Shown here piece by piece: positions 1-64,000 of a stretch of DNA of 64,000 bases. How positions within the stretch are numbered: the first letter of the stretch is position 1; the number at the start of each line of letters is the position of its first letter. The stretch is from Ascidiella aspersa (Eukaryota), in contig OZ004608.1 in assembly GCA_963924565.1 (NCBI GenBank), positions 15,376,001-15,440,000 of the forward strand, given 5' to 3'. The translations under genes and the position numbers were made by a program. Under the pieces are notes generated by a model. It was not told where the DNA came from. It did not search any database and saw nothing but the letters and a program-made list of their open reading frames with translations.

Positions 1-290
1 TTTAACTGTAACATAAGTTTTTATCGCGTTCGAGTACCCCGCCAAAAAACCAAAGCTAATCTACGTAGGTTATAAACTTTGTCCATAACCTGTCTGGAAT
101 AATTCTGGTGGGTACCGTTTTTCGTGCCCCGTGTGTATTTAAACCTGTATAGATTTTTGCATCTGATCGCGGTGAATGAGATGCTTTTTTGCACGTAAAA
201 ATTAATATTAACCCAAAAACAAAATAAGAGTCATATTTCAGTAAATTTTCTGCAAGATGTCTTAGCTGTCTGATAGAGCCAATGTCTTAC

Positions 291-3200
291 GTTGTTTCCG
301 ATTCCAAGCGCGTTTTCCAGTTCTTCCGAAATGCCGTGAAAGTCAATGGCCAAGAGCACAGTGTTGATAACGATGCACAGGATAATAAAGATCTCGAACA
401 CTTTGTGTTTGATTACCTTAAACAAACAAAGATAAGTAAGGCTTAGGACTACTACAAAAGTCGATTATACAAAACTTTTTAAACTAGGGTATATCCACAA
501 ACTTGTGAGTTATTTAAGTACCCGAAAAGTTACAATACTGTTCTGTAGAAGTATCTATTACTTTTTTCCAGTGAATTTTAGTTTTTTTCTTCAATGCCCT
601 TTATCTATTCAACACACACACTAGGCACATTTGTAAGAGCCTGTCGACAATCCCTTGCGTTTAATTTTTCTACAAGTTACTGAAGAAATCCGACTTTTCC
701 AGTAACACGATAGTTAACATACATTCCACCTTATAAATGAAACATAAGCTACACCAGCCTGGATTAGGCCTTTTGGTCTTGCACACAATTTTGGGTATTT
801 CGAGAACTATACCTCGTCGTCGATAATACTATTTCGTAATCCTGACCATGTGATATATTTACCAATATATATATACTCGTTTCTTCCACTTAACGTACCT
901 TTTTCAGTTTCTTTTGAAACTTTTCGAACTTTGGGTGACAAGACCAAGCGCAGAATGTTGTCATGTACCATTCCTTTAACCGTTTTAATCGACCTTCCCA
1001 TTTTCCTATCTCCTTGAGATTAGCTGAAAAAGATAGGTCAGAACAAATAAAAATACCACATAAAAAGTCCAATGGCAATGTTAACGGGCAAAACTAGCTA
1101 AAACACGTTAGTCTCAATCATTTTTTTTTCAAAACTCTAGAACTGGTTGAATAACTAATTTACCACAAAAATACTCAAATCTCAAGCCAAAAGATATTTT
1201 AACGATTTATACTTTATTCGGGTGATTTTCAAACAGGGTCGAAAAAATATTGTGTGCGACGAAAGCTTATTGTATTTTTGGAAATCATTTGTACTAAAAG
1301 TGGGCATACAGGCAAGCATGGAAATCCTAAATGTACAGTATGCATTAAACCAGGGCTGCGTGGTCGGTTAAACAACCCGATTCCGAATCCTGCTAAAAAA
1401 TAAACCCGAGTCCGACTCCTGAGTACCGAGGTCGACTCCGACAAAATGTGCGTTTTTGTCGACTCCGAATCTACAGCCTGTATTTCTTTACGTAACTTAG
1501 GTAAGGTGGATATACAGCAATCCACCCATATAATTTATCCACTCATAACACATGGTTAACAAAATTTCAACCATATAGTCTATTTCACCTTTGCAATTTA
1601 CAGATCCCGGCAATATTAGGTTCGAAATTTCGGACTCGGGACTCTAGTGGTCTTACATGGTCTTACTCGAGTCCCGAGTCAGACTCCAGTACCTTGACTA
1701 CAGTCAAGTCGAGCCAGACATGGCGATTTTAAGCCAACGAATTGAGCCATTGCAGCCCCCTGCTTCCACAAACAAACACGACAGTAGCACGGTGACTTTC
1801 ACCGAGCTTTTAGGATCACAGGATGGAGATTTCCACGCTTAGGAGTTTTATTAAAGCCATTTTTTTTACAAATTTTCACCCCGAAGTCGATTATTACAAC
1901 CTCAAAAATTTACAGTGCACTTACACGACTCGGAGCTGTCCATGGACGCCTGCTTGCCGCTGCTCGAAAACGCACTCTTCTTATTCCGCGGCTCGCCGTT
2001 CTTCTTGGCTTCGTTGCTTTCGACGCCGACCCGTTCGCCGTCGCCGTCGGCCTGATCGCCGCCAGTTGCGGGAGATGCCGCTTTCTTCCGCGCCAAAGCC
2101 ACAATCTCGCCGATCGAGGTTACCGTGGGCGGCTGCTGTCGTTCGGGCGCCACAGAGTTGAGTCGTCTGGTGTTACGCTGCTCCGCCAGCTTTTTCTTGC
2201 GAATCTGTCGTCGCTTGGCTCGCTCCTTGACCTGGGCGCGCTTCTTTTTCATCTCGGTCTGCGTCGACAAGAGATGTTTTAATTTTCTACGTAGGCAAGA
2301 AACTACTGGGAGAAAACTTGGGCCCACACGAATTCGGCTAACGCCGCTAACGGGTAAATTCATGGAATCAGGTGGCACTGTATAAAGACAAATTGTATTG
2401 AGTTATCGACAAGCTTGCGCACAACCGTGCTTCATCAGGTCAAAGTCAAAGTATCTGATACTTTGACCTGATGAAGCACGGTTGTGCGAAAGCTTGTCGA
2501 TAGCTCAACACAATTTGTCTTTATACCGTGTCACCTGATTCCTCTATTTAGAATTAGACACATACGGCGATTTACAAAGATTGGTAAATTCATGTGCGTC
2601 TTGGCGAGAAGCTGAAATACTTTAGCACATGGATAACCGATGGATGGTAGTTTTGGTGGATGGTGGTTTGATCAAGTCACCTATACCGAGGCTTGAATTG
2701 GTATTTTCAGCTACTTGTTTATCAACATTATTAAAAAAGATTTAAAATTTACGAAAATACAGTGATCGTGAGCTATTTAAATGAAAATAAAAACGTTATG
2801 CTTACAACGAATACGTTTTAGTCGTTTTCATTATACAAAAACACAGTGCTTACAATTAAGGCAACGTATCCCGTTCTATCACTACGTATGGTTTATAGTG
2901 CTATCGAACAGTTCAGAAGACACGAAAATCTAATAAGGCTAAAACTTAAGCATTGTTTTACCATTTTGTCGTTTTCCTTTACGTAAGCCAGTGTGACGAC
3001 TGCCAGAAGTAAGTTGAGCAAGTAAAAAGGTCCGAGGAATACCGACATCAAGAAGAAGAGGACGTTCCAAGGTCCTTCGGCTCTGATGATCTGCAATTTA
3101 TTAATTGTTTTACTTTTATATATAGACTGGACTCCATAGGCTAAAATTAATGGAACAGTAACATTGTAACCGTGTAACGTGGTACTGGTACACGGAATTA

Positions 3201-6200
3201 GACCGTAAAGCAATAATATCTAAAGCGAAATTGTCTTTAATACTGTAGTATTAGGACCAACGTCAAAATAAGGCCAAATAAGCGGTAATATTGACGACGA
3301 AATAAGACTTAACAAAACCTAAACCTGTCGGAATATGTCCAAACGTCATTACAATAATTAAATAGACTAAAATGTTATATAAATCTAAAGGGCTTCACAA
3401 CAAAAACTGTTGGGGAAAGGGTGTGGGTGATCGGGGGCCCCCAGCCTGGCAGCGGGCGTTTTGGTATCGACATTTGGGAGCCCCACATAGTTTAAGCGGA
3501 ATCGTTTGGTGTTTTTTGGTGTGTGGGAGGAATCGGATAAAGGAAGAGTTTAGAATTTGAGTCTGGGTTAGTATTATTAAGGGGTTTGGTGGCAAAGTTG
3601 GGGATGAGGGTTAGGGAGAAGGTTCTTCAGATCTGTTTTCGACGGGTAAAGAGTTACTCCGATTTAGAGGTCAGTTTATATAGGTATTGGTTTTATACTG
3701 GTGTTGATCCGACCTTGATGTTACTCAAATTTTGGTTTTATCCGTGTATAACAAATATAGTAAAACTCTGTTTTGAACTGTATCTTTAAAAAACGGAAGT
3801 TCTTCATCACATTCTTTATTATGGGAAAATATATGCTATTGTGTCGAACGATCAAACCATGTTGATGTCGCCAGTTAAACTATATGACAGCACATTAATC
3901 ATCTGTTCGTTACAAAGCCAGCGAGATGAATCAACTTTTAGAAACATATTCGGTTTCTACAGGCGTGAAAAGCCGATGGCCATCTACGCTTTGTTGTGAC
4001 AGGGAGTGAACGCATTCAGACAAGTACCTTTTCATTCAAAAGTAACCTATGTTGGGGGAAACTGCCGACTGGAGGCAGAAACAGCGGTATTTGATTTCGA
4101 CGCTATTGTTTCACATGGCATTTCTGGCGTACGAAAAACGAAAATTAGTTTAGAAATCGGTTGAAGCTTCCACCCCTACGCCTACAACAGGTTTATAAAC
4201 GTAGCAAACAGGACAAGGTTAAACCATAGGCAAAACACAAAGTTGCATTTTCTGTCTTTGCCAAATGCCCCCGCTGCGCCGCGAATATGTTTTGTCCCAC
4301 AGCAAGATGTAAAAACTCTAGCTTTCGAGCGTGTTATCGAATGGAACAATGAATACACGACTGTCATCTCGCAAATCGTTCTTTGTTCGGCGGTTTTCCT
4401 AAAATTACAGACATACCTATACAAATTTTACAAATGATCTTAGGAACCGTTCACACGGCAGACATAAAAAGTAGCACTTCATACCTGCAGATTTGTTATT
4501 ACTTTGATGCACGAAATGACTCGTTAAGTATTTTAAAATTAAGGATGTATGATTGATTACAAAACGTGTCTAGTATTTATGATAAATTGCGCAATATGAC
4601 TCCATCAGCAAAGCAGTTGTTTCGTACCATTTAGTTTAGTTTCTGAGTATTTCCTAAAGGACGCATATTTTATCCTTATATTTTGAAAACGAGCCACATT
4701 ATGACAACTTTAAATTTATTGTAATTGTTCGTATAAAATACCGATGCTTTGAGACGCTTATCTTCGGTAGCCCTAGTTACTGACGTCAACTATTGTTATA
4801 CAGATTAATTAGACGATAGTACATTGAACTAAATAGTTGACTACGGAAAATTCAATCTACTATACAATGTGTGCCGTGTTTGTTGGTCAGTACGACTCCA
4901 GAAGGGCTTGATCACAGCATACACTGTGCATATGAACGTTTCAGTAACATTGAATCAACAAACAGTTTACACAATCCCTTTAACACCTATTTGGCATTGA
5001 ATGAACATTGGACATCGATCACCGTGGTTAGTATAACAATACGACAGCAACGCTTTGTAATCCAGTCACTCACCATGTTGTAAACGTTTTCCCAGAAGTC
5101 GAGTGTGAGAAGTTGGAGCGAGGTAAGAAGAGCGTAGCCCATGTGATCGAAGTTGGTGTGGCCGTAGTTGGGGTTGGGGCCGACATCAGGCAAGCATATG
5201 TAACCGGCCGGACAGATTCTGGACAAAGCAATTTTGGCAATTTTCGGGCATGTCATTTAAATGCTAATAGTCTCCATTTATTGTCATGTTTTGCGTTTAT
5301 GTGTCTATACGCTCTAAACGGTACTTTGGTTTTCGTTGGACCAAAATAATTGTCCTCACTAAGCTTTACTGGTTTGTTGCATCCTGGCCTACTGGTATGT
5401 TTAAAAATAGATACTAGTTTAACTAAAGTATAATTATTTGGGTTCGGGTCAATAACGTCGGACTGTGGTTATTAAATGTTGATTTATTTTAATAAAAAAA
5501 CAAAATGGATTCAGCCTGACGGGAGTATAAGGGTATTGCACATATTAACGCCCAATTACACAAAATTCATTAGGTCTTGTTATATTTCTATTACCAAGGT
5601 TGGATATTACGGTGAAACTGGCAAAGCGAAGTATTCAAATAACGAAATTACAACAAAAAGGCTCTTGACAGCGGGGAGTACGAACGGGAGGTTTAACGAT
5701 GTGCCAACTAACCGGACCGACAGGTTCTTCATTTAGAATGCCTGTGCCTCATCTGCTTTGTTATCGTACAAGCGTTCCCACCGAACGCCATTGTCTTGCC
5801 GAACAAAGCTTGTCGGATATCGGGCGCACCGGATTTTATTTCATGAACTAAAAGTTGCGCTACTGGAGATGATTAAACGCCGGTCTATGACTAAAAATGT
5901 TCGAGAGGCGGAGTTTTCCCGAAGGTGTACAACGACAAATAGATTTTGCGTACCCGCTTCCGGTTGCGTTGCCACAAACAACTTGCTCGCCCTCCACAGG
6001 ATTCCAATTCACTTGAAAAATAAATGAGAAACATCACAGTGCTGTACATTCAACGAATTTCCATCCTTAACGTAGGAATACTGTTTAGTGTATATATATA
6101 AAGGACATATGTTGACAAATAAAGGCATAACGCCGGGCGAAAAGGCTCTCATCATGTTCCCGTTTACTGTTAACGCAAAACAGCCAGGACGGATACCACG

Positions 6201-9200
6201 GTATGAATTATACAAGAGGCTAGAGCGTGAACCCCGGTTAAAAATGACCTTTTAAAAAAGCAAAATTCAAGCCACATCTATCTTTTTTCGGGTAAGTGTC
6301 GGATTATGACTCAAAGCGCAAGGCGTTTGCCCTTGCCGATCAGGCACGTTGCCTGCCCTGAAAGCGCTGACTGGTCCAGTCAAAACTCGAACAAATAGCG
6401 ACCAGCCGCCAGTAACCGAGACGGGTATGAATAATTAAAGCAAAATTAATGAAGAAGTTTCCAAGCGCTGTTGGCTTTTTATTAGACGGCGCGCGGTGAA
6501 GGTCTAGGCAAAATAAAAAGGTGCATAATTTGCCGTCGCCGTCCGTTCAAGCATTGTTTTATTTTTTCATTTTAATTATGCAACTTGCAGTTGCGAAAGA
6601 GGCCTAATAACTGTGCGTACTTGGGTTGTGTGTGTAGTTGAAGTATGCGGCGTCGGACATGTTGGCCGGGTAGACAACACAGCGCCGCTGCAGCACCCCC
6701 TGGTATGCCTGAAGAGCGATGAGGGCCACCACGAATAGGAGAAAGAGCATAATCAACAGGACCTCGGCGAGCGGCTTCATGGAGTATAAGAGCGCGTTCA
6801 CGATGGTCCGCAAGCCTGTAACATTCGCGATTGGTTAGCGCTCGGCCGTTCGCGCACGTCAATCACACAACAACGTGGCCATATCCTACCCTCAAACTGT
6901 GTTTTTTGCCTATTTTAATTATTTAAATGCAAAATTTCTAATAGTTTCTAGGATTCTTACCATATTAAAAAAAATGTTTTAGCCCAAAAGCGTCGTGCGT
7001 CCCATCGCCCCCTCGAAAATAGAAGTCTAGGCAACTTAAACGGTATAAGGGCGTTTTGCCCTATACGCGAATCTATAACCTCCTATAGCAGTGGTTCTTA
7101 ACCTTTTTTGTTCTCGCGACCCCTTTTAAGTTTTCGATAACTTTCGCGACCCCCTAATTATGGTGTATGATAAAACCTGAGTAAATAAAAAACACATTTT
7201 AAAATTGGGAAAATTCGAATACGAAAAAATATAGACTAGGATTGTATCAAAATTTGGCTAAAATGTGCTATGCACATTGCACAACAAGCTAAAGTTACGG
7301 TTTGAGCCAGCAGGGTTGTCAGATGATCGGTTAAATATTAGGACACTGTTGGTGTGAAATTCAGATATTTTAGGTCAAATAATATTAAGCATGTACCTAG
7401 TGCAAGACTAAAGAGAATCAATGGAGGTAACAGTTCTTGGTGAGCAGCCAAAATTCCTTACAAATTTACAAAAAAAACGGTTAGTCGTTAACGGTAGTCC
7501 AATAATAAAGCTTTCTGTAAATACTATTTCCTTTTGCTAAAACGGCAACACCAAAATGTTATTACCGGAATTCTGTTGATGTTTTAGAAAAGGCTATGTA
7601 AAAGTTATGATACCGCTGGCAAGTAGAAATACTTTGCCTGTCACCTATTGTAAACCTAGCACAAATTTTATTGTAATTTGGCCTAAATTTAAATTTGGTA
7701 CCAAAGTGCCCTATACTACACCTGAAGCTTTTATGCTGCACAGAAAAATTGTCGAAATACGCCACATAATCGCGCTAAGCGAAAATTTTTTGATTTTTGT
7801 GGTAAAGTTGGTAAAAACAATTTTGGAGGCCTCTTGAGCCCGTGGATTTACTTCCCACAAAGTTTCAAATAAATTCGGCCAAATAGAACAGAAAGCTTAC
7901 TGTCCTAATAATTTAAAAACCGCCGGACGCAGCAGTTAAATTAAGACAATTTATCGTTTTGGCCCCAATTTTGTAATTGTGAAGTCATAAACGCGACAGG
8001 TTCACTGCAGCAAAAGCCACACAAAGACAAATGGTAGACTGGCGTTGCTTTTGTGCATTCTATACTGCTAAATTTTTGGTTCATATTGCTTGTTTCTTAT
8101 GAAGTTTTTCTTTATCAAACACTACACGGCGACCCCCTCAGACAACCTCGTGCGACCCTCTTGGGGGTCGCGACCCCCAGGTTGAGAACCACTGTCCTAT
8201 AGCTTTTTTTTTTTGAGGTACTATAGCTTTTGTACCTGTTCAATCTACAACTATATAACGAAAATACGAACTGTGTGGTGTTAAAAAGGTTAGTTTTCAT
8301 GAGGTCACGTGTAGATAACTTTATGACGTCACATGTTGACGTCACTTTGTAGCGTTACGTTATATCGCTTTGTGATGTCATCTCTGAAAAAAATTGTCAT
8401 GCCCCCCACCCCCAAAAAATAATGTTTCAATTAGTTACCATTTAATATTGTGGCAAAAGCTATGTTTACTTTAAAACTATTTCTTTCGTCAAACCAACTC
8501 GAACAATACTGGTCATTAATGTTTGAATTTGTTTTGGATTTAAATTGTTAAAACCATAACTGTTGAATCAATTAATATGAATTTGCAAAGAATTTTGTTA
8601 GATTTCCCACAATGAAAAGTAAAAGGTTTTTAAATAAAAATAATAATCGGGCGAAACACTTACAAAATCACATATACGTGTGGTGTAACAGCCGCTAATT
8701 TGATTGTTTTTAAGTGGGTCACTTCTGATTAAAAACGTTATTGGCGTTATACCTTTACGCGGCTAATTAGCTGCTTCACCCTTAATGGAATGGTCAGTGA
8801 AGCGAAAAATCTGCGGCTACAGGCATAAAGTTCAACCACAAATTACAAATGACCCAAACACTAATTTATTGACGCTTTAACAAGTTAAAAGCTTGATCAA
8901 TTTCTGCAAAGGAATTAAAAAGTTTCAGCATTTTATATATTGGATCACAAATGTTTTTAGACTTTTGTCAAAATAAAGATATCAGCAAAATATGATCAAA
9001 GGTAGAATCGTCAGATACCCGGTATATCGATATGTATTTAATACGTATTTGATAAGAATTGTAACAATACACATTTACCTGGAACTATGGCCACTGATTT
9101 TACCGCTCGTAGAACACGAATAGCTCTTAGACTAGATACGTCCGATGACCCAGTAATTGTTGCGTACCTGCAATATGAAGTGGTATATTAATGAATGAAT

Positions 9201-12200
9201 GAACAATTGCTAGAATTCCGGTGACATTTCCTTCAGGAATTAGGCCATCGATTATGGATTGCGAAGGGTAAAAAATGAATGGCGCAAGAACGATTCAAAT
9301 CTGCTAAAAATGTACTGATGTGTATCTTCCATTTAAGTTCGATATATTTTATCCAACGTTATTCTATACACTTAGGATGCCTTTATCAGCAATTGTAACA
9401 ACACCATGCAAATTAAAGCAAAACAAAGCACAAATAAAATGTTTTTAGTCACGTTTAACTAATTACGAAACAATATTGCAACTGAATTGCTAACTAAATA
9501 GGTCAGTACATAATGGCGGGTCCAGGGAGGTGCACCAGGCCATGGCCGCCGAAACTATATTTTTTGTCAGGTTGTGCAATGTTAAACAAAATTATTTGAA
9601 TCATTTTCTAATGCTTTTGTCTATTTCAAGAAAATACATAGAGCCTAAAGGCCACAAACTCTATCTGTTAAAAAAGAAAAAATATATATTGTACTTTCCA
9701 GCAATATCGAATCGAATGTATTTTTGTGCCTAATGCATAACGCCAATATAAGCTGTTTGCTTTTAACATTAACTAAATTCACTAAAAAGTAACAAAAAAA
9801 AAAAAAAAAAAAAACTAAAAAAAGTAACACTTTTCATATTATAGTTGACTGTATCTTGGATTGCGAAATGCTTACAATACTCAAATTTGGAATGTACTTG
9901 AAAAGTTTGGAAGAATATGTAGCATAATTTATAGAATGAAGTGTTAACGCCTTGGCAGTAATCCTTATTATGGTATTTACGTAGGTAGGACAAGGGGATT
10001 TTTCGTGGAACATCTTAGCGTTCAGGTGTCAATTCCCAATGACATAGTTTAACACAGCCGAATTTAATCAGTCAGTCAACGACAGTGTGCTTAGTCGGAA
10101 TGCACGACACGCTATATGAGTTCTGAAAGAAAACGTTTATTATAACTTGTTAGATAACTAAGAAAAATTAAACTTACGCTACGATTACAACGGCGAAATC
10201 CAGCCAGTTCCACGGGTCTCGTATATAAGTGAACTTCCCCATGATAAGGCCTCTGGCTGACACTTTGATAATCACCTCCACTGTGTAAAACGCGGTGAAG
10301 AAATATCTAAATCAAACATCGAAACACATAAATTAAAATATCCAAATTAAGTGAGAACCTAGTTTGTGCATCGATATTGTTACTATATTGTGACTAGAGC
10401 ACTTCTACGTGCAACATCGGTCAATGGGTGATAGTTGGGTCTATACGGGAGGTCTGTACATTTGTACGATTATACGCAAATTTATTACATTTTATCGAAT
10501 ATCGAAAGCACTTTTATTTACACAAACAGTAGTACAACAAAAATGTCAATACATATGTAGTATATAAAGGTTTTTTTTTAGTTTTTTAGATTTGTAAAAC
10601 TCAGTTGTTGACAAATGAAGGTCCGAGAACACCTACTCGGCATTTGTAATTTCATTGTCCAGTGCCAAAAATACGCAGTTGATGAGAATAGCAATCAACA
10701 CAACGATATCGAACAACCTGAAACAAGAAAACATTGAACGCTGTCAGCTTTTTTGCCGATTACTTCAAGTTTAAATAAACTTGTCTATACCCACGACACT
10801 TCAAACTCATGTAAATGACAAGGGGTTCCTAAGTTTAATCTACCTTAAATGTTATAACATAGATACAATAGCCTTGAATTGTCAGCTGTGTTCGATGTTG
10901 ACCTTATAGTCTTATTGTGGCCTAGCCGATACTCACGAGTGCAGGGCAATTCTTATGGCGAGGTGTCTCAGCTTGTGAAAAGGCGACAAGACAAATAAAA
11001 CGTTGGACGCGGAAAATCGGAACAAACGATCGCGGTTGAAGCGACGTGTGACGACACAGAAAGTCTGAAATGCAAAAAGTGTCAATCCAGTTAACGGGAA
11101 CAATCACACCATATCCAATGGTGTTCATTTTAGAACCTTAGCGTCAACTATGGATGCTTGGTACATCGAATTTTATTCAGTTGCAGCAGAAAAAACAACA
11201 ACACTTTTATCCAATGAAGTTTACAACCAACAAAATGTCGAGCTTTTGCCGTACCATCAAATAAACGACTTTTAACATAAATAAAATATTTATGCTAATC
11301 TTGAAAATACAACAAAATTAAAAGGTTAACGAAATACGACAATTTCTATACTTCTATGGATAAATGTTTAACATTGAAAATGGCTATACTTTACGGCAAC
11401 CGGAAAGTCAGGAGTCTAGCGGAGTCCCTAAAATAGTGAACGCGGATAAAATATTGCAAAACATTTAATTAGGAAATGCTAGGATGTGGGATTGTAGATT
11501 GTCACAATTAAGTCAAGTCATATTGTTGGTTAAACGCCTTGCCCTGCATTGCTGTAATTGTGCATTAGCTACATTCTATCATTTTAATCGACATCGAATC
11601 ATTTCAGAAACTTTTTTTTTAAATGTAAAAATATAAATGGTAATGGTAATAGGCATAAATGAGTTAACGTCGAATTTGTGAAAGTTTTGGCTGCATGCTG
11701 TAATTTCAATTTTAGGGCTACGTTGCTAATCCCTTAAACGGATTTGATAGTAGTCCCACATTCCATCTTCGAAATTCCAGGAGCATAAATTAAATCCCTA
11801 CAGTGATGAACCATATGTCAGCTCTTTTTTTTTCAGAAAACAAAGGGCATTTCCATGTCTTCTGATTTGTTTGTAGCAATTTTTTTCCCAGCGCTTTGTT
11901 CCTGTTGTACATTGTTACAATGGGCCAAGGCGCCAACGGTTGTTTGTGTAAGCAAGTCGGAGGCATGTACAAAGGCATTTCCATTGATAACATTAAGCGG
12001 GGTATTCACACCGCTGTCTGATATTGTCAGTGGAACAAGGTGACGAGCGAAATATTATCGAAACAGCGGACTACTGCATCATTAAAGAAATGACTAAAGC
12101 CATGACAAACTTATCGCGCATTTTGTTATTTCAGCATGTTGCGTAAAAAGACTTCTACCGCGAGATAATATTTTCAGGCCGCCAAAAAAAAATGCACCTA

Positions 12201-14011
12201 CACAGGGTTATTGGAATGAAAATGCAGGCGTATTTTACAAACACTATGTGTTCGCACACGCGCTCACGTTTACATGCACATACACGCACGCACGCGCACA
12301 CATACTGTCGCTAGACGCAAGAAAATCAGATAAGGTTTGTTATGTCAAGTATGATCGATATTCGCATTTGGGACAAAGGCGCGCGAGAAACATCAATTTC
12401 TAATTTCTTGTGGGAGTAGGCGACCTTATTTTATTGCGTCACGCTGAACGGTCGGTCGCCCATTTGTTACGCGGCCAGAAAGCGAAAACAATGATTCGGC
12501 CTAAAGGTTATCGTCATAAAACAAAACAACGTCGGGGTATCAGAAAAGCCCAGCATACAACATTTTCGTCATACTCGTAAAATCACCTATTAACCAAAAT
12601 GTATTATTGAACTGACTAAATCTGTGTCTGGTTTATATTTAAAGCCAGGCCAAATCCGCACCTCTTTCCCGCGTTCTCTGTAGTAGGTGTCGACATCCTC
12701 AATGGGACGATTGTACAAGCGTTTTGGGAATTTCCCGCAGTACTGAGGAAGTGTTTGGCCGTTCTGCAGCGAGGCGTCGGGGTGGGTTTCTTCGAACTCG
12801 ACATCTTCGTTTGCTTCAGGTGTGTACGACTCATCTACGCCTGCCCATCACATACAAATACACTGTTTGGTTACAAGACCGCTGCTTTCACCGGGGGACT
12901 GTACATTAAAATTTAAAATTTAATTTTTTTAACCTTAAAATAAATTTATTTGGTCGCCGTCCGTGATTGCAGAGGTATGACCTATGACGTTCGATTTATC
13001 TTTATAATATATTAACGTACATACGTTATCTTAGAAATGCAAAACGAAATGGTCCAAAAATACATGTTTACTTGTTATATTTCCATCGATGTTATATTTC
13101 GCAAGCAATAACAAAATTTGCCGCCTAAAACTGAAAAAACAAAAATTACAATAGATCTTCGGTTTATCTTTGTTGTTTAAGTTACACGTAAACATAATAT
13201 TTAAGACATTTAAAGCCCAAATGTTCCCAGAAAATGCCACTAGGGCTCGGCCACAACTTTTAAATTAAATATATATTAGAAAATTGTGCGAAAATATAGA
13301 AGTTTAGTGCTGCCTTAAATTAAATTCCATGCGAAAGTTGTAAACAAATAGCTTTATTTTCTATACAGGTACCTCAGTTACAGCTGTACAGCAGATTGTG
13401 GGCCAGATGGCCATAAACGGGTTACTGCCAAACCGTTCGGTAATTATCAATCCTCGGGGAACCGTATCCCGTTATCACACCGAGCCATTGACCCAGCTAT
13501 TTATGCCGGCGTCTCCCGAGGTGTCACATAACTGCCGAAAACACACGAGGCCGAGCCGACTATAAATGGAAATTCATATGCGTTCAATGTCGAACCTTCG
13601 ACATGCCTCCTTAAACCAGCTTTTCGTAATCTAATAATTCCACCTGCTGTTGGATAGCGACCGAAATTGGCTCCCGTTTTTGTCAGTTATATTGGTAATT
13701 TTACCATAAATCAAGTAAGTTTAGACCTAAATACTTAATGACCTAAAAAAAGTAGTTCGCTTCTTTTTTAATGAACGTAACAGCTTGGTAACTGTTGATA
13801 TGTCCGTCATCCTACATCCAATTGGTAATAAAAATAAAAAATAGTTAGAGATTTGCAAACCTTTGAATATTGCTAGCTTGGCAGCCGAGGTTTTAATTAC
13901 ATCCTTGTGCTTCTTGAGGTAACTCGATCGGGTTTTTAGGGTGGACAAGCTTTCAGGCGTAAATTGGCGGTACTCTTCTTCTTCTCCGAGAACATCATTG
14001 TCGTTGGACAT
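291..14011 (-). CDS. Voltage-gated sodium channel alpha subunit, Nav2/DSC1-like; 5' part only (N-terminus, domain I, I-II linker, start of domain II); continues beyond the left edge
   Basis: Phase-consistent GT-AG exons: 13861-14011 (MSNDND..YRQFTPESL), 12662-12840 (..PIEDVDTYY), 10937-11064 (TFCVV..LFRFSA..LHS), 10637-10717 (IS1), 10178-10306 (..RDPWNWLDF), 9079-9167 (S4 LRAIRVLRAVK), 6621-6815 (GLRTIVNALL, IS5), 5954-6011 (CGNATGSG), 5074-5218 (CPAGYIC..NPNYGHTNFD..LTLDFWENVY, pore), 2962-3090 (IS6 FYLLNLLLAVV), 1925-2258, 899-1023, 291-416 (IIS1 FIILCIVINT). Confidence 0.95.
1351..1480. mobile_element. Small MITE-like element with GACTCC/GAGTC subterminal motifs
   Basis: Ends CAGGGCTGCG...CAGCCTG with repeated CGACTCC/CGAGTC motifs; related sequence at about 1630-1713 and 40705-41035. 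Confidence 0.5.
1795..1917 (-). repeat. Dispersed repeat fragment with a CACTGTAAA terminus; second copy at 30145-30325
   Basis: TTACAAATTT.CACCCC.A.GT.GATTAT.ACAACC...TTTACAGTG is shared, in inverted orientation, with 30145-30200. Confidence 0.65.
2365..2582. mobile_element. Penelope-like (PLE) retroelement remnant: inverted pLTR-like repeat with 12-bp flanking duplication
   Basis: Arms of about 80 bp (2364-2445 and 2460-2542) are near-perfect reverse complements, with a 40-nt one-sided tail; GGTAAATTCATG occurs at 2353-2364 and 2583-2594; each arm carries a hammerhead motif. Confidence 0.7.
2463..2500 (+). ncRNA. Minimal type I hammerhead ribozyme motif (PLE-type)
   Basis: TTGAC-CTGATGA-A-GCAC(GGTT)GTGC-GAAA-GC-TT-GTCGA: core boxes, 4-bp stem II, palindromic AAGCTT stem III, stem I TTGAC/GTCGA. 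Confidence 0.7.
7089..8194. mobile_element. Non-autonomous hAT (Charlie-like) DNA transposon in a Nav intron
   Basis: TIR CAGTGGTTCTTAACCT / AGGTTGAGAACCACTG, perfect 8-bp TSD TCCTATAG, subterminal GCGACCCC motifs. Confidence 0.9.
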
Positions 14012-17000
14012 ACTTGCATTATGAATAATCCCTCCTTGAATTATTGGCCTTCGGGTTTCCTTGACAATCCAGTTATTTTGTTATCCATGGCAAGTTGATT
14101 TTTATGTAGCTAAAACAATCTAAAACGCCTAAACGCCTGAGGCCCTAAAAAGCAGAAACGGGCGAAGAGTTGGTAAGAATGTAGTACAGTTATGGTCAAC
14201 GTCATGTAATTTCTTTGTGTTGATTGTACGGTCTAACAGGTGATGGAAGAACGTGCGGAACAATAAACGTTGCGATACCTTCGCACCTTCCATGCTGCTC
14301 GCGTGTTACATTGTGGTGATAAGTAATCGATAGATCATACTAAAAGCACGGCCCCGCCTGAAGGAAAACTGCACAAGCATGACGCGCCATTCACATTGAT
14401 GCTATATGCTGGACGCGCAAAACCAATGCTTCTGAATTCGTAAAATATTTTATTCCGTTACTTAGCTTTGCGCCTGTAATGCATTATTGATGGGTCATTC
14501 TTCTGGGGCTGTTTAGTGATTATCATGCACGCTTAAGGTTGTCGCCCCGCTGATCTGGCCGGAGTCCGAAAGATCGTTGACAATTTCCAAAATCACCATG
14601 GACTGAGGTTACTTTCGGAAAATAATAAAAAAATGCTGTAAAGAATATCGGATAAACTATTATCAGCGTTCGTTTTTTGTTCAGGAACATTAATTTTAAA
14701 CGGTCAAAAACATTTACCTGTGGTCCAAAAAAACCTATAGGGTAAGGGATTTTAGTGTTTTAACAAATCTTCGACTATTGTCATAGTTCACGACAACAGC
14801 AAATTAAACATTTACGAATACGATTTTATCGTCGATTTGTCAAGACCAAGTAGGTAACTGTTAGCTTGCTCGGCGACAACGAATTTTACTAATGCACAAC
14901 AGAACCGTCTTCTAATGAGCACTTCGTACTGTCCTAGGGGCCTAATGGACCTACACCTTCACGCTGGTAATTGTTTTAGGCCACGGGCTGAACTTTGTCG
15001 TTGGTACAGTTCCTAATCAAGGTAAAACAGCGACGTGCCAGAACTGCCAAACAATGTGATCGTAAAATGTATAGTATAGCGCTAAAACTGATTTAAGATC
15101 TAAATATGCGAAAATGTAAAACATCAGTTTTGCTCGGTTTATAATCAATAAATGGCGCATTACATTCCTAGTACTAGAGACTGGACAAACGACGTTACCT
15201 GAGATACTGGAAACAACATCAAGCGATTGATTTCACTATTTCCTTGATCGTTCTATTAAGCTTATAACAATCTACGATACGGCTCTCATTTTTAATCGTA
15301 CAATTCTATTTTGGTAATGACAATTTACGGTAACTCGAAACTGCCTCGGCTTGTTCATCACCAAACATAGACAATTTATGTGCGTAGAAAATAACCCAGT
15401 GTAGTTTCGTAATACCGTCTAAGTTCATTAAAGCGCACCAAGATAGACGAATCCCTGTTTGAATGCTTTCGTCAATTATTCATACGCGATTTGACCAACT
15501 TCAACAAAGAGCCATACATTTGTCTGTTCCTTTGTCCTCAGAGCTATTCTATACTATTATACGTACAATGCGACGGAGGTTATCAGATGACATTATTTTT
15601 AAGTGATATGTCCAGCGTGGCCGATTTACAGAACTCTTGCTTGAATTAAAGTTTTTCAACCAAATACCGTCCAAAACAATCCTGTCAGATGCTTATGCCT
15701 CTTCATGTACCTGAAAAGAGATAACCATCCAACTCTACAACCTGTACAGTTCTTCTGCAAATAAACGGTTGTAACGAACAGTTCAACTGTCCGACAGGGT
15801 AGCAATCTGCCTTTCATTGCATGATGGGATTTGCCTCGATGTGCGGGAAACGTCTATCACCGGCAGCCGACAAGGGAGTGATTTTCGCAATCGTTAGCTT
15901 CATCGTACACTCAAAATATGGATAAAAGTCGGATACGCATGAAAGTGACAGGCCGCAGATGTAATATAAATAGCATCTTTGGTTTTACAAACGTACCCAT
16001 ACAACCTATCATTTCTTTATACCACCGGAATGAAAGGAACGACGTTTGTTTTGCCTTATACATTTATAACGATATTGGTTCCACAATGCCAGTAAGCTGT
16101 AACCCACTGTCTGCTAGATTTTCTGCCTGTTTGGACTGATTTTATCTGTCACGATGTAAAAGCGAAAAGCCCGTTGCTGTTCGAAGTCTGCCGCACAGCA
16201 ACATATATTTTGCTTACTCACTGCAAAATAAACTAAAGATGTGTAACTTTTGCCACCTTCGCCATATACATTTTTACTGCACAAACATAACAAAAAACTA
16301 CTGCTGTCGCAGATTCACGTGCCCTTATTTAAAGCGTAAGTACAAAACAAAAGGCTCTGATTCACCACAAATCAGCGTTGTTGTCACGCGCAGCACACGG
16401 CATCAATACCAGCAAGAATCCAGTGATACAGTTCGCTCACTTTTCTTTTCTGGACGGGCGACAAAGGCAATTGTCTTGTCGATAATACAAGCGTTGCGGC
16501 GTCGGCGATTCTGAAATCTACACAATAGAACCTTTTCCATTGGACTTTAAGCATCAATGATATGCAATGCTGCCTATACATAAACCTACATACCAAAATA
16601 AAATATTTCTGTTATAGTAATCCGTCAAATGGCAAAAACAAAGCAAATTAAAGTATTTGGTTAAATGTTTTTTTTAATGTAAGGATGTGCTGGACAAATG
16701 TTACGTTGTCTTCCTGGACCTAAACCTGTCTCCCCATTCAAATCACGGAATTAGTGGTGTTTTGCAGAAAATGCCATCTTGTCCTAATTTGTACCGGCGT
16801 GTTATTATGTTACAGGAGGGACGGACAAAAGTATAAAGACACACAGAGAAATGCAAAACGTCTGCCTCAGTGCATTGGCACATCAATCCATTCTTATTAC
16901 ACTAACATTCAGGTTTCTGGATTTTAAAGTAACAAGTTAAAAATATGCAACATTTTTGTAAGAACGTAAATATAAAATGTAAAATATTTTTTTACTAGTT

Positions 17001-20000
17001 TGCTTGACATACTTTAATTGTAAATCGCAAAAGGCAAAATTGATAAAATGCATTTTAAATAATAAATGCTGAAATGCCAATAAAGCTATTTTATTTAAAA
17101 CTTTTTGTTTAATTTAATACAAAGGGAATTTTTACCAATCATTCCTTACAATTGCCGACAGGATTGCCATAACCTTCTTAAAAGAAACAATGCATATTGA
17201 TTACAGTTGGTGATCTTGTTTGCTCTCGTTGCAATCGATCAGATTCCAATTAAAGCTGACCTCCCTAACTGAAAGTTAGAACGCACGAAAGATACCCAGT
17301 AGAACAGTGGTTCTGTAACTTAATATTCACGGCACACAACTTACACAACATTAATTTCATAACTTGACAACTGTTGCTAATACAATGCTAGGCAGTGGAA
17401 AAATACCATAATCTAATTCATTTTCTACTGGAGAGCGTGTATTCGGTCTCACATGCTTGTCTGTAGACCTATTCGTACAACAAAAAGTTGTTATCCAAAT
17501 TTACAAAAGAGTTTCGCGACACATACTGGTGTGCATATTTAGAAATATACTAGTTTGCATATTTAGAAATAGTCCAGTGGTATTTCCGGATAGAACAACT
17601 GCTGTATTTGCTGTGTATCCCGTAGTCATCGCATTATTATAACAGGCTTATATTGATACCTCAATATGTGTTTGCCCCAATATTACCGCTTTATGACGTA
17701 GTATCTAATTTTTTTAAAACACTAAAAATCTAACAAATATATGAGGGCAGCCTCGGTGCTCAAAACACATTAAAAAAGTTAACCAAAGAGCTATAACTGA
17801 AAAACCAAAAGTATCTAAATAATTCTTGAATATCAAACTTTCGCATCACAGAAGTTAAGGTAAAGCGTCTAAATAGGTTTCACCTCCAAAATAAAAACTG
17901 GCATGCCGGTCAATAGAGGGCAATGCATTGACATCCTTGTTGGTAAAAATACAGCTACTCTTATGACACAATTGCTGTCAAGCGTTATGGGGACGAACCT
18001 GCCATATTGGTGTTGATTGTGACTGCGCGAGGGAGCAAACCTGACCGCTACGTACGACTGCGAGTATTGCCTTGGGCCTCTGGTTGTTTGCATGATGTTA
18101 GTACGTGTGTCTTGTTAATCTGTTAATACGGGAGACGACCTTTCGCAAGTTAACAGCGCTGACAGCCGCGATGCGACTTTTGACGCGCACAATAGGCTTA
18201 CATGGTTAAGCTAATTGCGTGTTTACGTTGGGAAACCACTGCCAATGCAAATGTTATTCGGTGGCTCGCTGCTTTACGTAACTTTTCCATATAAGAAGCA
18301 ACACTTTTGATTACGATTCACGCTGGTAACGATATAAATAAACTCTCCAAATGTTTTCTCAAGTGGCAACCTGAATACAAATTTAATGACGTAAAACTTT
18401 ACTAAAAAATGACACAAAATAATTTCTTTACTACTATCATAACTAACTTTACTTCATTACTTTTTTCTCTTTAGTTTTGATTTGCCAACAGTCTGTTTCT
18501 TAGGCTTTGTGTGTACCAGTTACCATAAGCACCATCACAATAAGCTAATATTACTGAAGTGCAAGTTTCAGACTCATGTCATAATTATAATGTTGCACCC
18601 TATAGGGACGGAAAGTGCCTTGCAGATTGGAGATAACTCATATCGACTTAACAGCGCCACAACAGTTTTAACGACGTATTTTTTAACTTATTTCCCCCAC
18701 CACTGTTCAGCTCAGAGACACACTGCTTTCTGATGTAAATTCTTCGTTTAAAAATGCTAGCACACGACAAAGAATATCCTATAAAAACGAGACAAGTTGT
18801 GAGTTACACAAATCAAGTACACTATTAAATGCCCTAGATCAGCGTTGAAGTAAGCCGGAATGGTCTTAATCGGCGTTACGGTAATCCAAATACGCTGTAG
18901 CCTACTGGTAACACTAAATTACTAGACCATGTGCCTTTTCACCAGGCTAACCCGCCAAACCTTGAATGGTGTTTTAACTAAGATTTTAGCTGCTGGTTTG
19001 TGCTCGACTCGAACCATAAGGTTCCCCAAAGGTAACATTTTTGAATGTTGTCTTATGAGATAACTTTGTGACATCATCTGTCAAATCTTTCACGCATTCC
19101 TTTAAAAAAATTACATCGTTCCCCTATGAAAATTATTTTACTTTCACCCCTACATTAGATGAAAAGACGTAGAAAGATCAATAACATAAACAGTTTGTCA
19201 TGTTGTACTTTTATTTAAACAAATACGGCAAAGTCACTTTTTTACGTAATTACGAGGTCCTCCGTAATTTCTTTATATTCGGGTTGTCCTCACCCAGAAG
19301 AACCATACCCCGGTATATTGGGGTGTTTGGTTCAGTTAAATATCGTCAGCTCCGTTTTGAAATGTTACAGAATATTCTGCTCGCAATGACATTGTTAAGC
19401 GAAATCCATTCTTGAGAAGACAACAACTTTTTGACTTTGCCAAAATGAGTTTGCCGTCGAAGAGATAAGAAACAATGTTGCAATCGTTTAACGTTGGTCC
19501 GGGCATTGGGTTTCAATTATTTATGTCTCTTAGTTTTCTTTAAACCACCACATGCCATAAATTACCGATTATTATCGTCGAAACGTCCGTATCTTTTGAG
19601 AAATCAGCACAGCTTTTTAAAACAAATCGGTTTACCACTGCTTCGATCATATTTGCTCTATTACGTGCTAAGTTCGCTTTAAAGTTAAAAATGCAATGCA
19701 CAAAATGGGTAACGAAAAAAACGACCATTTAAAGTATTTGTAGCACGTAATATGTTCTACCCAATGTGCACATTATAATATGTTGCGCTGTATGAACACA
19801 AACTCTACTAAGTACGATTTTTGTTAAGTTACTAAAAAGGCTATTATTTTGAGCAATATGCGACTAACTTCCATATACTTTATGCCTAAAATATGCTAAA
19901 TATGCTAAAATTGAAAGTAAATCTAATTTTGTTGTACTTATCAAATTAGCGTTTTATGGCGTCATACCTAAATATTCTATGTCTCCAAACTAAATCTCGG

Positions 20001-21839
20001 GAACGGCACAGGTCACACGTACAGTTAAATTTATATCCGCGACAAGGCTGGTTGTTTATTAAAACTAAATAAATAATAACTCAAAATATTACCGTAAGAA
20101 AGCTTAAGATGTGGTAAATATTTTAATTAATAACGTACTTAAAGGATTAAACGTCTTGTATTAAACGGTTTTACCGTTGTGATCAATACCAAAACACGAC
20201 TTCATTTGTCTTCAACGCTTGAAGCAAACGAGTGGTCTTTTAGGCTGATCGATTTAAACGGCAGCAGACGTTTTGGGGGAATTACCACCATACGTCAGGT
20301 GTACTGCTTATACAAGGAAATATAGTAGCACCAACAGCGATGCTTTATATGATTTTAAAACTACTATAATTTAGAGCAGCACTTCTCAGCTGGTATGTTG
20401 CGAAACTTTTTTCTGTAGCTCGTGCTTTTTGCCACATCTTGAGTTACGTAGTTTGTTACAATTGTTTCAAACTTTTACTGTAGGCCCTAAAATAAAGTAA
20501 AAGTGTTTCATTGTAAAAAACGAGTGTCTACACTGGACTATTATAAACCATCTTTTAAGAGGATTTATTCTCTTTTCTATAATAATTGAACTACACAACA
20601 GAACTATATTTTTATGTGTGTGTTTTGGTATGCAATTTAATTAAATCAAATGACTTTTTGATCGGCAACCTCATGAGTTCTAATCAACTATTCACGATCA
20701 GAATCTGCCAAATATGTTTTCCTTGTTTTGTGTCGTGTTGGCTACTACTATCTGTGCATATGCAGGCCTATAACTACCCTTAGATAGATGAACTATATTT
20801 GCCATTGTACTTTTTGTCCTCTTTTTAGGTGACGAAAACTGTAGGCCTAATTATGGAAGGGTCTGCAAAGTATGGCTTGATAATATTGAATCTCACAGCC
20901 AAAAAGATCGAGCAAATCGAAATCATCTTGATAAAGTCGTTTCTATACGTACTTGTATCATCATCAACTAATGTGACTGGAACTGATAATGATAATTATA
21001 TTGCGTCCCACCTTTTATAAGTGGAGTTTGGATATACTAAGACACATTAACTGATGATGATCCAATAATATCAAGATTATGTCGGTTTACTCGACCATTT
21101 TGACTCTCATATTCTTTTTCAGGTTGTCATTGGTATTTCAGCACATTAGATTTTTAAATAGGATCTTAAATATAATATAGTGTAGAGTCAGATTATTATT
21201 TTCATATAAAATCATTCTATTTAATTATTATTTTTCTATGATTTTACTTCAAAGCGACAGGAGAAAGCATATCCCTGGCTAGCAGTAAAAAAATATACTC
21301 ATACCATTTTGGATGAAATATAAAAAACAGCATGTTTTATTTTAATGCAAAACTTAGACGACAACATAGATAAATGTTTCAAAATCAGCCTGTGTATATA
21401 AAAATTCAACATATTACGATTGACACGAGCTGTCATTCATGCACAAGTGAAAACTTATGATTATGGCGATAAAGTCAATAAACTAAAAAAAACAGTGGAA
21501 AATTAAAATTTGCCAGGTGAAAACAATATAGGTTTGCTAAAAAAATATGTATAATACAATCCCTTCGAAAAGTTGCACAGGGCAAAAATCATTATTATTT
21601 TTCATTGTTTCTGAGGAAGCTGTAGTTCACCATTTAACAACTGAAACAGCAATTTTCGTCAATACGGTTATTTGTGTAGAATACGAACTTAAATGTTACA
21701 GAATTCAAAACGCAAATAAATAAAAACATTGCTGACAAAATAAATATTACTACTTCTGAACAAATCTTTTGAAGATTTATCAGGAGAAAAATTGAACAAA
21801 TACTTTTACACGGATTTCTTACTGATTTTTTTAATTATT

Positions 21840-24800
21840 TTATGTTTTTACTTTTAAGCTCCTAAACTTTCGCTTGTAATCCTCGTTCATCTTTTTCAGA
21901 AGAAGAAGGGCTTCGTTTAACTTGTACTCCATCGCGATTTGCCTGAGCGTAATTTTAGTTCTCTCGTTAAAATAAAATGAAGATTGACCTATTTTAAGTA
22001 ACATACGCCCGACGACTTGTCTTTTCAAATAAATTTTTATATTTTCTAAGTGTGTGAAAATCGGACACTTTTCTTTTTGATAAAGAACTATAATAGTAAT
22101 TGCTTTTTTTGCTCTTGTAGAATAATTTTATTTGTCAAGCGGTAGCAATGCAGTATTTAAGTATTAAGGATAGAAATACCTTTCACCGAATGTTTCTTTC
22201 ATTGTCTTTTTTCTGGCTTCGTTCCTAATACATTGTTCATTTAATTCAACAACAACTGTGTGTTCAAAATCGCTGTTGAAATTGCTTTGTTCCACGCTGA
22301 TGTCAATCTCTGCACAAAAGTTTTTTTTTTACATATGCGCTAAACTGTTTACAGGTCGAAACGTAAAATTTTATGCATTTTTTGCGTTCACATTAAATAG
22401 CGTCCAACTCACTAAAAGCACTCTTCGAATGTCCTTTGCCGCACAAGACACGAATGAGTGTCACCACATGGTTAATTAATATCAGAGGCGAAGGAAGAAA
22501 AGGTCTGCTGGAGAATTCGCGCACCACCTCGTACCGGTAATAACACCATATTGTATGCGTGTGTTCCTGTATGTTGTCGAACGTGAAACTGAAGAAAAAA
22601 ACATATCATATGACTGCTGTCGTCATCATCACTTTTTCATCACAAAACTTTTACTTGAACAGCAAACATTCTTCAAGGTGTATTACCTAAGTATATATAT
22701 ATGAAACAAAAGGTTCAGCTTACGATTCATGACTATATTTTGATTTTTTTATTTGGTACAGGCTATGAATCCACTATACCTGTACATCGCTATAAGAAGG
22801 TTCACCATCAAAATATTGGTAAATAGAACATAGCTTGCTGCACATATAAATCGTATAATGCCACTAAAATCTGTAAAACAAATAAATATCTTTTTTTTAG
22901 GGTTCAAAGAAGGAGAATTAAGTGTCCTCATTTAGAGTTTCTCCACAGTTATTTTATTCAAAGTCGGTCTGATTTAGGCTTAATTATCTTGAAAAAATAC
23001 ATGTTAAATTCACGGAAATCATAGAAAAGCAGGCCCTTCATGAAAAACGAGGAGTGAAAGTAGAGTAGTTTTCTCACCGTAACGATGAAAATCGTTCTTA
23101 CCGAAAAGCATTAATTTTTTTAGAAATGACGTCACAAAGTTACGTCATATCTTAACGTCTAAAAGGAAACCTACGGTTATCGTTAAATGTCGTAAATTAC
23201 TTTCACCACCGTAAAGAACCACCAGTAAATGGAAAGCACAGATAGCAATAACCCATTATACTATAAGCATCTTAAACGGTAAGTTAAACTATTTAGAAAT
23301 CTAGTATAATCGCCCAAAGCTGCAGATATGCTCTTATTTGGTTTGAACCGGCGAAAATTTTTTTTTTAATTTTAAGAATGCGTTCCGCATTAGGTAACCT
23401 ATACATAAAATACATTCGTATGTTGCTCAAAATAACGGCATTAATAGTTCAATTAAACATAACTTGTGTTGTTGCGTTCAAACGGTATTACATGCCATGT
23501 ATTTTCCTAAATTAACAAATATGTAGTAAAACCGGATAAAAGTTTGGAAAAAGCGCAAAAAAAGGTATTTTACATAGTAAAAGTTTTTTTATCTGTAAAA
23601 AATGTAATTCCTGTGCGTGCCATGATCTGGTTACTCCTCACTGAATCCGCTCTGCCGATAAATTAAAAACACTTACGCTTTTGAGGCATTTGTACAGCAT
23701 CGAGGTTGTTTCCGTATATTTGCCAGTACGGGTCGAGCAAAATGGCATTAAAAACTTTGACCACGCCTGATTGAAATGACTGAAGACATGTCCCGTTTAC
23801 AACATTTCCAAAGATGCAATGCGTGGAATAATTCGCGTTGATGCTGTGATTACATTATAATTGTATTTTTAACACTCTATTCATCCTTAACTTTGCGTCA
23901 ATTGCTGTATGTTAATTTGAATATAGCACATTTATTTATAAAAAACATCTATTCTTTAGGGCATTCCTAAACATATGAAATTTAAGTTATTTGACAGTAA
24001 TAGAATGTTAAGCGTATGTCAATTTAAAGAAAATATGTGGACTATAGTATCTGTTGAATAAATATTCGTGGATTTATGCAATTCAATGTTAAGTGCATAA
24101 CTATTAAAAACTGCTCACCCTTGATTTTATGAAAATATTAGTGTTTTAAACTTTTTGAACCGAAGTCCTTATTAGAGCAAGCAACTCCAAATCAAGTTAT
24201 TGTTATAAAATAAAACGTTAAAGTACTAAATTGGTAAGTAGTGAATCAACTACCAAAAACCCGACAATAGCTAATTAGTTAACATGCAAAAAACTTAATG
24301 TCCAATTTACTTTAGTTAGTTCAACTCATTCCACCGAAACGACTCAGATCCAGTTATTTAAAACAATGCCTTCAAGGCACTTATGTCAAGTAATTAACTT
24401 AAGTCACAACAGCACTGCAAAACTGCTGCTTCGTTTAAAGTTTAAACAAGTATTTTTGCACGCTAGATTTCAAGTGAGGTCATTCTATAGAATTACCTTG
24501 GCATGATGTCTGAGGTCAACGATCTGATTATTACTCCATAGCAAAAGAAGATCATTCCCATCAAACCCAAAAATACTCCTGTATCATGCATCTAAATACA
24601 AAGTTTTTAAAAAGTACAAATTAGTTAACTTAGAGGTAAATTTAGACGTTAAACCGTAAGGGCGACCTACGGTGGCATTTTATTATTACAAAACTGTTGG
24701 AGTTCATTAATATAGCAATAACATTTCTCACTACTGCCTTACGTTGGCCTTATTTTTACTTTTGCTTTCGTTAGTTGCTCATGAATAGAAAAAACAACTA

Positions 24801-27800
24801 TATGTTGCAGCCAAAAGTCAAGAGTGCGACACAAGGTGCCGTACTTGAAAATTTCTCAGCTTTATTTAACACCTATTAAAGTTCCTCGAATGTATAGTTA
24901 TCGTGAAAATGGCCGGAAAATATTTTTGTTTGGCCAGTAAATTATGATGAGCTGGCGAAGTTCTACATTTAAAAACGGAGGTGGCGAAGTTCTACATTCA
25001 ATGGACAAGCTTTAAACATCTTGCATTTTGCAACTACGACATAAAATTGTAATATATTGCGGACCGGAAGGGAAGTTGATGCGGACGGGCACCGGTCCGC
25101 GGACCGGCGGTTGAGAACCACTGTCCTAGGGGGAATGAAACAAGACCAACGGAATAAATAAAATACTACGAAGGTTTTTTTTAATGTAAACCTACCGTTC
25201 CAAAAAATCACACGTACCATTTGGGCTATCATGTACACTTTGGGTCCGAAGTACTTCGAGGTAATGTAGGTCTGTGCAAAGCGCGCGTAAAGGCCCACCA
25301 GGCTTATGCACAGAGAGAGCTTACCCATGTACCAAACGCTGTTGTCCGTTTGCTCACTGCAGAGTATTCCAATGCCTTAGTGTAAGTGTAGAAGTGTAAA
25401 TAACAAATAAGTGTATAATTATTTATTTACTTGTTGTAAAAATATGAGTGTCACAACTTTTTAAAGATATACACAAAGTTAAGATTTTGTTTCGAGGGAC
25501 CTAAAACATTTCTAGAGGTGACGAAAGTTAGTCACAGCGTGGCGCTCACAGAACTAATTTGTTTAACTTTTGATCCCCAGCTAACTTGTGCGTCAATATG
25601 TAGCGGAAGTTCAGTAAAATCGCGCGTAGCTAAAATGAGTGTATTTACATAGAAAAACAGTTTTGCTGGAACACGACTTATGGGTGCCCCTTGGGTCAGC
25701 CTCTGTGTACAGTCATAGCCTATGACTACATATTACTATTTTGTATACTGTTTATATTTTATTACTTTTTCTATTGGGAACACAGGATATATTTCGCGTG
25801 TAACCTTCTCCCTGGTCAATGTAGTGCTGAAAGGATTTGAGTTCTGTACTTTTAAACTAATTATGATTAATGAATAAAGCTCTCTTACACAAAAAAGTAG
25901 ATCATTTAGATTTTTTAATTAAATGAAGTTCTAAGTTTTCTAACGATTTTTATTAAAAAGTTCCGTTTTGCTAAGCGAAACGCTTTTTATTGAAATATGC
26001 ACCGCTCTAATAATGATTTTTCTTTCATATACATACCAACAGTAAAGCTCACGGTCATCATGATGTCTAACAAATTCCACTTGTCGCTTAACCAAGTCAA
26101 AATTCGCTTTAGGTAACTTTTGTTGTCAACAGAGGCAATCTGTAAAAAAACACAGGAAATTAAAGATAGGCCTATATCCAAACAAAATACCCAACAAAAC
26201 TACTATTTTAATTATTGTTGTTATGTCGACTGAACGTCGGTAACCAGTATCGTGTACAATATTGGACATGCGTGCACGTAAATAAGGCAATTTGAATACA
26301 TTTCACGGTTCTGTTCTAATCTAAGCTGCAGCCGCCAATGTTATGGCAATAAAACATTACTTCCAGAACAGGGGCGGTTGACCATGGTGTGTTAACCGGG
26401 TGTAATTACCCATTTGATTTTTTTACTTTCTGGGGGCGAATTTGGTATTTGTATGATGAATCATAATGTTGTGAACTATTGTTTATCCTCAGCGTTTGTC
26501 TTAATGACGCAAAAACATTTTTTTATGTTTTGTTATATATTTTATTATGTCAAGCGCGTTTTAATCTTCGTTTTAATCCGAGAGACATTTTATTTGGTTA
26601 TTCTTTTTGTAAAAAATCGATTGAAGCGGGGCTGAATCGTATGGGGAAGGTTAATTTTTTTCCATTTTGACTTGTTTACAGGTACTGTGTTTTTTAGGGT
26701 AAATTTCGTTTCGATCAGCTGTCAAAAACACACTTTACCTGTCGTATCTCATCTGCGAGGATGCCAAATACGTAGAATAATAGAATGATGATTTGTGTCC
26801 AGTAGATACTTAGCCGCTCGGCGTTTATAAAATGGAGTACATAGCTCAGCAAAACGATGGCAGCAAGCAAAAAAAGCTAAACATAAATTTTTTGAGTAAA
26901 GGTTATTTGTTTTCTTACAATACTCACTGTATGCTTTGTTTTACCGTATGTGTGAAGTAAGTTATACGTGGCGAATCGTAGAAATCGCGGATGTCATCTA
27001 ATGCGCCTAAAAAACGTCTTGACAAGGTTGGTTTGACACGAAGGGTATCAGTGGTTAAACTTCTTTGCAACAGGTCGGATAGATTACCGTTTTCACTAAT
27101 CGATTGACCTTTGAATAAAACGTATTTTAACTTTGCGCCTGACAAGCGGTAATAAATAATAACAATTCAGGGCCTAAGTTTAGTTTTTAGATTGTTATAT
27201 ATTTACTAGAAGTATTGTTTTTAGTTCATTTAATTTTATTTTTTCTTAAAGGAAAACTTATTTTTAAGTTACCATGTTTTTCTCTGTAACTGGCTTGAGA
27301 TTCCTTTGAAAATTTTGGAGAAAATCTCTGCAGAAATATGAGAAAATATTTGAATATTATAAATTATTTTGTGAGATACTCCATAGTTACATTGGTGTTT
27401 TGTTTAAAGATCAATTTGGAGAAAAACTTTAAAAGTCACAATAAAACATGACTAACACTATAAAAACAAATCTCACCTACCTTTTGGTCTCCATAACTTG
27501 AACTTTTGTCCCTTACTATGTTAAGCCAAGGAATACATAAAGGGAAGAATATTCCAATAAAAGTCTGCAAAAACATGAAATCACATACTGTATGTTAGAA
27601 AATAAGCACAACAAAAATAGGATTGCTTTGACCACTTCGCAGTTTAGAAAAATATTGCAAACAATTGTGTTAATGCGTAAACAATGCTAAAATAATTTAA
27701 GACGTGCGATACTATTGGAATATTAAAATGATTACAATATTTGTTCGTTTTTATGGTTTACCTTGTACATTGGCTGTTCTTGCGAAAGGCTTCCATACCA

Positions 27801-30800
27801 AATAGTATCCAAACTCCTCTGAACGGAAGGTTGTGCCATAAAGTCACGTTTACCCCCCATGTAGGCAAGAGTCAGACAAGAAAACCCGCCCAAATGCTGA
27901 AGAAAAATTGAATGATGTATCCGTACAGGCAAGTTAAGGCAGTCGAATGCGACGCGCGGGCCGCATATGAATCTTCATTTAGTTTTATGCAGCACTTTCG
28001 ATCAGGTTGTACACAGTATGCATTTTTCAAGATGTACAATGATACTTCTCATGTGCCAAATTTCATGCATATTTTAACTACTTTATTGCAAAAACTTTTC
28101 GCGATTTACTGGAAACTCGTTTACTTTTCCATTAGTCTGTTTTAACTTTTTAGCAATCGTGTTAGCTTAAACGCCGTAATGTCTTATGGCATTTCACTAA
28201 CATCCTGTGGAGGAAAAGCTTTTGACACTTTAGATCACAGCATCCATCTCCGATCTGCTCATATCCTTTTTCGTAGAGTCAAGTTAACAGATTTAGAAAC
28301 TTTGACAGCGTGATGATATCAGTGTTGTAATGACTTAAGTCAATGACTTGACTTAAGTGCACTTAAGTCACTGTTTTCAAATGACTTGACTTGACTTAAG
28401 TCATTTGGGCGAAATGACTTGACTTGACTTAAGTCTTTCGGGCAAATGACTTGACTTGACTTAAGTATTTTGGGCAAATTACTTAGGTTGAATTGAAGTG
28501 CTTTCTTTAAGTGTTTTTTTAATAAAATTGAGCTATTTATCCAAATGTTTGCACATAAAACAATTTGCTTGCTATAAGTTGCGTTTTTCTCATTTTTTAG
28601 TTCAGTTATTGCTCATAATCGTACGAGATTAAAAATTCCAATAGTTCAACGTTTTATTTTTACGACAAGGACATGAATTGAAGTTGACTTGCTCTAATTA
28701 TGACTTGACTGGGACTTGACTTGCGCAACTGATGACTTGGACTGGGACTTGACTTGTTATTTATTCAAAAAGACTTGACTTCGACTTGAGTTATTTTACA
28801 AATAACTTGACTGGGACTTAAGTCATTTCAAAATGACTTGTTTACAACACTGGATGATATTAATCGAAAGGTCCTGCAAGTTGATTAAAAATGGCTTCAA
28901 TGTAGCCCATAAGCAATGTTGTAAGTGTGCAACTTCCCTAATAATAAATCTAGCTGATTTATTTTGGTAAGTGGTAAAGAAACAGGATGTAGTGTGGCAG
29001 TTTACGGTTAGCTAAGTAAAAAATGTGGATTTTGGTCTCTGACGGTTTGCCAACCCTGTGCTTTAGAATATACCGTTATCCGATGCTTCTCTTACTTCCA
29101 GGGGCCGAAAACTAATTTCAAATACAATGACTGGAAAATGACGTTGACTGAAACACATTATTTTTATTTAGTGTTAGGATAAGAAATCGTATGATAATTT
29201 GTATGACTGGAATGTCACCGCGTTTTTTTATTTCGTTGTTTAAAAACTGAAAACCTAGAAAGAAGCAAAATAAGTCCACCAAGTGAAAAAAAATTAAAAG
29301 TGTGAAAACCTCTAGAAACAAACAACATAACGCGAGCACTGCCACTCAGAGATTTAATAAAATCAAAGAAAAATTTGTCAGTAGATTTTAGTTAAAAAAA
29401 AGTTTTACAGCGGCTAAAGTTAATCAGATAATAAAAATATTAGAGATATGTTGTTCGTTACTCATAAAAGTCTATTGTACAGATAAATTATATAACTTTT
29501 TACCGGTATTTTACTGCAAAGGATAGAGCGTGTTGTGTGTTCATGCTTTTTTGAAGTTAAAGTCACAACTTCGATTGCTTTCTCTTCCCAAAATCTGTAA
29601 TAAAACGTATTTAAAAAAAATGTATAACCTGTTGATGCCAAAACCGATGCTTGGTTACGTTTAGTTATGTCTCCACATCACAGTCAGTATATGGGTGATC
29701 TTCTTTAGCAGCATTTAACTTTCTATTTTTTAAGTTATATATATTTTCTCATTTATTATATTTTATGTATATAATGACTTGTAAACGTGACATAGCTCCT
29801 GTGCGGCTATCAGAAGCACAATAAGCTCCACGGTACAAAGAGTATGGTCAAACTATCTAATGGCTTGCGCTTTCATTTTACACTATACTGCAGTGGTATA
29901 CGTGGCTTATTAACAACTACAGCATTTTTATAGTATGCGTGACCACGACCATTTTTGATTAATTTTTCGTGTTCAAAAAAATTTCACGCAATAGGCCTTT
30001 TCAATAGTATGAAAAAGTATAGTTTCTGACATTTCGTTACTTTCCAAAGCGGTTCGCTAGTTTTCTTTCCTAAAAATGCAAAGATGAACGGTAAATATTT
30101 CATTTCGTTCGGACAACGCCAAATGGTCCCTAAGTGTTGTGTTACACTGTAAACTTCGAGGGTTGTTATAATCCACCTTGGGGTGGAAATTTGTAACAAA
30201 TATGGTGTTAAATTTCACTACCATGTGAACAAAGGTGGAAATAAACTCATGAGCGTGGGATTTTTCAACAACACCAGTAGTATGTGATTTATAGCGTGAA
30301 ATTCTCAACCCTGTCCTAAAAGTCATCGGTTATACATTTACATATTCCAAGTGTTAAATACGCCATTAAGCCTAGTCAAAGTCGGTAAAAAAGTTGTTTC
30401 GAAGAAAAGCCCTAGAAAATATTATAATGTTTTAAATTTGCACATGATAATCTTAGTCTAACACAGAACTAACATAGATAAATAAGTGCCAGTCAAAATG
30501 CGAGTAACTCGAAGATTGTTTTACAAACACTAATGTTTTGCTTCTTTGATTTACTACCTATTTCGTTCGTTTCAAGAGACTGAATCATGGGCTATTTGCG
30601 CTCAGCCTGGTTCAGCGGCATTGTGATGACTGTAAAGTATAGTGGCGCCGTAATGTACGTAAATTTGAATAAACATTTTCCAACTATTTCTAAAAGCAAC
30701 GTATAAGACTTACCTGGCATAATTGTTCAGTTCCTCAATAGTAATCATATCTTCATTGCTTTCAATCATTTGCTGCGCTATATTTCCACATAAGGTGCTG

Positions 30801-33800
30801 GCTAGCAAAGCCAAAGCTGTTTTTTTAAGATTTGTTTGTTATTTTTCTCTCGAGAAAATTTAGAAGATATGATAATTTATTAAAAGTTGTTTACACGGCG
30901 AATAACAAGCTTACAGCTTTTTTGGGGTTTATGAAATCATACTTTGATTAAACGTAATTAAGTTGCTTGACTTATGCTACCTATGTGATCTGTTCCGTGC
31001 AGCCAGACAGTTTTTGCCAATTCATTTCGGCCCATAATGACGCACCAAATAAAGACGTCCTGTATCGGGTGATCCACTGGTTCAAAATGTTCCGCAACAT
31101 ATACAGTCGTCAATCGATCGATGCGAGTTAATTTAGCTGAAAGTTGCAACAAACAACAGTGTACTAGTCACAATATCCGTATACAATCCCATTAAAACCT
31201 GCATAATGGTCTTAAAAGTCTATTTTTTTCTAAAACAGTTACCCAGTTGCAGACAATACTACTTTTATAATGTAATGTTTTATAACATAACAACAGCTTT
31301 GAGTGTACTATAGCCCTATAGCTTTGTACTTTAACGCAGTAAACTTGACCTAACAAAAACGATTTATATACTATTTAACGACCTACGTGTAGGCATTAAG
31401 CCATCTGTGTACTTCTCGTAAATGTCCTGGACCTCCTTGTTGGTAAAATCAGAGATGATGTGTTGAACTGTGTGGATAACATTTGGCACTTCGCCTCTAG
31501 TGCTAGCCAGAAAGGGGCGAAAGAATCGCATCGAGGGTGTGGTAAAATCGTCAAAGGCCAAAATCTAAAAGTGGACGAACTGAATATAACTATAACTATA
31601 GACAAGCTACTAATAAATATTTGAACAGGAAAATAATGCAGCCTATAAAATAACTATACAAAACAACCAAGCCTATACAAAAATGTGTTAAGGTTACTTT
31701 AACTTTGCATATTTAACCCTAAGGTGCATTTTTATGTGCTGTTTTTCCAAATTTTGCTAATGACATTGCTATATTGATTACCTGTAATAAGTCACATCGA
31801 AACTATCAGGGGTGTAAAGAGAGAAAATCACTTTTAGGAAATAGGAAAATAAAATTTTAACATTTGAGCGTTACCTGATAGTACATTTGGGAAAGAGTTT
31901 TTACTGTTATCGCACGATAGATGTCGATGTTTCCGGAGTGCATCATGTCGAGAAACACAGGTGAGTTGAATCCTAAGGCCATGACCAGGCAAGATTGCAG
32001 AAACTCGGGTTCAGGCTAAACAAAGTATATTAAGTTTTAAGCTGTGAATTTTCATTCGCTATCAAAATAACGTTATTACAATAAAACCAAAGGTATAATA
32101 ATGTATAAGGACAAAACTTCCAGAAGGAAAAAATGAGTTTCTTTTTTTTTGGTAAAAAACTATTTGGTCAAACTTATACCGACCGCCGAAAACTCTATTT
32201 TGGTCTGTAACAGCTGCTTGATAGTGTCTATCTTTCCCCATGACAATGCCAGTCGCAAAATAGCCCTGGTTGAATACCGCGGTTCTGTGTGAAGGTATAT
32301 GTTTGGTTAGATGGCTTAAATTAAAAGACAAATTTGCAACGAATCCTACCTGACATAACGTTTTCCAGCAAAAAATTGTCGAATGTTCGGCCTTTCAATG
32401 AGTCGGAAAACATTATCGGCATCTAAACAGTCATTTTCTAAGTTATGCGTGATGGTCCAAAGAAAAACTTGAAAGACTAAGATTAAATCCGGGATGACGT
32501 ACGGAAATAGTTTTGTCAGTCGTGCTCTGATGCTTCATTAGAACCGAGTGCAATATTCCCAGTTAAAAGTTTTAAATGTAGTGCTTATCAAGTATAGTTA
32601 AGAGTATAACTGCAAATCACACCGTTATTGTAAAGAATCTATATGTGTAATGTGTACTTTACTTATGTTATTATTTATACAATATATTTTACATCAGTAT
32701 TTATCTGGTGCTGTTGTTTAGGTTTTAGAACAATTTGCTACCGTTTTCGTCAGTCGAATCTAATTTCTTTACTCGATTTGCCCCATTACGCCACAGTCCA
32801 AGCACTTGCAAAAGGATAAATTATACGTTACCGTCTTCTTTGAACCCTGCAGTAACAACTTTATTTGTGAGATTTCGTAATGTGAAAGGCAATCGGTGAG
32901 GTTACACGACAGGTCTTCTTCATTGTCGGAACTGTCACCGCTTCTTTCACCATTTTTTCTGCCACAAAATGGTTTTGCTGTAGCATTGTAGAAGGTGGAA
33001 ATATTACGGGAGCTGATGCAAACTTTTGATATATCTATTGCTGATACAGTCAATGGTTATAGATTGAACTAAGAAACGATATAAAAACGCAAAAGTTATG
33101 ATTGAGATACGTTGTGCGGTAACAGTTTCTTTGTAACTTACATATTTTCCATTAATCTATTGCATAGGATAAAGGACTAATCCATTGGATCAATGACGAA
33201 CGTACCGGTAGAAAAAGTTATTTAATTTCGAAAACCTTGCTAAAAAATGTCATGCTGTGGTAGCCTTACTTACATTGCCTTATGCTTTTCTAGTATGCCG
33301 TAAGTTTCTTTGGCGCTTTGGTGAACGAAAAGCATCATATTTTGATTCCTCCTGGCACACTCAGAAATGTGCTCCCAATTGTCGGATATAAGGTTGACAA
33401 CCACTGGTATGGTGTGGACTACAAAAATATACTACTTACTTTATTGTGCAAAGGGAAGGTCATGCTCACAAAAAACTTCGGCTATATAAAAAGAACTATA
33501 AAGGGTAAAAGTAAGCTATAATATAATAATATTACACTTTCTCAGAGCGTGCAACTTAAGAACTCTTTCTGAACGCGAACAGCACTTAGTCGACCTGCCT
33601 ATGTCGTTATTTTACGATTAACTTACACACGGTAAACGTTGAATCAACGTCGACTGGAATGGATCCCAAGTAATTTGAAACTTCATGGCGAAACAATGAG
33701 ACATCTTTCGGCTCGCCCTCCACAAACACAAAGTAGCCGTGGTTTCGATCTAATAAGCCTTTGGAGCCAACTGCGTCCAATTTATAAACGACGGGGAACA

Positions 33801-36136
33801 AACCCTAAATAAAAAGCAACGCGTCACATGAAAATAAGTTAAGAAAAAACATTTTATAACTTATTTATGTATTTTTTGTTACAGCAACAATATAGCCCTT
33901 TCAAAATGTTTGCTTTATAACGCAGCCAATGTAGGTTAGAAAACGAATAAAAAGCTAAGATGAAACGATTCTTACGGTTAAATTTTGCTTAATGTTCTTT
34001 TCAACAAAATTTTATACAACACCAGACGTGGGGAATATTTTTTTACAGAGGGCCGCATGAGAAACATAAAATGTTGTAGCCAGCCGGGTCGAAAATAGGA
34101 TCTTATAGGTGCACACAACTTGACAAGTTGTTGGGGTAGTTGACCGAAATGTTTTTCACAATAAATTTACATTCTAAGCTCCACACTAATTTTGTATTTT
34201 ATGCATTTAGGAGACGACTGGTTGTCATAACGAACACAAAAAAAGAGTTGTTTTAGTTTAATATTGCATTGTTTAACATCATGCGAGTAAAAATATAAAC
34301 ATAACTATAGCCCCGGTAGCACAAGACTTACTCCTTGCTTAGAGGTGTACAATACGTCCTTGTTCTGCACAGTCTCCATACCGATTACAGCTATGCTGTT
34401 TGCATTGGATGTTCCTGAGAAGGGGGAGCATCCTGAGGTGATGATCCAGCTTCCTTCCGACACGAGCTGCCAAGACGATTCTTTCGCTTGGCCTTCTCCT
34501 GCGATGATAAGGATGATGTTGGGAATATGAATCTTCCACTGTTTGGTGAACAAGTTCCAGATCACTGATGGCTGGGTTTGCGCCGACACCGTGGCGAACT
34601 TTAAATATCAAGCGAGTTTAAATCTTTATTCAAGGTGTACTTTTATACAACCAAAACTATATTTATCTGTTTTTAAAAGGTCTACAGCTAAAACCTGATA
34701 AGTAAAAGCCAACTTGGCAGCGAGTTTTATTGCATCAATACACAAATGACAGACGAGTCGCAAAACGTAACAAACAACAACATTCGGTGAAAAGGACATT
34801 CCTTAGATCGTAAGCTGAATAAAACACGTAGATATACGCTGACTCATATTCTACAATTTAAGGTTTATAACGGTATGCCAATTTTAGCAACAGAGAAAAC
34901 GTCCTGAAGTATCCAGTTAGGTTAGATTTATACTTCACGTTAAAAGTAGAAACATGCTTACTTAAATAAGGACTTAAATCCGTTAAAACTAAATAATTTA
35001 AAAGTGATTCTATTTGAATGGAAAAAGGGTGTCGTGTGTCCAATCACTTCTTTTTAAAATGAAAAGTTCGGCAACTTCAGCGGTATAAAAGTGTTTTTTC
35101 GCTTTACGCTGCAGATAGCTTTTTTGTAATGTAGTTTTTTTTCTGATATTTTTTATCAGATGTGTAATTTCCCTAAGTTGCTTGTTTTTCGTATATAGCA
35201 CTGCGTCGCACACAAAACCATCAACATGTTTAATCGCAGCAATGATTGCATGTGCGCACACATGAAGCAGATACGGTAAACAAGTTATTGCGTCAACCTT
35301 GTGACTAAACCCATAACACGCAGGCCTATCTCAGTTTTACATTTGCTAATAAAAGCAAACTATCGAGATTCGATTTTGCCTTTAGCTCTTTCATAATACT
35401 CAAAAAGAACTAAAAAATGAATTTAAATCAGGGAAAATAAAAACTCGAAAACTTTAGCCTAATTAGTTTGTGCTGTTATTTCAGCCTCTGTACAAAACTC
35501 CTATACATACTTTTTTATTGCTATTAAGTTATTTTTGTACTTTAAAAGAGAATATTACTTTAACTAAATGTCGGTCAAAAATTGCAAGATCATTTTGTTA
35601 CTAGTAAACCCCTACTAAAAACTCATGCAGGCAGCCAGGGTTATCATAATTGTTTGACCATCAACTGCTTTGTCAATTTATAAAAAAAACTAATACACCG
35701 TACTTTTTGAGTTGTTATTTTGCATTTCTTTGTATAACGTAATAATTACCGGCGAGTAGGTACTCTTCCTTCCCACTTGTTCAAACTTAATCTCTCCGAA
35801 TGAATGTTTACTGATGCCATTTGATCCAGCGACGAACTTGCGCAGTTTTGTCTGTCCAAAAAAGACATCGTTAAAAATATATGTACTTTCTAAACAACAA
35901 ACAATATAATATCCGTACAACTGTGGAAAATACAAGCTTACGAAAGCTTAACAAGACGGAACTTACGAAACTTTAAAAACACCTAGAGGTGTAACGTGGT
36001 TTCGGCGACAATGACCTACTAGAGTAAAGGTCCAAAAGGTTAACTCAAAATCAAGCAATTTACAGACTACTACGATTTAACTCGCCTTCAGTTGGTGATT
36101 CGAAGATCCGCCTGATATTGATGACCTTAACTCCAT
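21840..36136 (-). CDS. TRPM (melastatin)-family cation channel, divergent, about 1110 aa, 25 exons
   Basis: Exons: 36086-36136 (GC donor), 35750-35851 (FGEIKF), 34332-34598 (W..P....I.G, SWIITSG), 33627-33804 (LDRNHGYFVFV), 33274-33418 (IPVV), 32832-33012, 32350-32422, 32184-32284 (LRLALSWGKID), 31875-32015, 31387-31564, 30981-31136 (FIWCVIMGRNELAKTVW), 30714-30816, 29504-29594, 27762-27896 (FMAQPSVQ..IWYG), 27477-27564, 26945-27108 (FYDSP), 26739-26876 (DEIRQ), 26037-26139 (DKWNLLD), 25218-25375 (FGPKVYMI), 24497-24591, 23677-23843 (PYWQIYG), 22780-22870 (NILMVNLLIAM), 22413-22588 (TRP helix), 22180-22309, 21840-21960. Total 3333 nt, open frame; a few boundaries are best guesses. Confidence 0.9.
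28320..28852. mobile_element. hAT-type MITE with GACTT subterminal repeats in a TRPM intron
   Basis: TIR CAGTGTTGTAA / TTACAACACTG, 8-bp TSD GATGATAT, many TGACTTGACTT(AAGT) units. Confidence 0.9.
30145..30325 (+). repeat. Dispersed repeat fragment (CACTGTAAA end), homologous to 1795-1917
   Basis: Direct nucleotide similarity; the spurious ORFs also share TNFHP.VDY.N...LQC. Confidence 0.6.
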
Positions 36137-39100
36137 ATTGATATTACTGAAGCAAATTCTTTGCAAACACTTTTATGTTGATTTAATGGAAACAGCCAAA
36201 TAAGCACACGGTTTTCCTGTTGGGGGAAGTAAGAACGTGAGCACGCCTGCTATAAAATAACATAAACTTTCGTACGTAGTAATACAATAAACAAGATTGA
36301 TAAGATTCGGACAGGTGATATTACGTTGCGGATACAGCCGACTCTCGACACGTTTTTACGTTGACGAAGTCCCGCCAATCAGTTTTGACAGTGAACCATT
36401 TAAACCAACTAATCTATTGCAACAACTATAAAATAGCACAATATAAGAATTGTCAGTACTTTTTCGCCAAGATAAACGAAAATCTCATCTTTTAGTACTA
36501 CGTCTTAAAACGAAATTCTAAAAGTTAAGTTAGCTCATTCTAAAACTTTCTTTTTTTGACTAAAAGGAAAATCCCAGCGCACGCTGCATAAAAGCTAAAA
36601 TTACAAAACTTTTCGTGCTAATAGTTCTAGAATGAAGACGAAGTCAAGGCACTGCGTTGTTGCACTAACGCGTATTGCTTACACGCGAACTCCTAGCACT
36701 TATTAGTCAACAAATGACGAAGCCCATCTTGTTATCATCAATGCTTCCTGGGCTTGTAACAAGTCACAACACGTTGCCACATCTGCCGTCTAAAGACGGT
36801 TTATTATTTTCAACAACTGGTTTGAAACGATTTCCAATCCGTATCACAATAATTTGGCAAACGTTCGATCGCGCCAGGAAGAGCTATATTCTTTATTTAC
36901 CAAGATTCTTAATTCGAACACCATTCTTCACTGTTTTCTGCTTATAGGCGCCAACTTTTATATGAGAAACAACTTTGAGATAATCTCTAACGTTTGTGGA
37001 AATTTCATGATGCAACTCTGTTTTTTTTCCTTGTCAAAAGTGATCCACAAATAAATTGACTTTAAAACAAAAATTTTTTTCGGGCCACATAATAATTTGG
37101 ACAAAAACAACTGGTGTCCAAAAGAATATTTTTTTAGGGGGGGGCACATAATAATAAGGCGAAACTCATATGACGAGTTCGCGAAGAACGAAGACCATTG
37201 GAAATTATTTCAGGACCCAGACTCGCAATGACGAAGTTGCAGTTTAAATTAGACAGTGGGAATTTAAATTGAGTCAATTAACTATAGTACGATCAAGTTT
37301 GTGTCACGTTTTCAGTGATCTTAAAATAGACTTGTTTGCGTACATGTTTCGAAACTTTTACGACATTTTGAGACATATTACGACACAAATATACTACACA
37401 CTCGATTATGTAATTACATAAAAACTTGACCTTGAAGTAAGTTTGACCATTACCTTCACATTTGTTGAAAATGGCACGAAAAGTACCCTAATGTTTTGTT
37501 CGTACTGTCCAAGTCGTTGAATAAGGTTTCCGATATAGTGTCGAATTATAGTGTCGAATGCAGAGCAACGTCGTCGTTAACCAACAAAAGGATCGGCGAC
37601 ACCCCGTCGTGTGCTCGATTCTCTACAAACTCGCGCGCTACATATCATAAACCTCTTAACGCAAAAAACTTTTTTTCAAGGACAATTACCTGCGTTGACA
37701 TAAAAAAATAATTTAGGTATATTGCTCTAATAAAAATTAAATTTAATGTTTTCAACTTAAAGATGTTTGACGTGCTTAGCCTTTGGGTATTTAGTCCTTT
37801 TAGCGGTTTTAATAGTAACCAAATTTCAGTTTCAACCGAGATTTTACTTAAGTTCGAAGAACTGTGGTACCGGGATTACTTAAAAAGCACATCACATGGT
37901 TTAATTCATGTTAACGATAGTGTGCAACGTTCCAAGTAAAGATTTAAGTTTAACCAAATTTAGGCAGGGTTCTCAAAATATCGCGTTTGTTTTCGCAGTT
38001 TTAACTGTAAGCAATTTATATTTTTCAACCGGTTACGGGTTTGTCTGACGTTAAACGCAGCTTGGCTTTTAGTGCAAAGGTTTAGCAATTTTTACTTTTT
38101 TTAAACTTACTTTGAATAAACATCAGGAAACCTACACAGACATCGTACAACAAATCGTGTTTAACCAGGCAATACTTGGCAGAGTTCGCAAAATATTGCG
38201 TTTATTGCAGCAGTGTAAAGCATTTGTTTTTTAATGGGGATTCTTCTCACGTTTGACGCAGTTTAGTGTACCGGGATTACGTATATCGCGCTATCAAGCA
38301 GGTCTAAACAATGTATTGCAGCGGTTTAATAATTAAGCAAATTTACTTTTCAAACGGGATTTTCTTTCGTTGGATGCAGTATGGTACCTACCGGGATTAC
38401 GTATTTGTTTAAATTCGCGCAAATTGAACAACTGTCCCTCTTTTTTACGTTTGTTAGTAATTTTCGCTCGACATATGTCATGGGTTTTCGTTACGTAAAA
38501 TATGCGAGGAAGGTTATACAATGCTGATAACACGTGATTAGTGATTAAATGGTCATAGTGCGTTCGCGCATTTCCTTTAGTGACCTATTTCAGACACAAA
38601 ACTGTTTTTTAGGTTATACGTTAATTTTTTTATTTTTACACTGTTTCAACCAAATGCAAAAATTAATGACAATTTACGGAGACCAAGAATTAGATCTTTA
38701 GAGCCACGCAGACAAGTGACATAATTTAACACGACATTCCATTAATACCGCTTTCACACAGGCTGTGGGGTTTCATTAGGTTAACCGATTTTAGACACAC
38801 GATAAGACATGATTTAAAACACATCACATGATTTGAAATTTCAATTTAGTGACACGCAGTGCAAACGTTTAGGCATAAGTAAAATGTTTATGCAGTTTAA
38901 AAAAATATGTTTGCATTATTTATGCCTCTTACGAAGATCTCACGGTATCCGTAACATTACTTTTTAGGTATATGCTGATTACCACAATATCTTCCATAAT
39001 CATGGGCTATAACACGATGCTAGCAGTTTAACATGTTACAACGTAATGTACAATAGTGACAAAGAGCCCACAGTATGGTGGATTGTTTCGTTTTGTTTAA

Positions 39101-39196
39101 CCAGACAAAATCCAGGTAGACTTCGTATATTATCGTGGTTATTGTAGATGTAATTAATTTTTAACCAGTTAGAATAATTGGTAAACATTCTATTTA

Positions 39197-39225
39197 ACCT
39201 GGGCAACGCCGGGTATTTCGTCTAG
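39197..39225 (+). mobile_element. Helitron 3' terminus
   Basis: ACCTGGGCAACGCCGGGT hairpin followed by ATTTCGT-CTAG and then T, the canonical Helitron 3' end layout. Confidence 0.7.
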
Positions 39226-39497
39226 TATTGAACAACCGACTAGGGCGATAAATACGTTAACCAGTTTTCGCAAGAGTTTAATTGTCTTCAAAGCTTTGGA
39301 CTATACGTCACATTTTTTGGAAAAACTATAAATATAGCGATTTTGATAATTTGTATAGGTCCAACCATATAGTTAAACAAGCTATTGATGAAACTTAAAA
39401 GGCGTATTTTGGAGGTTGGTAAAGGTCCATAATTGCTTAAGCGTTTAGGAAATGTAAATTATATCTTTTTTTAACAAATTTAGTTTTGTCACTATAG

Positions 39498-39682
39498 CAG
39501 GCGCGGAATTAGGAATTTTGTTTGGGCTGGCATGACAACATATATATTTTGTTGAGATGATGACACAAAGTTACGTTATGACGTGACGTCGCATACTTCC
39601 GTAATACCGTTGACGTCACAAGGTTACGTCAAAATGCGAATTCACAAAGTTACATCGAAACGTGACGTCATAAAAAGTAACC
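39498..39682. repeat. Dispersed TGACGTCACAAAGTTACGT-type repeat family
   Basis: Same motifs occur at about 8318-8403 (inverted), 19060-19080 and 23127-23150; this copy begins CAGGCGCGGAATTAGG. Confidence 0.55.
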
Positions 39683-41035
39683 TTATGAACACCCATACCA
39701 GTTCGTTTAATTTAATTGGTTAAAGCTGGTACAAGTGTTACTTTCAATACAAGTGCTATAAGGATGTAATTGATTTGCGCAAAGCGAAAGACGCATTTAC
39801 CAAGCAAAATATTGCATAGGCCTAGCTGAATGTTTTCACCAGTGCCTTTAACTCGATTTAAAGATTTTAAAGGTGCTACTTATGATACAATGACCATGTA
39901 CGTTGTATATTTGTGCAAATAACAAACAAGTAGGCTACATTACCTGGATAATTTGGCAGCAATATGATTTTCGTATAAAGGTTTAAATTGCGCATTGAGG
40001 CTAAATCTTTTTTTAATGATCAAAACAACTATAGTATAAAATCGAACGGGATTCGACAAATTTGGCATTTGGTTAAAGTTGCAACAAATTTGATACCGGT
40101 AAGGCAACAAACTTTAAATTGCCAAGATGAATGGCAAATGGTCTAAAATTTTCAAAAGTAGGCTATTGCGAGCATATCGGTTATATGCCACTCCCATGAG
40201 TAGGATCAAGAGGGGAGCGAGGCCATGGCCACAAAACTGCATAAATTTGCTTATTTTGAAAACATAGTATTTCTTATCTCCCATTGATAAAATCGCTGTA
40301 GCCCAAAGACATCGCACGTCTCGATTTAAGCGAATTTTTTTAATAAAAGGAATATTTTAATTAAAACTTTTTACCACTTTAAATTGGATGTAGGCTACGA
40401 TAAAAAAATATTCTGGCTTTCTAAAATATTTTTCCAATCTTTGTACGTGACCAAACCTATCGCGAATCTTTGCAATTTGTTTGCTCTTTTCGCAAATCTA
40501 TTTGTCTTTGTAGCCTATGTGGCATTTGCATGAGTAAACTCTTTAACCTAAAACAGCAAAAATAACTTTTTGACGTAAATTGGCGCCTTCATGTCAGAAA
40601 ACATTTGATGGGTTCCACAAACAAAAATTCTGTATACGCCCTGCCTATCAGTGCATTCAGAATATCCACCCTATTTAGGCTATATAGTTTAAATAGGTAG
40701 CATACAGGCTACAGACTCGTGACCAGACTCGGGACTTGCCGAACTCGACCGATTTGTATTGCATTGAACTCAGGATTCGGGATTCGGGTCCGACTCGACT
40801 ATGTTGTTTCGGCCGCAGTTGAACCAGGGAATCTAACTCGTTTTTTTTTACCCAATTCCGCAGACCTGCTCACACGTCTGTCATATAACTCATCGGCAAA
40901 ATATTACACCTTGCTCCTGTGCCATTTCCACCTTTACGATTTGGAAGATAGAACATTTCTAAACTTGCTACCGCTTAAGCGCACGACTCCAGCCAAATAA
41001 CCGAATTTGTCGACTCCCGAATCCGTCGACTTCGC

Positions 41036-41797
41036 CACCCGATCCGTTAGAAATTAGTGCATTTCTAAACAAAAAGGTCTACGACAATTAGGGCATCCAA
41101 TGGCAGAAAAGTCTGACTTTTAGATCTTGAGGTCGTGGCAATGCACTAATTTGGACCTTTAGGTAAACTCCCGGCGTAGATAAATTGCAAATATTCGCTG
41201 AAATTTCACAAAAGATTAAAAAAAGTGTGAGATAGAATTAATAACACTTGACCCACCCTAACCCAAACGCTAACCCGAACCCAAATATTGTGCGTTAATG
41301 TAATAATTATTTAAACGCTGGTAAAAAAACAAACTCGATGGGCAATTATAAGATAGTTTTCTCGTCCATGGTATATAAGATTAATTGTTACGTCACAAAT
41401 TGAGGTATTGGGACCTAAAGCGTTTATGTAATTATTAATTCAACGCGCGTTATTTGGTTTAGGGTGCTGGTTAGAGTTTGGCTTTAGGTGGGTCAAGTAT
41501 CTCGTCCATGGTATATAAGATTAATTGTTACGTCGCAAATTGAGGTATTGGGACCTAAAGCGTTTATGTAATTATTAATTCAACGCGCGTTATTTGGTTT
41601 AGGGTGCTGGTTAGAGTTTAGCTTTAGGTGGGTCAAGTATTATTAAACGTAATCTTTTTAAGCACATTGTTAAGTCAAATTAGTGCATTTTGTCCAAGAC
41701 CTCAAAGCCTAAAGGTAGGACTTTTTGATCATTTGGGTGCACTAATTGTCGTAGTCCTTTTTGCTTAGAAATGCACTAATTTCTAACGGATCGGGTG
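41036..41797. mobile_element. Long-TIR non-autonomous DNA transposon nested in a GACTC-family element, upstream of RPS17
   Basis: Imperfect TIRs of about 115 bp starting CACCCGATCCGTTAGAAATTAGTGCATTTCTAA; TSD ACTTCGC; internal 140-bp tandem duplication 41361-41500/41501-41640. Confidence 0.9.
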
Positions 41798-42084
41798 ACT
41801 TCGCAGTTCTACCATAAAAAATTAGGTTTCTACCATAAAAAAAATTAGTTTAAAAGTAAAAAAGACCAAAAATGAGAAAATGAAAACAAAAAAATCAGTT
41901 GACAGACTAATTTACCCTAAGGAATTTGGTTAAATGTTGGAAATCTGCCTTTTTGGACGTAGCAAATGGTATCAACTCAACGTTTCGCGCCACCTTCTGT
42001 ATTTTTTTAATTGCGCAGCGCCACCTAGACGAAACTTTCCAATTGTACATTTGCGTTTTGGTCTTTTTCAGATAGCCGTTCACC

Positions 42085-44970
<2,886 letters not shown>

Positions 44971-45099
44971 GTAAGTCAGGATAAAAATATATCTATGGTT
45001 GCACTGTATATTATTATATTTTATTAGTTTTTAATTAATTCCTTACATTTCTACCTGCATTTATACTCACTTCTATAAATACTTTTTTTTTTATTACAG

Positions 45100-45148
45100 A
45101 AGTCAACAATCGGATTGTGTGATAATATTTTACAACCAGTTCAATAAA
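45100..45148 (+). other. RPS17: RPS17 3' UTR exon ending in a polyA signal
   Basis: Donor GTAAGT directly after the TAG (44971), strong T-tract/TTACAG acceptor ending at 45099, AATAAA at 45143-45148. Confidence 0.75.
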
Positions 45149-48100
45149 ATTGCTTGACTGAAATCTGACAGTACTTTGGTTGTCCAACAGAAGTCAAAGA
45201 GTAGCTTAATTTAAACTAGTTTTATGGCCCCGTGCCCCTGTTAATGACCCTCCTGTAATATGCTATTTGTGTATTGTAGTCTACAAGATATAATTTAGCT
45301 TTGTCTTGCGATGAAAAATCTCCATATCTACAATACGGAACCTGCGCAATTATCAGTTCTTTTTTAATAACAAGGTTTAACAGAACAAGTAGAATCTGTA
45401 AAACTAGAAATCACAAGCTTAAACGTAACAATGAGCAACATATTACAAAATAATGCCTAAAATAATTGCAGTGATAAGAATGTTCCAAAGCTTACGTAAG
45501 CTGTTTTTGTTAAAACGATAACCTATAAAATTTCCAATTGCACGTTATAAACAGCAGACTTGGCTTTCAAATCTTGAACATCTGATTTTGTACATCAATC
45601 ATCCCTATTAGGGGCTTACTATTTTCAAAAAAATAATGAAACCAAGGAAGTCTGCGTTCTCCTCATTTAGGCTTCTATGTTTCAAACTTCTAATTTTGCG
45701 AGAAAAAGGCTTAGCCTAACTTTTACTTAGTTTTGTTTTCTTTAAATGGCCTATTTTTAGTGAGCTACGAACAAAATCTGTTCTTAAACTAGTAGCTATC
45801 TTTGAAGATTTTACGCGTTCGAAATGCTTACAAGAGTCCAAAAATGTATGGTGCTAAACAACCCACTGTATAGATTTATCGTCCGACGATGCCGATGGTT
45901 TTGTTTGCATTAAAAATATTTAATCGTTCCAAAATTGAAATAAATTAGCTTTGCAAATCTGTACTCTGTTTCACATAACAACGCACAATTACTTCACTGC
46001 GATTTACGCCGGTGTTAGCTGTCCTAAAACAACCTTTTCTAAATGCATGTATAATATCTTAATTAGTTAAACTCAAATTGTTAACATCAAACTACTAAAA
46101 GGTTGAGAACTACCGAACTACATACCAAACTGACACAAGCTAGTCTATATAAATTCAAACAACCCACGCAATAACTACCGAAATATGGGCGAACCGGATA
46201 AATTTATCAGTTAGTATTCTGACGTAAAATTTAAGGAAGAATATAGCAATGAAAATTTTGTTTTTTTAATGCTCTTTCGTTATAAGGCCTACAGGTCCAA
46301 TGTTCCGACATCGTGAAGGTCACAAAGTCAGACTTGTTTATATGCTGAAAGTTTACAAAAAGTTGTTTTCACGACCGATGGGAATATGTTCATTTATTAC
46401 TCTTATAAATACCAAGAGATGTCAGTTTGATGTCCCTGAAATCATCCCGCCGACATCAATAAGCAAAACAAATGTGGATTTTTTTTCAGTTTAACAGTGC
46501 TTCTGAGCTTGTACACATCGGGTAGCATAGCAGATCAGCGACAATCACTGTAAATCAAAAATAAAATACGGCCTACAAAATAAGTTGCCTCTTTTTTGTG
46601 TCTTTTCGCCTGTTACTGATTATGCGCACAATTATTCAAAAATAGTGATAAATTCTTTAAAAGCAAGACTGAGTTTCCATTGTGCTTTTTGTCCTCTGTT
46701 CTTCATTGACGCATTTTAGAGCGATAAAATATGGTAACCCAGCTAACAATTTGACGTCGCAGCGACGTAGATTTTTGGTTTAAGTTTGGTCGATAAGACG
46801 TTGCAACCAACGTTATTTCTACGTAAAAGCGTCGACACTTTATGACCTAGATGCGACGTTGTGCAACTACGTTATTTTTACGTAGAAGTGTCTACTCCAG
46901 ATGACGTAGATTAGACGTTGCAAATTACGATGTTCAGCGACGTTATTTATACGTTTATCCTGAACGATATTTTCACGTAAAAGCGTCGACACCAAACGAT
47001 GTAGATGCGACGTTGTGCAACTACGTTATTTAGACGTTTATCATGAACGTTATTTTCACGTAAAAGCGTCGACACTTTACGACCTAGATGCGACGTTGTG
47101 CAACTACGTTATTTATACCTTTATCATGAACGTTGTTTTTACGTAGAAGTGTCTATTCCAGACGACGTAGATTAGACGTTGCAAATTACGATGTTCAGCG
47201 ACGTTATTTATAAGTTTATCACAGACGTTATTTTTACGTAAAAATGTGTGATCCGGACAAAGTTCATGCGACGTTGGAAACTACGTTGTAAAACTAGGTT
47301 ATTGAAAGCGTTTACATTGTTATGTTTGCGTAATAGTTTGGACTCCATGCCCTACAAATTACGTTTGCAATGAAGTTACAAATTACATTCGCAACTACGG
47401 TATAATGCGCAAAAAAGAAACATAATAACGATGTTTTTGAACTTTTAAAACACTTATACTTGTTGTGACATATCTGACTGTAATTATTTACACTTGCAAA
47501 TTCTTACTAAATCTTCTAAACAATTACCATCCAGGAAAATATAGAAATAATATAGTATTGAAGTAAAACAAACACGGCAGTATAAAAATGTTGACAATAA
47601 AGAACTGTAAAAAAGACAAGAAAACTGAGAAAATTGGTCTGTGGACCTGCAAAACACACAAATTTTATAGTGTTACTTAAATTGCTCTATTACACTAACA
47701 CAGTCTAAAAGACAAAATTGAAAAAGTTTTGCATTTCACAGACTATGTGTAAAACAATGCACATTAAAACAGGAAAGTAACGTTAACAACAACAACGTAT
47801 TGAAAAACTAAGAACAATACAAATCCAGCGGTGTAAAACGAAAATCCAGCAGTTTAATCCGAATCTGAATGCATGTGTGATACATCGAGAGAGCTGTGGG
47901 CAAATAATATAAAAATTAGGGAATAGGGAATGTGCCATTTACTAATTTAGCCAAGCACAGAAATTTTATATCACTGTTAATGTATTTTCTTGTGCAACCT
48001 GAATTTGTTTGGTAAAATTTAGTATCAAGAATTTTTATCTCAGTTTTTTGCCAATAATAACATTTAATAATGAATATTAGTATTTTTTACATTTTTTAAA

Positions 48101-48721
48101 CTTTGTTTTTATATTAAAAAAATATAGACCATTCTTAGTACTAGTCTATGGCATAATTTTTTCCCAATAATTCTGTCATATTATGTTTATTTTGCCTTTA
48201 CTTATTGTGTGATAGCGTTTTGTGCTGTGTAGCTTCTGGTCCACAGAATGCAGACTGGTCAGAAATATATAAAATTAAAATTCTGGTGACATTGTATAAC
48301 TATCACTGGTAGGTTTTGAAAAAAATTGCTGCCCAAATAAAGAAATTTAAACGCAGCCAGGATACATTTTAAAGTCTTTGTTGTTAGCATCTAGGGCAAT
48401 TGCAATCATAAAACAAAACAGTAAGAGTCAAATAAATATAATAATTAACAAAAATCTTGAAAATATTAATCACTAATTTACCTGTAAATATTGATGAGCA
48501 GCCAAGTTCATGAGGAATATCTTTAACGTGTACCCTTCTTCAAATCCCACCTTGAACTTTTAATCAAGCCTTTAGTCGAGATCTTCAGTAATGAATTTTC
48601 AAGTGTTCATTTGGGGTTTTATGCACACCCAAGGTATTTACGCTGGCATGATACAAATATAAAGATTTGCATTAAAATTGTCTAAAAAGTTTGGGTGTTC
48701 ACTCGCCGTAGAATGCAATTG

Positions 48722-48918
48722 GGCGCTGGTTTAGAATCCTACCACAATGATTAAATCAACGCACAATATTTGGGTTAGGGTGCGAGTTAGCGTTTGGGTG
48801 AGGGTGGGCCAAGTATTATTATATCTATTATTTAATACTTCACCCACCCTAATCCAAAATGCTAACCCGCACCCTAACCCAAATATTGTGCACTGTGGTA
48901 GGATTCTAGACCAGTGCC
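48722..48918. mobile_element. Foldback MITE, copy 4, nested in the 5-kb EnSpm-like element
   Basis: Same TIRs, 8-bp TSD TGCAATTG. Confidence 0.9.
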
Positions 48919-49599
48919 TGCAATTGCCCACAGAGGTAATAGAGCTTGTTTTTCTATGTTAGATGAAAATTAGTGGAGGCTTTAAAGTCATTTATTCAGT
49001 AAATCATTTTTTTTCCTACTTAAAATAAAAGTTATAAATAAAACTACAAATACAGCTTAGACTATTTAACCTGAAAATATATTTGATAACAAAGCCTTAT
49101 CTTTTTATGTAACCCTAATCTTCATGGTTTAAGGAAAACAACCTAAATATCTAACAAGCACTCTAGCGCTGAGCTGCCAAAACTTATTTTGAATTCCAAT
49201 GTCCTGACAGCAAATGTTCAAACTGGACTGTGATGTCATCCGCATATTGGCCAATCACGAGTTTACGCGCCGTTCGAAAACCGCGAAAAAAAAGCAGCAG
49301 GGAGCGACATTCTTGTCTATCCAGGAAACTGCGTCTATAGCGGTCGCTGCGCTAAGTACTTTTTTATGCGATTTGTTTCATGTAAAGACAATGTTACCCT
49401 TACTAAAATGCTATCTTAAATTAAGTCACATCTCTATTTTATGTAAGCATAACTAAGTATACTTCTTTACATTTTCTAAAATAGTTAATCAAAACACATT
49501 ACAGAAAAAAACAAATATTTTGTAAATAGGCTACATAATCCCGACGCATTCCTTAAAAGAAAGCATTTCTATTTAACGAAAATTAAAACTTGGAAAGTT

Positions 49600-51760
49600 A
49601 GTTTTGACGTCGGTAAACAACGTTTTTTATACGACACGTATGACATTTTGATTCGATTGTACTTCAGCTCAGTCGAAAAAACTGTGTATGATACGCAAAT
49701 TCGTCTAAAATCAGTTACCTTCAACGTAAGTAGGCTAATTGATGTTGTTTCTACCTCACGTTTAACGTTTTAATAGGGTTCCTTTGACGTTTGTATCAAC
49801 GCTAAACAATATTAATGAAATGTTTTAATTTATGTATAAAATAGTCTAAAACAAGTTGACCTCGATGTCAGGTATATACCTTGTTGTATACGTCACGTTT
49901 AACGTTTTAATCCGGTTGCATTGTGGTTTGCCGTAACCTTCGAAATGACTACGATCATTTAAGATGTTGCAAATTTGGTCGCGTTTTAGTTTTTCGTAAT
50001 GTCAAGAAATAAAGTTATTGGAACTTTTGAAAATAGCATTTAAAATGGTTTCAAATAAGTTATCTTCAGCGACAGTTATCATTGCTTTTTGCATATACGC
50101 CACGTATGATGTTTTGAATTGGTTATATTGAAGATTGTAATAACGTTGAAAAATAACGTTATATTAACGTTATAAATGACGTATAAAATAGTCTAATTCT
50201 AAACACAACTAAGCTTCGATGTCAGTATTTACCGTAGTTTTTACGTCACGTGAAGTTCTAATTAGATGGCTTTGTTGTTAGTTACAAACCAAAAAATAAC
50301 GTTATTAAAAAGCTTAAAATCACGTCCAAAATGCTGTCAAAGAAGTAAGCTTTGACCTTAGAATTCAACATCATTTATACCTCACGCGTGACGTTGTCAG
50401 TTAGTTGGATCTTAGTTTGACGCAACGTCAAGAAATAACGTTATTAAAACGTTTAAAATTACATCCAAAACGGTCTTAAATAAGTTAGCTTTGACGTCAG
50501 AAATCACCGTTGATTGTACGTCACGTATGATTTCCTAAATTGGGTCCATTGTGGTTTCTCACGACAACGTATGACATGAAATCAAGTTTACTTTGACGTG
50601 AGTAATTAACGTTGCATGTACGTCACCTATGACGTTCTAAATTGGTTACATTAAGGTTTGTAATAAGGTTGAGAAATTACGTTATTAAAACGTTAGAAAT
50701 GATGTACAAAATAGTCATAAAAAAATTATCCTTGTTACAAAAGGTAACGTTGTTGTTACGTCACGTTTCACGTTTTAATTATATAACATTGTAGTTAGTC
50801 AAAACGGTAAAATGACGTTATTATAACGCTTAAAATGGCGTCCTGGTCTCCAAGAAATTAGCTTTGATGTCAAAATTTAATGTTGATTGTACGTCACGTA
50901 TCACGTTGTAAATTAGTAACATCAATGGTGGTCACAAAGTTTAAAAATAATGTTAGCAAAACGTTCGCTCTGACGTACAAAATAGCCTAAAACAAGTTAT
51001 TAGCCTCGAAGTAATTAATTAACCTTGTTCGTACGTCACCTTTGACGTTATAATCAGGTTACTTTGTGGTGCGCCACAATTTTTTAAAAGAATACCATTG
51101 AATTGAAAAAACGTTTAAACGACGTCAAAAGTGGCTGAAAAGACGTTAGTTTTGACGTCAGTAAACAACGTTTTTTGTACGTGATTTATGACGTTTTAAA
51201 ATAAGTTGCATTTGGTTTGTTTCAACGTTACGAAAGAACGTTAAACAAACGTTTGAAGTTAAGTTAATTGTGACGTCAGAAATGAACGTGAATTCTACGT
51301 CACGTATGACGTTCTAAGCTGGTTGCGTTATAGTTTTACGGAACGTTAAATATATAGCGTCAATTAAACGTGTAAAAGACGTCTGAACCGGTTTAAAAAT
51401 GTTAGATTTTACGTCAGTAATCAACGTTATTTGCATGTCACCTATGACGTTGTAAATTTGTTTCATTGTGGTTCGTCGCAACGTTAAAAAATAACGTTCC
51501 ACAAACGTTCGAAGTGACGTCCAAAATGATGTAAAACATGTTAAGATCGACGTCTGTAATCAACGTTGTTTGTACGTTACAAATGACGTTGAAATTTGGT
51601 CGCATTGCGGTTTTTCTTAACGTTAATTTTGACGTTAATGCTACGTTTTACATTACGTTTTGATAACACGGCCTCGACGTATTTTCTTAACGTTCGTTTG
51701 GACACATTCCCACAACGTTTACTTAGTTTAAAAAAAAAATCCGAACGTCGAAAATACGTT
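49600..51760. repeat. Degenerate tandem array, unit about 120 bp, ACGT-rich
   Basis: Recurrent GACGTCAG..AACGTT..TACGTCACGTATGACGTT..AATAACGTTATTAAAACGTT blocks at about 120-bp spacing. Confidence 0.85.
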
Positions 51761-54584
51761 GTGTGTTAGCTGGGAATGTATAGGCCTAATTTGTAGGCCT
51801 GTAACTTAAAAAGTTTCAGTTAAGCGAAAAAATTAATACTGACACGCAACAAAAATATTTTACTTGTTGTAGATAATTTTTACTTTATCAGAAAAAATAT
51901 GGGCACTCTTAATAATGATTTAGGTTTCCCAGTAATATCCAATATAACATGTGTTATTTCACGTTTCTAAACAGCACACTTTTTTTTCTGCTCGTTGATT
52001 GTTTTCTTCGTCAGGTGGCGCATGGCAGTCGCAATACCAACCATATGATAAATGTAAAAGTTGTAAGGGCACCTAATTTTATTATAACATTCATAATATT
52101 TTTTTCACAATGGCGAGAAAGTAATCAGTTGTTGTAAAACTCAAAACTGTCACGATTTTAACAAATACTTAACCCCATTGCAGAACACTGGATAAATGTC
52201 ATTCAAATGTTGTGCCAAAAATCTATATTAAACGTTTTAGAACGTAATTATTTGTGCCCGATGAGCAACTGCGATGCTGTAGGTTTTTACGTATTAATTT
52301 ATCAATACATTTTCATTTAGTATTATCAAATATTTTGTTGATTACGAAAGTAAATGCAACAGTCTTAATCTTTGAAGCAATTATAATTCACAATTTAAAC
52401 GGAGGCGAACAAAAAAAAACAGGATGCCATGAGATTTAATTAAAAAGATAATTAACATATTAGAGAACTAATGTAAATATTTTTACCCAGTTCAAGATTA
52501 AAACAATGTCTCTTTGCTGCTAAAACAATGTTCTATTTCTTGTACGTCACACACCGGGGGTGTATGTTTGCTTCTTTTCGAACTCGGCGCCCAAGTAAAT
52601 ACCGCAAGGCCGCTAGAAACCCATACTTAAGTGCAAAGCGCCACTAGCAAATATAACTATAAAGGACAATCATTATACTGTACACAATACACGCGGAAGC
52701 TGTGGCTTGGTTGCAAACAAAAGCCTACCGGTTCCTTATCGGAGAACTCTTGATAATCCCTTGATGTTCAGAACTTAGATATGGTGTTTTAAGCTTCTTT
52801 GCCTTGTGACTTTGGTTCCCAAGATTGTCGATTGACAAACAAATATCGTCGTCCGCCTCCGAAGCCTCCTACAATAGGATCTACCTCTTTGCCTTTGCAG
52901 TATACTATTGAGTTATTTCTTGTACACCGATGATGAAGTAGCCAACTTTTTTTGCACAACCTTGTCATTGAATCGTATTCCAATTAGATATTTTTTTCAG
53001 TAGGACGAACAAAATAACCTAAATTATTGAGGTCCACAATCAACACTTCAAAAGATACGAACCGCGTCCCACCAATTGAGTAGCCCTAAGATAGGCCGTT
53101 TCATATTGATAAACTTTGACAAACAGTTATAATCCTGGCAGCCCCAAAACTGCATTGGGGTAAAATATGACAATAGGAAAACTGCATGTGGTTACACAGT
53201 TCGAAGAGTTTTTAAGGAATGTTTTGCTAGGCTAAGTTTGTTCAATTGATGTTTTTAACTTTAATTGATGTTTTTTTTTTTTTAGTTTTAACTTATTAAG
53301 GGAAATGTAGTTGACCTATACATATAAAATAAATTTGTCATCATAAAAACGCTAGCTGTGTTTATTCACCCTTAGAGGTAGGCTACTTGATTTTATTTAT
53401 AAAAAACCCACACTTTTGTCAAATTAATTCAGTGATTTAATATCTGTGTATACCACAGTATGCTATGCTATGACGTAAAGTAATGTTTTTTCGTCGCTCT
53501 TCAGACAGCCGCAGACGATAAAAAATCTTTGTTGTTGGCTTTCCCTGAGTGTTTCTCAAAAAGGCGAATTAATAACTTGTCTAGAAGCGAGAGACCCCTC
53601 GAAGGCGACTCAAGACATCTGCGGCAAATCTTCGCAGCTGGATAAAGGAGTGACGTAGAAAGGATCTGCTGCGTCACCTGTCTGCCCATATTGGAAATAA
53701 ATTATTATCTCATGCTTTTGATTTTAACCTGTATATATTATATACCGTTTTCAGTTACGACAAACACAATGTACGACCGCTGTCAGGGCCTTTTATAGCA
53801 AGTTAAATAAGGACTTTAAGCAAATGAAAAACATTTTTTGTTCTGCGCGATATATAAAGTTTAAATTAGACAAATTTAAGCAGGGGAAACAAACCTTTTT
53901 TCGCACTAAATAAGCTCGCAAACACAAATATCACTAGTTGGCGAAAAAGGGCCTTGTGATTCGGTATGAGCAAAGGAAAGGCAATACTCGAAATTCCAAC
54001 TCTAAAAGTTGTTTTATTTGACAATAGAACGACTCAAGACAGTCTGGACGCTGTGGTGACGCGACGGAGCAATTATTGGGAACACTACTGTGGATAAGTA
54101 TATCGTGGATTTGTTGAGAAAATGCGCAAGTTTGACTCAGTTGTGAGTTGTGTACGAGTATAAGACGACCACTACGACGATCAAAAGGTGGCGTTTTACA
54201 TAGAGTGTTCTCTCGCTTCTCGCATAAGCTTTGCTTTGTTTGCTCGACGTCTTAGCCGTTTGCATCGTTACACGGGATAGCCGCCAAACAAAGTCAACAA
54301 GAGCAACACCGCGGTGCTTCCACGGGCTTAAATCGCGCACAACAGCAGAGCGACAGGAGGAACGCGGCGTGTTACAAGCTACAATCGTTTTTGTCGTGAA
54401 ATCATCAGCCTTCGCGCGTCGGCCGTATAAGACTTGAGTGCAGAAAGGAGGGGAAGAAGAGAGTGCGAATTCCCACCAAAAATCGACTTGAAAGGGCTGA
54501 TCGCTGGTTTTGTTCGGAAGAGCCTTATAGATGCGGCATGGACCGCGACCTGTATGGATGAATTGGCCAGTTGCTGCTTGAACG

Positions 54585-57500
54585 ATGATGTTTGTTCACA
54601 CCTCTCCAGTCCGAGCGGTCGCCACCTGGCTGCTTTTGATTATGGCATGTTATGCATGCAACCCCGGCCCTGGTACCGGAAGGCGACGTGTCAACAGGAA
54701 CGCGAGGCCCCTAAGGATAGGCGAGAGTGTTCCAGCTATGTCGGAAACAACACTTGGGGCAAGCGGTCCCAGTGAAGGTCGAATAGTTCGTGGCACTTCA
54801 AGGTACGCTGCGTTGCAGACCAATGTGAGGGCCAACGACATTATCTACGATCGGGCGAACGAGAGGCTGCACCTAATGACAAAGGTAGGTTTTGTCTCAA
54901 GGTATTTTCGTTACGCAGTTTACCGTTTTTAATGTAGGCTAATATCGCTTGTTTCCCCACATTTTGTTTTATAAAAGTGCTCCAACCAAAACAATTTTAA
55001 TAAATGTTTTCTGGCGCATGTTTCTATCCTAAACAAAAAAAGCTGGTACAGTGGTTTAATTTGCATTGTGTTTTTGATTAAAGCATTAAGCACTTCCGGG
55101 AGTGCTTTAAACATTTGCCGATCAGCAAAGAAATTTGTTAGAAGTGAGCTGACTGGGTAGGCGAGTATATTTCTGGTTTTCAAACTGTTTACTGAGGCTG
55201 TTTATCCCGAATGGTCAACTGTCACTAAGTAATCAAACTGATCCACCCGTTGATATGGGCCGATCGGCGGCCATTTTAAAAACGTTCACACGCGAATTCG
55301 CAACGTCAGCGACCGTCTTACAAACAGTTTCAAAAGTCGAAACGTCAGAGCTGAAAGGTTTGCACTTTAAACAAAAAACAATCGCAAAAAGAACTAGTCG
55401 GTAAACGGATAGTGACGGTGCCGGCTTCTCGTCGGTTGTAACCTGGGGAAACGCCTTGTTTTGCTCTGCGTAAATGGCCATTACCTATATTTAGGTGCAT
55501 GGATATACAACTAAACTGCGACATTAGTTACGCCCTTTACGGACAATCGCGGTGATAAGGTGGAGTTTATTTTGCGAAATACTGTGGCACGACGAGGTTG
55601 GTCGGAGGCAGGGTTATCAGCATCGGCAGCCAGTTGCTTTATACTCCGAGTTAATATTTAACGTTTGACCGAACCGGAAACTTTTACGATATCGATCTCC
55701 TCCTGCCTTGCCTGCCTTTACGGGTGTATAGTACGTCACGTCACCGGCTGGGAGAATAAGTGACGGGCCAGACTTTACGTCACCTATCGTTTGTCCAATG
55801 CTCTCGCGAATGAGAACGGCCGAGCCGACGCATTCACACACCCATGTGCGCGCACGCCATTTGCGGTTACCGCAGCCGATTGTCCGCAGCACCGCAAAAC
55901 TAGTGCCGTCTCAATGCTATACATGCGGTTACGCAACCGCAACGATTGATCTAGATCTAGAAAAATCCACTCTCTCGGCAAACAAGCCCGCTGCCTTCGG
56001 TGCCTTACAAGCTGTCGATTGAACTTCCCCCAGAAGTGGCCCGGAAGCAGCAACGACCGCTCGTCATTTGGCGTCAGCAAAATCGAGCGACGGCTGTCCA
56101 ACCTTCTCGGTTCGCAAATAGTCTCGTTTTTTTGACCGCAGTTCCATTATTCCATCTGCGCCGGCAAATGTTGTGTAAAGGGAGAAACGTGTGCCGGGCG
56201 AATAAGGCGACGGTACTTTTTTAGAGAAAAAGAGTAAACTTGAATATAAATGTTAGATTTTCAACTTTATATATCACCGGCCTGCAATAGTAAAACAATT
56301 TTTTGACAAATATTTAAAAAAATGATTCTTGTGAAGGTCATAAAATAGGTTGAAAATAAAATCTTTAATACTAAAAAAAATCTTTTTGATAATCAAAATT
56401 ATACATGATAGTAGAACTTTATAGTCCCTTTTCTTATCTTGCGCAGATTTTGACAAAATAATGCAACAAAATTTTATTTTGAAGCATGCGATAAGAAAAC
56501 CCCATTACAAAAAAACACGAAAAAATGTTTGAGGGTGGCTGTAGTGTGTTGCTGATATGTGTGTCAAACGTTTTTGTACTTCTGCCAAGAATTTGTTGAT
56601 TGATCGTGGCTGCGAGATCAAAGCTCGGCCGAGGTAGCAAAGATTTTGGTTGCGTTTCAAGAAGGGTTACATTCCAATTTTACTACGGGTCTTATATGAC
56701 ATATTTGAAAATGTCTTGCCTTTGTTCATTTTACTGCTTCTGGCGTACGATCCCAAAAACACAACGTTTTCCATTAAACCAACTACGTTTCGTCATGTGA
56801 CAAACTTGAAGGACAGCTCTTCAACCGGTTCACAATTTTGCTATATATATAGGGCAGATACAACCGTAAAATATATTATACGTGACCGTTTTTGAAAAAA
56901 AATTAAAAAAAAAAAAAAAAATATTTTATGTTTTTCCTATTGATCTTGTCTTTCTCGATTGGCATAAATAGTGATCGTCGTTTCACAACTGTTATAAGAT
57001 CACATATAAAACAAGGTCACTCAGACTCACTTTTCTGTTGCTTAACCCTGGCAAACACGTCGATGTTTTTACCCAGTTTTCTATACAAGCAAATAAGTTG
57101 TTTACTGATATACACTTCCGTTGTTAAAATGAAAATACAAATTTTAAGTAATACCCGTATGTAATTTTACCACGATTAGACAAATATATCAATAATAAAT
57201 TAATGCAGGTTGTAACAGCGATATTAATATTAATAAATTGAACAGAGTAACTTGAAAGCTAACAACTTCACGTTCTTGAGAACATTTACCTAGGTTAATA
57301 ATTAGGATACAAAAGGGTTTATAAAATTTTCTACGAATAATGCCTTTTTGTTGTCTCAACCCAACAACCAGTGCCATAAGTGCGTTTTTTTGTCGTTTAA
57401 TAATGCCACGAATAATGATTAATCTGTATAGTTTGCTTCATTACGTCAGATTTTCTTATGTATTGCTTAATTGTGGTGGCACAGGTAACGGTCGTTTTAG

Positions 57501-60500
57501 TTGTTTGGAATTTTATTAGGAGGAAAACATAATTAATCATCACGTAAAAATCACTTAATTTGAATCCAATAACTCTTATAGTCAACTCTATTAGATTAGT
57601 TTGTCCCGCTTTCGTCGTTCATTTGAAGAGTTTGCCTTTCTTAGCGGCTTCCCCGTTTGCAACAAATTGACAAAACCGAGTAAAACGGTTTACTGCATAC
57701 CTAAACCGATTGTAAGTTGTAAATCAGTTGTTTTGGGGGCAATTGTCCTGTGTTACAATTCATAAATTGTTACATTTAACGCTCTTAGTTAGCCCCGTGC
57801 CGGTGTTGTTGACCTAACGAGCGGGCGTACCATTCTAAACATAGGATGTTTTGGTTTGGTGTTTTCTCAGAAAATAGGGACCAGGCACAGACAAAAGGTC
57901 GCTACCCAATCGCGTTTGGCTCAATGACGGCCCTGAAGCCTTGGGTGCGCTTTTTCACGGTTGTTGTGACTATATGATAACGACTGACGTTAATTCCAAA
58001 CCCACCTCGAGTCGCCGCCATTCAGATTTCTTCGCAGTGTTAGGGCAACGCGAATCCTTGACAAAACGCTGGCCGCTTACCGAAGCGAGGTAAGTGTAGT
58101 AAACTGCGAAGTTTGGAAAGCACTTCAGATTCGCCCAGGTCCCCACTTATGACTTTCCCTCTTTATAGGAAAAAGCCCTTAATTGTCAGCACGGCGAGTC
58201 GTCTTTACTTGATTGTATGGATCAGTTCGTAATATCCCCTGTGGCCCCTTTATGGTTGTGTTTGCCTCCCCCTTTAGTGATAGCCAGCCAAGTTTATGTT
58301 TCACATTTACAATACTGTCTATACTGTACGTATTTAAACTAAAACACACCTAAAAAACTATATAGGGTATCACACAGTTAATTCGGGATGAAAGCTATCA
58401 AATCTTAGGATAGAAAAAGTCGCATTTGGTTTCTTAAAAGTTAAAACCCTTTTTTGGTTCTAATTGTGTGCAACTGTCAAGTCATTTAAGGGGGATTTAT
58501 GTTCCCCCAGTACCATTACTAGGTATTTATAGTCAAGTAGGCCTATCCGTTGTGGGATGGGTAAGGGTGTGAGAGGCACTTTACATGAATATGTATTAAT
58601 AGTCACCGAAGGGTCTTCACCGCAAATTTAATGTAAATTTTTTACATTTTTTTTACTCCTTGAGGATCCTCTTATTTAAAATTCAGCACCTATCTTTTGC
58701 TTTATAATGGGGGACAAAGATTAGGATAATATTCCATTTTGTAATTCTCTTCACTTCTTGGATGATAATTTTTAAAGAAACATACGATGTAATTTGAGAA
58801 AACGATTAAGCATAAATATTTTAGCCATGGTTCGTCCACCCAACGAAAACTTTGGCTCGAAAAAGTTTATGATGTGTTATGTGTAGGAAGTTATCTAGCA
58901 GCATGAAACTGGGATGCTGCTGTAAACTAATAAATAAATAATTGTAACTACTTCCGCAAAATGATGACTACCCACATCAGTTATGTAAATCAATTTGCCA
59001 GTTGCCGTTTCCCTAAAAAGTAAGCTAAAAATGATAATAAAATCAGAAAGTAATGCAAACTATTAAATCGCGAAAAACGTTTCATGGTTCACGGTGATTG
59101 AAAGCATTTTTGAAATACGAATGATCCAAAATGTTTTTTTTTTTCGAGAAAATATTTTGAAAATTAATTTAAATCAATATTTGTCGCGTGCGAACAACGC
59201 AGGGACTTAGATTACGTAATTTATTTTATGTGGAAACAACAAACATTAGCTATCATAAAATTAAAATGATGGGGTCACGTAAACTCGCACTTTGACCTTT
59301 TTAACATTAATGTCGCCATTTGAGTGCAGCAATGTCGTACAAGTCACAAAAACCACAAAAAGAAGAACATGGAACACATACTGTTGAGAAACGTCACACT
59401 TATAGTTAGGCACCAGGAAGCTAGACGCTTTAAATATAAATTCCCTATAAACTTGAAATTCCCTAATTTCAGGAAAGAAACAGTCTTTGTGGTAAATTAC
59501 TTAGTGCTCTGGACCTTACCTTGGTGTGTTTTCATCTCGTAGTCTATGTTCTAAATGGTTTACCGTTCACCGAGATGGACCGGTCTTATAATAACCCATT
59601 TTTTTGTTGTTAGAGGTGCAAGGACAGGGTGAATGCTCTCGCCCTTTTGGTGCAAAGCCGATGGCCCCGTCTGAGGCTTAGAGTTTTAAGATCCTACATC
59701 GACCATCAGATCTACAAACTGGAATCACCTTTGCATTACGAAGGTAATAACGATGCTGAGTAATAGCCAAGAAAGGGAACGATGAAACAGTTCTACACCT
59801 ACGTTTATTGGTATTTACTTTTGACTATACACACCCCGATTTCTTCATATAATATTGATTCGAGAACTAATTATTTATTTACAGCAAATATTTTAAACAA
59901 CTCCAGTAGCGGATATTCGCCTGTAACATCTGTAACCACTGAAAAGTTAGAAATTAAGTTTTAGGACTATATGTTCATTAACGACTTAAACGCATTTTGA
60001 AAAATAATAAAATGGAGAATAATTATACCTAAGTTCACTTTTAAAGGGAATAAGTTTTGAAATACATATCGTTGTGTGTTAAACAGGCCTTCGCTCAGCA
60101 TAAAAACGGGGTTTAGCAAACTTACTTATATAACTACCCGACCCCGCGCCACTTTGGTGCAGGTCGTAATTCTCACTCGCGCGAAGTCAACAAAAAACAG
60201 TATTAACCCTATACCACTTCGCCCTTTAAAAACGTCGCGCGACCCCTGACGCAGTACCATCACCGTTTTGGAAACGGCCCGTAAGTATGCGGCCAAACCC
60301 ATCTGTCATCAGCGCTTGTTTGTTGGCATCGCTTTATTGCGAATTGTCGCATCGTCAAACCTTGTCGCTTTTGTTTACCTGAAGGGCGCGCGGTGGACTT
60401 TATCACAAGCGACAACGACCGAAACAAAATCGGCTATCTCGCCCGCTTGGCGGTGATGGCGGGCTTCGACTGGGTCCGCCATAAACGAACCTTCGTCCAC

Positions 60501-62711
60501 GCAAGTGTCGTAGCAGGTGAGCGGCGCAAAATTAACGCTAAATCTTAGGTCTACCATATTTATGACGGTAACAATGCTGATAAAATTTACAATGGCAGAC
60601 AAGACCTTGGTTTTTGGCGGATACGAATTATTTCTTTATCACTATCAATATTCATCAAAAGCTGATTTTTATTTTTTTACTAATCCTTATCCTACCTCAT
60701 CCCTATTACAACATAAACCCACACTGAAGTATACTTTAACATCCAGGAAAACATATATAAACGTTATATACATCAACAAACGGTGTTTTGCCAAAACATC
60801 CAACAAGTTTGTCCCATTATAAAATCTTCCAACTTTTACAAACCAAAACAAAAAATGTGATTTGCAAATCTATATATTCGGGATTTAGAATGAGTTGACT
60901 TTTACTTAGAGATGCGATTTAAACGAAGTCAATAAATCCTTTATAAATCACTTGAACATATTTAAGGCTGTTTTGCAACTTTTTTACCTTATACTTACGA
61001 AAGAAACGCCTATTTACCAATTGTAAACCGACTTTGTGTCATGTTGTCAAAAAACAAATGCTTTAAAATTAGTCATACCAATTTAAATAAAAGGGCCAAC
61101 CTGTTTCGGATTAAAAACGTTTTTAAAATACATACCCAGTCACACTTTTTTGTGTTGTACTATGAAAAACCTATTGGGCTGTGACCAAATTGACTTGTTC
61201 AAACCGTTTATACCGTGTTGTTAGGCAATTTTAAGTACAGAAACTTTTCAAAAGACGTTAAGCTTCTTTCATCTCTCGTTAGAAGTATACATTTAGGGGA
61301 ACAACTGTTTCTCTTTTTAAGAGCCGAGAAAATGCGTGTGTGTTGTGTGTGATTTCTCAACGCGAGCCTTACGTCGTTTTTTGAACGAGTTGTTATTTTT
61401 GGGCATTAGCCGTCCATCGCAGTAGCAGCCTGTTCAAACAGTAAGCGGAAATTTCAAAGGAAATAAACTCATAACCACACGTGAGGTGCGTATTTCACAC
61501 AGCATTATGATGGATCGAACAAAGCACCGACAGTTGCACAGGCTTTACGGGGTGAAACAAACCCATCGCACGTTAAGCAATCGGGACGCTAAATAAAAGT
61601 GTATATCGTTGTATTTGCTTACCCGCGGCACCTGGAAGAAAGCATGTCCATCGAATGTGCTCAACAATGACAACATGAGGTTTATCAACCGATGCCAAAA
61701 CCACGTCAAAACTAACAGTATATGTGTCGGTTACACAAACAGTTCGGGATCCGTTTGGAGCTTCCCCCTAAATCGCCTTCATAGATATAATCTCCAAACC
61801 ATAGAAATAATCCCCAAACCAAATGGTCACATACTGTATAAAGTTTTGTTGAACATCTATAAAGTTTTATAAGACCAAACAACCATTTAACAAGCGTTAT
61901 TTAAACCGAAATTAAGACTTTGATGGTCATTAAATTTATAACTATTTCCAATGTCTGATTTGCAGTGAACTACCTTTATTTTATACCTATTTATTCAGAA
62001 AACTCGGATATGGAATTGTACGGTGGGTGCTTCACAGCTGACAGTTCCGTGCACCTTAAAAGCGGAGAAACAATACCAATGAGTCAACTGAAGGTCGGCG
62101 ACTCTATCCTGGCTTCCGTAAGGTCCAGTGGCGCACTGCAGTACAGCGAGGTGGTTGCCTTTCTCGACAAGGACTCATCAGTTTCAAGTAGTTTCATCGA
62201 AGTCAATACGGATCGGGGAAAACTGACCCTGACACCAAACCACATGCTTTTCGTCGCTGACCAGTCGTGCATGCCACGCAACTCTACTACGAGTGAGTCG
62301 GGCCGAAGCTTTACGCCGGACTGGCGGAACTGCGCAAACGCAATTCACGCGTCGCGCTTAAAAGTCGGCCAAATCGTGTTCGCAACGCCACCGGGCGGAC
62401 TAAAACCTATCGGTTCGCTGACGCTAGCAGGCGCCAAAGTTGCGGGGTTAAGGCGAACGCAGAGACGCGGCGTTTTCGCTCCCTTGACGAAGCACGGAAC
62501 TTTGGTGGTTGACCATATAGTGGCGTCTTGCTACGGCGTTTATTTCAGCGAACCCCTGGCGCATGCCGCCCTTTATCCGTTAAGGACTTTTACATTTTTT
62601 CAGCTTTCAAGTACCATGGGTAAAAGTGATGCAGGCATCCACTGGTACCCCAAAGCACTTTTGCAAGGCGCCCTAACGATTTTGCCAAAATCCATGTTTC
62701 AGCTTGTTTGA
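54585..62711 (+). CDS. hh: Hedgehog precursor (signal peptide, Hh-N, Hint/Hog autoprocessing domain), about 424 aa
   Basis: Exons 54585-54884 (signal peptide, [24 protein letters not shown]), 59614-59743 ([23 protein letters not shown]), 60385-60516 ([12 protein letters not shown]...LARLAV.AGFDWV..VHASV), 61999-62711 (GG/CF, LTLTPNH, FAPLT.HGT.VVD...SCY, GIHWY). Confidence 0.96.
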
Positions 62712-63495
62712 TTGCGAAATTAGCCTATCCCAGTTCAGCTATAAAACTTGGCAACAGGCTAAGAAATTACTTTGCTGTGGTAGAGGTTGGAGCAGTTGTT
62801 TACTACAGCACACGTTTTCTTGGCTATCTCTTGTTCCGAATTTTGTATAAATCGTCAACCGATGGTTTCACTTATTTTCTGTTAGTCTTACTAAAATGTT
62901 GTAGAATTGTTTTATTATTTTTGCACATAAATTACTGATTTTCGTTTGTGAACTTTTTATTTACGCCAGGTGTTCTTTTAATCCCCCAAAGCATACAATG
63001 CGTCCGTTCTGCTGACCAGAACAGTTATTTTCTTCAAAGTATGGACGTTTTTATTTTTACCACAGCATTTAACCAGCCACAAATTTCCTGTGAAGATTGT
63101 ATTATTTCTTTAAAAATCTCTTTAAGTTTTCGCATGAATTTAATTTGTTCCAAACGTATATAGTAGGATAATAAGTGGTGCGCCGCACAACCTTATCAGT
63201 GACGTAAGTATTCTTTTTCAAAAGCGCAACCTGTAAACTAAGCTTTTAAAGAAGTTTTCAATTCGTTTTTTTTTCAATGCTAGTTCATTGCTGTTTCCTG
63301 TCACAATAGTTTCGGTGCTCGACAATACGACGACCCGTCAAGCCCTACGGACACTTGGAGTGGCAGCGGTATGCTACGGGAATGAACGCTCAAGCGCCGG
63401 TGGAGCGGATCTGATCAAGTATAGTCCTTATACCTCAAGAGTGCCAGCTCATTTTGTCGCATCGACGTCGTAGCAGTACAGTCTGTCGAGTGTTT

Positions 63496-63745
63496 TTCAC
63501 CCTTTCGCTAGAAAGTACCCTTTCTCTTCGCTTTTAAAAGTTTCTGTCGCTTTGTGTTTACTATTTTTCTTTCCTTGATTTGCTTTGCTGGCGTTGTCAA
63601 TCTTCGTTCTCTTACCGCCGAACGATGAACCGATTCTACACTTAATGGAATTATAGCGTTCGGAATAAAGAAAAACGACTAGTCAAAAGGGTATTCTTAA
63701 AAAGGCCCCAGGAGTTTAGCTTACTCGTGCAGCTTTCACAGCGGC
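63496..63745 (-). other. Possible 3'-terminal coding exons of a convergent gene entering from the right
   Basis: Minus strand: short exon AAVKAAR with GTAAGC donor (about 63725-63745), then an open Lys-rich frame CRIGSSFGGKRTKIDN..FLAKG* after an AG near 63642; no recognisable domain. Confidence 0.25.
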
Positions 63746-64000
63746 CTTGTTATATTAAGTAATTAAAACTTCTCAGTATTGCAAGGTAGATGCAAATATG
63801 AAAAGCAAGAAAAAATCTTCATCAAGACAGTCAACTGCCAAAACTAATAAATCACTCGCCAATACGTCGAACAATGCACGTACGTATAAGCTTTTTAACA
63901 GTTGTAGTGTATATTTGCAAAAAATACAAGGAAAGGAGATGCACAGGCTGCAACTATGTTAGAACTCTATAATCTAAGCTGTTAGCACGATTACCTAAGC

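What the first reader, a model, noticed from the sequence alone, without database searches (positions are those of the whole stretch)
2353..2594. Head-to-head hammerhead ribozyme pair in a TSD-flanked hairpin inside a Nav intron
Seen: a palindrome of about 180 bp with a one-sided tail, flanked by a 12-bp direct repeat. The right arm reads CTGATGA-A-stem II (GCAC/GTGC)-GAAA-GCTT-GTC with stem I TTGAC/GTCGA. Known: minimal type I hammerheads with a palindromic stem III, which can act as dimers, are hallmarks of Penelope-like element pLTRs, and pLTRs often occur in inverted arrangement. Inference: this is a tiny non-coding, ribozyme-bearing retro-mobilised unit (PLE remnant or retrozyme-like family) with no RT ORF nearby.
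Basis: partly seen in the sequence, partly recalled or inferred. Interest (0 to 1): 0.8.

Follow-up and report, generated by a model that had tools for sequence, protein, structure and literature searches.

The report
Two-armed Penelope retrotransposon tail with hammerheads
The hairpin is a dead, gene-less end fragment of a Penelope-like retrotransposon, inserted in that element class's known inverted two-armed form, and it carries the class's usual small hammerhead-ribozyme motif, so it is real but ordinary.

Summary
Window 2365-2582 is a 218-bp insert flanked by an exact 12-bp duplication. It has two inverted arms, a 40-nt tail on one side only, and a minimal type I hammerhead motif on each arm.

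It is not a self-standing mini-element. The right arm plus tail is the last ~125 nt of a Penelope-like element (PLE). Longer copies elsewhere in this genome encode reverse transcriptase plus a GIY-YIG endonuclease about 185 nt upstream of the same hammerhead. The left arm is an inverted copy that starts 40 nt further in.

The literature already describes each part of this layout:
- severe 5' truncation, an adjoining inverted copy and a one-sided 30-40-bp tail (PMC8557442);
- two reverse-transcription start sites and extension of both cut strands (PMC11167929);
- minimal hammerheads, including pairs on opposite strands (PMC4209133).

The plus-strand motif is intact. The copy on the channel gene's pre-mRNA strand has a core change (GCAA). 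Either transcript would fold into a hairpin of about -140 kcal/mol, far more stable than the ribozyme fold. RNA reads showed no cleavage ends, no circles and no expression of this locus.

Earlier follow-ups of this scan reached the same reading on other DNA of this genome. One small addition: arm inner ends cluster 6-20 nt upstream of the hammerhead.

The parts
2353..2364 (.). Left copy of the 12-bp target-site duplication GGTAAATTCATG
   Evidence: Exact direct repeat. Similarity to other genomic copies starts right after it. Other copies have their own duplications of 10-15 bp.
2365..2454 (-). Left arm: inverted, tail-less copy of the PLE 3' end (PLE sense strand is the window's minus strand). 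It starts at the inner of the two start points and ends about 10 nt upstream of the hammerhead. It holds a 6-nt slip duplication (AAGTCA).
   Evidence: Inverted repeat with 2458-2542. Aligns to the family and to the 3' end of RT/GIY-YIG copies.
2406..2443 (-). Hammerhead motif on the minus strand, which is the pre-mRNA strand of the channel gene. Position 13 of the core is changed (GCAA instead of GAAA; G2417 on the plus strand). The would-be cut lies between 2411 and 2410.
   Evidence: Sequence. Family copies and most family reads have T at 2417. My descriptor fails on it only for this reason.
2455..2457 (.). Junction of the two arms (CTG, centre T2456). Both arms end at the same template position (ATAC, 10 nt before CUGAUGA).
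   Evidence: Sequence. Junction letters differ among 24 loci with exact cores.
2458..2542 (+). Right arm: 5'-truncated PLE 3' end in sense orientation.
   Evidence: Aligns with the 3' untranslated region of L041/L033/L035/L036 downstream of the RT-GIY-YIG ORF.
2463..2500 (+). Intact minimal type I hammerhead motif: stem I 2463-2467/2496-2500, core CUGAUGA 2468-2474, extra A 2475, helix II 2476-2487, GAA 2488-2490, A15.1-G-C-U16.1 2491-2494, U17 2495 (predicted cut after 2495). It is antisense to the host gene.
   Evidence: Sequence. Descriptor hit against 0.04 expected. The 31-nt core occurs 1029 times in the genome and 0 times for the reversed control. The isolated 44-mer folds into stems I + II as its minimum-energy structure, -10 kcal/mol.
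2543..2582 (+). One-sided 40-nt 'tail': the stretch between the two start points of reverse transcription. It ends ...ACAAAGATT with no poly(A).
   Evidence: Present on one arm only here, in all 22 aligned copies and in five of the six distinct two-armed insertions of the sample fetched without regard to layout, plus L051; in the sixth neither arm matched the tail. Matches the published PLE tail (PMC8557442, PMC11167929).
2583..2594 (.). Right copy of the target-site duplication

Best explanation
Window 2365-2582 is one old insertion of an endonuclease-bearing Penelope-like retrotransposon (PLE), cut down to its last ~125 nt and laid down in the class's two-armed inverted form.

Inferred mechanism, from the published in-vitro work and from the anatomy here. 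The PLE protein nicked both strands of the target 12 bp apart, which produced the duplication. DNA synthesis was primed from both nicks on PLE RNA. One priming used the outer start point, giving the arm with the 40-nt tail. The other used the inner start point 40 nt upstream, giving the tail-less arm. Both cDNAs stopped at the same place, about 10 nt upstream of the hammerhead, and were joined head to head.

The hammerhead motifs are passengers. The motif sits about 185 nt behind the stop codon and 87 nt before the element's 3' end, so any tail fragment of that length carries it, once per arm and on opposite strands.

The copy has no coding capacity and no visible transcript of its own. One motif is mutated. 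Any transcript holding both arms would fold into an 83-bp hairpin rather than the ribozyme.

Shown: the anatomy, the family membership, the link to RT/GIY-YIG copies, the variable duplications and the independent junctions. Inferred: the double priming, and the lack of ribozyme activity at this locus.
For: - Family size: about 2051 first-look candidates; all 40 scored match at 77-96% over exactly the stretch between the duplications.
- 22 aligned copies have their own target duplications of 10-15 bp, no poly(A), and the tail on one side only.
- GIY-YIG hits lie about 240 nt upstream of the same hammerhead core at six or more loci.
- L041 has a 453-aa ORF with RVT_1 (E 9e-9) and GIY-YIG (E 2e-7).
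- The 3' untranslated region, hammerhead and tail of these copies align base for base with window 2458-2582.
- Arms of about 140 nt to about 2 kb occur in the same inverted layout.
- 24 loci with exact cores 12-42 nt apart have almost all different junction letters, so they are independent events.
- In L013 and L020 the two arms carry different subfamily blocks, which fits two RNA templates rather than snap-back.
- The literature describes the same layout (PMC8557442), double-strand extension with two start sites that define the tail (PMC11167929), and minimal hammerheads including pairs on opposite strands (PMC4209133).
- Folding: hairpin -142 / -137 kcal/mol against -9 to -10 for the ribozyme fold.
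- DNA contigs of two other runs hold both junctions at full flank depth.
Against: - No complete, intact copy of this PLE family was found. The N-terminal part of the ORF occurs at 74% identity or more in only two places, and the longest arm I read (about 2 kb, L051) is itself truncated.
- Double priming is taken from an Anolis element in vitro, not shown for this family.
- Rfam's hammerhead models do not match the motif even at E <= 10, so the ribozyme call rests on the published minimal descriptor and on my own scan.
- Among copies the hammerhead is no better conserved than the rest of the arm: 0.94-0.96 against 0.93-0.96.
Confidence: 0.9

Rival explanations
1. A non-autonomous, ribozyme-bearing mini-element (retrozyme-like or SINE-like) of about 220 bp that is transcribed and mobilised as a unit, possibly through circular RNA made by hammerhead cleavage.
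For: Many copies have almost the same size. About 90% of hammerhead cores lack the sequence 31-61 nt upstream (1029 against 100), so short copies dominate. A recent preprint derives animal retrozymes from PLE pLTRs.
Against: Junctions differ between copies, and arm lengths form a series up to about 2 kb. There is no tandem arrangement at the locus. Among the RNA reads, none of the 15 of 90 joints that the tool listed is a back-joint, and no pile-up of ends at 2495/2496 was reported. The top BLAST hits were selected for resembling the query, which explains the uniform size.
Confidence: 0.05
2. A foldback or MITE-type DNA transposon with long terminal inverted repeats.
For: A long inverted repeat flanked by a direct repeat.
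Against: The duplications vary from 10 to 15 bp. A 40-nt tail lies outside the inverted repeat on one side only. The sequence is the 3' end of an RT/GIY-YIG retroelement. Single-armed copies are common.
Confidence: 0.01
3. The insert has been taken over by the host as a hairpin-RNA source (small interfering RNA or microRNA-like) or as an intronic regulator of the channel gene. The ribozyme on the pre-mRNA strand would have been inactivated because cleavage would be harmful.
For: An 83-bp near-perfect hairpin at about -140 kcal/mol on either strand. Generic matches to long microRNA-precursor models. The only core mutation of the two motifs lies on the gene's sense strand.
Against: The Rfam matches are far below the gathering scores (59 against 180 bits) and reflect only hairpin shape. 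One substitution in an arm that has about 6% divergence from its partner is what neutral decay would give. No locus-specific RNA reads were found. No small-RNA data were available.
Confidence: 0.04

Closest known systems
Canonical endonuclease-bearing Penelope-like elements (Penelope/Poseidon, Neptune, Nematis) and their 5'-truncated, inverted, one-side-tailed insertions (Craig et al. 2021, PMC8557442; Frangieh et al. 2024, PMC11167929)
   Same: A single ORF with RT followed by a C-terminal GIY-YIG. Heavy 5' truncation, an adjoining inverted truncated copy, a 40-nt tail at one end only, variable target duplications, no poly(A), and a hammerhead in the repeat or tail region.
   Different: In the Anolis element the hammerhead overlaps the ORF start. 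Here it lies about 185 nt behind the stop codon of the preceding unit and 87 nt before the 3' end. No full-length or tandem (pLTR-ORF-pLTR) copy of this family was recovered, and the PLE clade was not determined.
Minimal PLE hammerheads (min-HHR) of Cervera and de la Pena 2014 (PMC4209133)
   Same: [quoted passage not shown] Pairs on opposite strands and mostly solitary motifs from truncated PLEs are reported there too.
   Different: Helix II is 4 bp here, against the 6-8 bp described for the Schistosoma and Drosophila examples. Activity was not tested here.
Metazoan non-LTR retrozymes (tandem hammerhead repeats that give circular RNAs)
   Same: A type I hammerhead with weak helix III. Probable PLE ancestry or mobilisation (preprint 10.64898/2026.07.22.740005).
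   Different: At this locus there is no tandem unit and no unit-length RNA, and no circle joint appeared among the joints the tool listed. The two motifs face each other on opposite strands.

Membership tests
Penelope-like element (EN+), truncated insertion | Sequence continuity with copies that encode RT plus a C-terminal GIY-YIG endonuclease in one ORF | tested here: met
   The L041 ORF of 453 aa matches RVT_1 and GIY-YIG. Its 3' end aligns with window 2458-2582. GIY-YIG hits lie about 240 nt upstream of the core at six or more loci.
Penelope-like element (EN+), truncated insertion | Insertion signature: 5' truncation, an adjoining inverted 5'-truncated copy, and a 30-40-bp tail at one end only | tested here: met
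   Window anatomy. 22 copies selected by similarity, five of the six distinct two-armed insertions in a sample taken without regard to layout, and L051, all have the tail on one arm only. In the sixth sampled insertion neither arm matched the tail.
Penelope-like element (EN+), truncated insertion | Target-primed insertion: target duplications of variable length, no poly(A) | tested here: met
   Duplications of 10-15 bp read off the alignment; elements end ...ACAAAGAT(T).
Penelope-like element (EN+), truncated insertion | Tandem or pseudo-LTR organisation of full-length copies | tested here: inconclusive
   No full-length copy was recovered.
Minimal PLE hammerhead (Cervera and de la Pena 2014) | Core C3-U-G-A-N-G8-A9, G12-A-A14, A15.1/U16.1, H17 not G | tested here: met
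   Met on the plus strand at 2468-2495. Not met by the minus-strand copy (GCAA).
Minimal PLE hammerhead (Cervera and de la Pena 2014) | Extra nucleotide between 9 and 10.1; G10.1-C11.1 pair; palindromic 15.2-16.2 / loop 3 | tested here: met
   A2475; G2476-C2487; AGCU 2491-2494. The feature list is taken from PMC4209133. Two other families met in fetched loci (L056, L063) share these features with different helices I and II.
Minimal PLE hammerhead (Cervera and de la Pena 2014) | Self-cleavage (as a dimer or with protein help) | not testable with these tools
   RNA reads show no pile-up of ends at 2495/2496. The same was reported for the Anolis element.
Canonical hammerhead families of Rfam | Match to a curated covariance model | tested here: not met
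   No hammerhead model matched at the gathering score over 64 kb or at E <= 10 over 2340-2610. This is expected for a motif without helix III.
Non-LTR retrozyme | Tandem head-to-tail units, each with a hammerhead, yielding circular RNA | tested here: not met
   The inverted repeat at the locus is not tandem. No back-joint appears among the 15 of 90 joints the tool listed from the RNA run.

The most novel reading that the evidence does not exclude
The inner ends of the arms are not random. In a sample of 20 loci taken without regard to layout, 9 of 24 arm ends fall 6-20 nt upstream of CUGAUGA. Genome-wide, the core 31-mer occurs 1029 times, while the 31-mer lying 31-61 nt upstream occurs 100 times and one at the stop codon 47 times. 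In the window both arms stop at the same base.

This would fit a discrete short template RNA of about 125 nt that begins just upstream of the hammerhead, for example at a transcription start inside the pseudo-LTR, where an initiator-like TCATTT lies. If reverse transcription starts at the first tail it meets on such an RNA, it would run off after 90-125 nt and give these mini-insertions as 'strong-stop'-like products. That would tie the PLE promoter, the position of the hammerhead at the very 5' end of the RNA, and internal initiation into one picture. The three tandem 46-nt hammerhead units in L031 would then be repeated jumps from that 5' end.
Probability: 0.3. Interest if true: 0.45.

Novelty: new member of a known kind. 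Interest (0 to 1): 0.15.

Why it matters
It matters little in itself. It is one more decayed tail fragment of a PLE in an intron, of a kind described in 2014-2024 and already met several times by this scan in the same genome.

Its use is practical. Such hairpins should be annotated as PLE remnants, not as ribozyme genes, microRNA precursors or foldback transposons.

The family-wide clustering of arm ends just upstream of the hammerhead is a cheap lead on where PLE template RNAs begin.

Tried and rejected
- Rfam at gathering score over the whole window and at E <= 10 over the element: no hammerhead model matched. The only hits were generic long-hairpin matches to microRNA precursor models, far below their cut-offs, and I rejected them as shape effects.
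- L031 and L032 were fetched as possible full-length two-armed PLEs because hammerheads face each other 8 kb apart. They hold no ORF of 150 aa or more. They are 1.4-3.1-kb inverted segmental duplications that happen to carry a small insertion.
- Identity of arms within a copy against between copies (0.93 against 0.91) does not discriminate. I therefore dropped the claim that the window's two arms can be shown to come from one template.
- Conservation of the hammerhead against the rest of the arm among copies shows no difference, so within-family conservation gives no evidence for or against function.
- The ViennaRNA dimer fold did not return the expected extended helix III, so I make no claim from it.
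I did not try to get round it.
The organism's name is coded and I did not pursue it.

Full report
**What is there**

Arms 2364-2446 and 2460-2542 are 94% complementary. The exact 12-bp repeat GGTAAATTCATG lies at 2353-2364 and 2583-2594. A 40-nt stretch (2543-2582) is present on the right side only. Allowing for a 6-nt slip duplication in the left arm, the palindrome runs to a single central base, T2456, and both arms end at the same template position.

The right arm reads, on the plus strand:
- stem I at 2463-2467 / 2496-2500;
- CUGAUGA at 2468-2474;
- an unpaired A at 2475;
- helix II GCAC/GUGC with loop GGUU at 2476-2487;
- GAA at 2488-2490;
- the palindromic A-G-C-U at 2491-2494;
- U17 at 2495.

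The mirror copy on the minus strand has GCAA in place of GAAA (G2417 on the plus strand). A descriptor I wrote for minimal hammerheads finds exactly this one motif in the 64 kb on both strands, against 0.04 expected in block shuffles. Rfam's curated hammerhead models do not match it, either at gathering score or at E <= 10. In that mode only generic long-hairpin matches to microRNA precursors appear, far below their cut-offs.

**It is a repeat family with retrotransposon-type ends**

The 242-bp stretch has about 2051 first-look candidates in the 308.6-Mb assembly. All 40 that were scored match at 77-96% from query position 12-14 to 229-231, which is exactly the stretch between the two copies of the duplication.

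In an alignment of 22 copies with flanks:
- each copy has its own flanking duplication of 10-15 bp;
- the element ends ...ACAAAGAT(T) without poly(A);
- the 40-nt tail is always on one side only;
- the centre of the hairpin differs in length and letters from copy to copy.

The 31-nt hammerhead core occurs 517 + 512 times with up to 2 mismatches, and 0 times for the reversed control.

**It is the tail of a Penelope-like element**

Notes from earlier follow-ups in this genome suggested truncated PLE tails, and I tested that.
- A GIY-YIG (PF01541) search of the genome gave hits that lie about 240 nt upstream of the same core at six or more loci.
- L041 carries a 453-aa ORF with RVT_1 and GIY-YIG, preceded after a frameshift by a 138-aa N-terminal piece.
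- The alignment shows that the stop codon is followed by about 185 nt of untranslated sequence, then the hammerhead, then 87 nt to the 3' end. Window 2458-2582 matches this base for base.
- L033, L035, L036 and L051 show the same inverted layout with arms of 140 nt to about 2 kb and their own duplications.

RT plus a C-terminal GIY-YIG in one ORF defines canonical endonuclease-bearing PLEs (PMC8557442).

**The layout is the published PLE insertion signature**

- Craig et al. 2021 describe high 5' truncation, an inverted 5'-truncated copy immediately adjacent, a 30-40-bp tail often at only one end, and hammerheads in the pseudo-LTRs.
- Frangieh et al. 2024 show in vitro that a PLE protein cleaves and extends both DNA strands. 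Reverse transcription starts at two adjacent internal sites, and the tail is the stretch between them. Hammerhead mutants insert as well as wild type, and RNA-seq shows no ends at the cleavage site.
[quoted passage not shown] All are met here. They already note pairs of motifs 100-700 bp apart on opposite strands, and mostly solitary motifs from truncated PLEs.

**How this copy most likely arose (inference)**

- Staggered nicks 12 bp apart produced the duplication.
- One nick primed at the outer start point, giving the arm with the tail.
- The other nick primed at the inner start point 40 nt upstream, giving the tail-less arm.
- Both cDNAs ended about 10 nt upstream of the hammerhead and were joined.

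Three observations favour two separately primed arms over snap-back of a single cDNA:
- The tail asymmetry holds in five of the six distinct two-armed insertions of the sample taken without regard to layout, and in L051. In the sixth, neither arm matched the tail.
- Junctions differ in 24 loci with exact cores.
- Two copies (L013, L020) have arms that carry different subfamily blocks.

**Function at this locus**

- The insert lies between minus-strand exons that match Ion_trans (3213-2893 and 425-231, with 5256-4987 and 6813-6604 further up). It is therefore inside a four-domain cation-channel gene, probably about 100 nt upstream of the next exon.
- The pore-loop sequence (…TLDFWEN…) fits a sodium channel from my own knowledge. 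I did not test that further.
- The intact motif is antisense to the gene, and the sense-strand motif is mutated.
- Either transcript folds into an 83-bp hairpin at -142 / -137 kcal/mol, while the ribozyme fold of the isolated 44-mer is worth -9 to -10.
- In the one RNA run available (raw reads, about 6% sampled) no read lies on the flanks. The 397 reads on the element come from the family: only 12 are 99% or more identical, and they lie on both strands.
- Some of these reads continue into the PLE's 3' untranslated region, so longer copies are transcribed.
- No place where molecules begin or end was reported, and none of the 15 joints listed (of 90) is a circle-type joint.
- Contigs of two DNA runs hold both junctions at the depth of the flanks, so no empty site was seen.

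**What I add**

Arm ends are clustered.
- In 20 loci taken in genome order from the zero-mismatch core list, 9 of 24 arm ends fall 6-20 nt upstream of CUGAUGA.
- 31-mer probes give 1029 hits for the core, 100 for the stretch 31-61 nt upstream and 47 for the stop-codon region.
- Caveat: divergent older subfamilies lower the upstream counts. In the sample, about 30% of arms reach that far, not 10%.

A discrete short template RNA starting just upstream of the hammerhead would explain this. The RNA run gives no support for such a start, but it is a standard cDNA library at low depth. I leave it as the most novel reading that is not excluded.

**Limits**

- No full-length copy of the family was recovered.
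- The PLE clade, the organism and ribozyme activity remain undetermined.

**Verdict**

It is an ordinary member of a known kind, and the scan had found the same thing before on other DNA of this genome.

Noticed in passing
G000 genome-wide; L037 and L052-L070: Inner (5') ends of PLE arms cluster 6-20 nt upstream of the hammerhead's CUGAUGA: 9 of 24 arms in a sample taken without regard to layout. 31-mer counts are 1029 (core), 100 (31-61 nt upstream) and 47 (stop-codon region). An initiator-like TCATTT lies 14 nt upstream. This may mark the 5' end of a short template RNA.
   Followed up: partly
L031 1986-2212 (G000:C2:28621485-28621711), minus strand: One insertion flanked by the duplication GCTAACTA holds three head-to-tail 46-nt units. 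Each unit is a whole hammerhead, running from 7 nt upstream of CUGAUGA to 11 nt past the cut site. Next to them is an inverted arm that bears the tail and has no hammerhead. This looks like repeated template jumps. The whole lies at the edge of a 3.1-kb inverted segmental duplication (2215-5340 against 6923-10000, 95.6%).
   Followed up: partly
L013 and L020 (alignment): The two arms of one insertion carry different subfamily blocks just 3' of the hammerhead (GAGTTATC against GGTTCTC / GAATTCTC). The arms were therefore probably copied from two different RNA molecules.
   Followed up: no
L063 1688-1780 (minus) and L056 2652-2687 (minus): Two other minimal-hammerhead families turned up by chance in fetched loci. 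One has the U3:A8 core (UUGAAAA) and is itself in head-to-head form. The other has CUGAAGA and a longer helix II. Both have the extra nucleotide after A9, a G-C closing pair, a palindromic ACGU and U17.
   Followed up: no
G000:C1:15312968-15313381 and G000:C2:21779432-21779795: The N-terminal part of this PLE family's ORF is found at 74% identity or more in only two places, against about 1000 hammerhead tails. Long copies are very rare, and none read here is intact (frameshift in L041/L051).
   Followed up: partly
window 231-425, 2893-3213, 4987-5256, 6604-6813 (minus strand): These are consecutive Ion_trans exon pieces of a four-domain channel gene. The ORF 1902-2378 (minus) encodes a lysine/arginine-rich stretch that may be the domain I-II linker exon. 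The RNA run X3 has zero reads over 1800-2363 and 2599-3200, so the gene is not seen in that sample.
   Followed up: partly
window 2364-2542, both strands: In E-value mode Rfam reports MIR5998 (59 bits against a cut-off of 180), MIR439 and other microRNA precursors. These are shape matches to any long hairpin and could mislead automatic annotation.
   Followed up: yes
L053 / L054, L060 / L062 and L061 / L063 (G000:C1 2.45/2.46 Mb; 5.99/6.06 Mb; 6.01/6.15 Mb): Pairs of loci 11-145 kb apart carry identical PLE fragments with identical alignment ends. They are probably segmental duplications, which inflate copy counts of the family.
   Followed up: no

What the first reader, a model, noticed from the sequence alone, without database searches (positions are those of the whole stretch)
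54830..60516. Hedgehog ligand lacking the Ca2+-binding acidic cleft and the E177 equivalent
Seen: [15 protein letters not shown] replaces [29 protein letters not shown] replaces RVTEGWDEDGHH, and WVRHKR replaces WVYYES, while LHYEG, RAVD and VHAS are retained. Known (mouse Shh numbering): E91, D96, E127, D130 and D132 bind two Ca2+ needed for CDON/BOC and high-affinity PTCH1/HHIP binding; H141, D148 and H183 bind Zn. Inference: the Zn ligands are kept but the Ca site is largely lost and more basic, implying Ca-independent or altered receptor engagement, perhaps through the palmitoylated N-terminus only.
Basis: partly seen in the sequence, partly recalled or inferred. Interest (0 to 1): 0.7.

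Follow-up and report, generated by a model that had tools for sequence, protein, structure and literature searches.

The report
Sea-squirt Hedgehog without its calcium site
An intact, spliced Hedgehog signalling gene, likely from a sea squirt, has replaced most of the calcium-binding residues that are almost invariant in other animals while keeping its zinc site and self-cutting tail, so it likely signals to its receptor mainly through its lipid-bearing front end.

Summary
The window encodes a complete four-exon Hedgehog (424 aa), probably an ascidian hh2 orthologue. All three introns are confirmed by a spliced contig, and the exons are identical in a separate DNA assembly. E90, E91, D96, E127 and D132 are non-acidic in every alignment register seen; only D130 may survive. 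H135, E177 and H181 are also lost, while the zinc triad, N-terminal Cys and Hint motifs are kept. The signalling domain has net charge +12 (114 non-tunicate Hedgehogs: -10 to +7). The changes sit at positions mutated in human brachydactyly A1 (IHH E95, D100, T130, E131, S182/K183). New context: the genome has a second Hedgehog that keeps E127 and E177; 11 of 13 ascidian-type first exons already lack a loop acid; and E177 is also lost in brachiopods and an annelid. This gene is thus the extreme of an ascidian-wide erosion. Most likely it is a lipid-arm-driven, calcium-independent ligand with weak co-receptor binding. Relaxed selection is the main rival. No fold, binding test or co-receptor sequence could be obtained. 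The scan's notes held nothing similar.

The parts
54038..54584 (+). 5' untranslated region (minimum extent) with five upstream ATGs
   Evidence: X3 contig pieces cover 54038-54443 and 54451-54833; ATGs listed
54585..54884 (+). Coding exon 1: signal peptide (24 aa), mature N-terminal Cys, basic RRRVNR cluster, E54, degenerate calcium loop 1
54657..54659 (+). Cys25, predicted palmitoylation site after a hydrophobic signal peptide
   Evidence: aligned to Shh C25; hydropathy up to 2.5; lipidation inferred
54837..54878 (+). Calcium loop 1 ([14 protein letters not shown]): E90, E91 and D96 positions non-acidic; loop net one residue shorter
59614..59743 (+). Coding exon 2: T126 to Leu, E127 to Arg (59689-59691), W129 to Tyr, one Asp left (59701-59703), D132 lost, H135 to Lys or Tyr, one-residue insertion, zinc ligand H141 kept (59734-59736)
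60385..60516 (+). Coding exon 3: zinc ligands D148 (60396-60398) and H183 (60498-60500) kept; E177 to Lys, H181 to Phe, one-residue deletion near S178
61999..62711 (+). Coding exon 4: G|CF cleavage site (62025-62030), Hint domain with TxxH (62232-62243) and SCY, sterol-recognition region, stop
   Evidence: Pfam Hint E 9.4e-50; motifs
54885..59613 (+). Intron 1 (4729 nt, GT-AG)
59744..60384 (+). Intron 2 (641 nt, GT-AG)
60517..61998 (+). Intron 3 (1482 nt, GT-AG)

Best explanation
This is an intact, spliced Hedgehog gene, likely an ascidian hh2 orthologue, whose protein has lost most calcium ligands but kept the zinc triad, and it likely signals to Patched mainly through its lipid-bearing N-terminal arm. 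Shown: gene structure, splicing, residue states, and the presence of Patched, Smoothened and HHAT-like genes. Inferred steps: (1) the precursor is secreted and cuts itself at G|CF, adding cholesterol; (2) Cys25 is probably palmitoylated; (3) zinc is probably still bound and serves folding rather than catalysis, since E177, H135, H181 and E127 are gone; (4) the binuclear calcium site cannot form, so the face used by Cdon/Boc, Hhip and the second Patched copy binds weakly or not at all; (5) signalling would be calcium-independent and probably of low potency or short range. The loss is the end point of an erosion under way across ascidian Hedgehogs.
For: Residue table: 110 of 116 non-tunicate hits keep 6 of 6 acids and 5 keep 5; the 1 outlier (P0169) is a repetitive gene-model artefact. 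This protein keeps at most 1. In a larger set, 116 of 122 distinct segments keep 6 of 6. Of 7 highly conserved non-zinc residues of the metal centre, 6 changed, against 20 of 73 elsewhere (p = 0.004, post hoc); 3 of 3 zinc ligands and E54 are kept. The signalling domain evolves faster than in three ascidian hh2-type proteins (p < 0.05 in 9 of 12 non-independent relative-rate tests) and the Hint domain does not (0 of 12). Equivalent human IHH changes disrupt binding to CDO, Patched, Hip and Gas1 (PMC8314500, passages citing McLellan 2008 and Kavran 2010). A palmitoylated N-terminal peptide alone partly activates signalling through a separate Patched interface (PMC6534611, passages). In this genome's Patched, 0 of 8 alignable residues of the globular-site interface are identical and an ECD2 loop is 5 residues shorter (residue list from PMC9917202).
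Against: Nothing was folded or assayed. With the zinc ligands included, clustering of changes in the metal set is not significant (6 of 10 vs 20 of 73, p = 0.064). The paralogue changes as many conserved positions outside the set (20 of 73), so the lineage may simply be fast. The first basic residue is at position 9, outside the rule for mammalian HHAT (PMC8061759), although gar Dhh and 5 of 7 ascidian proteins also break it. The Patched loop changes have no invertebrate control, and a solved Patched-1 chain (7rhq) also differs at 221/222. Orthology to hh2 has only 92/84 support on a long branch, and an exon-1 tree joins the two own paralogues with a long-branch warning.
Confidence: 0.48

Rival explanations
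1. Relaxed selection: Hedgehog signalling matters less in ascidians, this ligand is partly redundant with its paralogue, and its surface is drifting without a new binding mode.
For: 26 of 83 conserved positions changed, 20 of them outside the metal set; the paralogue changed 23. Erosion is clade-wide. Ciona motor neurons form without Hh (PMC10963430, passage citing Hudson 2011). Only 15 reads lay on 8.9 kb from about 6% of RNA run X5. Upstream ATGs precede the start.
Against: Open frame, correct splicing, 0 of 22 substitutions in coding DNA (p = 0.033 if uniform), Hint at a normal rate, zinc triad and E54 kept, and exon 3 is 66% identical to Ciona hh2.
Confidence: 0.27
2. Charge swap: Arg and Lys side chains stand in for the calcium ions, so the same face binds acidic Patched loops or heparan sulfate constitutively, co-adapted with the receptor.
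For: Net charge +12 against -10 to +7 in 114 others. Basic residues lie at 127, 135, 177 and, in two registers, 90. Patched keeps acids at 221, 951 and 958.
Against: The same charge reversal in human IHH (E131K, E95K) disrupts partner binding (PMC8314500). Of the 8 Shh residues of the CDO interface listed there, K88, E90, H134 and R154 are changed and one of S178/K179 is deleted.
Confidence: 0.18
3. The site is rebuilt: remaining acids (D89, the Glu of RANE, the Asp of YIDH) bind one calcium ion.
For: Five acids remain in the two loop windows counted, and both loops carry indels that could shift side chains.
Against: E127, which ligates both ions (PMC4102407), is Arg; E91 and D96 are absent in all registers; four basic residues share the same windows.
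Confidence: 0.07

Closest known systems
Ciona intestinalis hedgehog homolog 2 (NP_001027635.1 / XP_078485003.1) and C. savignyi H2ZHI5
   Same: Nearest relatives in the full-length tree; 51% identity in the signalling domain and 44% in the C-domain; zinc triad and Hint kept; partial erosion already present (E90R in C. intestinalis; D96A and E127S in C. savignyi; H135 kept).
   Different: They keep 4-5 of 6 acids and E177. This protein keeps at most 1, loses E177, H135 and H181, and has three small indels.
Vertebrate Shh/Ihh/Dhh N-domain (PDB 3d1m, 3n1f, 6e1h)
   Same: Same domain order, zinc ligands, N-terminal Cys and cleavage motif; 48% identity to deer Shh in the signalling domain.
   Different: The calcium ligands and much of the CDO/Hhip/Patched globular interface are replaced.
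Drosophila Hedgehog
   Same: A natural Hedgehog without the putative catalytic E177.
   Different: Mirror image: flies lose zinc ligands D148/H183 and keep the calcium acids (PMC4102407, PMC6027127); this protein keeps zinc ligands and loses the calcium acids.
Human IHH brachydactyly A1 alleles (E95K/G, D100N/E, T130N, E131K, S182-K183 deletion)
   Same: The equivalent positions (E91, D96, T126, E127, S178 region) are all changed here (PMC8314500).
   Different: In humans each single change is a dominant disease allele; here they are combined in what appears to be the normal gene of the species (same sequence in runs X1, X3).
Hedgling and Hedglet proteins
   Same: Hedge domains that lack catalytic or calcium residues (PMC8052667, passages).
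   Different: Hedgling has no Hint domain (PMC2362128, PMC6027127); this gene has an intact Hint and groups inside ascidian Hedgehogs.

Membership tests
Hedgehog ligand family | N-terminal HH_signal domain followed by a Hint domain in one reading frame | tested here: met
Hedgehog ligand family | Signal peptide exposing an N-terminal Cys | tested here: met
   Hydrophobic stretch then Cys aligned to C25; cleavage itself is predicted
Hedgehog ligand family | Autoprocessing motifs (G|CF, TxxH, SCY) | tested here: met
   cleavage not assayed
Hedgehog ligand family | Palmitoylation by HHAT | tested here: inconclusive
   HHAT-like exon with the H379 equivalent; first basic residue at 9, not within 7 (PMC8061759)
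Hedgehog ligand family | Signals through Patched and Smoothened | not testable with these tools
   Both genes present; no binding or signalling data
Calcium-binding Hedgehog (Shh-type cleft) | Acids at E90, E91, D96, E127, D130, D132 | tested here: not met
   At most 1 of 6
LAS / Hh DD-peptidase zinc centre | Zinc triad H141, D148, H183 | tested here: met
LAS / Hh DD-peptidase zinc centre | Catalytic E177 with E127, H135, H181 | tested here: not met
   Lys, Arg, Lys/Tyr, Phe
Ascidian hh2 orthology group | Groups with Ciona hh2 while the paralogue groups with the other Ciona Hedgehog | tested here: inconclusive
   92/84 and 98/93 in the full-length tree; exon-1 tree disagrees, with a long-branch warning; synteny not tested

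The most novel reading that the evidence does not exclude
Ascidians have repeatedly dismantled the calcium and co-receptor face of Hedgehog, and this protein is a natural lipid-arm-only morphogen working in a pathway that has lost or uncoupled Cdon/Boc, Gas1 and Hhip, with a matching loss of the globular-site loops in Patched.
Probability: 0.25. Interest if true: 0.75.

Novelty: new variant of a known kind. Interest (0 to 1): 0.5.

Why it matters
The calcium acids are described as almost completely conserved across Hedgehogs (PMC4102407), and loss of E177 as unique to drosophilids (PMC8052667, PMC6027127). The sequences found here contradict the second statement and show a lineage where the first fails. 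A natural ligand with zinc but without calcium or catalytic residues separates two debated questions: whether the palmitate arm suffices for signalling in an animal, and whether the zinc centre is catalytic or structural. It also combines several brachydactyly-type changes in one apparently normal gene.

Tried and rejected
Assembly or splicing artefact: rejected. Pseudogene: rejected (open frame, spliced transcript). Unique one-off: rejected. Word-based homologue search with exon 1 found nothing, nor did a metagenome scan. No close orthologue with a full signalling domain turned up; P0286 is a Hint exon only, 46% identical. So dN/dS could not be computed. The run search listed no holder on record as RNA, which is no evidence either way. 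RNA reads of X5 were too few for junctions. Genome searches for the Hhip propeller, GDNF/GAS1 and the Boc linker found nothing; the fn3 search was dominated by one titin-like locus. These exon-wise searches have no animal control and do not show absence. One Folate_rec locus proved not to be Hhip-like. The Patched exon holding E212 and D217 could not be aligned. The Atlas gave no result. No model of the spliced signalling domain was obtained, so the 'rebuilt site' question rests on alignments. Three look-ups in the scan's notes gave nothing relevant.

Full report
Gene. The quoted peptides lie in three exons of a four-exon gene on the + strand: 54585-54884, 59614-59743, 60385-60516 and 61999-62711, giving 424 aa with a signal peptide, an HH_signal domain and a Hint domain. 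One 1016-nt contig of run X3 (kind not on record) skips exactly the three predicted GT-AG introns and shows 0 differing letters in its three listed pieces. A DNA contig of run X1 covers the gene with 22 substitutions, none coding. In run X2 exon 1 and the exon-3 contig are identical; 15 difference rows were not shown, so exons 2 and 4 are unchecked there. RNA run X5 gave 15 reads from about 6% of its data, some on exons 3, 4 and the 3' end.

Identity. The genome holds two Hedgehog loci, this one and one at C2:34.13-34.16 Mb. In a 29-protein tree all seven tunicate-type rows form one group (96/97). The window protein is sister to Ciona hh2 (92/84, branch length 2.26) and the paralogue to C. savignyi H2YWW3 (98/93). 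An ascidian source is inferred from this tree. An exon-1-only tree joins the two paralogues with a long-branch warning, so hh2 orthology is probable, not firm. In Ciona, hh2 is expressed in the ventral neural tube (PMC5791209, passage), and motor neurons form without Hh (PMC10963430, passage).

Metal sites (mouse numbering). The calcium ligands are E90, E91, D96, E127, D130, D132 and the putative catalytic set is E127, H135, H141, D148, E177, H181, H183 (PMC4102407, passages). The window protein has R, A, L, R, D, Q at the six calcium positions in the MAFFT alignment. The profile alignment shifts the exon-1 loop but also gives no acid at 90, 91 or 96. D130 survives only if the one-residue insertion is placed right after the W129 position. 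H135, E177 and H181 become K (or Y), K and F, while H141, D148, H183 and E54 are kept. Among 116 non-tunicate full-length hits, 110 keep six acids, 5 keep five, and 1 is a repetitive gene-model artefact. A second count used 196 hits, dropped 5 that lacked the anchor motif and collapsed the rest to 122 distinct segments: 116, 5 and the same artefact. These sets are top hits of Ciona-based queries and favour canonical proteins. Net charge of the signalling domain is +12, against -10 to +7 (median +4) in the 114 with a measurable domain.

It is the extreme of a trend. Each of the five named ascidian proteins lacks one or two of the six acids. Among 150 first-exon hits from the 50%-cluster library, 127 could be parsed: 114 keep E90, E91 and D96, 13 do not, and 23 were unparsed. 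Seven unnamed fragments fall in a 96/96 clade with six named or own ascidian proteins (bootstrap not fully settled). Reading the printed sequences, 11 of these 13 lack at least one of the three acids and 6 of 13 lack E91 or D96. P0070 in the clade, and P0015 (closest to Styela by score but unplaced), lack all three. A spider protein and a few unnamed fragments outside the clade also lose E90/E91. The own paralogue lacks E91, D96 and D130 but keeps E127, H135, E177 and H181. E177 is Gln in Lingula, Terebratalia and Owenia (3 of 116), Asn in one C. savignyi protein and Asp in Styela, against the statement that its loss is unique to drosophilids (PMC8052667, passages; PMC6027127, parts 1-2 of 4).

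Selection. The signalling domain is faster than in three hh2-type proteins in 9 of 12 relative-rate tests and the Hint domain in 0 of 12 (tests share sequences). Of 83 positions at least 95% conserved in 115 non-tunicate proteins, 26 changed: 6 of 10 in the metal set and 20 of 73 outside (p = 0.064); leaving out the three zinc ligands gives 6 of 7 (p = 0.004, post hoc). The paralogue also changed 20 of 73 outside the set, so general acceleration is real.

Partners. A Patched gene lies at C2:23.68-23.70 Mb. Of ten PTCH1 residues that hydrogen-bond Shh in 6DMY (PMC9917202, passage), eight could be aligned: E221D, D951E and E958D are conservative; Y222K, G378L, Y379S, E380F and E947S are not. A five-residue deletion removes 953-957 in the HMMER alignment, including M956, an interface residue (PMC8847689, passage). 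No invertebrate Patched control was available. Smoothened-like and HHAT-like exons with the H379 equivalent are present. Cdon/Boc, Gas1 and Hhip were neither found nor excluded.

Mechanism. One Shh binds two Patched molecules, one through the calcium-mediated globular face and one through the palmitoylated N-terminal peptide, and such a peptide alone partly activates signalling (PMC6534611, passages). Human IHH changes at the equivalents of E91, D96, T126, E127 and S178/K179 cause brachydactyly A1 and disrupt binding to CDO, Patched, Hip and Gas1 (PMC8314500, passages, citing McLellan 2008 and Kavran 2010, which I could not open). All those positions are altered here. The simplest reading is that the globular face is disabled while secretion, cleavage, lipidation and the zinc-stabilised fold are retained, leaving the lipid arm as the main route (0.48). 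Shh E177 mutants signal poorly at a distance (PMC8052667, passages), which would fit short range. Against this, the N-terminus misses the basic-residue rule of mammalian HHAT (PMC8061759, passage). Rivals are relaxed selection (0.27), charge swap (0.18) and a rebuilt single site (0.07).

Novelty. Five of ten literature searches aimed at ascidian Hedgehog or metal-site conservation and listed no paper on calcium-site loss in ascidians. The supplement of PMC8052667 held as text has no tunicate names. The primary ascidian papers (Takatori 2002, Islam 2010, Hudson 2011) were seen only as citations, and an alignment there could show the partial Ciona losses. PMC2362128, PMC13181345 and PMC8037537 were searched by passage and added little. 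Verdict: a real, well-supported sequence variant of a known ligand family with an untested mechanism; interest 0.5.

Noticed in passing
window 54122-54775: Five upstream ATGs in the transcribed leader; one (54554) opens a 73-codon out-of-frame ORF overlapping the Hedgehog start, which could damp translation.
   Followed up: partly
G000:C2:34133000-34160100 (L001, L003, L005, L009): Second Hedgehog with a two-residue insertion in calcium loop 1, loss of E91/D96/D130, net charge -8, a long N-terminal extension and repeats inside its Hint domain.
   Followed up: partly
P0174, P0176, P0179: E177 is Gln in Hedgehogs of Lingula, Terebratalia and Owenia, with the zinc triad intact.
   Followed up: no
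G000:C2:23680800-23702200 (L018-L020): Patched with a long N-terminal cytoplasmic exon (about 440 codons of open frame), a serine-rich insert in ECD1 and a shortened ECD2 loop.
   Followed up: partly
window about 1900-14100, minus strand: Exons of an ion-channel gene (Pfam Ion_trans); resemblance to a voltage-gated sodium channel is from recall.
   Followed up: no
window about 24900-34700, minus strand: Exon-like ORFs resembling a TRPM-type channel by recall; the three tested gave no Pfam hit.
   Followed up: no
window 43739-44257: Ribosomal protein S17 exon.
   Followed up: no
P0169: A moth 'indian hedgehog-like' database protein made of tandem repeats of one exon-sized segment, probably an assembly or annotation artefact.
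   Followed up: no
G000:C9:12838073-12838312 and C3:39079581-39079865 (L025, L031): Two HHAT-like exons, both with the WHG motif; only the first was compared with HHAT structures.
   Followed up: partly
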